64,000 nt of DNA from Kofleriaceae bacterium (GCA_965215005.1 CBDCCZ010000017.1:1-64000), one strand, 5' to 3'; positions 1 through 64,000 are shown, counted from the first letter of the stretch. The notes: generated by a model not told the origin, from the sequence alone. Translations and numbers: made by a program.

Positions 1-104
1 GAAACTGCCCGTGCGCTGCAGATTCTCCAGCTTGAACGCGATGCCGTCGCGCGCCACGAGCGGAGTGGTGCGAATGAGGCAGCGAGGATCGATGAGAGCA
101 CCTG

Positions 105-108
<4 letters not shown>
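1..108 (-). CDS. PLP-dependent threonine/serine dehydratase family, N-terminal part (truncated by window edge)
   Basis: Manual translation from GTG at 108 (GTGA overlap with rimO stop): VTGALIDPRCLIRTTPLVARDGIAFKLENLQRTGSF; the TPL and KLENLQRTGSF motifs are typical of IlvA/TdcB. Confidence 0.75.
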
Positions 109-1466
<1,358 letters not shown>

Positions 1467-1499
1467 CGGAGCGCAGTCTGCAGCCCCGCGCAAGGGCTG

Positions 1500-2732
1500 T
1501 CAATCGGCGTGTGAGATGGCGCCTTCGGCCACCGAGTCGACCCGGAGCCGCTTGCGCGCCGGCGAGTGGGAGGCGAAGCAGCCGAGCAAAAGCAGTCCAA
1601 GGCAGCCGATGGCGGCGCAGAGGTACATCGCCGAGGCGGCGCCCCAGTAGCCGGCAATAGGCGCCACGAGCACCATCGCGCCGCGGCGGGCGATGCTCTC
1701 CACGGACAGCACCGTTGCGCGCCGCTCCGAGTTGGCGATTTGACGATTCAACATCGGCTTGACCAGCGGCGAGTACAGGCCGTTGGCCACCGCTTGCACC
1801 GCGAGAAGTATCAGCGCCCACGGGCCGGCGAACTGATTGAGGAGCACAAAGCTCACCGCCAACGTGCCGAGCAGGCCCCACGATAGCGTCTCCTCGCCAA
1901 GCCAGCGGCGCAGCGCATCGCCGCGGTGGGCGACGAACGAGGCTAATAGATACACCGCCGCGAAGATAAAGCCGACCTCGGAGACCGAGAAGCCGCGCGC
2001 GTCGAGATAAGGCTGGTAGAGGTACACCGTGGCGCGGAGCAGCACGAAAACCACCGCCGAAAACACCACGGCCCATAGCAGTGCGCTACTGGCGCGGACG
2101 TCGGCGAGCGCCATGCGCATGGTCTGCAGATACGTGCGCAGCTCCTGCCGCGCCGGTTGTCGCTGCAGAGGCCTGGCGCGCGGCGGACGCTCGGTACGCA
2201 TCATCGCAGCGACCGCAAACGCAGCCAGTGCAACGCCTGCGGTCACTAGATACGGCAGCGCGAGATCGAACTCGCCCAGCAGACCGCCGCCAGCAAACGC
2301 CAAGGCGCTGCCCGCCTGGTGCCACGCCGAGGCGGTTCCTTCGCGCGCGGGATACTCATGGCCGCGGCCGTGCTCTTGGAGAAGGTCGAAGAGATAGGCG
2401 GAGTCGGCGCCAGAGCAAAGCGACATCGACACGGCGGCGAGCACCTCGGCAATCACGAAGTGGCCAAAGGTTTGTGCGTAGTAGGCCATGATGCACGCCG
2501 CGACCATGGCCAGAGCACCCACCATCATCGACTGCCGGCGACCCATACGGTCGGCAAACGCTCCGGTTGGCACCTCGACGAAGATGACAACCACGCTGTA
2601 GATCGAGGCGAGCAGCATGATCTCGCGCCATCCGAGGCCACGCGAAACCATGAACGGCACCAGGATTGGCACCCACAGATACGATGTCGCCAGGAGCCGA
2701 AACAGGTAGAACAGCCGCAAATCGCGAGCCAT
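1500..2732 (-). CDS. MFS transporter
   Basis: About 12 hydrophobic segments; EVPTGAFADRMGRR motif A; SGADSAYLFD. Confidence 0.9.
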   Translation of the reverse strand: MARDLRLFYLFRLLATSYLWVPILVPFMVSRGLGWREIMLLASIYSVVVIFVEVPTGAFADRMGRRQSMMVGALAMVAACIMAYYAQTFGHFVIAEVLAAVSMSLCSGADSAYLFDLLQEHGRGHEYPAREGTASAWHQAGSALAFAGGGLLGEFDLALPYLVTAGVALAAFAVAAMMRTERPPRARPLQRQPARQELRTYLQTMRMALADVRASSALLWAVVFSAVVFVLLRATVYLYQPYLDARGFSVSEVGFIFAAVYLLASFVAHRGDALRRWLGEETLSWGLLGTLAVSFVLLNQFAGPWALILLAVQAVANGLYSPLVKPMLNRQIANSERRATVLSVESIARRGAMVLVAPIAGYWGAASAMYLCAAIGCLGLLLLGCFASHSPARKRLRVDSVAEGAISHAD

Positions 2733-3928
2733 TAGTCGTGCTCCGCTACCCGCTCCGGCCCGGTGAGGATCAAGATCGCTTCCGCGGCGCTCTGCCGACC
2801 GGCTTCGTCGCCTCTGGCCAGCGCGACCGCCAGCGGAGTCAGGTCGACGTGCTGGCCCAGCCGCCGCAGCGCCAGCGCCGCCTGCACGCGCATCGAGACG
2901 CTCGCGAGCTGCCGCTCGAGAGCCGGTGCCGCGACGGGCTCGCCAAGCGCTGCCAAGGCATCGGCGGCGCCCACGTGAAAGGTTGGGTTCTCGAGGATCT
3001 CGACGAGCTCATCCTTGACCGCTCCGTCGCCGGCGCGCCCGAGCGCAACCGCTGCGCGCATCTTGATCTCCGGGGACTCGTCGGCGGTAGCGAGGAGCTC
3101 ACGCAGCACCTCCATGGCCTCCTCATCGCCGGCGCGGGCGAGCACCTCGGCAGCGCCAATGCGTTGGGTGCGAATGCGCAACATCGAACGCAGGTGCCGC
3201 TTGCCTGCCTCATCGCCGAGCTCTACCAGATACCGCGATGCATCCAGCCGCACGTCGCGCCGAGGATGCTCGAGCGCTGCATGCAACACGCGCACGCCCT
3301 TGTCGCGTCCCGAACGCGCCAATACATACGCGATTTCGACGCGATCGAGCTCGCTTGGCTCTTCGGTGAGCCGCTTATCGAGAAGCGCCAAGGCCTGCGG
3401 ATCGTCGAGACGCGCCAGCGCGCGCGCGGCGATGCGTTGGAGGCGCGGCGAGCTCGACTGCAGCATCGCTTCGAGAGCGGCTCGTGCCCGCGTCCGCAAC
3501 ACCTCAGGGGTCGCCGGCGGCGGCTCCTGTGGCTCGGAACTGGTGTGCACCGCCTCTGAGGTCGAGACCGACGTAGCAGGCGCGAGCGCGGCTGGCTCCG
3601 GCAGGACGGCGACGATGGCGATGGCGATGCCGAGCACCATCACCGCGGCAGCGGCGAGCACCAGGCGCAAACGGCGACGTCGAGGCTGGTCCGGCGCCGG
3701 CGAGGCATCATAGAGCTCGAGCGCTTCGTAGGAATCGGAGGGATTGGCGGCAGGCTCGCTTCGCCGCGGCGCTGCGGCGGCCGCGGGAGGTCCGGCTGCT
3801 TGCGCAGGCGCGTCGGCACAACGAGCCGAGCAGAACGTCACCACCCGACCACCGCGAATCCGCGCCAGTGGCGCGCGGGTTGGATCGAGACGAATGCCGC
3901 AGCTCGGACAGCTCGCTTGTTGGGTCAC
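2732..3928 (-). CDS. YHS/TRASH-like metal-binding domain + TM helix + HEAT repeats
   Basis: N-terminal CPSC...TFCSARC, one hydrophobic helix, repeated 'VR..AA.AL..LG' HEAT units. Confidence 0.7.
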   Translation of the reverse strand: MTQQASCPSCGIRLDPTRAPLARIRGGRVVTFCSARCADAPAQAAGPPAAAAAPRRSEPAANPSDSYEALELYDASPAPDQPRRRRLRLVLAAAAVMVLGIAIAIVAVLPEPAALAPATSVSTSEAVHTSSEPQEPPPATPEVLRTRARAALEAMLQSSSPRLQRIAARALARLDDPQALALLDKRLTEEPSELDRVEIAYVLARSGRDKGVRVLHAALEHPRRDVRLDASRYLVELGDEAGKRHLRSMLRIRTQRIGAAEVLARAGDEEAMEVLRELLATADESPEIKMRAAVALGRAGDGAVKDELVEILENPTFHVGAADALAALGEPVAAPALERQLASVSMRVQAALALRRLGQHVDLTPLAVALARGDEAGRQSAAEAILILTGPERVAEHD

Positions 3929-4959
3929 GGAAACACCAACACCGCCGCTTCGCCGTGCTCCGCTATCAAGAGGTCTACATACCGCAGCAGATGATCCCGC
4001 CGCGCGATGATCGCCGCGATTTCGCTATCGGTGAGCAGCACCTCAAAGGGCTCGACGTCCTCGCTCACGACCTCGTGGACCATCTCGGGACGGAGGTCTC
4101 GCAGCCGGGTCACGAGGCGCCGCGAGAACGTCTGCACGCGGTCGAGGTAGATGCGCGACTTCTTATGACCATCGGGCTGGACGCCGAAGGACAAGCTGTT
4201 GTCCATGAAATAGAGCACCTTGCCGTCTTCGGACATGCGGGCGTTGCCACCCGTCCAGCGATCGGCATTGTTGATGAGGAAGTCAAAGACCACCATGTTG
4301 CTGATTTGCGCGAGCAGAGCTGCATCGGCGGCCGGGAGCTCGCTGCCCACGGCCAACAGGCGCTTCCAAGTCACCACGCCCTCGGTCGAGTCGATGTCGA
4401 AGCCGCCGACCTTGGCGTTGCGAATCACCGGAATCCACCACGACAGCGACCCTGCGACCATTCCCTCTTCATCGGCGACGATCTCTTCGCGCATCCGCGG
4501 CGCCGCAAACGCACTATCGGGATCGAGCACCGCAAACAGCTCTTCGAACGCCAAGCGACCGCCAATCGCAGGCTGCACCGCGTGCAGGCCGAGCAGCAAG
4601 TTGATGCGGTACGCGGCGACATCTTTGCGCGGCACTGACTGCAGGTTGGTCTGCAGCGGCTTGAAGGCGGCCCGGGCACCGTTGGTGAAGTCGACGCGCA
4701 GCGAGATCGACGAGCCGCCGGTATTGAACTTGACCCGCGCCGGCGTTCCGCTGCGCAGTGGCTCGAGCAATACGTCGTCGCGCTCGCCATGAAATGTGGG
4801 CAGATTGCGCGCTAGCTCGACAGGAAGCTCGCCGACCGACACCGACGTCACCGGCGTGGTCGGGGGCGCCAGCCGCAGCGACGCCGCACGCGCTACCAGC
4901 ACCGCATCGTCGCTCGCGGCGATCACTCCCCAAATCGCCGCCGCCGCGATGGCAGCCAT
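3925..4959 (-). CDS. Fam20C/four-jointed-like atypical kinase with N-terminal signal anchor
   Basis: GGSSISLRV..AAFKP, DVAAYRINLLLG, FDFLINNADR, FMDNSLSF; start chosen at an ATG with upstream GGAG (alternative start 4986). Confidence 0.7.
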   Translation of the reverse strand: MAAIAAAAIWGVIAASDDAVLVARAASLRLAPPTTPVTSVSVGELPVELARNLPTFHGERDDVLLEPLRSGTPARVKFNTGGSSISLRVDFTNGARAAFKPLQTNLQSVPRKDVAAYRINLLLGLHAVQPAIGGRLAFEELFAVLDPDSAFAAPRMREEIVADEEGMVAGSLSWWIPVIRNAKVGGFDIDSTEGVVTWKRLLAVGSELPAADAALLAQISNMVVFDFLINNADRWTGGNARMSEDGKVLYFMDNSLSFGVQPDGHKKSRIYLDRVQTFSRRLVTRLRDLRPEMVHEVVSEDVEPFEVLLTDSEIAAIIARRDHLLRYVDLLIAEHGEAAVLVFP

Positions 4960-4987
4960 GACCGCGGCTCCGGTGAGGATCTCCATC

Positions 4988-5002
4988 GCGATGCACGTGC
5001 CT
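4988..5002 (-). promoter_or_regulatory. Possible sigma-54 promoter for the kinase gene
   Basis: Minus strand AGGCACG-TGCA-TCGC (GG-N10-GC); compatible only with the 4959 start. Confidence 0.35.
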
Positions 5003-5095
5003 AGCCGCACTGCCGCGATGCTATCACGCGGCTGGACCCCGCTCCAATTGCATCGCGGGGTTGCGCGGCGGCGGTTGCCGAGCACCGCAACCCAG

Positions 5096-6199
5096 CTACT
5101 TGCTGCGTTGGCGCTGATTGGAGAGCTTGCGCGCGTTGGCTGACACCGCGGTCGAGATTCCTTTCGACCGGGCCAGCTGCCGCAGGTCTTTCTCGCGAAG
5201 GTGCGGCATCAAGCGAATCGCCGCGGGAATGGAGGTCTTGGGATTCTGCACCAAGGCCAGCTTGATAGCGTACACCTTGGTCCACTCGCGGCGGTTACCG
5301 ATGTAGGTGATGACGTCTTCGCTCAGCGAGTTGTTGCCGGCGTACTTGAGCGCCTCGGCATCCTTGACCCCGGGGGCTTTGATCGCAGCGAGCGACACCA
5401 TCTTGATCGAGTCCCTAACCAATACCGAGCGCGCAAAGGCGTTGCCCAAGGTCGCCAGGCGGATCTTCATGGGCACCGTCATCTCGCTGATGCGCAGCTC
5501 GCGCCCCTCTTCTGCCTCGTCACGATCGCTGGTTTGGTCCTCGTCCTCGTCCTCGGAAGCACGCCGCGCCGCTTGCGCAAACAACGCATCCGCCTCTTCG
5601 GCAGTCACTTTGCCGGCGTTGGGATCGCGAACCTTGCCCGAGTACGCCGCCGTCAGCTCTTCCCACGCCGGAATCTGCGGCACGCGCACCCCTTCGCGCA
5701 CCGCCAGCTCCACCACCCGGTCGACCGTGGACATGCGCGCCCGCGGATTGCTGTACATGCCGGCGATGATGGCGGGATGGGCGAGTAAGCGCTGCTCGTT
5801 GGTGGCGATGAGCTCGACAAACCGCTCATCGACGCGGCGCGCCAACGCCGCAACCGTTTCCGGCGCGGTGGCCGGGTTGAGCAGGAGCCGCTCGAGCAGC
5901 AGCGGCCGGGTAGTCACCAGCGGCGCGAAGAAGTCGAGCACCCGCGGATCCACGGTGTCGTCAGCAACGGCGCCGATGAGCACTTTGTCGGGAAGCTCAG
6001 CGGCGGCGCCGCGGGCGGCGGTGGCGATTTGGCCGTCGCGCGCGAGCGCGAGCTGATAGAGCACGCTGATGAGCTCGCCTGGGCGCGGCAGCGGCGCCAG
6101 TCCGCGCGCCGCCATCATCTGCAACGGGCCGGGCTCGAGTGCTTTGCGTGCTGCTGGGCTGAGCGTCGTCGCATCGAGCGGCGTGTGCGGCAGCGCCAT
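5096..6199 (-). CDS. Hypothetical helical-repeat protein
   Basis: Long ORF coupled to coaX; repeated L..NP.. units and an acidic linker; no recognisable catalytic motif. Confidence 0.7.
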   Translation of the reverse strand: MALPHTPLDATTLSPAARKALEPGPLQMMAARGLAPLPRPGELISVLYQLALARDGQIATAARGAAAELPDKVLIGAVADDTVDPRVLDFFAPLVTTRPLLLERLLLNPATAPETVAALARRVDERFVELIATNEQRLLAHPAIIAGMYSNPRARMSTVDRVVELAVREGVRVPQIPAWEELTAAYSGKVRDPNAGKVTAEEADALFAQAARRASEDEDEDQTSDRDEAEEGRELRISEMTVPMKIRLATLGNAFARSVLVRDSIKMVSLAAIKAPGVKDAEALKYAGNNSLSEDVITYIGNRREWTKVYAIKLALVQNPKTSIPAAIRLMPHLREKDLRQLARSKGISTAVSANARKLSNQRQRSK

Positions 6200-6969
6200 C
6201 AGCGATTCCTCTCGAACAGCAGATGCAGACCGCGCAGGGTGAGGAGCTCATCGGTCTCCTCGATGAACCGCGACTCACGCGCGATGAGCGGTGCCAGCCC
6301 ACCGGTGGCGATGCAACGGGCGCGGAAGCCGACCTCGGCGCGAATTCGTTCGACCATGGTATCGACCATACCCGCATAGCCGAAGTAGAGGCCGGCTTGC
6401 ATGGACGCCACGGTGTTCTTGCCGACGACTCGCGGGGGCGGCTCGATCGGTACCCGCGGCAGCTTTGAGGCGTGTTGATACAGCGCCTCGGCGCTAATGT
6501 GGACGCCGGGGGCGATGACGCCGCCGAGATATTCCCCCTTAGGGGTGACTACATCCCAGGTGGTTGCAGTGCCAAAGTCGACGACGATGCAGCCGTCGGC
6601 AAAGCGGTCGAAGGCGGCGACTGCATTGACGATGCGATCGGCGCCAACCTCGCGGGGATTCTCGTAGAGAATTGGCATCCCGGTGCGCATGCCCGGCCCG
6701 ACGACGAGGGCCGGAACACGTAGATGACGCTCGAGAAAGCCGCGCAGCCCCGCCACCACCGGCGGCACCACCGACGACACCACGCCGTGGCTCACCTCGC
6801 GCCAGTCGTAGCCGCCAAGCGACATCAGCTGGTGGATGACGACGGCGTATTCGTCGGCGGTGCGGCCCTCGTTGGTCTCGATACGCCAGTGGGCGACGAG
6901 GTCGTCATCGCGGTAAAAACCCACGACGGTGTTCGTATTGCCGACGTCGATGGCCAACAATGAGGTCAT
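6199..6969 (-). CDS. coaX: Type III pantothenate kinase
   Basis: AIDVGNTN, EVGADR, VDFGTATT, IATGG motifs. Confidence 0.95.
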   Translation of the reverse strand: MTSLLAIDVGNTNTVVGFYRDDDLVAHWRIETNEGRTADEYAVVIHQLMSLGGYDWREVSHGVVSSVVPPVVAGLRGFLERHLRVPALVVGPGMRTGMPILYENPREVGADRIVNAVAAFDRFADGCIVVDFGTATTWDVVTPKGEYLGGVIAPGVHISAEALYQHASKLPRVPIEPPPRVVGKNTVASMQAGLYFGYAGMVDTMVERIRAEVGFRARCIATGGLAPLIARESRFIEETDELLTLRGLHLLFERNR

Positions 6970-7088
6970 TGTATAAGGGATGGTAACTCATGCGCCCAGC
7001 GCCGGCAGCGGTAGCCCCGAGAGGGGCCTCCGTAGTAGCCTACGCCGGTTGGGCAGCCGTTTTTGTCCGCCGAGGGGAGACTAGTTTT

Positions 7089-7817
7089 ATGCCGACTATC
7101 ATTGCCGGGAGATTTCGCGCGTTCGCGTTCACCATCGTTTGCGGAGCCGCAGTTGCAGCTTGCGGAGGCGATCCGGGACCAAAACCGTTGGCCCATCACT
7201 TCGATGACATGCACATCGCGGGGGTTCCGCTCGACAAGAAGCACGGAATGCTCGAAGCGCAGCAAGAATACGCTGCCGCCAAACAAGCTCGCATGAAGGT
7301 GGAAGCCGACTACAACGAGGCCGGTACCGACCTCGATATCGCGCGCAACGAGCGCAAGCAGGCCAAGCTCGCCGAGGAGTCGGCGCGGTCAAAGAAGAAG
7401 CGCGCCCAGGAGAGCGGCAACATGAATCGCGTCGATGCCGCCACGCCCGAGGTCCGAGCGGCAGAGCTGCGGCATCGGGCCGCGGCGCAGAAGGTGGAGT
7501 TCATCGAAACCAAGCGCAAATACCTCGCCAAGAAGCTTCGCTCCGCAGACGAGCAGATGTACGCGGATGAGGCGGTGTTCGAGCTGGCCAAGGCCAAGAT
7601 CGCCAAGAACAACAACATTCGCCCGAAGAACTTCAGCTATGAGGCGTATGAAAAACAGGCGACCAATCGCTCGCAACGGGCGCAGAAGTCGCGCGAGTCG
7701 CTGGCGGAGCTGAAGCTGAAGGCCGAAGCCAAACGCAAAGAGTGGCTCGGGCTCGAGCAGGAAGCGTCGCGGGTCGAAGCGTCGACCCCTCAGGCTGGAA
7801 CGTCCGACGACTTCTAG
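7089..7817 (+). CDS. Coiled-coil lipoprotein, unknown function
   Basis: Lipobox-like AVAA-C; long K/E/A-rich helical body. Confidence 0.7.
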   Translation: MPTIIAGRFRAFAFTIVCGAAVAACGGDPGPKPLAHHFDDMHIAGVPLDKKHGMLEAQQEYAAAKQARMKVEADYNEAGTDLDIARNERKQAKLAEESARSKKKRAQESGNMNRVDAATPEVRAAELRHRAAAQKVEFIETKRKYLAKKLRSADEQMYADEAVFELAKAKIAKNNNIRPKNFSYEAYEKQATNRSQRAQKSRESLAELKLKAEAKRKEWLGLEQEASRVEASTPQAGTSDDF

Positions 7818-7833
7818 GTTGTACGCGCAAGAG

Positions 7834-9375
<1,542 letters not shown>

Positions 9376-10179
9376 CTAGCTCGGCGAGCGCGACTGCTCG
9401 GAAAGCTCGGTAGCAAAGCCGATGAGCTCAGCGTGCAACGCGCGGTGCGCATCGACGTGGAGCATGTGTCCGGCACCGGGCAGCACGATGAGCCGGCTGC
9501 GACCGAGCACCTCGTTGAGAGTCTCTAACGCTGGTCGATAGAACGCCGCGGAGCGCTCGCCAGCGAGCAAAAGCGTTGGCGTCGACACTCCCTCGAGCTC
9601 GGCATAGCGCGGCGTGTAGCTCGCGAGCGCCCGAGCATCGGCGCAGATGGCATCGGCGAGCTGCACGCAGCGCCGTAGCGCCAGCCGCGGCAGTCGAGCA
9701 AACCCATCGCTGCCGAGCACGGTCTGCAGAAACAGCTCTACCGCGGCTGCATCGCCAAGCTCTCGCCGCCGGCGCTCGAGCGCATCCAGAAACTGCGATG
9801 GCACCGGCGGCGTCTGCCCGCGCCCAAGAGGCGGCTCGCAAAGCACCGCTCCGCGCACCAGCTCCGACCGAGTGCGTAGCAGCTCTAGGGCCACCACCGC
9901 GCCAAAGCTAGAACCACAAACGATCGCGGGCGCGCTGGCATGATGCTCCAACACCTCTGCCGCGTCGGCCGCATGCGCTCCTACCGAGTAATCGGTGATG
10001 CCCTCCGGAAGCGGGGCGGTGTCGGTTCCGCGACGATCATAGGCAATGACGTGGAACCGCGACGCCAGCGCTCCAAGCTGAAGGCTCCATGTTGTGTGAT
10101 CGGCCGCCGCGCCGTGAATCAGAAGCAGATCGATTCCAGCGCCGCGCACTAGCACCGGTAGTTCAACAGTGTTGCGCAT
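9376..10179 (-). CDS. Alpha/beta hydrolase
   Basis: LLIHG, YDRRG, nucleophile GSSFG, GAGH. Confidence 0.88.
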   Translation of the reverse strand: MRNTVELPVLVRGAGIDLLLIHGAAADHTTWSLQLGALASRFHVIAYDRRGTDTAPLPEGITDYSVGAHAADAAEVLEHHASAPAIVCGSSFGAVVALELLRTRSELVRGAVLCEPPLGRGQTPPVPSQFLDALERRRRELGDAAAVELFLQTVLGSDGFARLPRLALRRCVQLADAICADARALASYTPRYAELEGVSTPTLLLAGERSAAFYRPALETLNEVLGRSRLIVLPGAGHMLHVDAHRALHAELIGFATELSEQSRSPS

Positions 10180-10381
10180 CGAGGGCCTATGTAGCATCGG
10201 ATGCCTGGGCGGCGCGGTGTCTCGGGCGCCAAACGAGATGGCCTCGGGAACGCCGAAGCGCGCTCTAAGTGCTGCTCATCGGCCGCCCGTGCCTGCATCG
10301 GAGCGACCGACTTGGCTTTACGTCGCAAGCGGGCGGTGTGGCATGAGACGACGAGGCTGCCGATGCTATCGTCCCGCCGCG

Positions 10382-11716
10382 ATGACGACTCCGCCGGTCC
10401 GCAAGCGCGAAATCGCCGCCTGGTGCACGTACGACGTCGCCAGCTCCGCGTTTTCCACCGTGATGGTAGCGGTGGTGTTCAACATCTACTTTGTGGCGGT
10501 GGTCGCCGAAGGCAGAGACATTGGCGACTTTCTGTGGGGCGTTTGCACGAGCGTTTCGGCCCTGCTGGTGGCTCTGAGCTCGCCGCTTCTGGGAGCCTAC
10601 GCGGATCGCGCTGGACGCAAGAAGCGCCTGCTCCTGCTCTATACCGCCATCTACGGCCTCGGCTGCGTGCTCCTCGCCTACGCCGGGCCAGGTGATGTTC
10701 TCTTCGCGATGGTGGTCTTCATCCTCGCCAATGCCGCCTTCGAGGGCACCTACGTGTTCCTCAACGGATTTCTCCCCGAGCTCGTCGCACCGGAGAAGCT
10801 CGGCCGCATCTCTGGAATCGGCTGGGGCGTTGGCTACGTGGGTGGCCTCACCTCCATGTTCATCGCCTCGCAGATGATCCCTGCAGGCGATGCCGCGTAT
10901 CTAGCCGACTACGGTGCCGTACAAGAGGTCTTCTTGGTGGTCGCTGCGTTCGTCGGCATCGCGTCGCTGCCGACGTTCTTGCTCCTGCAGGAACGCGCCA
11001 ATGTTCGGCCTCGGCCGCCACGCGGGCATCTGCGGGCGAGCTTGCGCGAGCTCCGCCAAACCCTGCGGCACGTTCGCCGTTACCGCCAGCTCACCCGCTT
11101 CCTGCTCGCCTTCTTTTGCTACAACGACGCGGTTCAAACCACCATCCTCGTCACCGGTCTCTATGCCACGAAAACGCTGGGATTTACGGCCAGTGAGCTA
11201 GTGACTCTTTTCATGGTGTTTCAGGTGGGCGCGGCGGTGGGCGCGTTTGCCTTTGGCTTCATTCACGACAAGCTTGGCGCCAAACGGACCATTCTCGTCA
11301 CCATCAGCCTCTTCACAGTGGTCACCGCGGTGGCGATCAGCGCGCCGTCCAAGGCTACATTCTGGGTACTGGTCAACATCGCTGCCTTAGGCCTGGGCGC
11401 GATTCAAAGCTCGAGCCGCAGCGCGGTTGCATTGCTGTCGCCCAAGCACAAAAGTGGCGAGTTCTTCGGCTTCATGGCGGTCTCGGGGCGTTTCTCGACA
11501 GTGATCGGACCCGCTGCATTTGGCGTCATCTCGTGGCTCACCGGCAGTCAACAGCTGGCGCTCGTGCCTACGCTGCTACTCTTCGTAATCGGCGGTGTGC
11601 TGCTTTGGCGCGTCGATGAAGTCGACGGCAGAGCGGTTGCTCGTGCCGTCGACGCGGAGCTCGAGGCCAACCGAGCTCTCGACGAGACTCAGTCAGACGT
11701 GCCGAGCGGTTCGTAG
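10382..11716 (+). CDS. MFS transporter (UMF1/Atg22-like)
   Basis: AWCTYDVASSAF, LGAYADRAGRKK, ISGIGWGVGYVGG; about 12 TM segments. Confidence 0.88.
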   Translation: MTTPPVRKREIAAWCTYDVASSAFSTVMVAVVFNIYFVAVVAEGRDIGDFLWGVCTSVSALLVALSSPLLGAYADRAGRKKRLLLLYTAIYGLGCVLLAYAGPGDVLFAMVVFILANAAFEGTYVFLNGFLPELVAPEKLGRISGIGWGVGYVGGLTSMFIASQMIPAGDAAYLADYGAVQEVFLVVAAFVGIASLPTFLLLQERANVRPRPPRGHLRASLRELRQTLRHVRRYRQLTRFLLAFFCYNDAVQTTILVTGLYATKTLGFTASELVTLFMVFQVGAAVGAFAFGFIHDKLGAKRTILVTISLFTVVTAVAISAPSKATFWVLVNIAALGLGAIQSSSRSAVALLSPKHKSGEFFGFMAVSGRFSTVIGPAAFGVISWLTGSQQLALVPTLLLFVIGGVLLWRVDEVDGRAVARAVDAELEANRALDETQSDVPSGS

Positions 11717-12771
11717 CGGTGCGTCGTCGACCAGCGCGACCGCGGCAGCCGGTTGACGTGCGAGACGAACTTGGCGACCGCGCCGTCGATGGGCAAGAGG
11801 TTGCGAGTCTGAAAGCGAATGTTGTCGTAGACGGCGCCATCCTCATCTTTGAGCACGAAGTAGCCCCATTTCTGCGACTGCAACATGGCTTGGGCAGCGA
11901 GCAGCTTCGCGATGCCCGGCTGCTTCGGCGCGATATAGATCGGCTGCACCCGCGTCTGCCCCGGCGCCATTGGCGTGAACGCGAAGATCATTCGCAGCGG
12001 CGGCAACGGCGGCCCGCTGCCGAGAAAGCGCGTGTCCATCAGCGTCGTGAGGAGCCCAACCGTGGCGTCGACGTAGCGCATGCGATAGGCGTAGCTCGGT
12101 CCCAGGAGCCGACGTACCAGCCGCTCGCGCAGTGTCTCAGTCGACCAGCGACCGCGCATGGTGTAGTCGACGATGCGGCCGTTAGCCTCTTCGTCGACCT
12201 CGAGATTCATGTCGATCGCGAGCCCATGCACCGTGCGCAGATGCTGCGCATCAATCCCATTGATCATGCAGACGTGGTGGTGGCAAGGATGCTCGACCGG
12301 CGCCCCCGCTTGATACCAAACCTCCTGCCCCGCGAGCTCGGGATACTCCGGCACGCCCGCTGGCGCCTCGGCCTCCGGCCATACCCAGATGAAGCCGTAC
12401 TTCTCTTCGGTCGCATAGCTCTGCAAACGCGCTGCGGCCGGAGCGCGAGGCGCGCACGGCACCTCGACGCACGCCCCTTGGCCATCGAAGCGCCACTGGT
12501 GAAAGAAACAGCGCACGGTATCGCCAATGACTTTGCCGAGCGCTAAGTCGGCGCCCATGTGCGGGCAATACGCATCGAGCGCGCGAACGCGGCCGTCTTC
12601 GCCGCGGAAGATAGCCAGACGTTGGCCGCATAGCTCAACGGCCTTGACCTGGCCTCGGCGCACCTCCTCGGAGGCGCACACCAGGTACCAACCCTTGCTT
12701 ACGGCGTCCCAGTTGTTGAACATCGGCTGCGAGCGATACGGCTGCGTGCCGCAGTTTTGGTTGCGATTCAT
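11689..12771 (-). CDS. Rieske non-heme iron oxygenase (1 of 4)
   Basis: CPH...CFFH Rieske ligands; DAQHLRTVH mononuclear Fe motif; ATGA overlap with asnB. Confidence 0.9.
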   Translation of the reverse strand: MNRNQNCGTQPYRSQPMFNNWDAVSKGWYLVCASEEVRRGQVKAVELCGQRLAIFRGEDGRVRALDAYCPHMGADLALGKVIGDTVRCFFHQWRFDGQGACVEVPCAPRAPAAARLQSYATEEKYGFIWVWPEAEAPAGVPEYPELAGQEVWYQAGAPVEHPCHHHVCMINGIDAQHLRTVHGLAIDMNLEVDEEANGRIVDYTMRGRWSTETLRERLVRRLLGPSYAYRMRYVDATVGLLTTLMDTRFLGSGPPLPPLRMIFAFTPMAPGQTRVQPIYIAPKQPGIAKLLAAQAMLQSQKWGYFVLKDEDGAVYDNIRFQTRNLLPIDGAVAKFVSHVNRLPRSRWSTTHRYEPLGTSD

Positions 12772-14774
12772 CGGGCGACCTCCATAGCCTCTGCGACCGG
12801 CGGCATGCGGCGCGTCATCTCGAGGGAACGCATCGTCCAGGCGCGCCGGGCCACGAAGCGCTCGTGCAAAAGATGCGTGGTGAGCATGGCGCCCACCGCC
12901 AAATCGAGGCGCTTGGCCAGCCCCGAGCCTTCGGGAGCAAGCTGCCAAAGCCGCCGCACCAGCGCAACGAACGCTGGACGAAGAAGACCCGCACGCTTGA
13001 CCGCTGCGCTCGATAGCGTGTCGGCCACCAAGCTCTTGCCGCGCGTGGTGCGCGCAAAGCGCCGCCAGCTTGGCGACAACAGCGGGTGTTTATGGCCGCG
13101 GCGAACCAGCGGCGGCAACAGCTCGGCGAAGGCTTCGTGCAGCAAATACTTCTCGCGCAAGCGGTCGAGGTCGAGAAGGTAATCGGGCGGCAGCCTGCAT
13201 GCGAAGTCGAGCACCTCGCGATCGAGAAACGGCGTGCGGCACTCGATGGAGTTGGCCATCTCCACGCGGTCCCCCAAGCTCGGAATGATGTAGCCGGTCA
13301 ACGCGTGGAAGGCCATTGTCCGCGCCGCGTTCATCGGCTCGAGCGTGCGCAGCACCTCGGGGGCGAACGTGCGCCGCAGCATCGCCGGCGGCGCGCTTTC
13401 GGCAGTCAGCCCGAGTGCGCGCAAGTCGAACATCCAGCGCGCCATCGGCCCGAGCTCGTCTACCCGATATTGCAGGTGACTGGGATAACCATAGGGTTGC
13501 GCGGCGCGTCGCCAGCTATCACGACCGTCCCAAAGAATGCCTTCGGAGCGCGATTCCATGCGCCTAAACTGGCCAAACAGCTCCTCGCCGCGGCGCCGTT
13601 CATCCCCTTCGGTTTGCAATAAGCGCCACAGCGCCTCGAGCTTGAAGTATTGATAGCCAGCGAAGGATTCGTCGGCACCCTCACCGGTGAGACAGACCTT
13701 GGTGCCGCGACTGCGAACGTGGGCGGACAACAGCAGCTTGGCCGCGGAGTTGAGGTTGCCCACGGTTCCTTCGACGTGATCGACTGTGGTTTCCAGAGCT
13801 CCTGCCAGCCGCTCCATCGTGCAGCCGACCACGTCGAGCTCGACGTTGAAGTGTCGCGCGATTTGCGCCGCCGGGGCCGATTCGTCGAGCTCGCTGCCAG
13901 GAAACGCGATGTGATAGGCCGTCGGCCGCGCCCCCTGCTCCACCATCAGCGCCAACACCAACGTCGAGTCGACCCCGGAGCTGAGATAGACGTCGACCGG
14001 CACGTCGGCGGTGAGCCGACGCGCAACGGCTCGCCGCATGCGAACCCGCAGCTCTTGTTTGGCCTCCTCGAACGAGCGCGAGCGGTCAACGCGATCAAGC
14101 GGCGGTTGCCAATAGCGATAGGTTTGGACGGCGCCGTCATCGCCGATGATCAACGCGCTGCCGGGGGGCACCGCAGCGATTCCTTCGAAGGCGCAGGCGG
14201 TCTCGGGGCACACGCCCACGAAGGCGCCGGTCATGTACTCGGGCGAAATTCGCCGCGGCACCCGCGGCAGCGCGAGCAGCGCCTTGAGCTCGGAGCCAAA
14301 CAGAATCTCGGTATTGGTTTGGCGATAGTAGAGCGGCTTGACGCCGACCGGATCGCGCGCGGCGATGAGTCGGCGACGCCTCCCGTCCCATATGACGAAC
14401 GACATCTCGCCGTTGATTCGCTCGAGGAAGTCGAGCTCGTAGGCATTGTAAAGATGCAGCACGACCTCGGTGTCGGAGGTGGTGTAGAAGCGATGCCCAA
14501 GCGCTTCTAGCTCGGCACGCAGCGCTTGATAGTCATAGAGCTCGCCGTTGAAGACGATGGCGGTATCGCGCTCGCGATCGAAGATCGGCTGATCGCCGGT
14601 GGCCAAATCGATGATCGAGAGCCGCACGTGGGCGAGGCCGAGGGTGTTGGCGTCGAGCATCGCATAGCCGGCGTCGTCGGGACCGCGGTGGGCGATGGAG
14701 CCGAGCATGCGCGCGAGATCGGCGGGGTCGACGGGGGCACCGTCAAAGCGGCGAATGACAGCGATTCCACACAT
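12768..14774 (-). CDS. asnB: Asparagine synthase (glutamine-hydrolysing)-family amidotransferase
   Basis: MCGI Ntn N-terminus, HRGPD, RLSIID, FNGELY, LSSGVDS, TGEGADE, ECRTPFLD. Confidence 0.92.
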   Translation of the reverse strand: MCGIAVIRRFDGAPVDPADLARMLGSIAHRGPDDAGYAMLDANTLGLAHVRLSIIDLATGDQPIFDRERDTAIVFNGELYDYQALRAELEALGHRFYTTSDTEVVLHLYNAYELDFLERINGEMSFVIWDGRRRRLIAARDPVGVKPLYYRQTNTEILFGSELKALLALPRVPRRISPEYMTGAFVGVCPETACAFEGIAAVPPGSALIIGDDGAVQTYRYWQPPLDRVDRSRSFEEAKQELRVRMRRAVARRLTADVPVDVYLSSGVDSTLVLALMVEQGARPTAYHIAFPGSELDESAPAAQIARHFNVELDVVGCTMERLAGALETTVDHVEGTVGNLNSAAKLLLSAHVRSRGTKVCLTGEGADESFAGYQYFKLEALWRLLQTEGDERRRGEELFGQFRRMESRSEGILWDGRDSWRRAAQPYGYPSHLQYRVDELGPMARWMFDLRALGLTAESAPPAMLRRTFAPEVLRTLEPMNAARTMAFHALTGYIIPSLGDRVEMANSIECRTPFLDREVLDFACRLPPDYLLDLDRLREKYLLHEAFAELLPPLVRRGHKHPLLSPSWRRFARTTRGKSLVADTLSSAAVKRAGLLRPAFVALVRRLWQLAPEGSGLAKRLDLAVGAMLTTHLLHERFVARRAWTMRSLEMTRRMPPVAEAMEVAR

Positions 14775-15791
14775 TCAGCGAGCTCCTCGCGCAGCGGCTG
14801 CCGCGGGCAATAAAGCCTCCGCGCGCAGCCAATCGTGATAATCCGCCAGCGCATCGGCGAGCGCGGGCGGCTGATAACCGAGCTCACGGCGAGCGAGCTC
14901 ACTGCAAACTACATTGCGATGGATGAGGTACTCGGCGCCCTCTGGTGTCATTGCTGGCTCTCGATTCGTCACCCGCGCCGCGGCGAGCGAGGCCCATGCG
15001 TAGGCGCGGACCAACGCTTCCGGCGTGGGACGACGCGGTGCGCGGCCGCCGGTGAGCTCGGCAATGAGCTCGACCACGTGCTGAAAGCTGGCATCGGGAC
15101 CGCCGAGCAGGTATGAGCGGCTCGGACTCGGATGCGAGGCTGCAGCGACTAGCGCGTCGGCGACAGCACGCGCTCCGCAGAAGGACGTGCGCCCCGGAGC
15201 GACCCCAGGCAGCGCGTTGCGACGCACCTGGCGAAACACCGACAACCAAACCCGCGTGTCGTAGCGACCAATGATCGTCGTTGGATTGGCAATGACGGCA
15301 TCGAGCCCGCGCCGCCGGCCGCTCTCGATCTCGTCCTCCGCGAGCGCTTTGCTGCGCACGTAGCCAATTGCACTGCGATGCCCGAGTCGCGGCGAGCTTT
15401 CAGTGAGTCGCTTATTGTGCAGTCCATAGGCAGCGGCGCTCGACACGAACACCAGACGCGAGACACGTCGCGCCAGGCACGCCGCGACGACATGTCGGGT
15501 ACCAACTGTGTTCACGAGATACTGACGTTGGTGGTGTCGTGGCCAAAAGGTCATATCGGCGGCGACATGAAACACGGCGTCGCAATCTGTCGGCAGGGCG
15601 GCGACGATGCTCGCCGCATCGACGACATCTCCGGCGCGCCGCTCGACATCAAACCGGTCGAGATAGCTCCCTTGGCCGCCACCGCGCTGAAACGCGATAA
15701 CCCGCCAGCGACGAGCGAGCAGCGCTTCGACGAGATTGATGCCGACGAAGCCACTTCCGCCGATGATGAATGCAGTCCTCTTAGCCAGCAT
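14775..15791 (-). CDS. Extended SDR / NAD-dependent epimerase-dehydratase (3-beta-HSD/HpnA-like)
   Basis: GGSGFVG Rossmann motif, YVRSK (YxxxK), FHVAA. Confidence 0.88.
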   Translation of the reverse strand: MLAKRTAFIIGGSGFVGINLVEALLARRWRVIAFQRGGGQGSYLDRFDVERRAGDVVDAASIVAALPTDCDAVFHVAADMTFWPRHHQRQYLVNTVGTRHVVAACLARRVSRLVFVSSAAAYGLHNKRLTESSPRLGHRSAIGYVRSKALAEDEIESGRRRGLDAVIANPTTIIGRYDTRVWLSVFRQVRRNALPGVAPGRTSFCGARAVADALVAAASHPSPSRSYLLGGPDASFQHVVELIAELTGGRAPRRPTPEALVRAYAWASLAAARVTNREPAMTPEGAEYLIHRNVVCSELARRELGYQPPALADALADYHDWLRAEALLPAAAAARGAR

Positions 15792-15813
15792 GAGGTTCCC
15801 CGACTGCACCCGC

Positions 15814-15829
15814 AGCAAGTAGCGCGCCA
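15814..15829 (-). promoter_or_regulatory. Sigma-54 promoter of the SDR-asnB-Rieske arm
   Basis: Minus strand TGGCGCG-CTAC-TTGCT, close to consensus TGGCACG-N4-TTGCW, 23 nt upstream of the ATG. Confidence 0.65.
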
Positions 15830-15951
15830 TGCATTTCGATGCAACGACTGTCATGGAGCCCACACGGCTTACTTGTAGCCAGCAGCGCAAGCGGCCGCTT
15901 AGTCTGATCACCGCGATGCGGGGGGTGACATCGCTCCAGCCAGGACCATCG

Positions 15952-16482
15952 ATGACCGACTTCTCTATCGTGCACGAGTTCGATACCGATGCCGAAACCT
16001 TCTGGCGCGTGTTCTTCGACGAGCATCACGCAGCCGCCTTCTATGGATCCATCGGCGTCGTTCGCACCGAGCTACGCCGAGACGAAGACGATGACAGCTT
16101 GGTCGTCATCGCGCGCTATAGCAGCGAGCGGCAGCTTCCTGGCTTCGTGCGCAAGATTCTCGGCAATCGCGAGCTTGGCTACGTCGAGACGCTCACCTAT
16201 CGCAAGCGCGAGGGCTACGCCGCGCAGCACGTAGAACCGAGCATTGCTGCCGAGCGGACTCGCTTCAGCGGCCGCATTGCGGTCGAGCCGGTGGCGGCGG
16301 GCCGCATTCGCCGCCGCTACGACGGCCGCTTGTCGATTGCCATCCCCCTGGTCGGCGGCCGCATCGAACGCGCCACCATCGACGACATGACTCGCGCCCA
16401 TCAGCGCGCTGCTGAGGTCACCCGCGCCTGGCTGGCGGACGCGGGGCCGGGGTCTCGAGAACCGGCAACGTCGGTTTCCTGA
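15952..16482 (+). CDS. DUF2505/SRPBCC (START-like) ligand-binding protein
   Basis: Size and pattern FSIVHEF...FW..FFD, LPGFVRK, IAIPLVGGRIE. Confidence 0.7.
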   Translation: MTDFSIVHEFDTDAETFWRVFFDEHHAAAFYGSIGVVRTELRRDEDDDSLVVIARYSSERQLPGFVRKILGNRELGYVETLTYRKREGYAAQHVEPSIAAERTRFSGRIAVEPVAAGRIRRRYDGRLSIAIPLVGGRIERATIDDMTRAHQRAAEVTRAWLADAGPGSREPATSVS

Positions 16483-16538
16483 CGGCCCGACGAGCCTCTG
16501 CAGAGGAAGCCAAGTGGCCAGAATTGTGGCCTCGGGCC

Positions 16539-16554
16539 TGGCATATCAATCGCA
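16539..16554 (+). promoter_or_regulatory. Sigma-54 promoter of the large right-hand operon
   Basis: TGGCATA-TCAA-TCGCA (GG-N10-GC) about 40 nt before the GTG at 16596. Confidence 0.5.
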
Positions 16555-16595
16555 AGTGGTCAGAGCGTCTCGCAACGAGATGAAAGGGGTCGACG

Positions 16596-17639
16596 GTGAG
16601 CAGCGTCCGACACACAGCAATCTTCAACAACAGCGACTGTTTCGTGGAGGGGTGGTACTGGGCGCTGTCCTCTGATGAGCTCGGGCTCGAGGAGGTCAAG
16701 GCGGTCAAGCTGCTCGGTCGTGAGTTGGTGGTGTACCGCGGCGCCGATGGCCAGGTAGTCGCCATGGATGCCTACTGCCCGCACATGGGCGCTCATCTCG
16801 CAGAAGGCCGGGTAGATGGCAACGCGTTGCAATGCTTCTTCCACGGCTGGAAGTTCGACGGCAGCGGCAGCTGTGTCGAGGTTCCGCGCCTGGACAAGCC
16901 GCCGCGCGCTTCGGTGCAGACGTGGCCGGCCCGCGAGCACTACGGGATGATATGGATTTGGACGGGTGCCGACGTCAAGCGCGAGCTGCCGTACGTGCCC
17001 GAGCTTCGCGATGACGAGACCGACGTTCTCCTCGGCAACCGCTTCATCAAGAACTGCCATCCCAACGTCGTGCTCATCAACGCCATCGATGAAAATCACT
17101 TCAACACGGTCCACAACCTGCCGGTGGACCTCCACATGCAAACCGACGTCGTGAACGAGAACGTGGTGACGTTCTCCAACACCACCTCGGTTCCCGATAG
17201 CAACGCGTTCACCCGCGCCATCAGCCATCTCTACGCGGGGCCGCTGACCTACAGCATGTGCTACCACTTCGCCAGCACCGGCACCGTCACTGTCGGTCCC
17301 GACCGAATGCACTTCCACATCATGTTCGCGCTGCGCATGCTCGAAGGCGGCATCGCAGAAGGACAGACGATACTCATTACCAAACGACGCGCCGGCGTCG
17401 GCGGGTATGCGTTCAATCGCGCCGCCTTGGCCGCGACCAAAGTCGTGGGCGACTACTTTGCCAAAGGCGATACGCAGGTCTTTCAGACCATGAAGTTCGA
17501 CTTTGCGACGCCCACCAAAGCCGACCACGCGATCATCGACTTCGTTCAGCATACCGAGCAGCAACACGCCTTGACGTGGGGCCGTTGGGAGCCGGTAGAG
17601 AGCGCCAAGAAGCACCTGGAGGTGGTCGGTGGGCACTAA
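16596..17639 (+). CDS. Rieske non-heme iron oxygenase (2 of 4)
   Basis: CPH...CFFH; DENHFNTVH. Confidence 0.9.
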   Translation: MSSVRHTAIFNNSDCFVEGWYWALSSDELGLEEVKAVKLLGRELVVYRGADGQVVAMDAYCPHMGAHLAEGRVDGNALQCFFHGWKFDGSGSCVEVPRLDKPPRASVQTWPAREHYGMIWIWTGADVKRELPYVPELRDDETDVLLGNRFIKNCHPNVVLINAIDENHFNTVHNLPVDLHMQTDVVNENVVTFSNTTSVPDSNAFTRAISHLYAGPLTYSMCYHFASTGTVTVGPDRMHFHIMFALRMLEGGIAEGQTILITKRRAGVGGYAFNRAALAATKVVGDYFAKGDTQVFQTMKFDFATPTKADHAIIDFVQHTEQQHALTWGRWEPVESAKKHLEVVGGH

Positions 17640-17640
17640 G

Positions 17641-18396
17641 ATGACAGGGCGGGTGGTGCCGATTGCACGCGTGAGCGAGACGCAACGCCGGCAGATGTAC
17701 GCGGTGTTCGAGCGCTACTACGAAGCGGTCGACTTCGAGACCTTTGAGAGGGATTTAGCCAGCAAAGACTACGTCATCCTGCTGTTCGATGGCGGCGGCA
17801 CCATTGGCGGCTTCTCCACCATGAAGCACCTCGAGCTGCACCGCGATGGCAAGCTTCATCGCGGCTTGTTCTCCGGTGACACGGTCGTCGCGGAAGAGTT
17901 TTGGGGCCAGCGAGTTCTCGGCCGGCTGTTCTTGCGCCATCTGTTGCTACAGAAGCTCAAGCGGCCGCTGGAGCCTTATTGGTGGTTCTTGATCTCCAAG
18001 GGCTACAAGACCTATCTCCTCATGGCGAACAACTTCGCTGAGCACTATCCGCGCTTCGAAGGGCAGACCTCGGCCGAGGCCCAGGCGCTGCTCGACGGCT
18101 TTGCCGCGACGCTCTATCCCAATGACTATCGCCGCGAGCGCGGCACCATCGAGTTCGATCAGTCGCATGGACAGCTCAAGCGCGGCATTGCCGGCATCAC
18201 CAGCGAAATGCTCGGAAATCCGCGCATCCAATTCTTTCAGGAGCGCAATCCCGGCTGGAGCCAGGGACATGAGCTGGCGTGCATCGCTCGCATGACGTTA
18301 GCCATGCCCGCCTATTACGCTGCCAAGGCAGTGATCAAAAAGTGGGGACGTCTCGGGCATCGGTTGGCGCCGCTACCGCCGGTGGCGCGTGATTGA
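17641..18396 (+). CDS. GNAT-like hypothetical protein of the type found beside GH3 genes
   Basis: FERDLASKD, FSGDTVVAEEFWG, FLISKGYKTY; fold call is inference. Confidence 0.6.
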   Translation: MTGRVVPIARVSETQRRQMYAVFERYYEAVDFETFERDLASKDYVILLFDGGGTIGGFSTMKHLELHRDGKLHRGLFSGDTVVAEEFWGQRVLGRLFLRHLLLQKLKRPLEPYWWFLISKGYKTYLLMANNFAEHYPRFEGQTSAEAQALLDGFAATLYPNDYRRERGTIEFDQSHGQLKRGIAGITSEMLGNPRIQFFQERNPGWSQGHELACIARMTLAMPAYYAAKAVIKKWGRLGHRLAPLPPVARD

Positions 18397-19334
18397 AGCG
18401 GACGTGCAAGACGTGAGCTCCGCAATCGCGATCCGCGCCGGCATGACCATGGAAGCGGTGGATGCCGAGGATCCTCTAGCCAAACTGGTCGGCGCGATCA
18501 TCCGCAAACGGCGCGGTCAGCCGCAAGCCAGCACCCGCGGCGGCCACGGTCATTGGACCGCGGACTTCTTTGGGCTGCAGCGGGTGAGCGGCTTCATGGA
18601 AAGCACCGAAGCCGTGCAGGCGGCGGTGCTCGAGCGCTGCGGTCGCGGCCTTCTCGAAGAAGCGTTGTTCATCGAGAAATCGGGCGTGGCGTTCGCCGCG
18701 AAGATGATCCTCTTGGCGCAAAGCACCGACGAGCGCAAGCTCTACGCGATGTTTGCTGCCGACGAGGCCGCCCACCTAGACGGCATCAGTCGCTTCTGCA
18801 CGGCTGACGCCAGCGCTGCTAGCGATAATCCGTTCTTGGTGCTTTTGTCCGAGCTCATCGAAGGAGCCGACCGCTCGACGCTGCAGCTGATCGTTCAGGT
18901 CGTGCTCGAGGGTTGGGGGCTCAGCCATTATCGCGCCCTGCGTGATGGCTGCACCCATGCGCCGCTGCGCGAGGTATTGGCGAGCATCCTCGCCGACGAA
19001 GCCGCGCATCACGCCAGCGGCGTCATCCTCCTCGACGGGCGGGCGCTCGAGGGCGATGCCGAGGCGCAGATCTACGCGGCCATGGCGCGCTTTCCTGTCG
19101 CTGGTCCAGTGCGGTCCCCAGGGCGTGCTCGGCGCGCTCGAGGCCGAGCTCGGTCCGCAGAGCAAGGATTCCCGAGCGCGCATTCTCGAAGAGCTCGACG
19201 CGCAAGCGCACAGCGCTGCGCGCTTAGGGCATTTGCGAGGCCTTCTCCACAAAACCGCCGGCGCTCAACACATCACCGAGCGACTCGAAGCCAGCGGTTA
19301 CTTCCGTCCCCATGCAACATCGGAGCTGGTATGA
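18389..19334 (+). CDS. Ferritin-like diiron-carboxylate protein (frameshift at 19091-19093)
   Basis: FIEKSG, DEAAHL, VVLEGWG, DEAAHH; removing one T from TTT joins the C-terminus ending in an ATGA overlap with the next gene. Confidence 0.8.
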
Positions 19335-20510
19335 CGTCGCCATTCTCGTGCGCGCCGACCATCGTCGACGACAAGAAGACCTACGCGCGCCTACAGATCA
19401 ACCACAAGCGCAACAAGCAACAAGATCACACTGCACTGCTAGACGAAGCCGCGGCAGCGTTCAATTACCAGCAGTGCAAAGACGAGTTCTGGAATCCCGA
19501 GTCTCACTCACTGTGCCATGGCACGCCCATCTGGGAGCAAGCGAGCGCGACGCAGCGCGTGCTCCTCAATCAGCTCTACTGGGTGGCTTACTACTCGCAG
19601 ATCATCTCTGCCGAAATCGCGACGATCTTCTTCAATCAGACGAGCGCCGCGGGCCTCTACGCTCTGGAGGACTTTCGGCTGATCTGCGACACGCTGGATC
19701 TCGAATCGGCGCAAGAGCGAGCCCATATCGCCGCATTCAAGAAGATCTCCGACGCAGTCGAGCACGCACTCTTTGGCGAGCGGGTGTTTTCGTGGTCCAT
19801 GCGAGGCCCCTACGAGGAGACCATGGTGCACTCCGACGCGGGGCCATTTCGCCGGCGCTGGAAGCAGCTCCAGCTGCGCACCTACGGGATGCTGTCGTCC
19901 GGCAATGCCTTCATCGCGTGCCAGTACTTCACGATTCGCGCCCTGCGAACGCTCAATGGCAAGATCGTTCAGCATCAGCTAGCGCAGTACTACGCCAATC
20001 ATGCGGATCAGGCCAACGCGCCCGTTCCTTCCGCTATTAGTCATTATCATTTCCAGGACGAGTCGTATCACTTCAACAGCTCGATGCTGATAGCCCAAGA
20101 CGTGCTTCGTTCACTCGCGCCCGCCGACCCAGTTCGAGCGTCTCGTGGCGAATCTGGCGCTACGCGGCTGCCAACGCGATCATTCCCACTTCAGTGTCGC
20201 GATCAATGGCATCTTCTGGTTCGATCCGTCGCTGTTTCAATCCGTGTATCGGGTGCTTCGCTCGCACCACTTCGGGCTTGATCATCGCGGTGCGCTGGCG
20301 CTGATGGAACAGTCGTTTTGTCGCGAAACCGACGGGATGCACGCGAGCTATCGCACCCAGCAAACTGCCTGCGAGTCGTACAAGAAGTTTCTCACCGGCA
20401 TGGAGTACGTCTCCGCAGACAACCTCGAGATGTCGCTCATGTCGCAGAGCTCTGTCGCCACGCATCTGGCCACCAACCGTGCCGCCATGAAGCGGTTCGC
20501 GGAGGCTTAA
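19331..20510 (+). CDS. CylC/AurF-like dimetal-carboxylate enzyme, putative halogenase or oxygenase (frameshift at 20120-20122)
   Basis: GTPIWEQASATQRVLLNQLYW, SAEIAT, LDLESAQERAH, HFQDESYH; removing one C restores ...PPTQFERLVANLALRGCQRDH... through to the stop at 20510. Confidence 0.75.
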
Positions 20511-20512
20511 TC

Positions 20513-20803
20513 ATGGCGGTCACGGTCAGCTTTTTCGCGAGCGAGTATCCCGCCGTCGAGCTCGACCACGGCGACAACCTCGCCGAGCACCTCGACGTGG
20601 GCAACTCGCCGCTGCTATTTGGCTGCCGCACCGGCATCTGCGGCACCTGTCTGGTGCGCGTCGAAGGAACGCTGCCGCCGCCGAGCGATGACGAGCGCGA
20701 GCTCCTCGAGGTGCTGGCGCCCGAGGATCCGCAGGCGCGTCTGGCTTGCCAGATCGAGCTCGTCGGCGATATTCGGGTGGGACCTCACCCAGAGGGAGGG
20801 TGA
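20513..20803 (+). CDS. 2Fe-2S ferredoxin
   Basis: FGCRTGICGTC...RLACQ. Confidence 0.92.
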   Translation: MAVTVSFFASEYPAVELDHGDNLAEHLDVGNSPLLFGCRTGICGTCLVRVEGTLPPPSDDERELLEVLAPEDPQARLACQIELVGDIRVGPHPEGG

Positions 20804-21847
20804 GCTTGCTCAGCTACCGATCGTTTTGGTACGTGGTTGCGCAGAGCGCTGAGCTCGGGCCGAAAACCGTTTTGCGCCGCAAAGTGCTCGGCGAATGGAT
20901 GGCGGTGTTTCGCGGCGACGGAGGTCATCCTGCCGCGCTGCGCGACCGCTGCATGCACCGCAACGCACCGCTATCGAAGGGCATGGTCAACGATGGATTG
21001 CTGCAGTGCCCCTACCACGGTTGGGTTTATGACGGCGCCGGCACGGTGGTGGCGGTTCCAGCAGAGGGTGAGAAGTTCAAAGCCAGCAAGCGTCGCTGCG
21101 CGGTGAGCTATCCGGTGATCGAGCGCGATGGCTTCGTCTACGCGCGACTCGACAAGGATGCTCCAGAGGACATCCAGCCGTACTCGATGCCGCATTGGGG
21201 CGAGCGCGGCTGGAAGCACGTCCGCCTCGTCAACCGCTTCCGTAACAACGTCACCAACTGCGCCGAGAACTTCATCGACGTTCCCCACACCGTCTACGTG
21301 CACGATAAGATTTTTCGCGTGCAGCGCTCGCAAAAGGTCGACGCCACGATTCGCCGCACCAATGGCTCCGTGCAGGTCGAGTATCACGGCGAAACCTCCA
21401 ACCTCGGGTGGTTCTCGTGGTTCCTCAACCCAAAGGGCAGCCCCATCGAGCATCGCGACAACTTCTACATGCCCAACGTGACCGAGGTTGAATACACGTT
21501 CTCGGAGAACCGTCGCCTGTACATCATCTCGCAAACGGTGCCCGAGGAAGATCACGAGTGCGTGGTCTACACCAGCCTCACCTATGACTTTGGGCCATTC
21601 TCGCAGTGGCCGCTCAGCGAGATCGCAGGCCGCATTCTTGGCTGGCAAGGACAGAAGGTCATCGATCAAGACATCGACGCGCTCCACGATCAAATGGACG
21701 TCATCGGCAAGTACGGCGAAGCGTTCAACAACACCGCCGCCGATGCGATTCACGTGCTCGTCGAGTCGATTCGCGACGAGCTACTCGCTGGCCGCGATCC
21801 GCGGGCTCTGCCGGAGAAATCCCGCCAACATCAGTTTCTGGGTGTAA
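20800..21847 (+). CDS. Rieske non-heme iron oxygenase (3 of 4; frameshift at 21821-21823)
   Basis: CMH...CPYH; ENFIDVPHTVYVH; removing one C gives the C-terminus KSANISFWV* with a TAATG overlap. Confidence 0.85.
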
Positions 21848-22584
21848 TGCTCGAGCTCGGCGCATTCTGGCTGCTCGTCGTGATCGGCGCGCGACGTAGC
21901 GATGGGCTACGAGCTTACAAGAACAAGCCGCTCGCGGACTGGATGCTCGACGGCATCGGCTTGGCCGTACAAGGCGCGCTGATTCCGTTTCTGCAGATAG
22001 CGTTCGTCGTAGCAGGACTGCAGCTCGTGGCGCCGGCGCTCGCGGGCAGCGTTCATTTGCCTGGCGATGACCTCATCGTGGGATTTCTGCTCAACGTGAT
22101 CGCCATCGACTACTTGTACTATTGGAACCATCGGCTCCTGCACAGCCGCCGACTCTGGCCGGTGCATCTAGTCCATCACACCCTCACCGAGATGGACGTG
22201 GTGGGAACCTCCCGCAACACCGTCTGGACCAGCTTCTTCATCCTGTATCTATGGGTGAACGGCGTGATCATCTTCTTGTTGGCTGAGCCCGCGGGCTTCA
22301 TCGCTGGCGCTGCGGTGACCGCTGCTCTCGATCTCTGGCGCCATTCGTCGGTCGAGCCGCGGCGCGGGGGTCGGCTCGAGCGCGTGCTCGGCACGGTGTT
22401 GGTCTTGCCGCGCGACCACGCCTGGCACCACGCCGACTCCGATGAACACGGAAACTTCGGCGCCAACTTCCGGCTCTGGGATCTATTGCATGGAACCTAT
22501 CTCGGCCGTCGACCACCGCCCCCGCGCCTGGGCTGCCAATCTTCGCTGTCGTTGCCACAAAAGCTGCTCTGGCCCCTCTCATGA
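21847..22584 (+). CDS. Sterol desaturase / fatty acid hydroxylase family membrane diiron enzyme
   Basis: His boxes HRLLH, HLVHH, HAWHH; NFGANFRLWD; TM segments. Confidence 0.9.
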   Translation: MLELGAFWLLVVIGARRSDGLRAYKNKPLADWMLDGIGLAVQGALIPFLQIAFVVAGLQLVAPALAGSVHLPGDDLIVGFLLNVIAIDYLYYWNHRLLHSRRLWPVHLVHHTLTEMDVVGTSRNTVWTSFFILYLWVNGVIIFLLAEPAGFIAGAAVTAALDLWRHSSVEPRRGGRLERVLGTVLVLPRDHAWHHADSDEHGNFGANFRLWDLLHGTYLGRRPPPPRLGCQSSLSLPQKLLWPLS

Positions 22585-23189
22585 CGCTCGCCGCTCGCCT
22601 CATCGCGCTGTTTCCCGCCGCCTTGCTGACCGCGTCGCTGGGCTGCCTGGTGTGGCTCATCGCCCGGCCAGGAATCTGGCCTCTCATCGCGTTGGCCGGT
22701 CTCCTCTACCTCGTGCCGCTGCTCGCATTTCGCCTGCACCAGCGGCTCTGGCCGATGAAACTCGGGGCCAGTTATCTGGCTAGCCCCAGCTACAACCCGT
22801 GGTGGGGCACGCACCAGCTGCAAGCTATCTATCTCGGCTTCCCCGCTCTCGAAGCGGCGCTGCGGCTCGTCCCCGGCCTCTACAGCGCCTGGCTGCGCCT
22901 TTGGGGCGCCCGCATCGGCCGGCGCGTGCACTGGACACCGCTCCTAGAGCTCACTGATCGCAGTCTGCTCGACATTGGCGATGACGTCATCATCGGCCAT
23001 CGCTGCGGCTTCTATGGGCACATCATCAAGCCCACCAAGAACAACTTGCTCCTCTACTGCAAGCCCATCACGATCGGCAGCGGTGCCTTCATCGGCGCCG
23101 GTTCGTCGATCGCGCCCGGGGTCAAGATCGCGGCCGGAGTAATGATCGAGCTGCGCACGGAGCTGTACCCCAACAAGGAAGTGCCGTGA
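22581..23189 (+). CDS. Membrane-anchored hexapeptide-repeat (LbH) acyltransferase-like protein
   Basis: Two N-terminal TM helices; WGARIG, IGDDVIIG, IGSGAFIG repeats. Confidence 0.8.
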   Translation: MTLAARLIALFPAALLTASLGCLVWLIARPGIWPLIALAGLLYLVPLLAFRLHQRLWPMKLGASYLASPSYNPWWGTHQLQAIYLGFPALEAALRLVPGLYSAWLRLWGARIGRRVHWTPLLELTDRSLLDIGDDVIIGHRCGFYGHIIKPTKNNLLLYCKPITIGSGAFIGAGSSIAPGVKIAAGVMIELRTELYPNKEVP

Positions 23190-24754
23190 CCGCTCGCGGG
23201 CTGCTGCTGCGCGGAGTGGGAGCGGCACTCACGCCAAGCCTCTGGCGCTTGCGCCGCGCTCTCGCCAATCCCGCTGCCGCTCGAGCGCGGCTGATGCATC
23301 AGCTCGGCGAGCGCCTCGTCGCCAGTCGCTATGGGCAAGACCTCGGTCTCACCCACCCGAGCCAGTTTTCGAGCCGCGTGCCGGTGGTCGACTACGACTC
23401 CTTGGAGCCGTGGCTCGAGCGTCAACGACTGCAGGAGACTGCAGAGCTCACGCCCGAGCGGGTGCTGTTTTACGAGAAGACCAGTGGCTCGAGCGGAGCT
23501 GCCAAATACATCCCGTACACCGCTTCGCTGCGGCGTTCGTTCTCGCGAATGTTTGCGGCTTGGGCCGCTGATCTACTCACGAGCGGCCCCAGGCTCGCCA
23601 CCGGCAAGCTGTACATGAGCGTGTCGCCGAGCTTTGCGCAAGACGAGTCAACTCCTCAGGGCAGGGCCGTCGGCATGACCGACGACCGCGACTATCTCGA
23701 TTCCTGGCTGCGCCCCGTGGTCGCGCCATTCCTCATCGGCCATGGCTTAGCCGCCACCGACGCGCGTTCCTTCAAGCGCGCGGTGCTCGAGCTACTCGTC
23801 GCCGAGGCCGAGCTCGAGGTCATCTCGATCTGGAACCCTTCGTTTCTCCTCGTGCTCCTCGATGAGCTCGCCGCCGATCCGCGCGCCATCGCCACGGCCC
23901 TCGGCAGCCGGCTGTCGCCGAGCCGCCGCGATGCGCTGCTCGCCGGCCCTATCGACTGGCCGCGACTGTGGCCCCAGCTCAAGCTGATCTCGTGCTGGGC
24001 GGCGGCCGCCGCGGCACCACTTGCCGCGCGCGTGGCGCGACTGCTTCCGCACGCGATGGTGCAAGGCAAAGGGCTTCTTGCCACCGAGGCGCCGATCACC
24101 GTGCCGCTCATCGGCGCCCCCGGCCCCGCGCCCATGATCAGCGACATTTTGATCGAGCTCGAAGACGATGGTGGCCGTCTCCACGCGCTGCACCACGCGC
24201 AGCAAGGCGCCGAGTACGGCGTGGTTATCTCGCAAAGCGCCGGCTTGTATCGCTACCGCATGGGCGACCGCGTCGTCGTCGGCCCGCGCATCGCAAATAC
24301 TCCGACACTTACCTTCGTCGGCCGCGCCGGCGGCGTGAGCGACTTGGTCGGCGAGAAGCTCTCCGAGCGCTTCGTTGGCGACACGCTCGCGCGTGTGCAT
24401 CCAGCCGCTGGCTTCCAAACACTGGTGCCAATGCGCATTCCGCGCGATCACTACATCTTGCTCGTCGACCACGCGCCGCAGGGTGATCACGACCAGCTCG
24501 CTCGAGCCGTCGACGAAGCGCTGTCGGCCGCGCATCATTATCGGCACGCCCGCGCGCTCGACCAACTCGGCCCGGTTCGCGTTTGCATCGCCAAAGACGC
24601 CGCTAGCTTGGCGACCTTCGACTATGCAGCGTCCGGCCTCAAGCTCGGTGATATCAAACCCCGAGCGCTGCACGGCGGCCCGGTGGCGCCTGCTTTGGCC
24701 TGCCGCCTCGCGCGCGGCGATCGCCCCGAGTCCGCTCACGAGGAGTCTCCATGA
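23186..24754 (+). CDS. GH3-family acyl-adenylate amido synthetase
   Basis: TSGSSGAAKYIPYT, LLATEA, GLYRYRMGD, DLVGEKL. Confidence 0.9.
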   Translation: MTARGLLLRGVGAALTPSLWRLRRALANPAAARARLMHQLGERLVASRYGQDLGLTHPSQFSSRVPVVDYDSLEPWLERQRLQETAELTPERVLFYEKTSGSSGAAKYIPYTASLRRSFSRMFAAWAADLLTSGPRLATGKLYMSVSPSFAQDESTPQGRAVGMTDDRDYLDSWLRPVVAPFLIGHGLAATDARSFKRAVLELLVAEAELEVISIWNPSFLLVLLDELAADPRAIATALGSRLSPSRRDALLAGPIDWPRLWPQLKLISCWAAAAAAPLAARVARLLPHAMVQGKGLLATEAPITVPLIGAPGPAPMISDILIELEDDGGRLHALHHAQQGAEYGVVISQSAGLYRYRMGDRVVVGPRIANTPTLTFVGRAGGVSDLVGEKLSERFVGDTLARVHPAAGFQTLVPMRIPRDHYILLVDHAPQGDHDQLARAVDEALSAAHHYRHARALDQLGPVRVCIAKDAASLATFDYAASGLKLGDIKPRALHGGPVAPALACRLARGDRPESAHEESP

Positions 24755-25656
24755 ACGATGCATCCCGCTGGCGCAGCTCGCGAACCGGCGCCGTCACCCG
24801 CGTCAAAGAAGCGCTGGGAATGGCGCGATTGTTACTCTCGCCTGGCGCGAGTCGAACGACGGCCATCTACGACATTCTATCGGCGCACAACAATCTCGGC
24901 GACAACACGCTGTATCTCAACATGGGCTATTGGCGCGATGCGCGCAGCTACGATGAGGCGTGCGAAGCACTAGCGGTGCTACTCGCCGAACGCGCTCAGC
25001 TGGCCGCTGGCCAGTGCATCGTCGATGCCGGCTTCGGGTTCGCCGATCAAGACATTCTGTGGGCGCAGCGCTATGGCGTCGATATCGTCGGCTTCAACAT
25101 CACCGCTCGGCAAGTCGATATTGCTCGCGAGCGCGTCGCGAACGCGGGGCTCGCCGCGCGGGTCGATTTGCGCTGCGCTTCCGCCCTCGAGACCGATCTT
25201 GCCGCCGCTAGCGTTGACCGGGTGCTGGCGCTGGAGTCGGCGTTTCACTTCCCGTCACGCGAGGCGTTCTTTGCCGAAGCGCGCCGCGTGCTGGTTCCTG
25301 GCGGCATTCTTGCCATTGCCGATATCTGCGCCGCCAAGCAGCGCTCGAGCCGATGGATCGACCGCTTGAACACCTACGTAGCGCGGCAAAGCTGGCAGAT
25401 TCCCCGCGGCAACGACTACGATGCGCACGCGTACGCCGAGCGTCTGACCGCCGCTGGCTTCATCGATGTCTCGATTGAGTCCATTACAGATGAGGTATTT
25501 CTGCCGTTTGGCGCCTACGCTCGCATGCGCCAAGCCGACCCTGACATCGTCGCGCGCGCCAACCCGCTGATGCGCGCGGTCTGGCGCTCGCCCGCGACCG
25601 ACCGAGTGTTCGATTACGTCGTCATCACCGCGCGCAAGCCGGAGGCGCAAGCGTGA
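24751..25656 (+). CDS. Class I SAM-dependent methyltransferase
   Basis: YLNMGYW, VDAGFGFA, LESAFHF, RVLVPGG. Confidence 0.9.
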   Translation: MNDASRWRSSRTGAVTRVKEALGMARLLLSPGASRTTAIYDILSAHNNLGDNTLYLNMGYWRDARSYDEACEALAVLLAERAQLAAGQCIVDAGFGFADQDILWAQRYGVDIVGFNITARQVDIARERVANAGLAARVDLRCASALETDLAAASVDRVLALESAFHFPSREAFFAEARRVLVPGGILAIADICAAKQRSSRWIDRLNTYVARQSWQIPRGNDYDAHAYAERLTAAGFIDVSIESITDEVFLPFGAYARMRQADPDIVARANPLMRAVWRSPATDRVFDYVVITARKPEAQA

Positions 25657-26774
25657 AACGCCCCGCCAAAGATGGTCACACGTTAGGCGAGAACCAGCTC
25701 ACCCAGCCGCGGACGATCCATCGCGCCTTCAACAACCACGAAGTCATCACCGAAGGATGGTACCCAGCGTTGCCGAGCAAGGCGCTCGGTGCACGGAAAA
25801 CCCATTCGGTCAGGATCGGCTATCAACGGCTGGTGGTGTATCGCGGCGAAGATGGCCGTGCCCGCGCGCTCGATGCCTTCTGTCCGCACATGGGCGCCGA
25901 CCTTGCCAATGGCAGTGTCGTTGGCGATCAAATCCAGTGCTACTTTCATCAGTGGCGATTCGATGAGCACGGCATCTGCGTCGCAACCCGCTGCGGCGAG
26001 CCAGCGCCCAAAGGCGCGCGCTTGCAGGCATATCCCACCGAAGAGCGCTACGGGTTCATTTGGGTGTACTCGGCGCCCATTGCAGCGCATCCGCTACCGG
26101 TCTGTCCCGGCCTCGAAGGCAAGGCAGTTGCAGCGCTGCACCTTGGCCGGGTAACTCTCTACGCGCACCACCACGCCATGATGGCCGGCGGCATCGACCT
26201 GCAGCACTTCGGCAGTGTCCATGAGCTCGATGTCGACTTCGAGCTCGACATCAGCGAACGCGGCGCAGGCGTTGCCGACTGGAACCTCTCCGGCACCTTG
26301 CCGCACGGAGGGAGCTGGCGACAACGGCTCGGGCGCGCGTTGGTGGGCGCCACCATCGGCTATTCACTGCGGGTCGCCGGCGGCAGCATCGCCGCGATCA
26401 CCTACGGCCGCGGCCAACGGCTCGGCGGGCGCGGACCGCGGTTGCCGTCGCTGCACATCCTCTGGGGATGCTTGCCGAGCGAGAGTGGCGTGAGTGAGGT
26501 GGATATCTTCGTGCTGGTCGAGGACCGCAAAGGCGTGGCTGGAAAACTGGCTTCGCGCGCGCTGATGGGCCTTACCATCGCGCTGCTCACGCTGCTCAAA
26601 GACGACGACGTCAAAGCGTTTCCCAACATGCGCTTCAATCCCAAGAACCTGATCGGCGCCGACCGCTCGGTTGCGCGCTTCATTCAGTACGCCAACGGGC
26701 TTGGCATCTCGCAGTGGTCGAAACCCTCACCTGAGCTCGTCCAAGTGGGACGCGCCTCTCGCGCCCCCCGATGA
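25653..26774 (+). CDS. Rieske non-heme iron oxygenase (4 of 4)
   Basis: CPH...CYFH; DLQHFGSVH. Confidence 0.9.
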   Translation: MKRPAKDGHTLGENQLTQPRTIHRAFNNHEVITEGWYPALPSKALGARKTHSVRIGYQRLVVYRGEDGRARALDAFCPHMGADLANGSVVGDQIQCYFHQWRFDEHGICVATRCGEPAPKGARLQAYPTEERYGFIWVYSAPIAAHPLPVCPGLEGKAVAALHLGRVTLYAHHHAMMAGGIDLQHFGSVHELDVDFELDISERGAGVADWNLSGTLPHGGSWRQRLGRALVGATIGYSLRVAGGSIAAITYGRGQRLGGRGPRLPSLHILWGCLPSESGVSEVDIFVLVEDRKGVAGKLASRALMGLTIALLTLLKDDDVKAFPNMRFNPKNLIGADRSVARFIQYANGLGISQWSKPSPELVQVGRASRAPR

Positions 26775-27541
26775 GCCTGCGCAAGCCGACCCTCGATGAG
26801 TGGTTCAGCGCCTATCAGCTCGCCAGCCTAGGGCGAGACTCCTTCCATAATCCGGGCCACCTCGAGGTCGACATCACGGCGCTCGTGCGTCGCTATCAAG
26901 ACGCGGGGCAGCGGCTGTCGTATCCGGCGTTGGTGATGAAAGCCTACGCGCTCACGGCTCGGCAGGTGCCCGCGATCAACCGCGCGTATCTGCGAACCCC
27001 GCTCGGCGATCGCATCGTCGAGTTCGATCACATATCAGTCAACATGCCGGTGGCCCTTTACGATGACGGCGCGCCGTACCTCTCGGCTTTGGTGGTCAAG
27101 CACGCCGATCGCATCAGCGTGAACCAGATCGCCGGGCAGATTCGCGCTGCGCAACAGCGTCCCATCGAAACCACCAAGCTCACGCGACTCGTGGCGCGCA
27201 AGCCGAACACGCTGCTTTGGCGCTCGGTGCTGCGCAGCGCGCATTTTGCTGCCTATCGTTGGCCCGCGCTCATGGCCAAAGCGGGCGGCGGCTTGTCGTT
27301 GAGCTCGCTGCTCGAGCATCGGCCCGCCCCGCCGCACTTCCATGCTGCCTCGTTTGGTCCCACCGCCACCACTCTGCTGCTCACCGGCGTGCGCCAAACC
27401 GACTCTGGCCGCTATCGCCTCGAGCTCGGCGTCAGCATCAATCACACCGCAGCCACGGGCCTCACCTGGCGGCGGATGGTCACCACCCTGAGCGACCTCC
27501 TCGAAAGTGAGTCGAGCGACGTCCTGGCGCAGCTCGACTAA
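26771..27541 (+). CDS. Stand-alone 2-oxo-acid dehydrogenase E2/CAT-like acyltransferase domain
   Basis: EVDIT, VMKAYAL...PAIN, VVKHAD..SV.QI, SLSSL, INHTAATG at the HxxxDG position. Confidence 0.6.
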   Translation: MSLRKPTLDEWFSAYQLASLGRDSFHNPGHLEVDITALVRRYQDAGQRLSYPALVMKAYALTARQVPAINRAYLRTPLGDRIVEFDHISVNMPVALYDDGAPYLSALVVKHADRISVNQIAGQIRAAQQRPIETTKLTRLVARKPNTLLWRSVLRSAHFAAYRWPALMAKAGGGLSLSSLLEHRPAPPHFHAASFGPTATTLLLTGVRQTDSGRYRLELGVSINHTAATGLTWRRMVTTLSDLLESESSDVLAQLD

Positions 27542-27549
27542 CGTTGGCG

Positions 27550-27732
27550 TCAATCCGGTTCTACGAGCTCGGTCGGTGACTCGTCGGCGCCCACTCCTTC
27601 GTCATCGTCGGATACGAGCCAAAGGAGCACCACGAGAAGGAGCGCCGCGGCGATCATCGCCAGCGCGATCCACAATGCGGCGCCGGCTTTGCTGGTGCGG
27701 TCGAGCTTTGCTTCGAGGCGTTCTTCCGACAT
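27550..27732 (-). CDS. Small single-pass membrane protein
   Basis: One strong hydrophobic helix and an acidic tail; fills an intergenic gap. Confidence 0.5.
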   Translation of the reverse strand: MSEERLEAKLDRTSKAGAALWIALAMIAAALLLVVLLWLVSDDDEGVGADESPTELVEPD

Positions 27733-27794
27733 GGTCACGTTCTCAGAGTAGCGCGATCACTTCATCTTCTCATCTTCGCGGCAAACCCACGCTG

Positions 27795-29810
27795 TCAGCC
27801 GAGCAGCTCGACGAGCGCGTCGACCTCCGTCACCGGTGCCGAGCAGGTTTGTCCGCGACAAACATACGCGCGAGCGCGGCCATCGAGAGCCGCTTTGCCG
27901 CCAAGGATCGCCTCGCTCGCCCACGGCCCGGCCAGCATCATCGTCGGTGCGTAGGCGCGACGCGCCGCGGTCAAGAGCTCCTGACGACCGGCTCCTTCGG
28001 TCACCACGACCTCCGTCGCGTGCAGATACCAATCCAGTGACCCGAGCAGTCGACCCGCGGCAAACAGCGCCTGCTGCGCCCGGGGAATGCGCTGCGCGAG
28101 ATAGGTCTCGGCCACCTCCAGCGCATGGTCATCGCCGCTCATATGACCGAGCCGCACCAGACACTCCACGATCACCGCGGCTCCCGCGGGTATCGCGCCG
28201 TCGGTGTGCGACTCAGGCCGGTGAATGAGCAGCGCATCGTCCTCTTCGGGTGTCATGTAGAACACCGACACGCCATCCACCTGTTGATGAAAGCGCGATA
28301 ACACTGTCTGCGTGAGCATCGTCGCGCGCTGCCACCAGCTCGCGTCGCCACTGGCTTCCGCCAGATCCATGAACGCTGCGGCGCAGAAGGCATAGTCATC
28401 CAGGGTGCCTTCTAGCTTGGTGACACCGTCTTTGAAGACCCGCCAGAGTCGCTGACCACTCTCATGCAACATTCTCTCGGCCAAAAAACTGGCCACGCGA
28501 GTGGCAAGAGCGAGCGCTGGCTCATGTCCGGTGGCTTCCCAAGCCCGCACCAGGCCCGAAATCAGCAGTCCATTCCAGCCGCTCAGCACTTTGGTGTCGG
28601 TCTCGGGGGGAATCCGCCTGCTGCGCGCTTCCAGGAGCCGTGCACGCATATCGGCGAGCGCCGCCTCATCCGACTCCGAGCCGCGCGGGCTCACGCGCTC
28701 GAGAACATTCTTGCCCTCGAAGTTGCCCGCTTCGGTGACTCCATAGGTCTTGGCGAAGAAGATGGCATCGACCGGCCCGAGCACCGCGCGGAGCTCATCT
28801 GGTGACCATACATAGTACTTGCCCTCTTCGCCTTCTGAGTCGGCATCTTGACTAGCGTAGACGCCGCCAGATTCGTGCACCATTTCGCGCTCGAGCCACA
28901 CGATGGTCTCTCGAATCACGCGCGCAAAGTCAGGATTGCCGGTCATCGCGAAGGCATCGCCATAGATGCCGAGAAGTTGGCCGTTGTCATACAGCATCTT
29001 TTCGAAATGCGGCACGAGCCACTTCTGATCGACTGCGTACCGTGCGAAGCCGCCGCCAACATGGTCATAGATGCCGCCTGCGGCCATCTTCTCGGCTTGC
29101 AACAAGAACGCAGCCTTAGCCGGCTCGCCAAACGAGAGACGTCCCGCCCGGGCCAAAAAGTCGTGATTAGACGAGCTCGGAAACTTGGGCGCACCGCCAA
29201 ACCCGCCATACGTAGAATCGGTCTTCTGCGCCAGCTGCCGGCCCGCAGTGACGAGCAGCCCCGGCTCGAGCGCAGCGGCGGCATCGCCGGCACCCCCGCG
29301 GTAGTGCGCGTCGACCTGGGCCAACCCTTCCATGATCGCTTCGGTGTTTTGCACGACCTTATCGCGCTGTTCACGATAGACCTGCGCCATGGCGGTTAGC
29401 AGTCGCGGAAAGCCGGGACGACCATATTTGTCCGCCGGCGGGAAATACGTGCCCAAGAAATAAGGCTTGCCCTCGGACGTGAGGAAGGCCGACAGCGGCC
29501 AGCCGCCGCCCTCCCCCATCACTTGGATGGCGTTCATGTAAATCGCATCGACGTCGGGCCGCTCCTCGCGATCGACCTTCACGTTGACGAAGTGCTCGTT
29601 CATGAGCGCAGCGATCGCCTCGCTCTCGAAGCTCTCGTGCGCCATCACGTGACACCAATGGCACGCCGCGTAGCCGATCGACAAAAACACCGGCTTGTCC
29701 TCGGACTTGGCACGAGCAAACGCCTCTTCGCCCCAGGGATACCAATCCACCGGGTTGTCCTTGTGCTGAAGGAGATAGGGAGAGCTCTCGGTCGCGAGGC
29801 GGTTGGACAT
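27795..29810 (-). CDS. YyaL/SPATA20-family thioredoxin-domain protein
   Basis: [44 protein letters not shown]. Confidence 0.93.
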
Positions 29811-30036
29811 GAAGGTACGCATAGCGGCGCCAGGGGAGCTTGTAAAGCTCTGTCCCCAGCGCCCGCTCAGCAGTCGGTCGGCGCCGAGAAAACCGCGCAT
29901 TTCTCTCGGTCGACACATGGAAACAGCCGCCGAATCACGTCATACTCGCGGCCCCTCGGCGCGTGTGAGCACGCGCGTTGTCGATCTACGACCGCCCTGA
30001 TACCTCGATTTTCCCACTTCCCCGGAGCCCGGCAGC

Positions 30037-33995
<3,959 letters not shown>

Positions 33996-34050
33996 TTGAT
34001 TCTCCTGCGACGCCATGTTACGAGGCCGGCGGTTTCGCGAGTAACTCCAC

Positions 34051-34353
34051 GTGCATGATGACGGATTGAATAGCCCGGCGCTCGGTCGGGTCGCCGCGAC
34101 CAAGCCGCGCGCTCGAGCAGCCTACGAAACCCTCTCCGTAGCCTCGGTGGGGCTCGAGATGGGCCTGGCGGTGGTTATCGGTTGGGCCCTTGGCTGGTAC
34201 CTCGACGAGCAGCTCGGCACCGATCCATATTTGACGATCGTGTTTTTGGTCTGCGGCGTTGCCGCGGGCTTCAAAGGAATGATACGCGTCGCGCGCCAAA
34301 CGAAACGCATCGCGGCGGAATCCAACCCCGCAACTGACACTCCTGGAAGCTGA
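34051..34353 (+). CDS. atpZ: AtpZ/AtpI-family small membrane protein
   Basis: G.ALGWYLD..LGT.P pattern, two TM helices, head of the atp operon. Confidence 0.8.
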   Translation: MHDDGLNSPALGRVAATKPRARAAYETLSVASVGLEMGLAVVIGWALGWYLDEQLGTDPYLTIVFLVCGVAAGFKGMIRVARQTKRIAAESNPATDTPGS

Positions 34354-34369
34354 ACAACCCCCTCGCACT

Positions 34370-34765
34370 ATGGACTTAAGCGCCCTCAGACGGATCGAGC
34401 GCCTCAACTACATCCTCTCGGGTGTGTTGACCCTGGTGGCGCTGTTCTTGGTGTCGACGCGCGACCAGTTCTTTGGCCTCGCGGTGGGCGCGGGGCTCTC
34501 GAGTCTCAACTTCACGATCATGCGCTATCTGGTGCAGCGCTGGATGCAAGCACCCGAAGGACGCAAAGGGCCGCAAGCATTTTTCATGGTGCCCAAGATG
34601 GCGGCGCTGATGGTACTCATCGTGCTCGCGGTCAAGTTTCTACCGATTTCGGCGCCGTATCTGGCAGCCGGTTTTTCGGTTTTTTTGGTCTCCATTGCCA
34701 TCGAAACCGTTCGTCACTTCACCACCCCGCCCGAGACCAACGGGACCGGTGGAGTGGACGAGTAA
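34370..34765 (+). CDS. atpI: ATP synthase protein I
   Basis: Four-TM protein directly upstream of atpB. Confidence 0.75.
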   Translation: MDLSALRRIERLNYILSGVLTLVALFLVSTRDQFFGLAVGAGLSSLNFTIMRYLVQRWMQAPEGRKGPQAFFMVPKMAALMVLIVLAVKFLPISAPYLAAGFSVFLVSIAIETVRHFTTPPETNGTGGVDE

Positions 34766-34777
34766 GCAAGCGACGTC

Positions 34778-35551
34778 ATGGGCGAACACGGAACCTGGTT
34801 CGACTTTCTCTATCGCATCGAGGCACTGCGGCCCCTGCTCGACAACGCCAGGCATTACTTGGCATTCGAGCACACGCCGCTAGGCGAGCACTCGCACTTC
34901 ACCCTCACCCACGTCTTCGTGGCGCTGGTGGTGATGCTGTTCATCATCTTGGGCGCAGCGAGCTTCAAGGCCGCGATGAGCCGAGGTGGCGAAGCCGCCT
35001 TGGTTCCGCCGCGCACCCTAACGCTGCGCAACTTCTTCGAGATCCTCTGCGACGGCATGTACGACCTCACCGTGGGTGTGATGGGCGAAAAGGAAGCCAG
35101 GCGCTTCTTTCCGTTCATCGGCTCGCTGGGGATCTTCATCCTGTTCTGCAACTTGATGGCGCTCATTCCCGGCTTCGCACCGGCAACCGACACCCTCAAG
35201 ACCAACCTAGCGCTGGCCGCTCTCGTCTTCCTCGCCACCCACTTCTATGGAGTGAAGGAACACGGCTTCGGCTATCTCCGCCACTTCATGGGGCCGCTCC
35301 TTTGGCTGGCACCGATGATGATCATCATCGAGCTCATTAGCCATATCGCGCGCCCGATTTCGCTTTCGCTGCGGCTCATGGGCAACATGGCCGCCGACCA
35401 TAAGGTCATTTTCAGCTTTTTTGCCCTGGTGCCGATTCTGGTCCCGGTGCCCTTCTTCTTCCTGGGCATTCTGGTCTGCGTCGTCCAGGCACTCGTGTTC
35501 TGTCTGCTGTCGATGGTGTATCTGTCGATGGCGGTGGCTCACGATCATTAA
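34778..35551 (+). CDS. atpB: F0 ATP synthase subunit a
   Basis: ELISHIARPISLSLRLMGNM, VQALVFCLL. Confidence 0.95.
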   Translation: MGEHGTWFDFLYRIEALRPLLDNARHYLAFEHTPLGEHSHFTLTHVFVALVVMLFIILGAASFKAAMSRGGEAALVPPRTLTLRNFFEILCDGMYDLTVGVMGEKEARRFFPFIGSLGIFILFCNLMALIPGFAPATDTLKTNLALAALVFLATHFYGVKEHGFGYLRHFMGPLLWLAPMMIIIELISHIARPISLSLRLMGNMAADHKVIFSFFALVPILVPVPFFFLGILVCVVQALVFCLLSMVYLSMAVAHDH

Positions 35552-35605
35552 CCCGTCGTCGCCCCGTGCGCGCATCGAACCTCAGGACCTAGGGAGAATT
35601 ACACA

Positions 35606-35947
35606 ATGAAGATCAACATCAAGTCTCTGCTCTCGATGATGACCGGCCTCTTGGTCGTGGGCATCAGCAGCATGGCGTTCGCACAGGACGCCACCACCGT
35701 TGAGCTCGCCAACGCCGAAAATGGCGGCTGGATCGCTCTCGCCGCTGGCCTTGCCATCGGTCTCGCCGCCTTCGGTGGCGCCCTCGCCCAGGGTCGCGCC
35801 GCCGGCAGCGCCCTCGAAGGCATCGCCCGCAATCCAGGCGCCTCGGACAAGCTGTTCACGCCGATGATTCTCGGCTTGGCGCTCATCGAGTCGCTCGTCA
35901 TCTACGCGCTAATCATCGCGATTCTGCTCCAGGGCAAAATCGGCTAA
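35606..35947 (+). CDS. atpE: F0 ATP synthase subunit c with N-terminal extension
   Basis: GIARNP loop, GLALIESLVIY. Confidence 0.95.
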   Translation: MKINIKSLLSMMTGLLVVGISSMAFAQDATTVELANAENGGWIALAAGLAIGLAAFGGALAQGRAAGSALEGIARNPGASDKLFTPMILGLALIESLVIYALIIAILLQGKIG

Positions 35948-35996
35948 TTCGCCGACACCCTGATGCTCGAGTCGCGCTCGACAGCGCGAGTTGTCC

Positions 35997-36032
35997 GTCA
36001 ACGCCCGCCGCACGTGCGGGCGTTGGCATTTT
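35997..36032 (+). terminator. Intrinsic terminator after atpE
   Basis: caacgcccgc / gcgggcgttg stem followed by gcatttt. Confidence 0.6.
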
Positions 36033-36114
36033 CGGCGCGCTCGCGATGATCGCACGCGCGGTGCATCGACCCGCGAGCAGGCTTGCGCCACGCGCGTGCT
36101 ATCGTACGCGCGCC

Positions 36115-36681
36115 ATGGCAGCTCGCGGCGGCGCCCTCCTTCTCATCGGCGCCCTCGTCGCCGGACTCGGCGCCCCGAGCAGCGCCCTGGCGGAAGACTT
36201 ACCGCCCGGTAAGTTCGGCATCGGCGTCGGCTTGCGGCAGGGCGCCGGCCAGCTCGCTGACCAGTTCGGCCTCGGTGGCCTCTGGATGGTCGAAGCCGGC
36301 TACCACCCCACCGACACCGAACGCGCCTGGTCATTTGGCCTGCACTGGTCCCTGCTCTGGGGCTGGTTCGGCCCCGATGACACTGCCAGCCTTGCCGGCT
36401 CGCTCTCGATCCTCGAGCTCAATATGAGCGCAAAGCTTCGCCGTAGCCTTGGCTCCGTCACCGCGCGCTATGCCGCCTTGTCCGTGGGCGGCACGCTCCT
36501 GCGCACCAACGTGCCGATTCCACCAGACGATGATCGCAGCTACATCGGTCCGCACGTCGCCATTGGGGTCGAGCAGTACCTCGCAAGCGAGTACCTCGTT
36601 GGGTTAGAGGGACGCTACGGCCTCATCTTCGGCGGTCCCGCCAGCCTGTCGCTTCTCCTCACCGTTGGCTTCGGGCGCTGA
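36115..36681 (+). CDS. Putative small outer-membrane beta-barrel protein
   Basis: Signal peptide ending ALA; amphipathic beta strands; C-terminal VGFGR. Confidence 0.6.
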   Translation: MAARGGALLLIGALVAGLGAPSSALAEDLPPGKFGIGVGLRQGAGQLADQFGLGGLWMVEAGYHPTDTERAWSFGLHWSLLWGWFGPDDTASLAGSLSILELNMSAKLRRSLGSVTARYAALSVGGTLLRTNVPIPPDDDRSYIGPHVAIGVEQYLASEYLVGLEGRYGLIFGGPASLSLLLTVGFGR

Positions 36682-36707
36682 CCACCGACGTCGCCGCGAT
36701 GCGGCGC

Positions 36708-37238
36708 TCAAAACTTATTGGTCGTCGCCAAGAACGTCATCTTGTCGTTCGTTGCCCGCAAGCGACGCGACAAGGTGCGCACGAAGTTCCACAACAGCTC
36801 GTAGGCGAGGTCGCGGTCGACGAACAACAGGTCTTCGAGATCAGCGCGGTTGACGACGAACAGGCGACTCGATTCATGAGCGATGGCCGTTGCCGATCGC
36901 GGCGCACTGTCGATGAGCGACATCTCGCCGAAGTACGCACCGGCGCGCAGCACCGCCAACGCCTCCTCGCCCATCCCGGCAACAAAGCGCGTGATGCGAA
37001 CTGCCCCCGCCAAGATCAGATAGAAACGGTCGCCGGCATCTCCTTCAGAGAAGACGGTCGCACCACGTGCGTGCTCCTCTTCCAGCCCGATATCGACGAC
37101 ACGACTCAGGTGCACCGGTGGCAGGCCCGCGAAGATATCGATCTGAGCGAGCACCTCAGCGGTGCTCTTGCCGCGTACCTCGACCACTTGCGCCGCTGGC
37201 TCTTCACGTTCCTGACTATCTTGCTCGTCAGCGGCCAT
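36708..37238 (-). CDS. Single-domain cyclic nucleotide-binding protein
   Basis: VFSEGDAGD, YFGEMSLIDSAPRSAT. Confidence 0.88.
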   Translation of the reverse strand: MAADEQDSQEREEPAAQVVEVRGKSTAEVLAQIDIFAGLPPVHLSRVVDIGLEEEHARGATVFSEGDAGDRFYLILAGAVRITRFVAGMGEEALAVLRAGAYFGEMSLIDSAPRSATAIAHESSRLFVVNRADLEDLLFVDRDLAYELLWNFVRTLSRRLRATNDKMTFLATTNKF

Positions 37239-37272
37239 GCGGTGCCCCCCCCAAGAAAGATGACCGCCGAAT

Positions 37273-37800
37273 TCAGCCGCCGGTCTGCGGCGCATCCGGC
37301 GTTTCGATGCGGCGCCAGGTACCGGTTCGGCCGCCGCCCTTGGACTCTAAGCGAACGTCTTCGATGGTCATGTCACGGTCGACCGCTTTGCACATATCGT
37401 AGACCGTCAGCGCCGCCACGGTCACCGCCGCCAGCGCCTCCATCTCCACGCCAGTGCGATCGAAGGCGCGCACCTCCACCTCGACCACCACCGCCGACTT
37501 GTCATCTTCCTCGAGCCCCGATTCGACCCGAAGATCGACCTCTACGCCGGTAATGCGCAGCGGGTGGCACAGCGGTATCAACTCCCACGTGCGCTTGAGG
37601 CCGGTGATGGCTGCGAGTCTCGCGATCCCCAGTACATCGCCCTTCTCGATGTCGCCCGAGGTGACGAGCGCCGCCGTTTCTGGGGCCATGGTGACGCGGC
37701 CCGTGGCGATGGCGAAGCGCGCACTCTCGGCCTTGCCGCTGATATCGACCATGCGCGCGCGTCCTTGGTCGTCGAAGTGTGTGAGTTTTTTGTCTGTCAC
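37273..37800 (-). CDS. moaC: Cyclic pyranopterin monophosphate synthase
   Basis: LTHFD..GRARMVD, LIPLCHP, TGVEMEAL, YDMCKAVD. Confidence 0.96.
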   Translation of the reverse strand: MTDKKLTHFDDQGRARMVDISGKAESARFAIATGRVTMAPETAALVTSGDIEKGDVLGIARLAAITGLKRTWELIPLCHPLRITGVEVDLRVESGLEEDDKSAVVVEVEVRAFDRTGVEMEALAAVTVAALTVYDMCKAVDRDMTIEDVRLESKGGGRTGTWRRIETPDAPQTGG

Positions 37801-38486
37801 GGTGCCTTTGGGAATTGAAACTCGATGATTTGTTGGCCCTCGAACGGCAACGTCATAGGCGCATCCACACACTGCAGCTTGGAGGGCTGTTTGGGCGTCG
37901 TGGTGAGGCGCAAGCCGCAAGCACGCACCGTGTACTCCTGCGGAGGTGCTGGCGCTTTCGTATAACACTCGCAACCACGTCGCTTCGGCCCCGTGCGCTG
38001 GTAAATGAACTCCTCGCCATCCCACGGCAGGTCATACGACTCTCCCGGCGGCACGATGACGCGCTGCTCGGCTTCGCGCACTTCTTTGGGCTTGGTTGGC
38101 TCCTCGCACACAGGGCATAGCTCTTCGGCATCACAGGCGGCGGTGCAGTGCTTCGGGAAAGGAATGATGGACACTGCGTTGGGCTTAACGCCATAAAACG
38201 GCAAGACGTTGGGCTGCCAACCGTGATCGATGCTGAACACCAAATCGATATCGGAGGTATTCACCATCCGAAATATCACCGGTGCAGTCTCGAGCAGCCC
38301 CGCATCCCCTAACGGCACACCGCCGTCCCCGTAGGGCTCTTCGCCTAGCTCGGTCTGGTCGAAGCCGCCAATGTCGTTGGTGCTTTGCCCTGGAGGCGTG
38401 CCTTCCCCCACCCCGCGCTTGCCGCCGCACGCCATCATTGCCAGCAGACAAGTGCCAACAGAAGCCAATCCATGAGAACGCTTCAC
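37797..38486 (-). CDS. Cys-rich lipoprotein, unknown function
   Basis: Lipobox-like AMMA-C; several Cys pairs; GTGA overlap with moaC. Confidence 0.65.
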   Translation of the reverse strand: MKRSHGLASVGTCLLAMMACGGKRGVGEGTPPGQSTNDIGGFDQTELGEEPYGDGGVPLGDAGLLETAPVIFRMVNTSDIDLVFSIDHGWQPNVLPFYGVKPNAVSIIPFPKHCTAACDAEELCPVCEEPTKPKEVREAEQRVIVPPGESYDLPWDGEEFIYQRTGPKRRGCECYTKAPAPPQEYTVRACGLRLTTTPKQPSKLQCVDAPMTLPFEGQQIIEFQFPKAP

Positions 38487-38531
38487 CTTCGATGTTCCTC
38501 TCGATAATCGTTGGGGCGGCAACGCCGCAGG

Positions 38532-40355
<1,824 letters not shown>

Positions 40356-40601
40356 TTCGTTTGCTCCTTGCTAGCAACCAATAAGCAGCCGCTATCTTCG
40401 ACCGAATCGGGCCGCCTTGCCAGGGCGCCGAGCGGCTTGCGTGGAGGTCGAGGAGCTGGCGCGGCCAAGACTACATCAGAGCTCGCAGTCGTCATCGTCG
40501 CTGTACAGACGCGATGGAGGTGCTCCTCCGACAGCGAAACGCTGTGCTGAAAACGGTGATCGCGCTGAGCGGACGATGCGCCTGCTACTGTGTGCGCTGC
40601 G

Positions 40602-40952
40602 CTATTGCGGCCGCTTCTTTTTTGCGGCTGGCTTAGCGGGCTTGGCAGGAGCATTGGCCGGCCCAGAGGTCGCCGGAGCCGCGGGCTCGTCAGCGGCCGC
40701 CGCGTCGCCTGCGGGTTGCTCCCCCTCGAGCTCGCCGTCCGGAATCTCTGGGACAGGATATTCCTCGACCGGTTCATCGTCGAGCTCATCGAGATCGAAG
40801 CCATCGCCGTCGAGCAGCTCTTGCCGGTCAGGAGCCTCGTACGCGAGCAGCGGATACTCCGTGGGCACCATTCCCGCGCCGCCGCCACCGCCGCAGCCGG
40901 CCCCCATCAATAGCGCAGCGCCTAGCGCCGCCACGAGTTTTCCCAGTTGCAT
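40602..40952 (-). CDS. Small acidic lipoprotein
   Basis: Lipobox LMGAG-C; acidic, Pro-rich body with a basic tail. Confidence 0.6.
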   Translation of the reverse strand: MQLGKLVAALGAALLMGAGCGGGGGAGMVPTEYPLLAYEAPDRQELLDGDGFDLDELDDEPVEEYPVPEIPDGELEGEQPAGDAAAADEPAAPATSGPANAPAKPAKPAAKKKRPQ

Positions 40953-41111
40953 CAAAGTTGCCTTTCCAGTGCCTTGCGAGCGCACCCGCGCGCTCACGCT
41001 ATCAAATGAGCTCCGCAGTTCCAAACCCGACAGCCTGCAACCGGCAGATGCCCATCCTATGGAACGCGACGCAGACTGCCCGGTCGTGACGACATTTTAC
41101 TGCACCCCGCC

Positions 41112-41140
41112 TTGACACCTGCCCCTGCCCCCGCTAAATA
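41112..41140 (+). promoter_or_regulatory. Sigma-70-type promoter of tRNA-Gly
   Basis: TTGACA-17 bp-TAAATA, 30 nt upstream of the tRNA. Confidence 0.55.
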
Positions 41141-41170
41141 CGTTTTCCCAATCGACAGGCGCTTCGCCAT

Positions 41171-41245
<75 letters not shown>

Positions 41246-41273
41246 TCTCCTAATCATCCGTATTTGAGGTCAT

Positions 41274-41313
41274 GACCGGTTTAAGCGAACGCTTTAACCG
41301 GTCTTTGGCGTTT
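41274..41313 (+). terminator. Intrinsic terminator after tRNA-Gly
   Basis: GACCGGTT.AAGC / GCTT.AACCGGTC stem followed by tttggcgttt. Confidence 0.65.
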
Positions 41314-41438
41314 CGGCCCTCCGTCGTCGGCGCTATCGCGTGAGCAGTGGGCGGTTTGCCTGCCGCGAACATCGGCACAGCGGGTTGCGAGCACCTCGCG
41401 GCTCTGGCGGTACGCCGCTCATGCTCCGCGGCGCGAAT

Positions 41439-41546
41439 CGTGAGCCACGGCGAAAGGCATCATCGACGGCCCGACGCGTGAGCCGCGGCGGAAGCCATCA
41501 TCGATGGCCAGACGCGTGAGTCGCGGCGGAAGCCATCATCGACGGC
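41439..41546. repeat. Three tandem degenerate 38-bp repeats
   Basis: cgtgagccgcggcggaagccatcatcgacggc... units start at 41439, 41477 and 41515. Confidence 0.85.
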
Positions 41547-41644
41547 GTCGAAGCCGGATAATGGGCCGCGTCGATCACTCGTCGGCCGCCCTTTGCCCCG
41601 CATCGGGCAGCCGACATCGCGTCAACGATCGTGCGGCGGCGATG

Positions 41645-42121
41645 CTAGGCGCGGGTCCAACGCGCGCTGGCGGGGAACATGCCCTTTCGCCAAGGGTTGC
41701 CTTCTTCAGAGACTTTCTTGATCCGTCGCGACTGCAATAGTGGTTGTCGCACCTGCCGCACAAAGGTCTCTGGACCGCCCTCAGGGGCCACCAGTGCTTC
41801 CAGCTCCGAGCCTGTATAAAGCTCCCCTTCGCCCATGCTGTCGAGCAGTTCCTGTCGCTTGCTCTCCCAATACTCCTGCCCACCAAAGAACTTCTTGCCT
41901 CGCCGCGACGGCGCCGCGGCAGCGCCGGGCGATGCGCGGGGACGACCTCGACGGCGCGCCTGAGGCATCATCTGGGAACCGCCGCCTCCGAGTGCCTGTG
42001 CAAGCTGCTCCTTGAGCGTGCTCAGGTGCTCCTCAGTCTCGGTAACGATTTGCTGCTGTTCCTCGACAGCCTCTGCCAACTCGGCGAGGCTCGAGCCTCG
42101 AAAACGCGGTTTACCACCCAT
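41645..42121 (-). CDS. Coiled-coil / AT-hook / small C-terminal domain protein, candidate DNA-binding
   Basis: Strong RBS (AAAGGAG); heptad N-terminus; RRRGRPR motif. Confidence 0.7.
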   Translation of the reverse strand: MGGKPRFRGSSLAELAEAVEEQQQIVTETEEHLSTLKEQLAQALGGGGSQMMPQARRRGRPRASPGAAAAPSRRGKKFFGGQEYWESKRQELLDSMGEGELYTGSELEALVAPEGGPETFVRQVRQPLLQSRRIKKVSEEGNPWRKGMFPASARWTRA

Positions 42122-42784
42122 GAAATTCTCCTTTCAGGAGAGTTAGTCACGATGCGCTCACAACTGCAATAGCTCGCGCCAAGGGATCAGCAGTCAAGTG
42201 ACATTCCTAGGCCGGTCACTCGACAATATGTATGTTCTTCAAGCGTCATGCAACATGAGTACGCAGCAGTCAAGAATTACTCCGTGTCCCAAGGGTGGCG
42301 CGCCCTCGGGGCTCAATCGACCATTCTGCCCCATTGCAGCGCACTCGAAAGTAATCCGCAGGAGGTCGCCGAAGCTCATCGACGGCGAAAGCTGGTGCTT
42401 TTCTAGGCGCAGACGCCGCCATATGACTTATGGGTGCCTCCGCTGCATGCAGCAACGCTGATCAATGGCTCCATCCTCGGGACGGACGAATGAAGTGCAC
42501 AGCGCAGTGATCGTAGTCGTCGTGCGCCCCAAGCACGGCGGCCACGAGGTGAGCGATGGCGCAGGAGCTCGTCAGCGCAAAGGACAGCTAGCTTCTCAAG
42601 GACCTCTGCAGCGCTATCGCATGTGCATACTCTCCATCGGCGCCGCCGGGCGACACACCGCAGGCTCACGGCTCTCATCATAGGACGCCACCGACTCCCG
42701 CGCCGGCTACTACACGTCGCACTCTTTCCCTGCAAGACGGTACCCGCAATGGTAGCTTGGGGCAGGAGCGACAAGGAGCGGGGG

Positions 42785-44977
42785 ATGAGGAGTCGAAGAG
42801 CACGACTTTGGACGGCGTTGGTTGCCGCGCTAGCCACCCCTGCCGTGGCTAACGCCGACGACCTTGCTTCGCTATCGCTCGAAGAGCTGATGTCGGTAGA
42901 GGTTCGTCCCGCATCCTATGTGGTCGCCGATCGCGAGGTGCAACCCGTATCGATCACGGTCATCGACCGCGAGCAAATTCGCACCAGTGGTGCCCGCACC
43001 GTCAACGAGCTCTTGGCGCTGCACGTTCCCGGCTACTTCCTCGTCGAAGATCAAGATGACGTCATCGCTGCGTTCCGCGGCTTTGCGCCCGATAACAACT
43101 CCAAGGTGCTGCTGCTTCTCGATGGCCGGCCGCTCAACACCGAATGGTTCGCTGGACCACCCGATGCGATCCTCAACGGCCTCGACCTCGGGTTCATCGA
43201 TCGCATCGAAATCATCCGCGGCCCCGGCTCGGTGATGCACGGCCCCGGCGCGCTGCTCGGCGTCATCAACATCGTCACCCGCCGTCCGCAAGGGCGTCAT
43301 ACGGCGGCGGCAGCAGTCACCGTAGGTGCGGACGAGCTGCGCGCGGCACGCCTCGAGGGTGGATTCGCGACCGGCGACTTGGCCGCGTTGTTCTATTTGT
43401 CCTCGAGTCGCTATGGCGGCCAAGCCCTACGCGGGCAGGGTTGGGCGTTGATCGAGCCACGAGGCGGTGGCGTTCCCGCCATCAACCATGGCCATCGTCT
43501 CAAAGCTGCCGAGCAGGATGTCGCGCTCGCGTTGGTCCGCTGGCGCGACGTCTCGCTGCAGCTGCTCCGTGTGTGGCAACTTCGCGACAACTACAACTTC
43601 TTTCGCGATCGCGAAGAGCTCGAACAGCAGCTAACGGCACTTTCCCTCGGCTGGACGCTCGGCGTGGGCAGCTTCAGCTTGCAACTGCGCGGCGGCTACG
43701 ACCATGACGAGCTCGGCCAGCTTTCGCATGACGGCATCCGGTTGGCCGGCACTCGAGAAGATCGTTACAGCGCCTTCGCGGTACTGCGCGGCGAGCCTAT
43801 TCCCCACAATCGTTTCGCCGTAGGCGCCGACTTGCGCCACTTCGAGATGGGTCTGCGCGACCGCTATGGCTTGAATCTGCTCGTCAACCGGTCCATTGAC
43901 CGCGCCACTGCAAGCAACGTCACTCATACATATGTCAATCGGTCCCGCCTCACGGAGATCGGCTTGTTCGTAGAAGATGCGCACCAGCTGACGGAATGGT
44001 TGCGAACGGTCATCGGGCTGAGAATTGACGTGCATCCGTTCTGGGGGCCCAGCACCAGCCCTCGACTGGCATTGCTCGCGACGCCGCGCCCCGAGCTGGA
44101 GTTTCGGATCTCATATCAGACCGGCTTTCGAGGCGCTCCAGGAGCTCACTACACCGGTGGTTGGCGCCATGATGGGCTGCTTCAAGAGGATGGATTTGGC
44201 GCCATCGAAGACAATCCCACCGCTGCCGCGTCAGGCTATCAAAACATCAGAGAAACCGAGCCAGAGCGACTGCGCACCGTCGAGTTAGCTGCCGAGGCGC
44301 GGCCCGCGCAAGGTCTCACCCTGAGCGCGGTCTCGTTCGCGAGCTGGATGCGCAAAGTCATCGATGTAGGGGTGATTTTCCTCGAAGATCAGCCGGATTT
44401 CGAGACCGCGGGGCCGGCCTCACGGGTCATCGGAGACGACCTCATCGGCGACTGGGGTGGCTGGTTCTTCTTCAAGAACAATCCGGGACAAATTTCGACG
44501 GCAGGCCTCGAGATGAGCGTGCGCTATAGCCATCGGTTCGTTCGTGCTACCGCCAGTCATGCCCTGGTGCGCATGGTGGACAGTAGCAATGGCGCAGCAG
44601 CTCTTGGCAGCATGTACGTGAGCGGTAGCGCGAGCGACCCGCATTTCCGCGCATATCCAGAAGACATCACACGCCTATCGGTCGTGGTGCTGCCATGGCG
44701 CGGGCTCGAGCTCGCCGCGACGGGCTTGCGCTTTGGCGATTGGTACTCGCCAGATTGGTCCATGGGCGGCGCTGATGGCGAGAGCGGCCTCTGGCTAAAC
44801 GCGTATGTCGGCTATCGCTTCGCGAGTGAGAGCGAGCTCTCCATCTCCGTCAAGAACGTGCTCGACATGAAGGGGCTTTGGCCAATGAACAGCAACGCTT
44901 CGGGCCCCGCCGTCTCGCCCGGCGCGCCAGCGCTCGAAGGCCGCACACTCTGGGTCACCGCGGGTCATGCGTTCTGA
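42785..44977 (+). CDS. TonB-dependent receptor
   Basis: LASLSLEELMSVEV, VLLLLDGRP, IDRIEIIRGPGS plug motifs; terminal Phe. Confidence 0.9.
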   Translation: MRSRRARLWTALVAALATPAVANADDLASLSLEELMSVEVRPASYVVADREVQPVSITVIDREQIRTSGARTVNELLALHVPGYFLVEDQDDVIAAFRGFAPDNNSKVLLLLDGRPLNTEWFAGPPDAILNGLDLGFIDRIEIIRGPGSVMHGPGALLGVINIVTRRPQGRHTAAAAVTVGADELRAARLEGGFATGDLAALFYLSSSRYGGQALRGQGWALIEPRGGGVPAINHGHRLKAAEQDVALALVRWRDVSLQLLRVWQLRDNYNFFRDREELEQQLTALSLGWTLGVGSFSLQLRGGYDHDELGQLSHDGIRLAGTREDRYSAFAVLRGEPIPHNRFAVGADLRHFEMGLRDRYGLNLLVNRSIDRATASNVTHTYVNRSRLTEIGLFVEDAHQLTEWLRTVIGLRIDVHPFWGPSTSPRLALLATPRPELEFRISYQTGFRGAPGAHYTGGWRHDGLLQEDGFGAIEDNPTAAASGYQNIRETEPERLRTVELAAEARPAQGLTLSAVSFASWMRKVIDVGVIFLEDQPDFETAGPASRVIGDDLIGDWGGWFFFKNNPGQISTAGLEMSVRYSHRFVRATASHALVRMVDSSNGAAALGSMYVSGSASDPHFRAYPEDITRLSVVVLPWRGLELAATGLRFGDWYSPDWSMGGADGESGLWLNAYVGYRFASESELSISVKNVLDMKGLWPMNSNASGPAVSPGAPALEGRTLWVTAGHAF

Positions 44978-45518
44978 GCGTTCATCGGCGCTTCTGGCGG
45001 CTCTGTTGACGATGACTGCGGCGAGCGCGAGCCGCGGCGAGGTTGCCGAGCCCGAGGTTCAAGCCGAGCTGGTCGAACGGTTTACGCGGTTCGTCGAGTG
45101 GCCGACTCGGTCATTGCCCCCAGACCAACACCTGCACCTCTGCGTCATCGGCGACACCCTCGTCAATCAGGCGCTGCGGCGTCTGAGCCGACGACGCGTC
45201 ATGAAAGGGCGCTCGGTAATCTATCGCGAAGTCGATGACCTGGAGCAAGTTCTCTACTGTCACGTGTTGTTCATCGCCGCGACCCGAAGGGACACGCTCG
45301 AAGCCATTCTCTCCATCACTCGCGATCGCCCCATTCTCACGATTGGAGCGACGGCGGGAATGGCGCAACGCGGCGTTTTGATCAACATTTACCGGGTCGA
45401 GCGCCACTTGCGATTCGAGATCAACATGACTGCAGCGCAGCTGAGCGGCTTGCGCTTTGGTGCCAAGCTATTACGACTCGCCAGGCGGGTCGGCAACACA
45501 CAAGGAGAGCCCCGATGA
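44967..45518 (+). CDS. YfiR-family (DUF4154) periplasmic protein
   Basis: FTRFVEWP, LCVIG, CHVLFI, LRFEIN..AA...GL....KLL.LA. Confidence 0.88.
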   Translation: MRSERSSALLAALLTMTAASASRGEVAEPEVQAELVERFTRFVEWPTRSLPPDQHLHLCVIGDTLVNQALRRLSRRRVMKGRSVIYREVDDLEQVLYCHVLFIAATRRDTLEAILSITRDRPILTIGATAGMAQRGVLINIYRVERHLRFEINMTAAQLSGLRFGAKLLRLARRVGNTQGEPR

Positions 45519-47746
45519 GCTTCTCTGGCTGGTCGATTCGCGCTCGTCTAGTGGGAGTCATCGCGCTCATCACGCTGGTTTGCCTCACAGCGGGCTTTGC
45601 GGTCGTCGGTAGCCGTCAAATCGCCGCTATGCGACGCGACCGCATCGAAACGGTGAGTCTCATCGCGCGGGTGGTCGGGCAGTACCTGGTTCCGAGTCTG
45701 GCCTTCGGCGATCGCACCGATGCCACCGAGGCGCTGGGAAGCTTGCGGGCTTTCGGCGACGTTCGCTCCGCTGCCCTCTACGACGCTAGCGGCAGCCTTT
45801 TCGCTACCTTCGAAGCCGACTCACCCGCTACCTGGCCCGCGCAAATACCAACCCGGCCGCCACCAGTGCAACGGATCGAAGGCTCGGTGGTCGAAGTCCG
45901 CGCGCCGATTTCCCACCAAGGTATTCGCTACGGAACGATCCTGGTCCGCGCTACCAGCGCATCGCTGGCCAGACAGATTCGCGATCAAGTTGCCACGCTG
46001 TTGGTCGTGCTGTTGGCGATGGTCCTACTCTCAGCGCTGGCCGCTTGGATCCTGCAGCGCATCATTTCGCAACCGATTCTGCAGCTCGCCCAGCTCGCCA
46101 GACGAATCTCTCGCGACCAGGACATCTCGCTTCGTGGCGATAGTGGCCACGGTGGCGAGCTCGGGGTGCTCGCGCGTGGGTTCAACACCATGCTCGACCG
46201 CTTGGAGGCTCGAGACAATGCCCTGCGAGCGTCTCACGACACGCTCCGCGCGCTCATCAACGCCTCACCGCTTGGCATCATCGGCCTCGATGCTCAGCGG
46301 ATGATAACGCTGTGGAACTCCAGCGCGGAGACGATCTTTGGCGCTCCTGAAGGGGAAGCAATCGGGCGTCCTGCGACCGAGCTGGTTCCGGAGAGCATCA
46401 TCAACCCGATCTGGACACGCTGCCTGGCCGATGCTCCGCTCACTGGATTGCGGCTCCACGCGTCGCTCGACCGTCCACGCGAGCTCGCGCTGTTCGCTGC
46501 GCCCCTCAGTGGTCGCGACGGGCAGCTCAGCGGCGCCGTCGTCGTCGTCGACGACATCACTGACAAAGCGCTTGCTGAGCAGGCACTCGCTGAGCGCGAG
46601 AATCAGCTCCAGCGCGCGCAGAAGCTCGAAGTAGTGGGACGATTGGCGGGCGGCGTGGCCCACGACTTCAACAACCTGCTCACCGTGGTCATCGCCTCGT
46701 GCCAGCTGCTTAGCAACAAGCTCACCGACCAACCGCTGCTGCTCGGCTACCTGCAGAATATCCGCCTCTCTGCGGAGCGTGGCGCTGCGCTCACCCGCCG
46801 GCTACTTGCCTTTGGCAAGCGCCAGCAGCCCCACGCCCGCCTCGTCGATCTAACGGTGGTGATCAGCGAGCTCGAGCGGATGATTCGGAGCGTCATCGGC
46901 GAGCACATCCGCTTCGAGATCAACATGCCAGCCGAGCACATCATCGTCTATGTCGACCGCGGTCAGCTCGAACAGGTGCTGCTCAATCTGGTCCTCAATG
47001 CCCGTGACGCCATGCGCGGAGGCGGCACCTTGAGGCTCGCCATCGAGCTCGGTAGCCACACAACGGCCAATATCGCCGGCGTTGCGGTAAAGGTCGTTGA
47101 TTCCGGCGAGGGGATGTCCGCAGAGGTTTGTGCGCGCGCATTCGAACCCTTCTTCACCACCAAGCCGAACGGAACCGGACTGGGCCTTGCGACCGCGCAA
47201 CAAATCGCTCACTCCCTCGGCGGCGAGCTCAGCGTCCAGTCGCAACCCGACCAAGGCACGACCTTCACCCTCTGGTTGCCTCTCTTCGAAGGCGAGCACG
47301 AGGCAACGGATGAGCGCGCCCCGTCGCCGCGCATGACCGGCGACGAGACGATCCTATTGGTCGAAGACGAGGTCGAGCTTCGGCATCTGGTGGCCGGCGC
47401 CCTGCGCGAAGCCGGTTACCGAGTCCTCGAAGCCGGTGATGGCGCTGCGGCGCTCGAGGTAGCGGCGGCGCATGATGAGCTCATCGAGCTGCTCTTGACG
47501 GACGTGGTGATGCCCGGCTCGAGTGGTCCGCAGCTCGCTCGCGCGCTGCTGCGCACGCGGACCGATATGGAGGTCTTGTATATGTCGGGCTACGTTGGCG
47601 ACGCACTCACCGAGCGCGGCTTGGACAACCATCTGGTCGCACTGATCGAAAAGCCGTTTACCCCGCGCGCGCTGCTGGCACGCGTGCGTCAGGTGCTCGA
47701 CGCGGCCGCGCCTCGCTGGCACCAGGTTGATGCGCCCGCGCCCTGA
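45515..47746 (+). CDS. Hybrid sensor histidine kinase (CHASE8-like, HAMP, PAS, HisKA/HATPase, REC)
   Basis: GGVAHDFNNLL, NLVLNARDAM, PFFTTK..GTGLGL, C-terminal REC (LVEDE, TDVVMP). Confidence 0.93.
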   Translation: MSFSGWSIRARLVGVIALITLVCLTAGFAVVGSRQIAAMRRDRIETVSLIARVVGQYLVPSLAFGDRTDATEALGSLRAFGDVRSAALYDASGSLFATFEADSPATWPAQIPTRPPPVQRIEGSVVEVRAPISHQGIRYGTILVRATSASLARQIRDQVATLLVVLLAMVLLSALAAWILQRIISQPILQLAQLARRISRDQDISLRGDSGHGGELGVLARGFNTMLDRLEARDNALRASHDTLRALINASPLGIIGLDAQRMITLWNSSAETIFGAPEGEAIGRPATELVPESIINPIWTRCLADAPLTGLRLHASLDRPRELALFAAPLSGRDGQLSGAVVVVDDITDKALAEQALAERENQLQRAQKLEVVGRLAGGVAHDFNNLLTVVIASCQLLSNKLTDQPLLLGYLQNIRLSAERGAALTRRLLAFGKRQQPHARLVDLTVVISELERMIRSVIGEHIRFEINMPAEHIIVYVDRGQLEQVLLNLVLNARDAMRGGGTLRLAIELGSHTTANIAGVAVKVVDSGEGMSAEVCARAFEPFFTTKPNGTGLGLATAQQIAHSLGGELSVQSQPDQGTTFTLWLPLFEGEHEATDERAPSPRMTGDETILLVEDEVELRHLVAGALREAGYRVLEAGDGAAALEVAAAHDELIELLLTDVVMPGSSGPQLARALLRTRTDMEVLYMSGYVGDALTERGLDNHLVALIEKPFTPRALLARVRQVLDAAAPRWHQVDAPAP

Positions 47747-47782
47747 GCTCGGCTGCGAATTGGGTCGCAGCGACGTGTTCAG

Positions 47783-47798
47783 AGGCACGACATTTGCA
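47783..47798 (+). promoter_or_regulatory. Sigma-54 promoter of the PQQ-dehydrogenase/receptor pair
   Basis: AGGCACG-ACAT-TTGCA, near consensus, intergenic. Confidence 0.65.
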
Positions 47799-47902
47799 CA
47801 CAGGCGAGGGCTTGCTCACAGCCATCCGCTCTCCGGCTCGGGCTGCGCAGCGGTGGCCCGCCACACTGAGCCGCCACGCACACACACCTTCTACTCGAGA
47901 GG

Positions 47903-49207
47903 ATGCGAGTCATGCACGCTAGCCGTCACGTCGCGCTATTGCTCATTGCTCTTGGCGCACCAAATCTCGGATGCGGCTCGAGCGAGCAGCAACCGCAAGC
48001 ACCTGCTCCTACGCCACCGACCGCACCCCCGGCGACCTCGATGGCAAGCCCGCCAACGGCTCCTGCGACGCCACCCGAGGCGCTTCCGCCTAGCGCTGGA
48101 GCCGCGCAGACTCGCGCGTTTCGCCCCGATCGAGTGGAGCCGACCGCAGAACACATCGCTTCGTTGCGCGTGCCGCAGGGCTTCAACGTCGGCGTTTACG
48201 CCACGGAGCTAAAGGATCCGCGGATGATGGCGCTAGCGCCCGATGGCTCGGTATGGGTGACCGAGCGTGCCGCCGGTCGAGTCACCGCACTGGTCGACCA
48301 AGATGGCGATGGCGTCGCTGAAGCGCGACGGACGGTGGTTGATGGAGTGCCGGACGTCCACGGCATCGCTATTCGCGGCGATACGGTCTACCTCGCGCAA
48401 ATCAAAACCTTGCAGGTCGGGCGCATCGTCGGCGGGAAGGTCAAAAATCTCCGCCCGCTCGTCACCGATCTGCCCGATGGAGGGCAGCACCCGAACCGCA
48501 CAGTCGGCGTTGGCCCTACCGGAGAGCTGCTGGTCTCAATCGGCTCTAGCTGCAACGCCTGCACCGAGACCAACCCCGAGCACGCGACGATCCTGTCAGT
48601 AAACAAGAACGGCAAGAGCCGCGTCACCTTCGCGAGCGGCTTGCGCAACACCATCGGCTTCGACTGGCATCCGAGCACCGGCCAGCTCTGGGGCATGGAC
48701 CACGGCATCGATCACCGCGGCGACGACACGCCGCCGGAGGAGCTCAATCGACTCGAGGAGGGCAAGCACTACGGCTGGCCATTCGTTTATGGCAAGAACA
48801 TCTACGATGAGTTCGCTGGCAAGCCACCCAAGAGCAGCAAAGAAGAGTTCTTAGCGAAGGCCACGCCGGCAGTTCTCACTTATCAAGCGCATAGCGCTCC
48901 CATCGCGATGGTCTTCTATGATGGCAAGCAGTTTCCCTCGTCGATGCAGGGAGATGCCTTTGTTGCCATGCACGGCTCCTGGAATCGAGTTCCAGCAACC
49001 GGTTACGAGGTGGTGCGTGTGAAGTTCGACGAAGGTGAGCCAACTGCCATTGAGCCATTCGTGACTGGCTTTCTGCTGCCGGATGGCCGCACGCATTTCG
49101 GCCGCCCAGCGGGGCTCGTGGTCGCTCGAGATGGCGCCTTGCTCGTCGGCGACGATGCCAACGGACGCATCTACCGGATCGCTGCGGAGCCAGTCGCTTC
49201 ACGATGA
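47903..49207 (+). CDS. PQQ-dependent glucose/sorbosone dehydrogenase-family lipoprotein
   Basis: Lipobox-like NLG-C; IGSSCNAC, SGLRNTIG, HYGWP, AHSAP, HGSWNR. Confidence 0.88.
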   Translation: MRVMHASRHVALLLIALGAPNLGCGSSEQQPQAPAPTPPTAPPATSMASPPTAPATPPEALPPSAGAAQTRAFRPDRVEPTAEHIASLRVPQGFNVGVYATELKDPRMMALAPDGSVWVTERAAGRVTALVDQDGDGVAEARRTVVDGVPDVHGIAIRGDTVYLAQIKTLQVGRIVGGKVKNLRPLVTDLPDGGQHPNRTVGVGPTGELLVSIGSSCNACTETNPEHATILSVNKNGKSRVTFASGLRNTIGFDWHPSTGQLWGMDHGIDHRGDDTPPEELNRLEEGKHYGWPFVYGKNIYDEFAGKPPKSSKEEFLAKATPAVLTYQAHSAPIAMVFYDGKQFPSSMQGDAFVAMHGSWNRVPATGYEVVRVKFDEGEPTAIEPFVTGFLLPDGRTHFGRPAGLVVARDGALLVGDDANGRIYRIAAEPVASR

Positions 49208-51309
49208 AGGGCACACTGCTCTCTGGCATGCTGCTGACAGCGATGTCTCTGCCAGCGATGTCTCTGCCAGCGTATGCGCAACTGGGTGAAGCCGCTGCGC
49301 CCGTGAATCCCCCAGCCAAGGACGCAGCGCCGCAGGAGCTGCCGGAGGCGGAAGCAGAAAATCCCTACGAGACCGTCGTCGTCGGCTCGCGGGTCGAGCT
49401 CCCGCCGCCCCAGCTGCCGCTGGCAATCACCACCATCACGACCAACCCATTGCGCCGCGGACGGCCCGGCCTCAGCCTCGCCGAATCCCTCGTCGGCCTC
49501 CCCGGCGTGAGCGCCCGCAATCGCACCAACTTCGCGCAAGACGTGCGGCTCTCGGTCCGTGGCTTCGGCGCCCGTTCCGCTTTCGGAGTGCGCGGGGTGA
49601 CCGTGCTCTACGACGGCATTCCGCTGACCATGCCCGATGGTCAAGCGCAACTCGATATCGTCGACCCGGACCTGGTCGAGCGCGTCGAGGTGCTCGGCGG
49701 CCCCGCCGGCGCGCTCTACGGCAACGCCGCCGGTGGCGTCATCGCTCTCGAGTCGGTCCGCGGCAGCGACCTCGCGGGCGCCGATGCCGCGATGCGTATC
49801 GGCGGTTATGGCTTTCGCAAAGTATTGGCTCGAGCGGGCGATACGGTGGGCCAAGGCGAGTGGCTCGTTGCCGTCAGTCGTCTGTCCTTCGATGGCTATC
49901 GCGCTCGCAGTGAAGTTCGTCAGACCAACGCTCACGGCTCCTTTCGGTGGCAGCTGCCGAGCGCGGAGCTGCGGGTGGTCGGCAGTTACGTCGATGCGCC
50001 GGTGGCCGAAGACAGCGGCGGGCTCACCGCGGAGGAGCTTGCCCAAGATCCTCGCCAGGCGGCACCAAACAACCTGCGCTTTCGCACCGGCGAGGCCATC
50101 ACGCAGTCTCAACTCGGGGCGCTGCTGCAGCTCCACCCGAGCGACAGCGATCGGCTCGAGCTGCGCCTTTGGCACGTCGGCCGGAGCTACGCCGGCTCGA
50201 TTCCGTTTCGCGTCATCGATCTCGATCGCAACGCGATTGGCGGCGGCGCCAGCTATCGATCCTCGCGGCGCATCGCGGGCATTGCAACGCACGTTTCGGC
50301 GGCGCTCGAAGCGCAGTGGCTGGCCGATCGCCGGCTCGGGATGGATAGCGAAGATGGCGTCCCCGTCGGTCCTGCGCAAGTGCGCCAGGACGAGCGAGCT
50401 CGCGCCCTCGGCGGCTATGTTCAGGTGCACGCGCAGCCGCTGCCGTGGCTTGGAATCCTCGCCGGGGCCCGTTACGACACCATCGAGCTAGAGCTCGAGG
50501 ACAAGCAACTGGACGACGGCGATCAGTCAGGGGTCGTGCCCTATGACGCGTTCACCAGCATGGGCGGCGCGATCGTGCAGCTTTCGCCCGTGCTGGCGCT
50601 CTACGGCAATATCGCCGAGTCATTCGAGACGCCCACCATCAGCGAGCTGAGTCTCCGGCCCGACGGCACTGCCGGGCTCGATGACACCCTGGAGCCGCAG
50701 CGGGCGCGGAGCTATGAAGTCGGAGCGCGTGGGAATAGCAACGGTAGCAGCGCTGCCGTGGCGCTGTTCTATCTCCAACTGCGCGACGAGCTCGTGCCCT
50801 TCGAGGACGACACGGCTCGTACGTTCTATCGCAACGCAGGGCGCTCGCATCGCCTCGGGGCCGAAGCATCATTCCAGCTCGACCTACCCCGAGAGGTCGC
50901 GGTGCGCTTTGCCTACACCATGTTGCGCGCCGAATTCGATGAGTATCAGCAGGGAGCAATGAGCTTGGCAGGCAATCGCGTGCCGGGGGTGCCGCCGCAC
51001 CAGCTCGGCGTGGTTGCCCGATGGGGCGCCGATGTGGGCGCGTTCGCCGCTGTCGACGCCGAGTACTTACACGACATCTGGGCCGACGATAGCAACACCG
51101 CGCGCAGCGACGCAGCGACCCTGATGGACGTGAGAGCCGGATACGCTGGCGAGCTAGAGTGGTTGCGCTATCGCGCGTTCGGCGGGGTGAGCAACGTCCT
51201 CGACGCCGAGACAATCGACAATCTCCGTGTCAACGCGGTTGCAGGCCGCTACTTCGAGCCGGGACTGCCGCGGACGTTTTATGTCGGCGCAGCGCTCGGT
51301 TGGAAGTGA
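49204..51309 (+). CDS. TonB-dependent receptor, YncD/PqqU-like
   Basis: RNRTNFAQDVRLSVRGFGARSAFGVRG...DGIPLTMPDGQ plug; C-terminal GRYFEPGLPR. Confidence 0.85.
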   Translation: MKGTLLSGMLLTAMSLPAMSLPAYAQLGEAAAPVNPPAKDAAPQELPEAEAENPYETVVVGSRVELPPPQLPLAITTITTNPLRRGRPGLSLAESLVGLPGVSARNRTNFAQDVRLSVRGFGARSAFGVRGVTVLYDGIPLTMPDGQAQLDIVDPDLVERVEVLGGPAGALYGNAAGGVIALESVRGSDLAGADAAMRIGGYGFRKVLARAGDTVGQGEWLVAVSRLSFDGYRARSEVRQTNAHGSFRWQLPSAELRVVGSYVDAPVAEDSGGLTAEELAQDPRQAAPNNLRFRTGEAITQSQLGALLQLHPSDSDRLELRLWHVGRSYAGSIPFRVIDLDRNAIGGGASYRSSRRIAGIATHVSAALEAQWLADRRLGMDSEDGVPVGPAQVRQDERARALGGYVQVHAQPLPWLGILAGARYDTIELELEDKQLDDGDQSGVVPYDAFTSMGGAIVQLSPVLALYGNIAESFETPTISELSLRPDGTAGLDDTLEPQRARSYEVGARGNSNGSSAAVALFYLQLRDELVPFEDDTARTFYRNAGRSHRLGAEASFQLDLPREVAVRFAYTMLRAEFDEYQQGAMSLAGNRVPGVPPHQLGVVARWGADVGAFAAVDAEYLHDIWADDSNTARSDAATLMDVRAGYAGELEWLRYRAFGGVSNVLDAETIDNLRVNAVAGRYFEPGLPRTFYVGAALGWK

Positions 51310-51440
51310 TCGCAAGCTAGGCAGCGCGAGTCGCCGCAGGTGGAGCGCGATGGATTGCTCGCTCGCCCTCGAGCAATGCAGACGCGTTGAGTAGCAGCCG
51401 CGCGCGGGCTATTCTGGCGCCGTTACGACACCGAGGGAGG

Positions 51441-54400
51441 ATGACGAAGGGCACCGAAGAGGAGGAGGAGAGCTCGCGGCTGTGGGGGGCGGACGGTCGA
51501 TTCGCTCTGCTCGGCCCGCTGGGGGCCGGCGGCATGGGCGTGGTCTACGAGATTTATGACCGCTCTCGCGACATGCGACTCGCCGTCAAGAAGCTCCGAC
51601 GTCCGACGCCGCGGGGGCTACTGCGGTTCAAAGACGAGTTCCGCGCGCTGCGCGACGTGCGCCATCCAAACCTCGTCGTGCTCGGTGATCTCATCGAAGA
51701 TCGCGGCAACTGGTACTTCACCATGGAGGTCGTCGATGGCGTCGACTTCATGACCTTCGTGCGCCCGCCTACGCAGGCGAGGGAGGAGGGCATGGCCTGG
51801 CCGGAGCTCACCGCGACGGTGACGCGTCACGTGCCCATGGCTCGCGGTGATGCCGAGACCTTGGCAGAGCCCGAGCTCACCAAAGCAACCATCGACGAAA
51901 GCAGCGATGGCCGGTCTGCTCCAACCTCGCTCACCAACGACGGTGAGCTCGATGAGCAACGGCTGCGCCACGCGCTGGCGCAGCTGGCACTTGGTGTGGC
52001 GGCGCTCCATTCGGCCGGTAAAGTCCATCGCGACCTCAAGCCTTCCAACATTTTAGTCGAGAGGAGCGGCCGCCTGGTGATCCTCGACTTCGGGGTAGCG
52101 GCCAGCATGGAACGCAGCGAAGGGCGTGACCAGCGTGTCGGAACCATCGCCTACATGGCTCCAGAACAAGCCGGCGGCTACGCTCTCAGCCCTGCTGCTG
52201 ACTGGTACGCGGTCGGAATTCTGATCTATCGCGCGATTACTGGCCGGCTGCCGTTTTCGGGCGCGCCCGATGGGGTTCTCGCAGCCAAACGCCGCCGACT
52301 CCCACCGTCACCGCGCGACGTTCATCCGACCCTGCCGGCGAGTCTCGATGACCTTGCCGAGCTATCGATGGCGCTCCTGGCACCGGAGCCCGTGCATCGT
52401 CCGGCTGCGGCCGAAATTCTGGCTCGCCTCGATGCCAAGAGCGACACGCCGAGCTCGCAGGCCGATGGCTCGATATTCATCGGCCGCGACGAAGAGCTGG
52501 CGCGGCTGCATCGAGCCCTCGCCTCCAGCCAACGCGGCTCGCTCGAATGCGTCGTGGTCGAGGGTGAGTCCGGGGTGGGTAAGAGCACGACGGTCGCGGC
52601 GTTTGCTGCATCGGTCATCGCGAGGGCTGAGCGCGCGCGGCAACCGCCGCCGCTCATCCTGCGCGGTCGGTGTCACGAACGCGAAGCGGTACCGTACAAG
52701 GCATTCGATGGCGTCATCGACGATCTCGCTCGTCATCTCGCCGAACGCGACCAGGAGCTGCCTCTGGACGGAGCGCAGCTAGCAGCGCTCCTGCGCACCT
52801 TCCCCGCCCTGGGTATCGCCTTCGCCAGCAGCACCGTGCAGCCGCTGGCCAATGATCGCAGCAGCATTCGATCGCTGGCGTTTTCCGCTCTCATCGAGCT
52901 CTTGCGACGAGTCGCCGCCAGCGTTCCAACGCTGGTGATGATCGACGACTTGCAATGGGCCGATCTCGATAGCCTCGCGCTGCTGCGCGAGCTCCTAGAC
53001 GCCAGCCCGCCGCCGGCGTTGTTACTCTTGGTGACCGCGCGGCGCACCCCGGAAGCGGCGATTGCACTGGCTCATCTCCATCGCTCCGTCGAGCGCATCT
53101 CGTTGCAGGGCTTACCGGGAGCTGACGCGGTGCTTCTGGCGCGTGCACTGCGCGGACCACGACCGCCAATTGCCGAAGCGATCCTGCGCCAGCTCGTCAC
53201 CGAAGCCGATGGCCATCCCATGTTCTTGGCCGAGCTTGTCCGTCAAATCGAGCTCGAAGCGCCGGTGAGATTGACGCTCGACGAGGCGCTGCGCGCCCGC
53301 GTGGCCCGATTAACCGATGCTCAGCAGCGGCTGATGGCGTACGTGGCCGTGGCCGGCGCGCCGGTTCCGCACCGCGCCATCGCCTTCGCGGCCGCCGTAC
53401 ATCCGGAGGAATATGCGCGGGAAATCGATATCCTTCGAAGCGATCATCTCGTGCGCATTCGAGGCGCTGGCCAAGACGATCTGATCGAGCCATATCACGA
53501 CCGACTTCGCGAAGCGCTCTATGATGGCCTCGATGCCGCTGAGCGGCAGCGCATGCACGCGATGCTCGGCGAGTCGCTCGAGGCTGCCGGATGTAGCTCG
53601 GAGCTTCTCGTCGATCACTTCGCACGCGGCGGCGAGCTCGGTCGCGCCGCTACCCATGCGATTGCCGCAGGCGCCATCGCCCACAAGCAAAACGCCTTTG
53701 AGCGGGCTGCTGACTTCTATCGCATGGCACTGCGCTCAGAAACGCTGGCGACGTCGGACATCATCGTCGTAACCACGTCACTCGGCGAGTCGCTGCAGAA
53801 CGCCGGCCGAGGCCGTGAAGCAGCCGAGGCGTTTGCCGCGGCTGCACGACTGATCGTGGACGATGACGCCCGCCGCCTCGACCTCGAGCGCCGCTCCGCC
53901 GAGCAGCTGCTGATGGGCGGCTACGTAGTCGCCGGGAAAGCCGCCGCAGCGCGGGTGCTCGCCGGGATCAATCTGCCACTGCTACCGCCGACCACGACAA
54001 CCCTGCTGCGCCTACTCACGCAGCTGGCGCGTTTTCGCCTCGGCAAGCTGCGCTGGCACCCGCGGGCGGCCTCGGAGTGTCCGCCAGAAAAGCTTCGGCG
54101 CGTGGATACCTTCTGGACTCTCGGCGCCGGCCTGTGCCTTGTGGACACCGTCTGCGGCATGTACTACGCCGCGCGAGGACTTCGCGAAGCACTTCCCGCG
54201 GGCGAACCGTTTCGGCTTGCCCGCGCCAGCACGACCGTGTCGGTCGTAGCCTCCGCGCTCGATCAGGGGCCGCTCGCACGGCGGTTGAAGGCGCTTTCGG
54301 CCGATGCCGCCAAAGCGGATGGAACATCCATCGTTTCCTTCTATCCCGAAGTCGCCACGGTGGTGTACGAGTTCTTGCACGAGCAGGCTTGGGAAAGGGC

Positions 54401-55253
54401 GAGGACGCAGGCAGAGAGCGCGTTGAACTGTTGGAAGCGCGCGGGGATGGGGCGCGGATTCGAGTCTGATTTCGCAACTCAGTTTCTTACGTGGAGCCTG
54501 GCGATGCAAGGCAACATCACCCGCGAGCGCAACACGGTTGCACCCTTGGTGCGCGACGCTGCTCGCGCCGGCAATCGTTTCCTCGAGGTCGGGCTGCGCG
54601 TCTTCCACCATCAACCCGAGCTAGCCGCCGACCGTCCCGGCGAAGCTCGTCGCAACGTTCGTGACGCGATCGACGAGTGGCTCGATGAGCCAGGTTTTCA
54701 GCTCCCACATTGCTGGGCGGCATTCTCGCTGCGCAGCGTCGCCCTCTACGAGGGCCGGCTCGTCGATGACGAAGCAGACGCGGCGCTTTGGCAAACGCTT
54801 CGCAGCTCGGTCCTGCTCCAGATCGGCTACGTGCGTGCGCGAGCGCAGTGCGTCACCGCTCGCTTGCTCATCGCGCGCGCCCTCGAGCAGCAAAGCGCTG
54901 GCAACCCCAGTGAAGCGCGAGCACTGCTCGGACGCGCTCGGCGACTCGGCAAGCGACTGATGCGCTACCACGGCCCCGTGAGCAAGCTATGGGCGCAGAT
55001 GGTGATGGCTGGGTGTCGCGCTGCCGCCGGTGACGAAGAAGGCGCTGCCGACATCCTGGCACCGTTGATCGATTCCTTCGATGCTGCGGGGTGCGAGCTG
55101 CACGCGGCGTGCACCCGGTATCGGCTGGGGCACCTATGGGGCGGGGAGCGCGGCGGAGAGCTCATCGCCGCCGCCTCGAGCTGGCTGGCGCGCCAAGGTG
55201 TGGTTGCGCCAACGCGGCTCGTGGCGACGATTGCGCCGGGCTGGCGCGACTAG
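51441..55253 (+). CDS. Ser/Thr kinase + AAA/STAND-type ATPase + helical repeats
   Basis: LGAGGMGVVY, HRDLKPSN, DFG, APE; Walker A GESGVGKST; Walker B IDDLQWAD. Confidence 0.92.
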   Translation: MTKGTEEEEESSRLWGADGRFALLGPLGAGGMGVVYEIYDRSRDMRLAVKKLRRPTPRGLLRFKDEFRALRDVRHPNLVVLGDLIEDRGNWYFTMEVVDGVDFMTFVRPPTQAREEGMAWPELTATVTRHVPMARGDAETLAEPELTKATIDESSDGRSAPTSLTNDGELDEQRLRHALAQLALGVAALHSAGKVHRDLKPSNILVERSGRLVILDFGVAASMERSEGRDQRVGTIAYMAPEQAGGYALSPAADWYAVGILIYRAITGRLPFSGAPDGVLAAKRRRLPPSPRDVHPTLPASLDDLAELSMALLAPEPVHRPAAAEILARLDAKSDTPSSQADGSIFIGRDEELARLHRALASSQRGSLECVVVEGESGVGKSTTVAAFAASVIARAERARQPPPLILRGRCHEREAVPYKAFDGVIDDLARHLAERDQELPLDGAQLAALLRTFPALGIAFASSTVQPLANDRSSIRSLAFSALIELLRRVAASVPTLVMIDDLQWADLDSLALLRELLDASPPPALLLLVTARRTPEAAIALAHLHRSVERISLQGLPGADAVLLARALRGPRPPIAEAILRQLVTEADGHPMFLAELVRQIELEAPVRLTLDEALRARVARLTDAQQRLMAYVAVAGAPVPHRAIAFAAAVHPEEYAREIDILRSDHLVRIRGAGQDDLIEPYHDRLREALYDGLDAAERQRMHAMLGESLEAAGCSSELLVDHFARGGELGRAATHAIAAGAIAHKQNAFERAADFYRMALRSETLATSDIIVVTTSLGESLQNAGRGREAAEAFAAAARLIVDDDARRLDLERRSAEQLLMGGYVVAGKAAAARVLAGINLPLLPPTTTTLLRLLTQLARFRLGKLRWHPRAASECPPEKLRRVDTFWTLGAGLCLVDTVCGMYYAARGLREALPAGEPFRLARASTTVSVVASALDQGPLARRLKALSADAAKADGTSIVSFYPEVATVVYEFLHEQAWERARTQAESALNCWKRAGMGRGFESDFATQFLTWSLAMQGNITRERNTVAPLVRDAARAGNRFLEVGLRVFHHQPELAADRPGEARRNVRDAIDEWLDEPGFQLPHCWAAFSLRSVALYEGRLVDDEADAALWQTLRSSVLLQIGYVRARAQCVTARLLIARALEQQSAGNPSEARALLGRARRLGKRLMRYHGPVSKLWAQMVMAGCRAAAGDEEGAADILAPLIDSFDAAGCELHAACTRYRLGHLWGGERGGELIAAASSWLARQGVVAPTRLVATIAPGWRD

Positions 55254-55277
55254 CACGCCATAAAACCACGAGCGGGC

Positions 55278-57671
55278 TCAACGCGGGGCAGCGACAGCAA
55301 TCCCCTCATCTCGCAGGTTCTGCACAAACGTGGCTCCGACGCTCGAGCCGCGCTTGTAGAACACCGCCGGCTCACCGATCGGCGCCTTGACCGTCACACG
55401 CTTGCCGCGGCTTGCGTCGCCATAGACCTTGCCGCTCCACAGATGCACCCACTGGCCCGCCGGCAGATACACCTCTTTATTGTAAGGGCACCACCAGGGC
55501 GTCCAACACTTGTTCTTGATCGGCGCGACTAAGATCTCGCTACCGAGCAAGAACTGATCATCTACCGCCATCGCCTGCGGGTCGTTTGGATAGTGGAGCC
55601 AGAGATGCCGCACGACCGGCCATCCGCGCTCCTGGGCCTCCTGAAACAACAACCGGCGATAGAACCCAAGCGCGCGGTACACGCGCGTGAAGCGGGCGAA
55701 ATGATCCATCCGCTGCTGATCCGAGTACACCTGCGCATTCACGCCCGGCTGATTGCCCTCGTGAGTCCGCAGCATCGACGTGAAGGCATTCATTTCGGTC
55801 CAGCGGGCTAGCAGCTCGCCTTCGCGCTCATAGCCAAACATGCCATTCAGACTTAGTGAGGTGTAGCCGCCGGTGTCGGAGTGATTGAGCGCAATGCCAG
55901 AGAAACCGCCGTTTAGCAGACCATGCAGCGCGCTCACCAGCCCGTCGTACTTGTCCCACGTCGTGAGCTGGTCACCTTCCCAGAGCAACATGCTGTAGGC
56001 CGGCGACCGAGCGGCACCGGCTCGGTTGAAAATAAGGACATCTCCGAGCGCTCCGGCTTCCTCGATCGCCTCGCGATTCAAACGTGCCCACTCGACCGGG
56101 TACTGATTGTGGTACGTCGCCGCGTCCACGCCAGAGGCGAGCTGGGCATCGAACGGTAGCGCCTCGGCGAAGTCGGCCATCCACCCGCTACAGCCCGCTT
56201 CGGAAATCATTTCATCGACCAAGACTGCCTTCATCCACTCGCGCGCGGCTTCGTTGGTGAAATCGATCAAGCCAACATCGAAGGCAGTCACCGCTAAGCG
56301 ATACGGCTCGCCCTCGGCGTTCTTGACGAGGTAATCGCCGGCGACAGCCTCTTGAAAGAGATTGCGCCGCACCGGTCCCGCATCATCAGGTACGTCCACG
56401 AGCATGGAGTTGACGTAGCAGAGCGTGCGGATGCCCTGCGCTTGCAGCCGGCTCACCCAGCCCTTCCAGTCGGGGTGGAAGTTGGGGTTCTGCACCCAGT
56501 TCCAAAGAACCTGCTCGCCAATATGAGTGTAAGCCTTGCCCGACCAGGTTTGATTCCAGACCGCGGCAATCGCTGCGCCGCGGCTGCGCAGCTGAGCAAC
56601 TAGCTCCTCGCCCTCATCGAGGTCGCGCGCCAACGCGATCACCGCGCCGTCGTGCACCCACTCGGGCAGCGGAGGCATGCGACCCGCCCACTCCGTGAAG
56701 CGCTCGATGAGCTCCATGGGGCTGTTACCAGCGAGGATACGGCCGTGCATCACCGGCGCCTGGAGACGAATCTCGGTGACGTCGTCGGCGCGAAAATCGA
56801 AGACGGCGTACTCGGTGTCCTCGAGGAACAAAGACCGCAAGTGGCTCGTCAAGTAGTGAGGCGCCGCGTAATAGGTGGTGCGCTCGTCGCCCGAAGAGCC
56901 CGGCGAGACGAGATTGATCGCCTGACTGATGGGCGTGTGGCCGCGGCCAACGCCGCCCTCTTGCGAGAGAATCGGAATTTCGCTTCCCTTCAAGTCGAGC
57001 GAGTCGTGGGGAAACTGCTCGCCGAGGCCGAGAATTCGCTCGTCAGCCTCCGAGGCGGCACGCAGCGTCACCCGATTGTAACGGTCATCGCTCGACGAGA
57101 CGCGAAACGCCAGGTGGCCAGAGCCTGCCTGGCACAGCTCGACGCGCCAGGTCACCGCAGCACAACCGGCTTCGTCGAAGCTACCGGCCAATATCAGCGC
57201 CTTGCCATCGGAGCGAACCTCGCCCAGTCGCGCCGCCTGGCACTGCGACTCCACCGTCTCGTCAACCGTGAACGACCCCTGCCCTTCCTCGACCTCGAAA
57301 TCGACGTGGGCGAGACTTACCAGCGCGCGGTCGGCCGGCGAAGCAAATAGCGAGCGATTGGGTGCGCGCGGATGCGTGACGTCGAGGCCGCCGTTGTCGT
57401 CGATGGTGACCACGAAGTCACCCACCCCAAAGGTTCCCTGCGCAGCTACCTGCGCCACAGCAGTAGGATCGGCAGCGAAGCACGTGGTGCCAAACAGGCT
57501 GCCGCCGGGGTCGGGCGAATCGTCGACGGGGGGCACCTCAGCGCGGTCGCCGATTCCGGCGCCGTCGCCGAGCTCGTCTGCGGGCTGAGAGCAACCGCTC
57601 ACGGAGACGCAGACCAGGCCGAGCCCAAGAAGGATGCGTGGCGGCAGCGGCGCCAGACGGTGAGTTCCCAT
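55278..57671 (-). CDS. GH31 glycosidase lipoprotein, YihQ-like
   Basis: Lipobox VSG-C; GLGEQF, WMADFAE nucleophile motif, WEGDQ, HSDTGGY, LRTHEGN. Confidence 0.9.
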   Translation of the reverse strand: MGTHRLAPLPPRILLGLGLVCVSVSGCSQPADELGDGAGIGDRAEVPPVDDSPDPGGSLFGTTCFAADPTAVAQVAAQGTFGVGDFVVTIDDNGGLDVTHPRAPNRSLFASPADRALVSLAHVDFEVEEGQGSFTVDETVESQCQAARLGEVRSDGKALILAGSFDEAGCAAVTWRVELCQAGSGHLAFRVSSSDDRYNRVTLRAASEADERILGLGEQFPHDSLDLKGSEIPILSQEGGVGRGHTPISQAINLVSPGSSGDERTTYYAAPHYLTSHLRSLFLEDTEYAVFDFRADDVTEIRLQAPVMHGRILAGNSPMELIERFTEWAGRMPPLPEWVHDGAVIALARDLDEGEELVAQLRSRGAAIAAVWNQTWSGKAYTHIGEQVLWNWVQNPNFHPDWKGWVSRLQAQGIRTLCYVNSMLVDVPDDAGPVRRNLFQEAVAGDYLVKNAEGEPYRLAVTAFDVGLIDFTNEAAREWMKAVLVDEMISEAGCSGWMADFAEALPFDAQLASGVDAATYHNQYPVEWARLNREAIEEAGALGDVLIFNRAGAARSPAYSMLLWEGDQLTTWDKYDGLVSALHGLLNGGFSGIALNHSDTGGYTSLSLNGMFGYEREGELLARWTEMNAFTSMLRTHEGNQPGVNAQVYSDQQRMDHFARFTRVYRALGFYRRLLFQEAQERGWPVVRHLWLHYPNDPQAMAVDDQFLLGSEILVAPIKNKCWTPWWCPYNKEVYLPAGQWVHLWSGKVYGDASRGKRVTVKAPIGEPAVFYKRGSSVGATFVQNLRDEGIAVAAPR

Positions 57672-57832
57672 GAGCGACTCCTCGGAAAGGGTTCCGCCGT
57701 GGCAGAAAACCTACCAACGACGCCATGACCCTACATGGGCGGCTGGGTAATTTCGGTAATGGTGAACAGGGTACACCCCCAAGACCATCTTTCGTTCGAA
57801 AGAATGCCTTTCCTGAGCATGCTCATCAATTG

Positions 57833-57946
57833 AAAAAGACCCGCTGCACGAAGCAGCGGGTCTTTACGAGAAAGAAAAAGGCCCGCAGCACGAAGCAGCG
57901 GGCCTTTGCGAGGAAGGAGAGCTCCGCAGCGAAGACTGCGGAGCTC
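57833..57946 (-). terminator. Three tandem hairpins (stacked terminators) after the repeat lipoprotein
   Basis: Stems at 57835-57865, 57877-57907 and 57919-57946; the first two are near-identical with T-tracts on the minus strand. Confidence 0.75.
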
Positions 57947-57957
57947 GTGCGAGGGGA

Positions 57958-60900
57958 TCAGTCGTTGTCGGTGTTGACGACCTCGACCTGGAAGTTCGGC
58001 AGTGCCGCGTAATCGGCATCCGCACTCGTCGAGGAATTCCCGATGATCAGGTAGGTCTGGTTGCCGTCTGCAGCGCCGTCGTCGACTCCGGTGATGGTCA
58101 CCGTCTGCGAGACGTTCCAATTTCCCGGCGTGAAGTTCAGAGTCATCGGGCTGACCGTCCCCTCCGACGTGTTCGAGGAGCTCAGGGCGATGGTGACGTT
58201 CCCCGCCGGCTGCGCGTTGAGCACCACCTCGAACGTGTCGGTGCCATTGGCTTCACTGGTGATGAGGCCATCGCGCGGCGTCGCCAGGACACCAGCAGTC
58301 TCGTCATCGAGATTGGTGCCCTCCACGGTACCGCCAATCAGTCCATTGTAGGCATCGCCGCCGCCAGCCATGGCCGCCTCTAGGCGAACCAGGTACGTCT
58401 GATCACCATCGACGAGCGCATCGTTGACGCCGGTGACGATGACCGTCTGCGGCGTGTTCCAGTTGGCCATGGTGAACACCAGGTTGGCGACGTTGAGCGA
58501 CGCTTCCGACGGATCGCTCACCGTCAGCGGGATCGTCACATTGCCAGTTGGCTGCGAGGTGAGCACGACGCTGAAGCTATCGGTCACCGACCCCGACTCG
58601 TTGGTGACCAGCCCGCGACGACGCGACACCAAGATGCCCGCGGTCTCGTCGTCGATGTTGGTGATTTCGACGTCGTTGACGTTGAGGCCGTTGTACTGCA
58701 TGTCGCCACTCATGGTGGTTCCAGTGACCACCGTGAACACCTGATTGCCGTCGGCAACGTCGTCATCGAGACCCGTGACACTCACGAACTGTGGCGCGTT
58801 CCAATTTGCTGGCGTGAAGACCACCGGCGAAGCACCACCCAGCGTTGCTTCCGAAGCATCGGAAACGGTCAGCGGAATGGTCACGTTGGCACTGGGGCGC
58901 GACCGCAACACGATCGAGAAGGTCGCCGAGACGGTCCCATCCTCGGTCACCACCAAGCCATCGGTGGGGTCGACGAACACGCCAGCAGTTTCGTTGTCGG
59001 CATTGGTCACGACCACGTTTGGCGGATCCATGCCGTTGTAGCCCGCATCGCCACTCATCGCCGGGGCGAGAACGACGGTGAAGGTCTGCGGCCCATCGGC
59101 CACGTCGTCATCGACGCCGGTGACCGTCACGGTTTGGAAGGCATTCCAGTTTTGCGGCGTGAACACGAGGCTCGTCGGCGCAGCCGTTCCCTCGCCGGTG
59201 TCATTGCTGCTCACCGGAACCGTCACGTTGGCGGTGGGCTCGGAGGTGAGCCGCACGCGGAAGGTGTCCGTGCCGCCACGCTCGGTGGTGTTCAAGCCGC
59301 CCAGTGGCGTCACTTCGAAACCGGCGGTCTCATCGTCGACGTTGGTGAGTGTGACGTCGTCGGCGTTGAAGCCGCTATAGCCAGCGTCGGTCGAAACCGC
59401 CGCCCCGGTGCGAATGAAGTAGACCTGATCACCGTCGGCGACGTCATCATTGCGCCCATCGACCGTCACGTTCTGTGGCGCATTCCAGTTCGCCGGCGTG
59501 AACACCAGCTGCATGACCTGCGGCACACCTTCGGTGGTGTCGCTGCTGGTGATGGGAATGGTCACGTTGGCAGTGGGCTCCGAGGTGAGCACCACGCTGA
59601 AGGTCGCGCTGCCGCCAAGCTCGCTGGTGGTGAGCCCCATCGTTGGGTCGACCACCACACCGGCGGTGTCGTTGTCGGTCACCCGCACTGTCACGCCCGG
59701 CACGACGAGATCGTCGTACGGAGCGCTGGTGCTTTGCGTCCGACCACCAACCACAGTGATCGGCGCGTTGTCGGCGATATCATCATCGAGGCCCGTCACG
59801 GTCACCTGCTGGAACGAACGCCAGTTCAGTGGCGTGAAGGTGAGCGTGGTCGGATTGATGCTGATCTCTTCGCCGTCCGGCGGGTTGAGGGTGAGATTTA
59901 TCGTCACGTTGGCGGTCGGACGAGCGTTGAGCCGGTAGGCGATCTGCTGGGTGGTGCCGGTCTCTGAAACCGTCACCGACCTCGGGGTGACCGTGATGCC
60001 GGGAGTCTCGTCATCGATGTTGCGTACCCGCACATCGCGCGGATTGAGGCCCGCGTAGCTCATGTCCATGCTGGTCGCAGCGGCCGTGACGATGTTGTAG
60101 ATGACGTTGCCGTCGGCATCCATGTCGTTCACACCGGTTACCGTCACCGTCTGCGGCGCGTTCCAGTTGGCCATGGTGAAGGTCAAGCTCGCCGGCGCAA
60201 CGGTGCCCTCGGTGGTGTCATCGCTCGACAACGCGACGGTGACATTGGCAGACGGCTGCGAGGTGAGGCGCATCGTGAAGGTGGCGGTGCCGCCAGCTTC
60301 CGTGGTTTCGAGCGTCTCCGTGGCGGCTGGCGTGATCGCGAAGCCCGCGGTCTCGTTGTCCACGTTGGTGACCTCGACGCTGGCGATGACGATTCCGTCG
60401 TAGTCGTCGTCGGCGCTGGCCGCGCTCAGCGTCACTTGATAGACCTGCGGCCCGTCGGCGATGTCGTCGTCGACCGGGGTTACGGTCACGACCTGCGGGG
60501 CAGCGAAGTTCGCGGGGGTGAAGGTGAGCGTCGTCGGCGTCACCGTGCCCTCGCTGGTGTCGCCGCTGGTGACCGTGACGACGACATCAGCGGTCGGCGC
60601 GGTGTTGAGGCTCACGCTGAAGGTCGCTTGCGGCCCTTGCTCGGCGGTCTGCACCTCGGTGACGTTGAGAAGCACGCCAGCATCGATGTCTTCATTGATG
60701 ACGTTGACGTCGGCGGGGTTGATCCCTGCGTAATTGGCGTCATCGCTCGTGGCCGCCGCCGTGATGATGGTGTACCGCTGGTTGCCGTCGACCAGGTCAT
60801 CGGCAACGCCGGTGACCGTCACCATTTGCGGAGCCGCCCAGTTGACCGGCGTGAACGTCAACATATCTGGTGCGACCGTGCCTTCGTCGGGGTCCGAGCT

Positions 60901-62466
60901 GCTGAGAGCGATCATGACGTCGGCCGTGGGCATGGTGCGAAGCACGACCTCGAAGGTGGCGGTGCCGCCGGCCTCCGTGGTGCGCAGCCCCTCGGTCGGC
61001 GTGACGTTGATGCCAGCGGTGTCGTTGTCCTGATTGATGCCCGTCACGTTGGCGGGATCGACATCACTATAGTTGGGGTCATCGCTCGTAGCCGGCGCGG
61101 TGATGATGGTGAAGGGCTGATCGCCATCGAGAATCATATCGTCGACGCCGGTGACGGTTACGACCTGCTCACTGTTCCAGTTGTCAGTCGTGAACACCAC
61201 CTGCATGAGATCGATCGTCGCCTCGTCGGGCGCATTGCTCGACAGACCGACGGTGACGTCGGCGGTGGGCTGAGTGGTCAAGCGAATGGTGAAGGTGGCG
61301 GTGGTCGTTTCGTCTTCGCTAACGACCAATCCTTCCAGAGGCTCGATGAGGAACCCGCCCTGGTCGTCATCCACATTGATGACGGTGACGTCGGGAATTT
61401 CGACACCAGAGTAGGCGCCATCGTCGCTTTCGGCGCTCATGATGATGCTGTACATCTGGTCGCCGTCGATCTCGTCGTCGTCGACGCCCGTCACCAGCAC
61501 GTCCTGCGGGGCATTCCAGTTGTCTGCCGTGAAGGTCAAGCTCTGCGGCGCGACGGTGCCTTCGCTGTCGTCGCTGCTCATGAGCGTGATGGTCACATCA
61601 CTGGTGGGTGCAGCGTTGAGCACGATCGAGAACATGGCCGTGCCACCCTCTTCGGTGGTGGTCAGCATCTCGGTCGGAGTGATGGTCACGCCTGCCGTCT
61701 CGTCATCGACGTTGATCAACGTGACATCGACCGGATCGATGCCCGCGTAGGTCTCATCGTCGCTCTCGATGACGCCGAGATTGATGGTGTACTCGACGTT
61801 GCCGTCCTGCTCAGCGTCATCGACGCCGGTCACCGTGACCTGCTGCGGCGCGCTCCAGTTGTCGGTCGTGAACGTCAAGCTGGCAGCCTCGACGGTGCCT
61901 TCGGTGGCGTCGGAGGTTGAAACCGGGATGGTGACATCCGCCGTGGGCGCCGCGTTCAACACCACAGAGAAGGAAGCAGTGCCACCGGCCTCGGTGGTCA
62001 TCAGCCCTTCATCGGCATCGACCGTAACACCGGCGGTCTCGTTGTCGATGTTGGTCACCTTGACATCTGCAGCGTTGAGATCGTTGTAGCTGCTGTCGTC
62101 GCTGACGGCCGGTGCGGTGATGATCGAGTATTCGACGCTGCCGTCCATCTCTTCGTCGTCGAGCCCGGTCACGGTTACCCGCTGCGGGGCGTTCCAGTTC
62201 GACTCCGTGAACGTGAGCATCTCGGGGTTGACCCTGCCCTCGGTGTCATCATCGCTGCTGAGAGCGATCGTGACGTTGGAGCGCGGCCGCGAATCGAGCT
62301 GGATGGTGAAGCTGTCGTCACCGCCGGTCTCGGTGGTGGTCAGGCCGCTCGTCGGCGTGACGGTAATGCCACCTTCCGTGCGCTGGTCTTCATCGTCGCC
62401 GCAACCGGTGACCGCCAGAGCAAGCGCGAGGCCGACAGCAGATGTGCGTGCAAGACGATGAAACAT
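57958..62466 (-). CDS. Large surface lipoprotein of 13 Calx-beta/cadherin-like repeats
   Basis: Lipobox AVTG-C; 13 copies of LTFT..NW..PQ.VTVTG.DD (about 115 aa each); Asp/Thr-rich. Confidence 0.88.
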   Translation of the reverse strand: MFHRLARTSAVGLALALAVTGCGDDEDQRTEGGITVTPTSGLTTTETGGDDSFTIQLDSRPRSNVTIALSSDDDTEGRVNPEMLTFTESNWNAPQRVTVTGLDDEEMDGSVEYSIITAPAVSDDSSYNDLNAADVKVTNIDNETAGVTVDADEGLMTTEAGGTASFSVVLNAAPTADVTIPVSTSDATEGTVEAASLTFTTDNWSAPQQVTVTGVDDAEQDGNVEYTINLGVIESDDETYAGIDPVDVTLINVDDETAGVTITPTEMLTTTEEGGTAMFSIVLNAAPTSDVTITLMSSDDSEGTVAPQSLTFTADNWNAPQDVLVTGVDDDEIDGDQMYSIIMSAESDDGAYSGVEIPDVTVINVDDDQGGFLIEPLEGLVVSEDETTTATFTIRLTTQPTADVTVGLSSNAPDEATIDLMQVVFTTDNWNSEQVVTVTGVDDMILDGDQPFTIITAPATSDDPNYSDVDPANVTGINQDNDTAGINVTPTEGLRTTEAGGTATFEVVLRTMPTADVMIALSSSDPDEGTVAPDMLTFTPVNWAAPQMVTVTGVADDLVDGNQRYTIITAAATSDDANYAGINPADVNVINEDIDAGVLLNVTEVQTAEQGPQATFSVSLNTAPTADVVVTVTSGDTSEGTVTPTTLTFTPANFAAPQVVTVTPVDDDIADGPQVYQVTLSAASADDDYDGIVIASVEVTNVDNETAGFAITPAATETLETTEAGGTATFTMRLTSQPSANVTVALSSDDTTEGTVAPASLTFTMANWNAPQTVTVTGVNDMDADGNVIYNIVTAAATSMDMSYAGLNPRDVRVRNIDDETPGITVTPRSVTVSETGTTQQIAYRLNARPTANVTINLTLNPPDGEEISINPTTLTFTPLNWRSFQQVTVTGLDDDIADNAPITVVGGRTQSTSAPYDDLVVPGVTVRVTDNDTAGVVVDPTMGLTTSELGGSATFSVVLTSEPTANVTIPITSSDTTEGVPQVMQLVFTPANWNAPQNVTVDGRNDDVADGDQVYFIRTGAAVSTDAGYSGFNADDVTLTNVDDETAGFEVTPLGGLNTTERGGTDTFRVRLTSEPTANVTVPVSSNDTGEGTAAPTSLVFTPQNWNAFQTVTVTGVDDDVADGPQTFTVVLAPAMSGDAGYNGMDPPNVVVTNADNETAGVFVDPTDGLVVTEDGTVSATFSIVLRSRPSANVTIPLTVSDASEATLGGASPVVFTPANWNAPQFVSVTGLDDDVADGNQVFTVVTGTTMSGDMQYNGLNVNDVEITNIDDETAGILVSRRRGLVTNESGSVTDSFSVVLTSQPTGNVTIPLTVSDPSEASLNVANLVFTMANWNTPQTVIVTGVNDALVDGDQTYLVRLEAAMAGGGDAYNGLIGGTVEGTNLDDETAGVLATPRDGLITSEANGTDTFEVVLNAQPAGNVTIALSSSNTSEGTVSPMTLNFTPGNWNVSQTVTITGVDDGAADGNQTYLIIGNSSTSADADYAALPNFQVEVVNTDND

Positions 62467-62876
62467 CGTCCTCCGCGGGTTAGCCCCAGAGGGGGCCTCT
62501 TCGTGGTTTCTAGTTAAGCGAATACTCACCGTTGGTCTCTCCTTTAAACCGGTCATTCCCTGAGCCTCTACTGCGCGCATGGTGCGCTGCTTCATAGCTA
62601 TCTGCCAACATCGCCGCAATTGCTGCGTGTGGCGCATTTACGCATCGTCACCCGTGGTTGAGCTGCGCGAGCAGCGGCTATCGAACGCAGGCCACTTCGA
62701 CACGCAAACCCAACGGAGGATCGAACACCGCGCGCAAACGTTCAACGGGAGAGTGCACTTTCCTGTGCTCGACCCAGTGGCAAAGTTCGATCAACGCTTC
62801 GATAAGCCCCTCTGCAGTGCACCGCGCACACCGGACGACACGCCACGAGCACGTGGAATCCCGCCAAACCTGCGAC

Positions 62877-63239
62877 TCAGCTGCCGACCGTGATCTTGCT
62901 GGCGCCGCGGGCGAGCAGCCACGCACGCACGCGCTCGAGCTGATCACCCTGCAAGACGATCAGCTCGCCTTCGACGCTGGCGCCCGCACCAAGCGCTTTC
63001 CGCAGCTCTTTGGCCATTGCTTCCAAGGCGTCGGCTGGCGCCGCGATGCCGGCGAGCACGGTCACTGTTTTGCCGGCGCGCGCTTTGCGCCGGCGACTGA
63101 CGACCAGCTTGCCGCGAAATGGATTTGGTGGCTCAGCGCCGCCGACTTCCTCCGCTTCTGGAGGCGAGCCCGGCGGCAGCGAGCTGCGCAGGGCCTCGAG
63201 CGCAGCGAAGGGTGACGACGGCTTCTTTGAATCGGCCAT
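62877..63239 (-). CDS. Translation initiation factor SUI1/YciH family
   Basis: RAGKTVT, KELRKALGAGAS, IVLQGD. Confidence 0.85.
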   Translation of the reverse strand: MADSKKPSSPFAALEALRSSLPPGSPPEAEEVGGAEPPNPFRGKLVVSRRRKARAGKTVTVLAGIAAPADALEAMAKELRKALGAGASVEGELIVLQGDQLERVRAWLLARGASKITVGS

Positions 63240-63243
63240 ATCG

Positions 63244-64000
63244 CTAGCCATGCTTGGCGACGAGCGCTTCCACTGCCTCGACTTCCTTGGCGGGACCGAC
63301 GATGAAGGAGGTGCGATCGTGCAGTCCGCTGGGCTCGAGGTCGAGAATCGAGCCGCTGCCGGTACTGGCTTTACCGCCTGCAGCCTCGGCGATGAATGCC
63401 AGCGGGTTGCACTCGTAAAGCACGCGCAGCTTGCCGCGTCCGGTCCGGCGATCGGCGGGATACAGAAACATTCCGCCGTACATCAAGTTGCGATGAAAGT
63501 CCGAGACCAGCGAGCCGATGTGCCTCGAGCTCACCCCGCCGCTTCTCGTCATCGTTGCGCGCTTTGACCGAATCGATATACGGTCGCACCCAAGCCGGCC
63601 AATACGGCTCGTTGCACTCGTTGATCGACAACACCTTGGTCTTTTGCGGCATGCGCAGGCCCGGGCGCGTCAAGAAGTACTCCCCAGCGCTGGGATCGAG
63701 CGTGAAACCATCCACGGTCTTGCCAGTCGTGTACACCATTACCGTCGACGAGCCGTACACGATGTAGCCTGCAGCGACCTGCTCACGCCCCGGGCGCAGC
63801 ACATCCCGCCGCACGACCTCGTGCGGGTCGCAGCGGCGGTAGACACTGAAGATGGTGCCAATGGAGACGTTGGCGTCGATGTTGCTCGAACCGTCGAGGG
63901 GATCGAATAACACTACATAGTCGCCATCGAGCGGCGGCCGCACCTCGATGAGGTCGTGCTCCTCCTCGGAGGCCATCGCAGCGACGCAGCCGGAGCGATT
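63244..64000 (-). CDS. fbp: Class I fructose-1,6-bisphosphatase, 5' truncated; frameshift at 63534-63537
   Basis: ASEE, FDPLDGSSNID, SINE, then in the next frame RHIGSLVSDFHRNL..GG and KLRVLYECNP. Confidence 0.92.

Follow-up and report, generated by a model that had tools for sequence, protein, structure and literature searches.

A CylC-like diiron enzyme gene with a helix-3 glutamine in a carrier-less, Rieske oxygenase-rich gene cluster of a Kofleriaceae bacterium

Described relatives of the gene studied here include the halogenases CylC, NocO, BrtJ and ColD, for which a 3-His/3-Glu diiron site has been predicted with a helix-3 glutamate pushed out of the first coordination sphere (PMC12101540). 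In the available parts of that paper this glutamate (CylC E283) is equated with AurF E196 and is kept in all four enzymes. Its replacement in NocO (E252A) left iron bound but abolished chlorination; alanine was the only replacement tested, not glutamine. The same source proposes as halogenase-specific the 3-His/3-Glu site with its open position and the Gln of a QExxH motif, mentions 'a small subset' of 242 homologues with Gln at the helix-3 position, and uses ferredoxin in the NocO assay. The word 'Rieske' has 0 occurrences in the accessible text and supplement text of PMC12101540. One homologue of the Rieske-associated type treated below, sll0266, is listed in its Table S3 among 12 that were expression-screened and was not taken further; it is down-regulated on iron removal (PMC3516471).

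The genomic contexts of CylC homologues were catalogued by Eusebio et al. (2021; PMC8406957). The commonest of them, termed 'Rieske-containing', accounted for 36 of 95 CylC clusters and has, besides its single CylC homologue, two to four Rieske genes and a sterol desaturase but no carrier, with deltaproteobacterial members included. According to the available portions of that paper no product was known by 2021 for any of these 36 clusters, untethered fatty-acid intermediates were proposed as substrates, and non-halogenating oxidations were allowed for some members. In the literature searched on CylC halogenases, sll0266 and Rieske-linked homologues no function was reported for this branch, and the accessible parts of PMC13548996 and of a bioRxiv preprint (10.64898/2026.09.06.749771) held nothing further on it. 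The first annotation of this DNA had suggested a halogenase or a new oxidase acting without an ACP. The carrier-less branch, the idea of an untethered substrate and the idea of another oxidation were already present in PMC8406957.

The window, meaning the whole stretch of 64,000 nucleotides that was analysed, contains a gene cluster at 11689–27541 with a CylC-like gene at its centre (Table 1). The first-pass annotation had placed this gene inside a mis-fused ORF and had named ATG 19331 as its true start. Both points hold. The ATG has a GGAG upstream at 5-nt spacing, it overlaps the TGA (19332–19334) of the upstream gene, and close intact homologues begin with the same residues; the mis-fused ORF (18389..20281, 630 aa) is in the ORF list and is made up of the N-terminal part of the ferritin-like protein, an off-frame stretch and aa 1–263 of the CylC-like gene. 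A single fused 630-aa protein was rejected, since both GC3 and an alignment with the intact Myxococcales MAG locus L001 show its middle and tail to be out of frame. The extent given for the gene was right as to its end, but not as to a single open frame: reading from 19331 meets a stop at 20281, before 20510, and a +1 slip at ~20122 had gone unmentioned. With the slip read as X, the translation comes to 392 aa, aligns end to end with intact homologues up to the stop TAA (20508–20510) and shares 73% identity with the intact homologue P0003 along its length. By profile search the gene is single copy in the genome and is recovered as two pieces (model positions 3–266 and 264–392). The motifs listed earlier were all seen in the translation, namely GTPIWEQASATQRVLLNQLYW at aa 64–84, EIATIFFNQ at aa 95–103, LDLESAQERAH at aa 122–132 and HFQDESYH at aa 240–247, as was a middle helix without Glu (aa 199–214, YFTIRALRTLNGKIVQ).

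Table 1. Genes of the cluster and sites within the CylC-like gene (window coordinates).
Feature	Coordinates	Strand	Remarks
Rieske oxygenase A	11689..12777	-	in 59/84 loci
AsnB-like glutamine amidotransferase	12768..14774	-	domain match
NAD-dependent epimerase/dehydratase (extended SDR)	14775..15911	-	same place in intact L001 cluster
DUF2505 protein	15829..16482	+	domain match
Rieske oxygenase B	16596..17639	+	in 72/84 loci
Conserved hypothetical protein, 255 aa	17629..18396	+	in 59/84 loci
Ferritin-like diiron protein, likely start ATG 18443	18389..19334	+	Ferritin_2; slip at ~19093 makes fused ORF
CylC-like (PF28091) diiron enzyme gene	19331..20510	+	392 codons with one +1 frameshift bridged
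Glu95, predicted iron ligand (CylC E103, NocO E94, BrtJ E102)	19613..19615	+	alignment
QExxH: Gln128 second sphere; Glu129, His132 predicted ligands	19712..19726	+	
Helix-3 face R203, T207, G210, K211, Q214	19937..19972	+	
HxxDExxH: His240, Asp243, Glu244, His247	20048..20071	+	
+1 frameshift, extra base in C run, inside CylC-like gene	20118..20126	+	blastn places slip at 20122
[2Fe-2S] ferredoxin, likely electron donor	20513..20803	+	Fer2 1e-9; in 72/84 branch loci
Rieske oxygenase C	20800..21847	+	+1 slip ~21813-21826 fuses ORF to next gene
Fatty-acid hydroxylase / sterol desaturase family protein	21847..22584	+	PF04116 1.5e-23
Hexapeptide-repeat acyltransferase-like protein	22581..23189	+	
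GH3-family acyl-adenylate / amide synthetase	23186..24754	+	OlsH model 44.5 bits vs cut-off 620
SAM methyltransferase	24751..25656	+	
Rieske oxygenase D	25653..26774	+	
Stand-alone 2-oxoacid-dehydrogenase-type acyltransferase catalytic domain	26771..27541	+	PF00198 7.5e-7

The GC content of the cluster (61–66%) shows no anomaly against that of the window (61–68%), in which the only Rfam match was a tRNA gene at 41171–41242 (RF00005, 67.7 bits). The 255-aa conserved protein gave no Pfam or NCBIfam match; its nearest named cluster in the Atlas is GNAT at 0.90, with the family on 20% of members, which offers a weak lead towards a GNAT. Even L112, L113 and L123, which have a reduced cassette of four genes, retain this protein. 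The ornithine-lipid enzymes OlsH and OlsE are no more than distant relatives of the GH3 protein and the hydroxylase. A bacterial GH3 protein is described as making N-acyl ornithine (PMC12493201).

Compared with L001, in which the whole cluster is intact, three +1 slips were found within 2.8 kb, at ~19093 in the ferritin-like gene, at 20122 in the CylC-like gene and at 21813–21826 at the end of the gene for Rieske oxygenase C, all of them in or beside C runs. A 612-aa fusion of Rieske oxygenase and fatty-acid hydroxylase (20746–22584) is an artefact of the third slip, the two being separate genes in L001. In the CylC-like gene GC3 is 0.77 before the break; beyond it, the original frame falls to 0.40 and the shifted frame stays at 0.77. 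Residues invariant in the branch are retained at 100 of 103 positions before the break and at 26 of 26 after it, and in-frame nonsense codons are absent. A programmed frameshift is not supported, the gene being intact and in a single frame in 84/84 branch loci. For the background rate of such slips, 175 sense-like ORFs from 400 kb of two genomes of the same family yielded 84 orthologues (33,348 aa). Shifts were present in three of these; one appears to lie on the query side, and the other two genes, with three events in ~100 kb of coding DNA, belong to the window's genome, where one of the shifts is again an extra C. Four of the 84 had a stop within the aligned stretch. Outside the cluster, frameshifts in genes that are intact in relatives were seen in the window's own genome in C12 at ~143869 and in C49 at ~241700 and 242040.

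The assembly therefore does carry indels of this kind, and the frameshift in the CylC-like gene is most probably an assembly error. The alternative is that the window copy, whatever the function of the family, is a gene that was broken recently, within a cluster that is decaying. Decay would account for the presence of frameshifts in three core genes so close together, and for three slips in ~16 kb of cluster where an estimate from the background predicts ~0.5, but it fits poorly with slips that are all +1 at C runs and so resemble a background case, with the lack of in-frame nonsense and the retained invariant residues, and with the remaining 12 genes of the cluster being unbroken. It is considered improbable.

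A search with aa 1–263 returned 1150 relatives at E<=0.001 out of 1438 candidates. Among the matches listed (120 of 1150), identity was 64–78% and 120/120 carried PF28091, which the Atlas names CylC-like, although among the named matches listed the NCBI/UniRef name is 'P-aminobenzoate N-oxygenase AurF'. The Pfam AurF model (PF11583) scored 15.6 bits against a gathering cut-off of 29.6, and NCBIfam had no model for the protein. Sequences from the halogenase side were obtained by searching 251 genomes of one cyanobacterial order, of which 63 matched and 40 regions were fetched. One of these loci, L110, we take to be a brt-like context, with a DarB-like neighbour in support. The L110 protein carries E102, Q135, E219 and H246, which are the BrtJ numbers in the accessible supplement of PMC12101540; CylC, NocO and ColD lay outside the sequence set and are represented by the residue numbering of the same paper. 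The window protein (P0001) is 30.6% identical to the L110 protein over 389 aa (E 2e-58). With this whole-protein homology to a BrtJ-numbered protein, and PF28091 in the listed homologues, the gene product belongs to the PF28091 CylC-like family and not to AurF/CmlI, in agreement with the first annotation, which had matched its motifs to CylC/BrtJ halogenases, enzymes that chlorinate ACP-bound acyl chains.

The fold is nevertheless shared with AurF and CmlI. A search of the PDB with the single CylC-like protein gave nothing useful, while with a profile CmlI was the sole match. A model of P0003 (pLDDT 95.3) is a ferritin-like bundle whose best fold matches were CmlI (Z 17.3, rmsd 4.1, 278 aligned, 12% identity) and AurF (Z 16.7, rmsd 4.5, 300 aligned, 11% identity); Foldseek with the same model found nothing at E<=0.001, with CmlI best at 0.014. 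Besides the fold, AurF and CmlI (PDB 2jcd, 5hyh) share with the window protein three His ligands and HxxxExxH spacing, and the window locus too is without a known dedicated ACP neighbour.

The six predicted ligands (E95, E129, H132, H240, E244 and H247), placed by alignment, are intact, and the second-sphere Q128 of QExxH and D243 of HxxDExxH are both present. The window protein has eight of the nine active-site residues of CylC, NocO, BrtJ and ColD, and it shares with them these two motifs, R203 and K211, the predicted ferritin-like fold and a ferredoxin-type electron supply. The ninth residue is different. An alignment anchored on R203 and K211 places Q214 at CylC E283, NocO E252 and BrtJ E219, and at the helix-3 Glu of CmlI, the last by a weak local alignment (whole-sequence E 7e-4). 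For NocO the equivalence is aided by a primer in PMC12101540 that translates to ANLLLKNH directly ahead of E252. Q216 was rejected as the equivalent of E283, as the anchors put the Glu at 214 and position 216 varies. The Glu on which NocO chlorination depends, and with it the full 3-His/4-carboxylate set of AurF and CmlI (helix-3 Glu, AurF E196), is thus absent, with Gln214 in its place. Further differences from the characterised enzymes are Thr for Asn seven residues before Gln214, Gly210 for a mostly aliphatic residue, an identity of only 27–31% and the lack of the insertion of the 450–490-aa forms. The absence of a Glu where a fourth carboxylate ligand would be expected, noted in the first annotation, is confirmed, but it does not mark CylC halogenases: CylC, BrtJ, ColD and NocO keep the residue.

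Residues were compared over 264 aligned sequences of at least 330 aa, with three distant proteins left out. Identity to the window protein shows a gap between 0.33 and 0.48. Above it Gln214 and Thr207 occur in 204/204 sequences and below it Glu and Asn in 57/57. The rows are redundant, and part of the selection (120 of 1150 proteins, 80 of 385 genome matches) favoured sequences resembling the query; as they also form one clade, the Gln/Thr swap counts as one evolutionary event and not 204. Conserved in both groups are 38 positions, among them the six ligands, Q128, D243, R203 and K211. On these alignments Gln214 separates the branch of the window protein from the established halogenases.

In quick IQ-TREE runs (82 rows, and 32 rows without distant outgroups; AurF and CmlI outside both trees) the Gln proteins formed a clade of their own, apart from the PKS/DarAB-associated homologues, with SH-aLRT 100 in both and a stem of 1.4–1.6 changes per site. 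The window protein was placed in a non-cyanobacterial subgroup beside sequences of Myxococcales and Polyangiales MAGs. Of 301 genomes from the host's class 2 matched, and of 401 from its phylum 14, among them 8 others with strong full-length matches; this patchiness suggests lateral spread. The gene tree supports a myxobacterial host, short of proof. The earlier suggestion of a probable myxobacterium is therefore borne out in so far as the nearest named relatives are Myxococcota MAGs, while a patchy cluster does not fix the taxon.

The neighbourhood was surveyed in 84 loci of the Gln type with flanks up to 10 kb, 57 of them with at least 4 kb on each side. Any Rieske gene was present in 81, a ferritin-like gene in 77, the ferredoxin in 72, the conserved 255-aa protein in 59, the hydroxylase in 58, the hexapeptide protein in 54 and GH3 in 45. 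Searches by blastp with three ACPs, one FAAL, one KS and one DarB as queries found ACP, FAAL, PKS or DarB in 0/84 of these loci, and no ACP, FAAL or PKS was found among the 21 window proteins scanned. The first annotation's suggestion of an enzyme acting without an ACP is supported in so far as no ACP or FAAL adjoins the gene in the window or in the 84 branch loci. All 36 Glu-type loci were without Rieske genes and 33 had carrier or assembly genes; in lacking ACP, FAAL, PKS and DarB neighbours the window gene differs from CylC, NocO, BrtJ and ColD. The core recurs in eight further loci of the host's phylum, and several of these also have Rieske D and the PF00198 acyltransferase. Several window genes are rare in the cyanobacterial loci: AsnB and the SDR occur in 1 each of the 84, the methyltransferase in 2, and Rieske D, the PF00198 acyltransferase and DUF2505 in 3 each.

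With one CylC homologue in the genome, four Rieske genes, a PF04116 gene and no carrier, the window protein is a member of the 'Rieske-containing cluster' branch of PMC8406957. In common with the 'Rieske-containing' and 'PriA-containing' clusters of that catalogue are the single CylC homologue, two to four Rieske genes, a gene of the sterol desaturase family, a ferritin-like gene and acyltransferases, the lack of both a carrier and an activating enzyme, a well-supported separate clade and deltaproteobacterial members; the window copy differs in its three frameshifts and in the rare genes just named. What the comparison of aligned residues adds to PMC8406957 and PMC12101540, as far as their accessible parts go, is that the Gln/Thr pair and the carrier-less Rieske branch coincide exactly.

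Directly upstream of the CylC-like gene lies the ferritin-like gene in 62 of the 77 loci that have both. In 49 sequences the partner has an invariant set of four carboxylates and two His (E, ExxH, E, ExxH; in L001 numbering E84, E114, H117, E162, E192 and H195, and also E79). It is apparently a second diiron enzyme, predicted from these residues to be active. Its model (pLDDT 90.6) matched MMO hydroxylase (Z 16.1), an aldehyde-deformylating oxygenase-like fold (15.9), R2 (15.4) and CmlI (15.1), and as many diiron folds match about equally it was given no function. A short-chain dehydrogenase was seen near the ferritin-like gene in L001 (8242–9096), L023, L036, L069, L078, L149 and L150; the window cluster is without it at that place.

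Some homologues lie outside these two main types. Short (408–423 aa) Glu-type proteins were seen in L104, L105 and L107 (~7200–8900) and in L106 and L108; in one group a ferredoxin gene follows in place of an ACP, and another has Arg at 206 like the Gln branch and stands among non-Rieske genes. These may be intermediates between the branches. More distant relatives of 337–405 aa (P0227, P0240, P0249 and P0265; 18–21% identity) fall between CylC-like and AurF-like proteins and have EExxH for QExxH in the three that were read, with an acidic helix-3 residue where aligned.

It is proposed, in a judgement that is about evenly poised, that the CylC-family protein of the Rieske branch chlorinates an unactivated fatty-acyl C–H without a dedicated carrier. 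The predicted 3-His/3-Glu diiron site would have one open position; by analogy with CylC and NocO chemistry it would be reduced by the adjacent ferredoxin and would activate O2, upon which a high-valent iron-oxo species would abstract an acyl hydrogen and iron-bound chloride would be transferred. Gln214 may still form the hydrogen bonds of the Glu while contributing no carboxylate, and Arg203 and Lys211, which both branches share, could stabilise the anion. Judging from the neighbouring genes, the substrate could be an acyl chain that is free or is bound to CoA, to the housekeeping ACP or to a lipid, and the four Rieske oxygenases, the second diiron enzyme, the hydroxylase, the GH3 protein and the acyltransferases point to an oxidised acyl-amide lipid as the possible product of the pathway. 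The balance tips towards chlorination in that the protein retains the proposed halogenase-specific features, that the residue which differs does not bind the iron and that Gln cannot supply the open site with a carboxylate. Against it stand the inactivity of NocO E252A (PMC12101540), the full divide between Gln and Glu with its coupled change from Asn to Thr207, the long stem and wholly different gene partners.

These same points lend weight to another reading, in which the diiron/O2 chemistry is unchanged but ends in hydroxylation or desaturation, the changes from Glu to Gln and from Asn to Thr marking a shift away from chlorination. Both fully differential residues lie on the same side of helix 3, and NocO does not chlorinate without one of them; the context is rich in oxygenases and carrier-less, and in the accessible text of PMC8406957 no product is tied to the 36 clusters and other oxidations are allowed. 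On the other hand, most diiron hydroxylases are 2-His/4-carboxylate enzymes (PMC12101540), a set that the upstream ferritin-like protein has and the CylC-like protein has not; the NocO result concerns Ala and not Gln, and the QExxH Gln, R203 and K211 are common to the halogenases. As NocO needs this Glu, as its loss on a long stem is paired with a change at the neighbouring helical position, and as no product is linked to the branch, such an oxidation is a close second and a real possibility, with chlorination narrowly ahead. An N-oxygenase of the AurF/CmlI kind, acting on an amine from the AsnB or GH3 enzymes, would suit the database names, the top fold matches and the three His, but is very unlikely given that Gln takes the place of the fourth carboxylate (the helix-3 Glu of CmlI in the alignment) and Gln128 that of the second-sphere AurF Asp135, that the Pfam AurF score is below the cut-off, that identity is 11–12% to CmlI and AurF against ~30% to BrtJ-type proteins, and that AsnB was found within the fetched flanks of only one of the 84 loci.

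As the window copy is frameshifted, it adds little by itself, and intact orthologues such as that of L001 (10001–11185) are better suited to testing. The T207/Q214 pair offers two cheap reciprocal mutants with which to probe what divides the branches. PMC8406957, in the text available, counts the carrier requirement and the prediction of activity from sequence among the questions still to be answered for these enzymes, and remarks that a CylC-like enzyme without need of a tethered substrate would make a useful biocatalyst. In its widest form our reading is tentative, and we think it rather doubtful that all of it will hold: the Gln/Thr branch would consist of diiron halogenases that act independently of a carrier, or of diiron enzymes with another chemistry, T207/Q214 being the switch, and may be teamed with the upstream diiron enzyme in a widespread pathway to a chlorinated or highly oxidised amide lipid in cyanobacteria, myxobacteria and other phyla.
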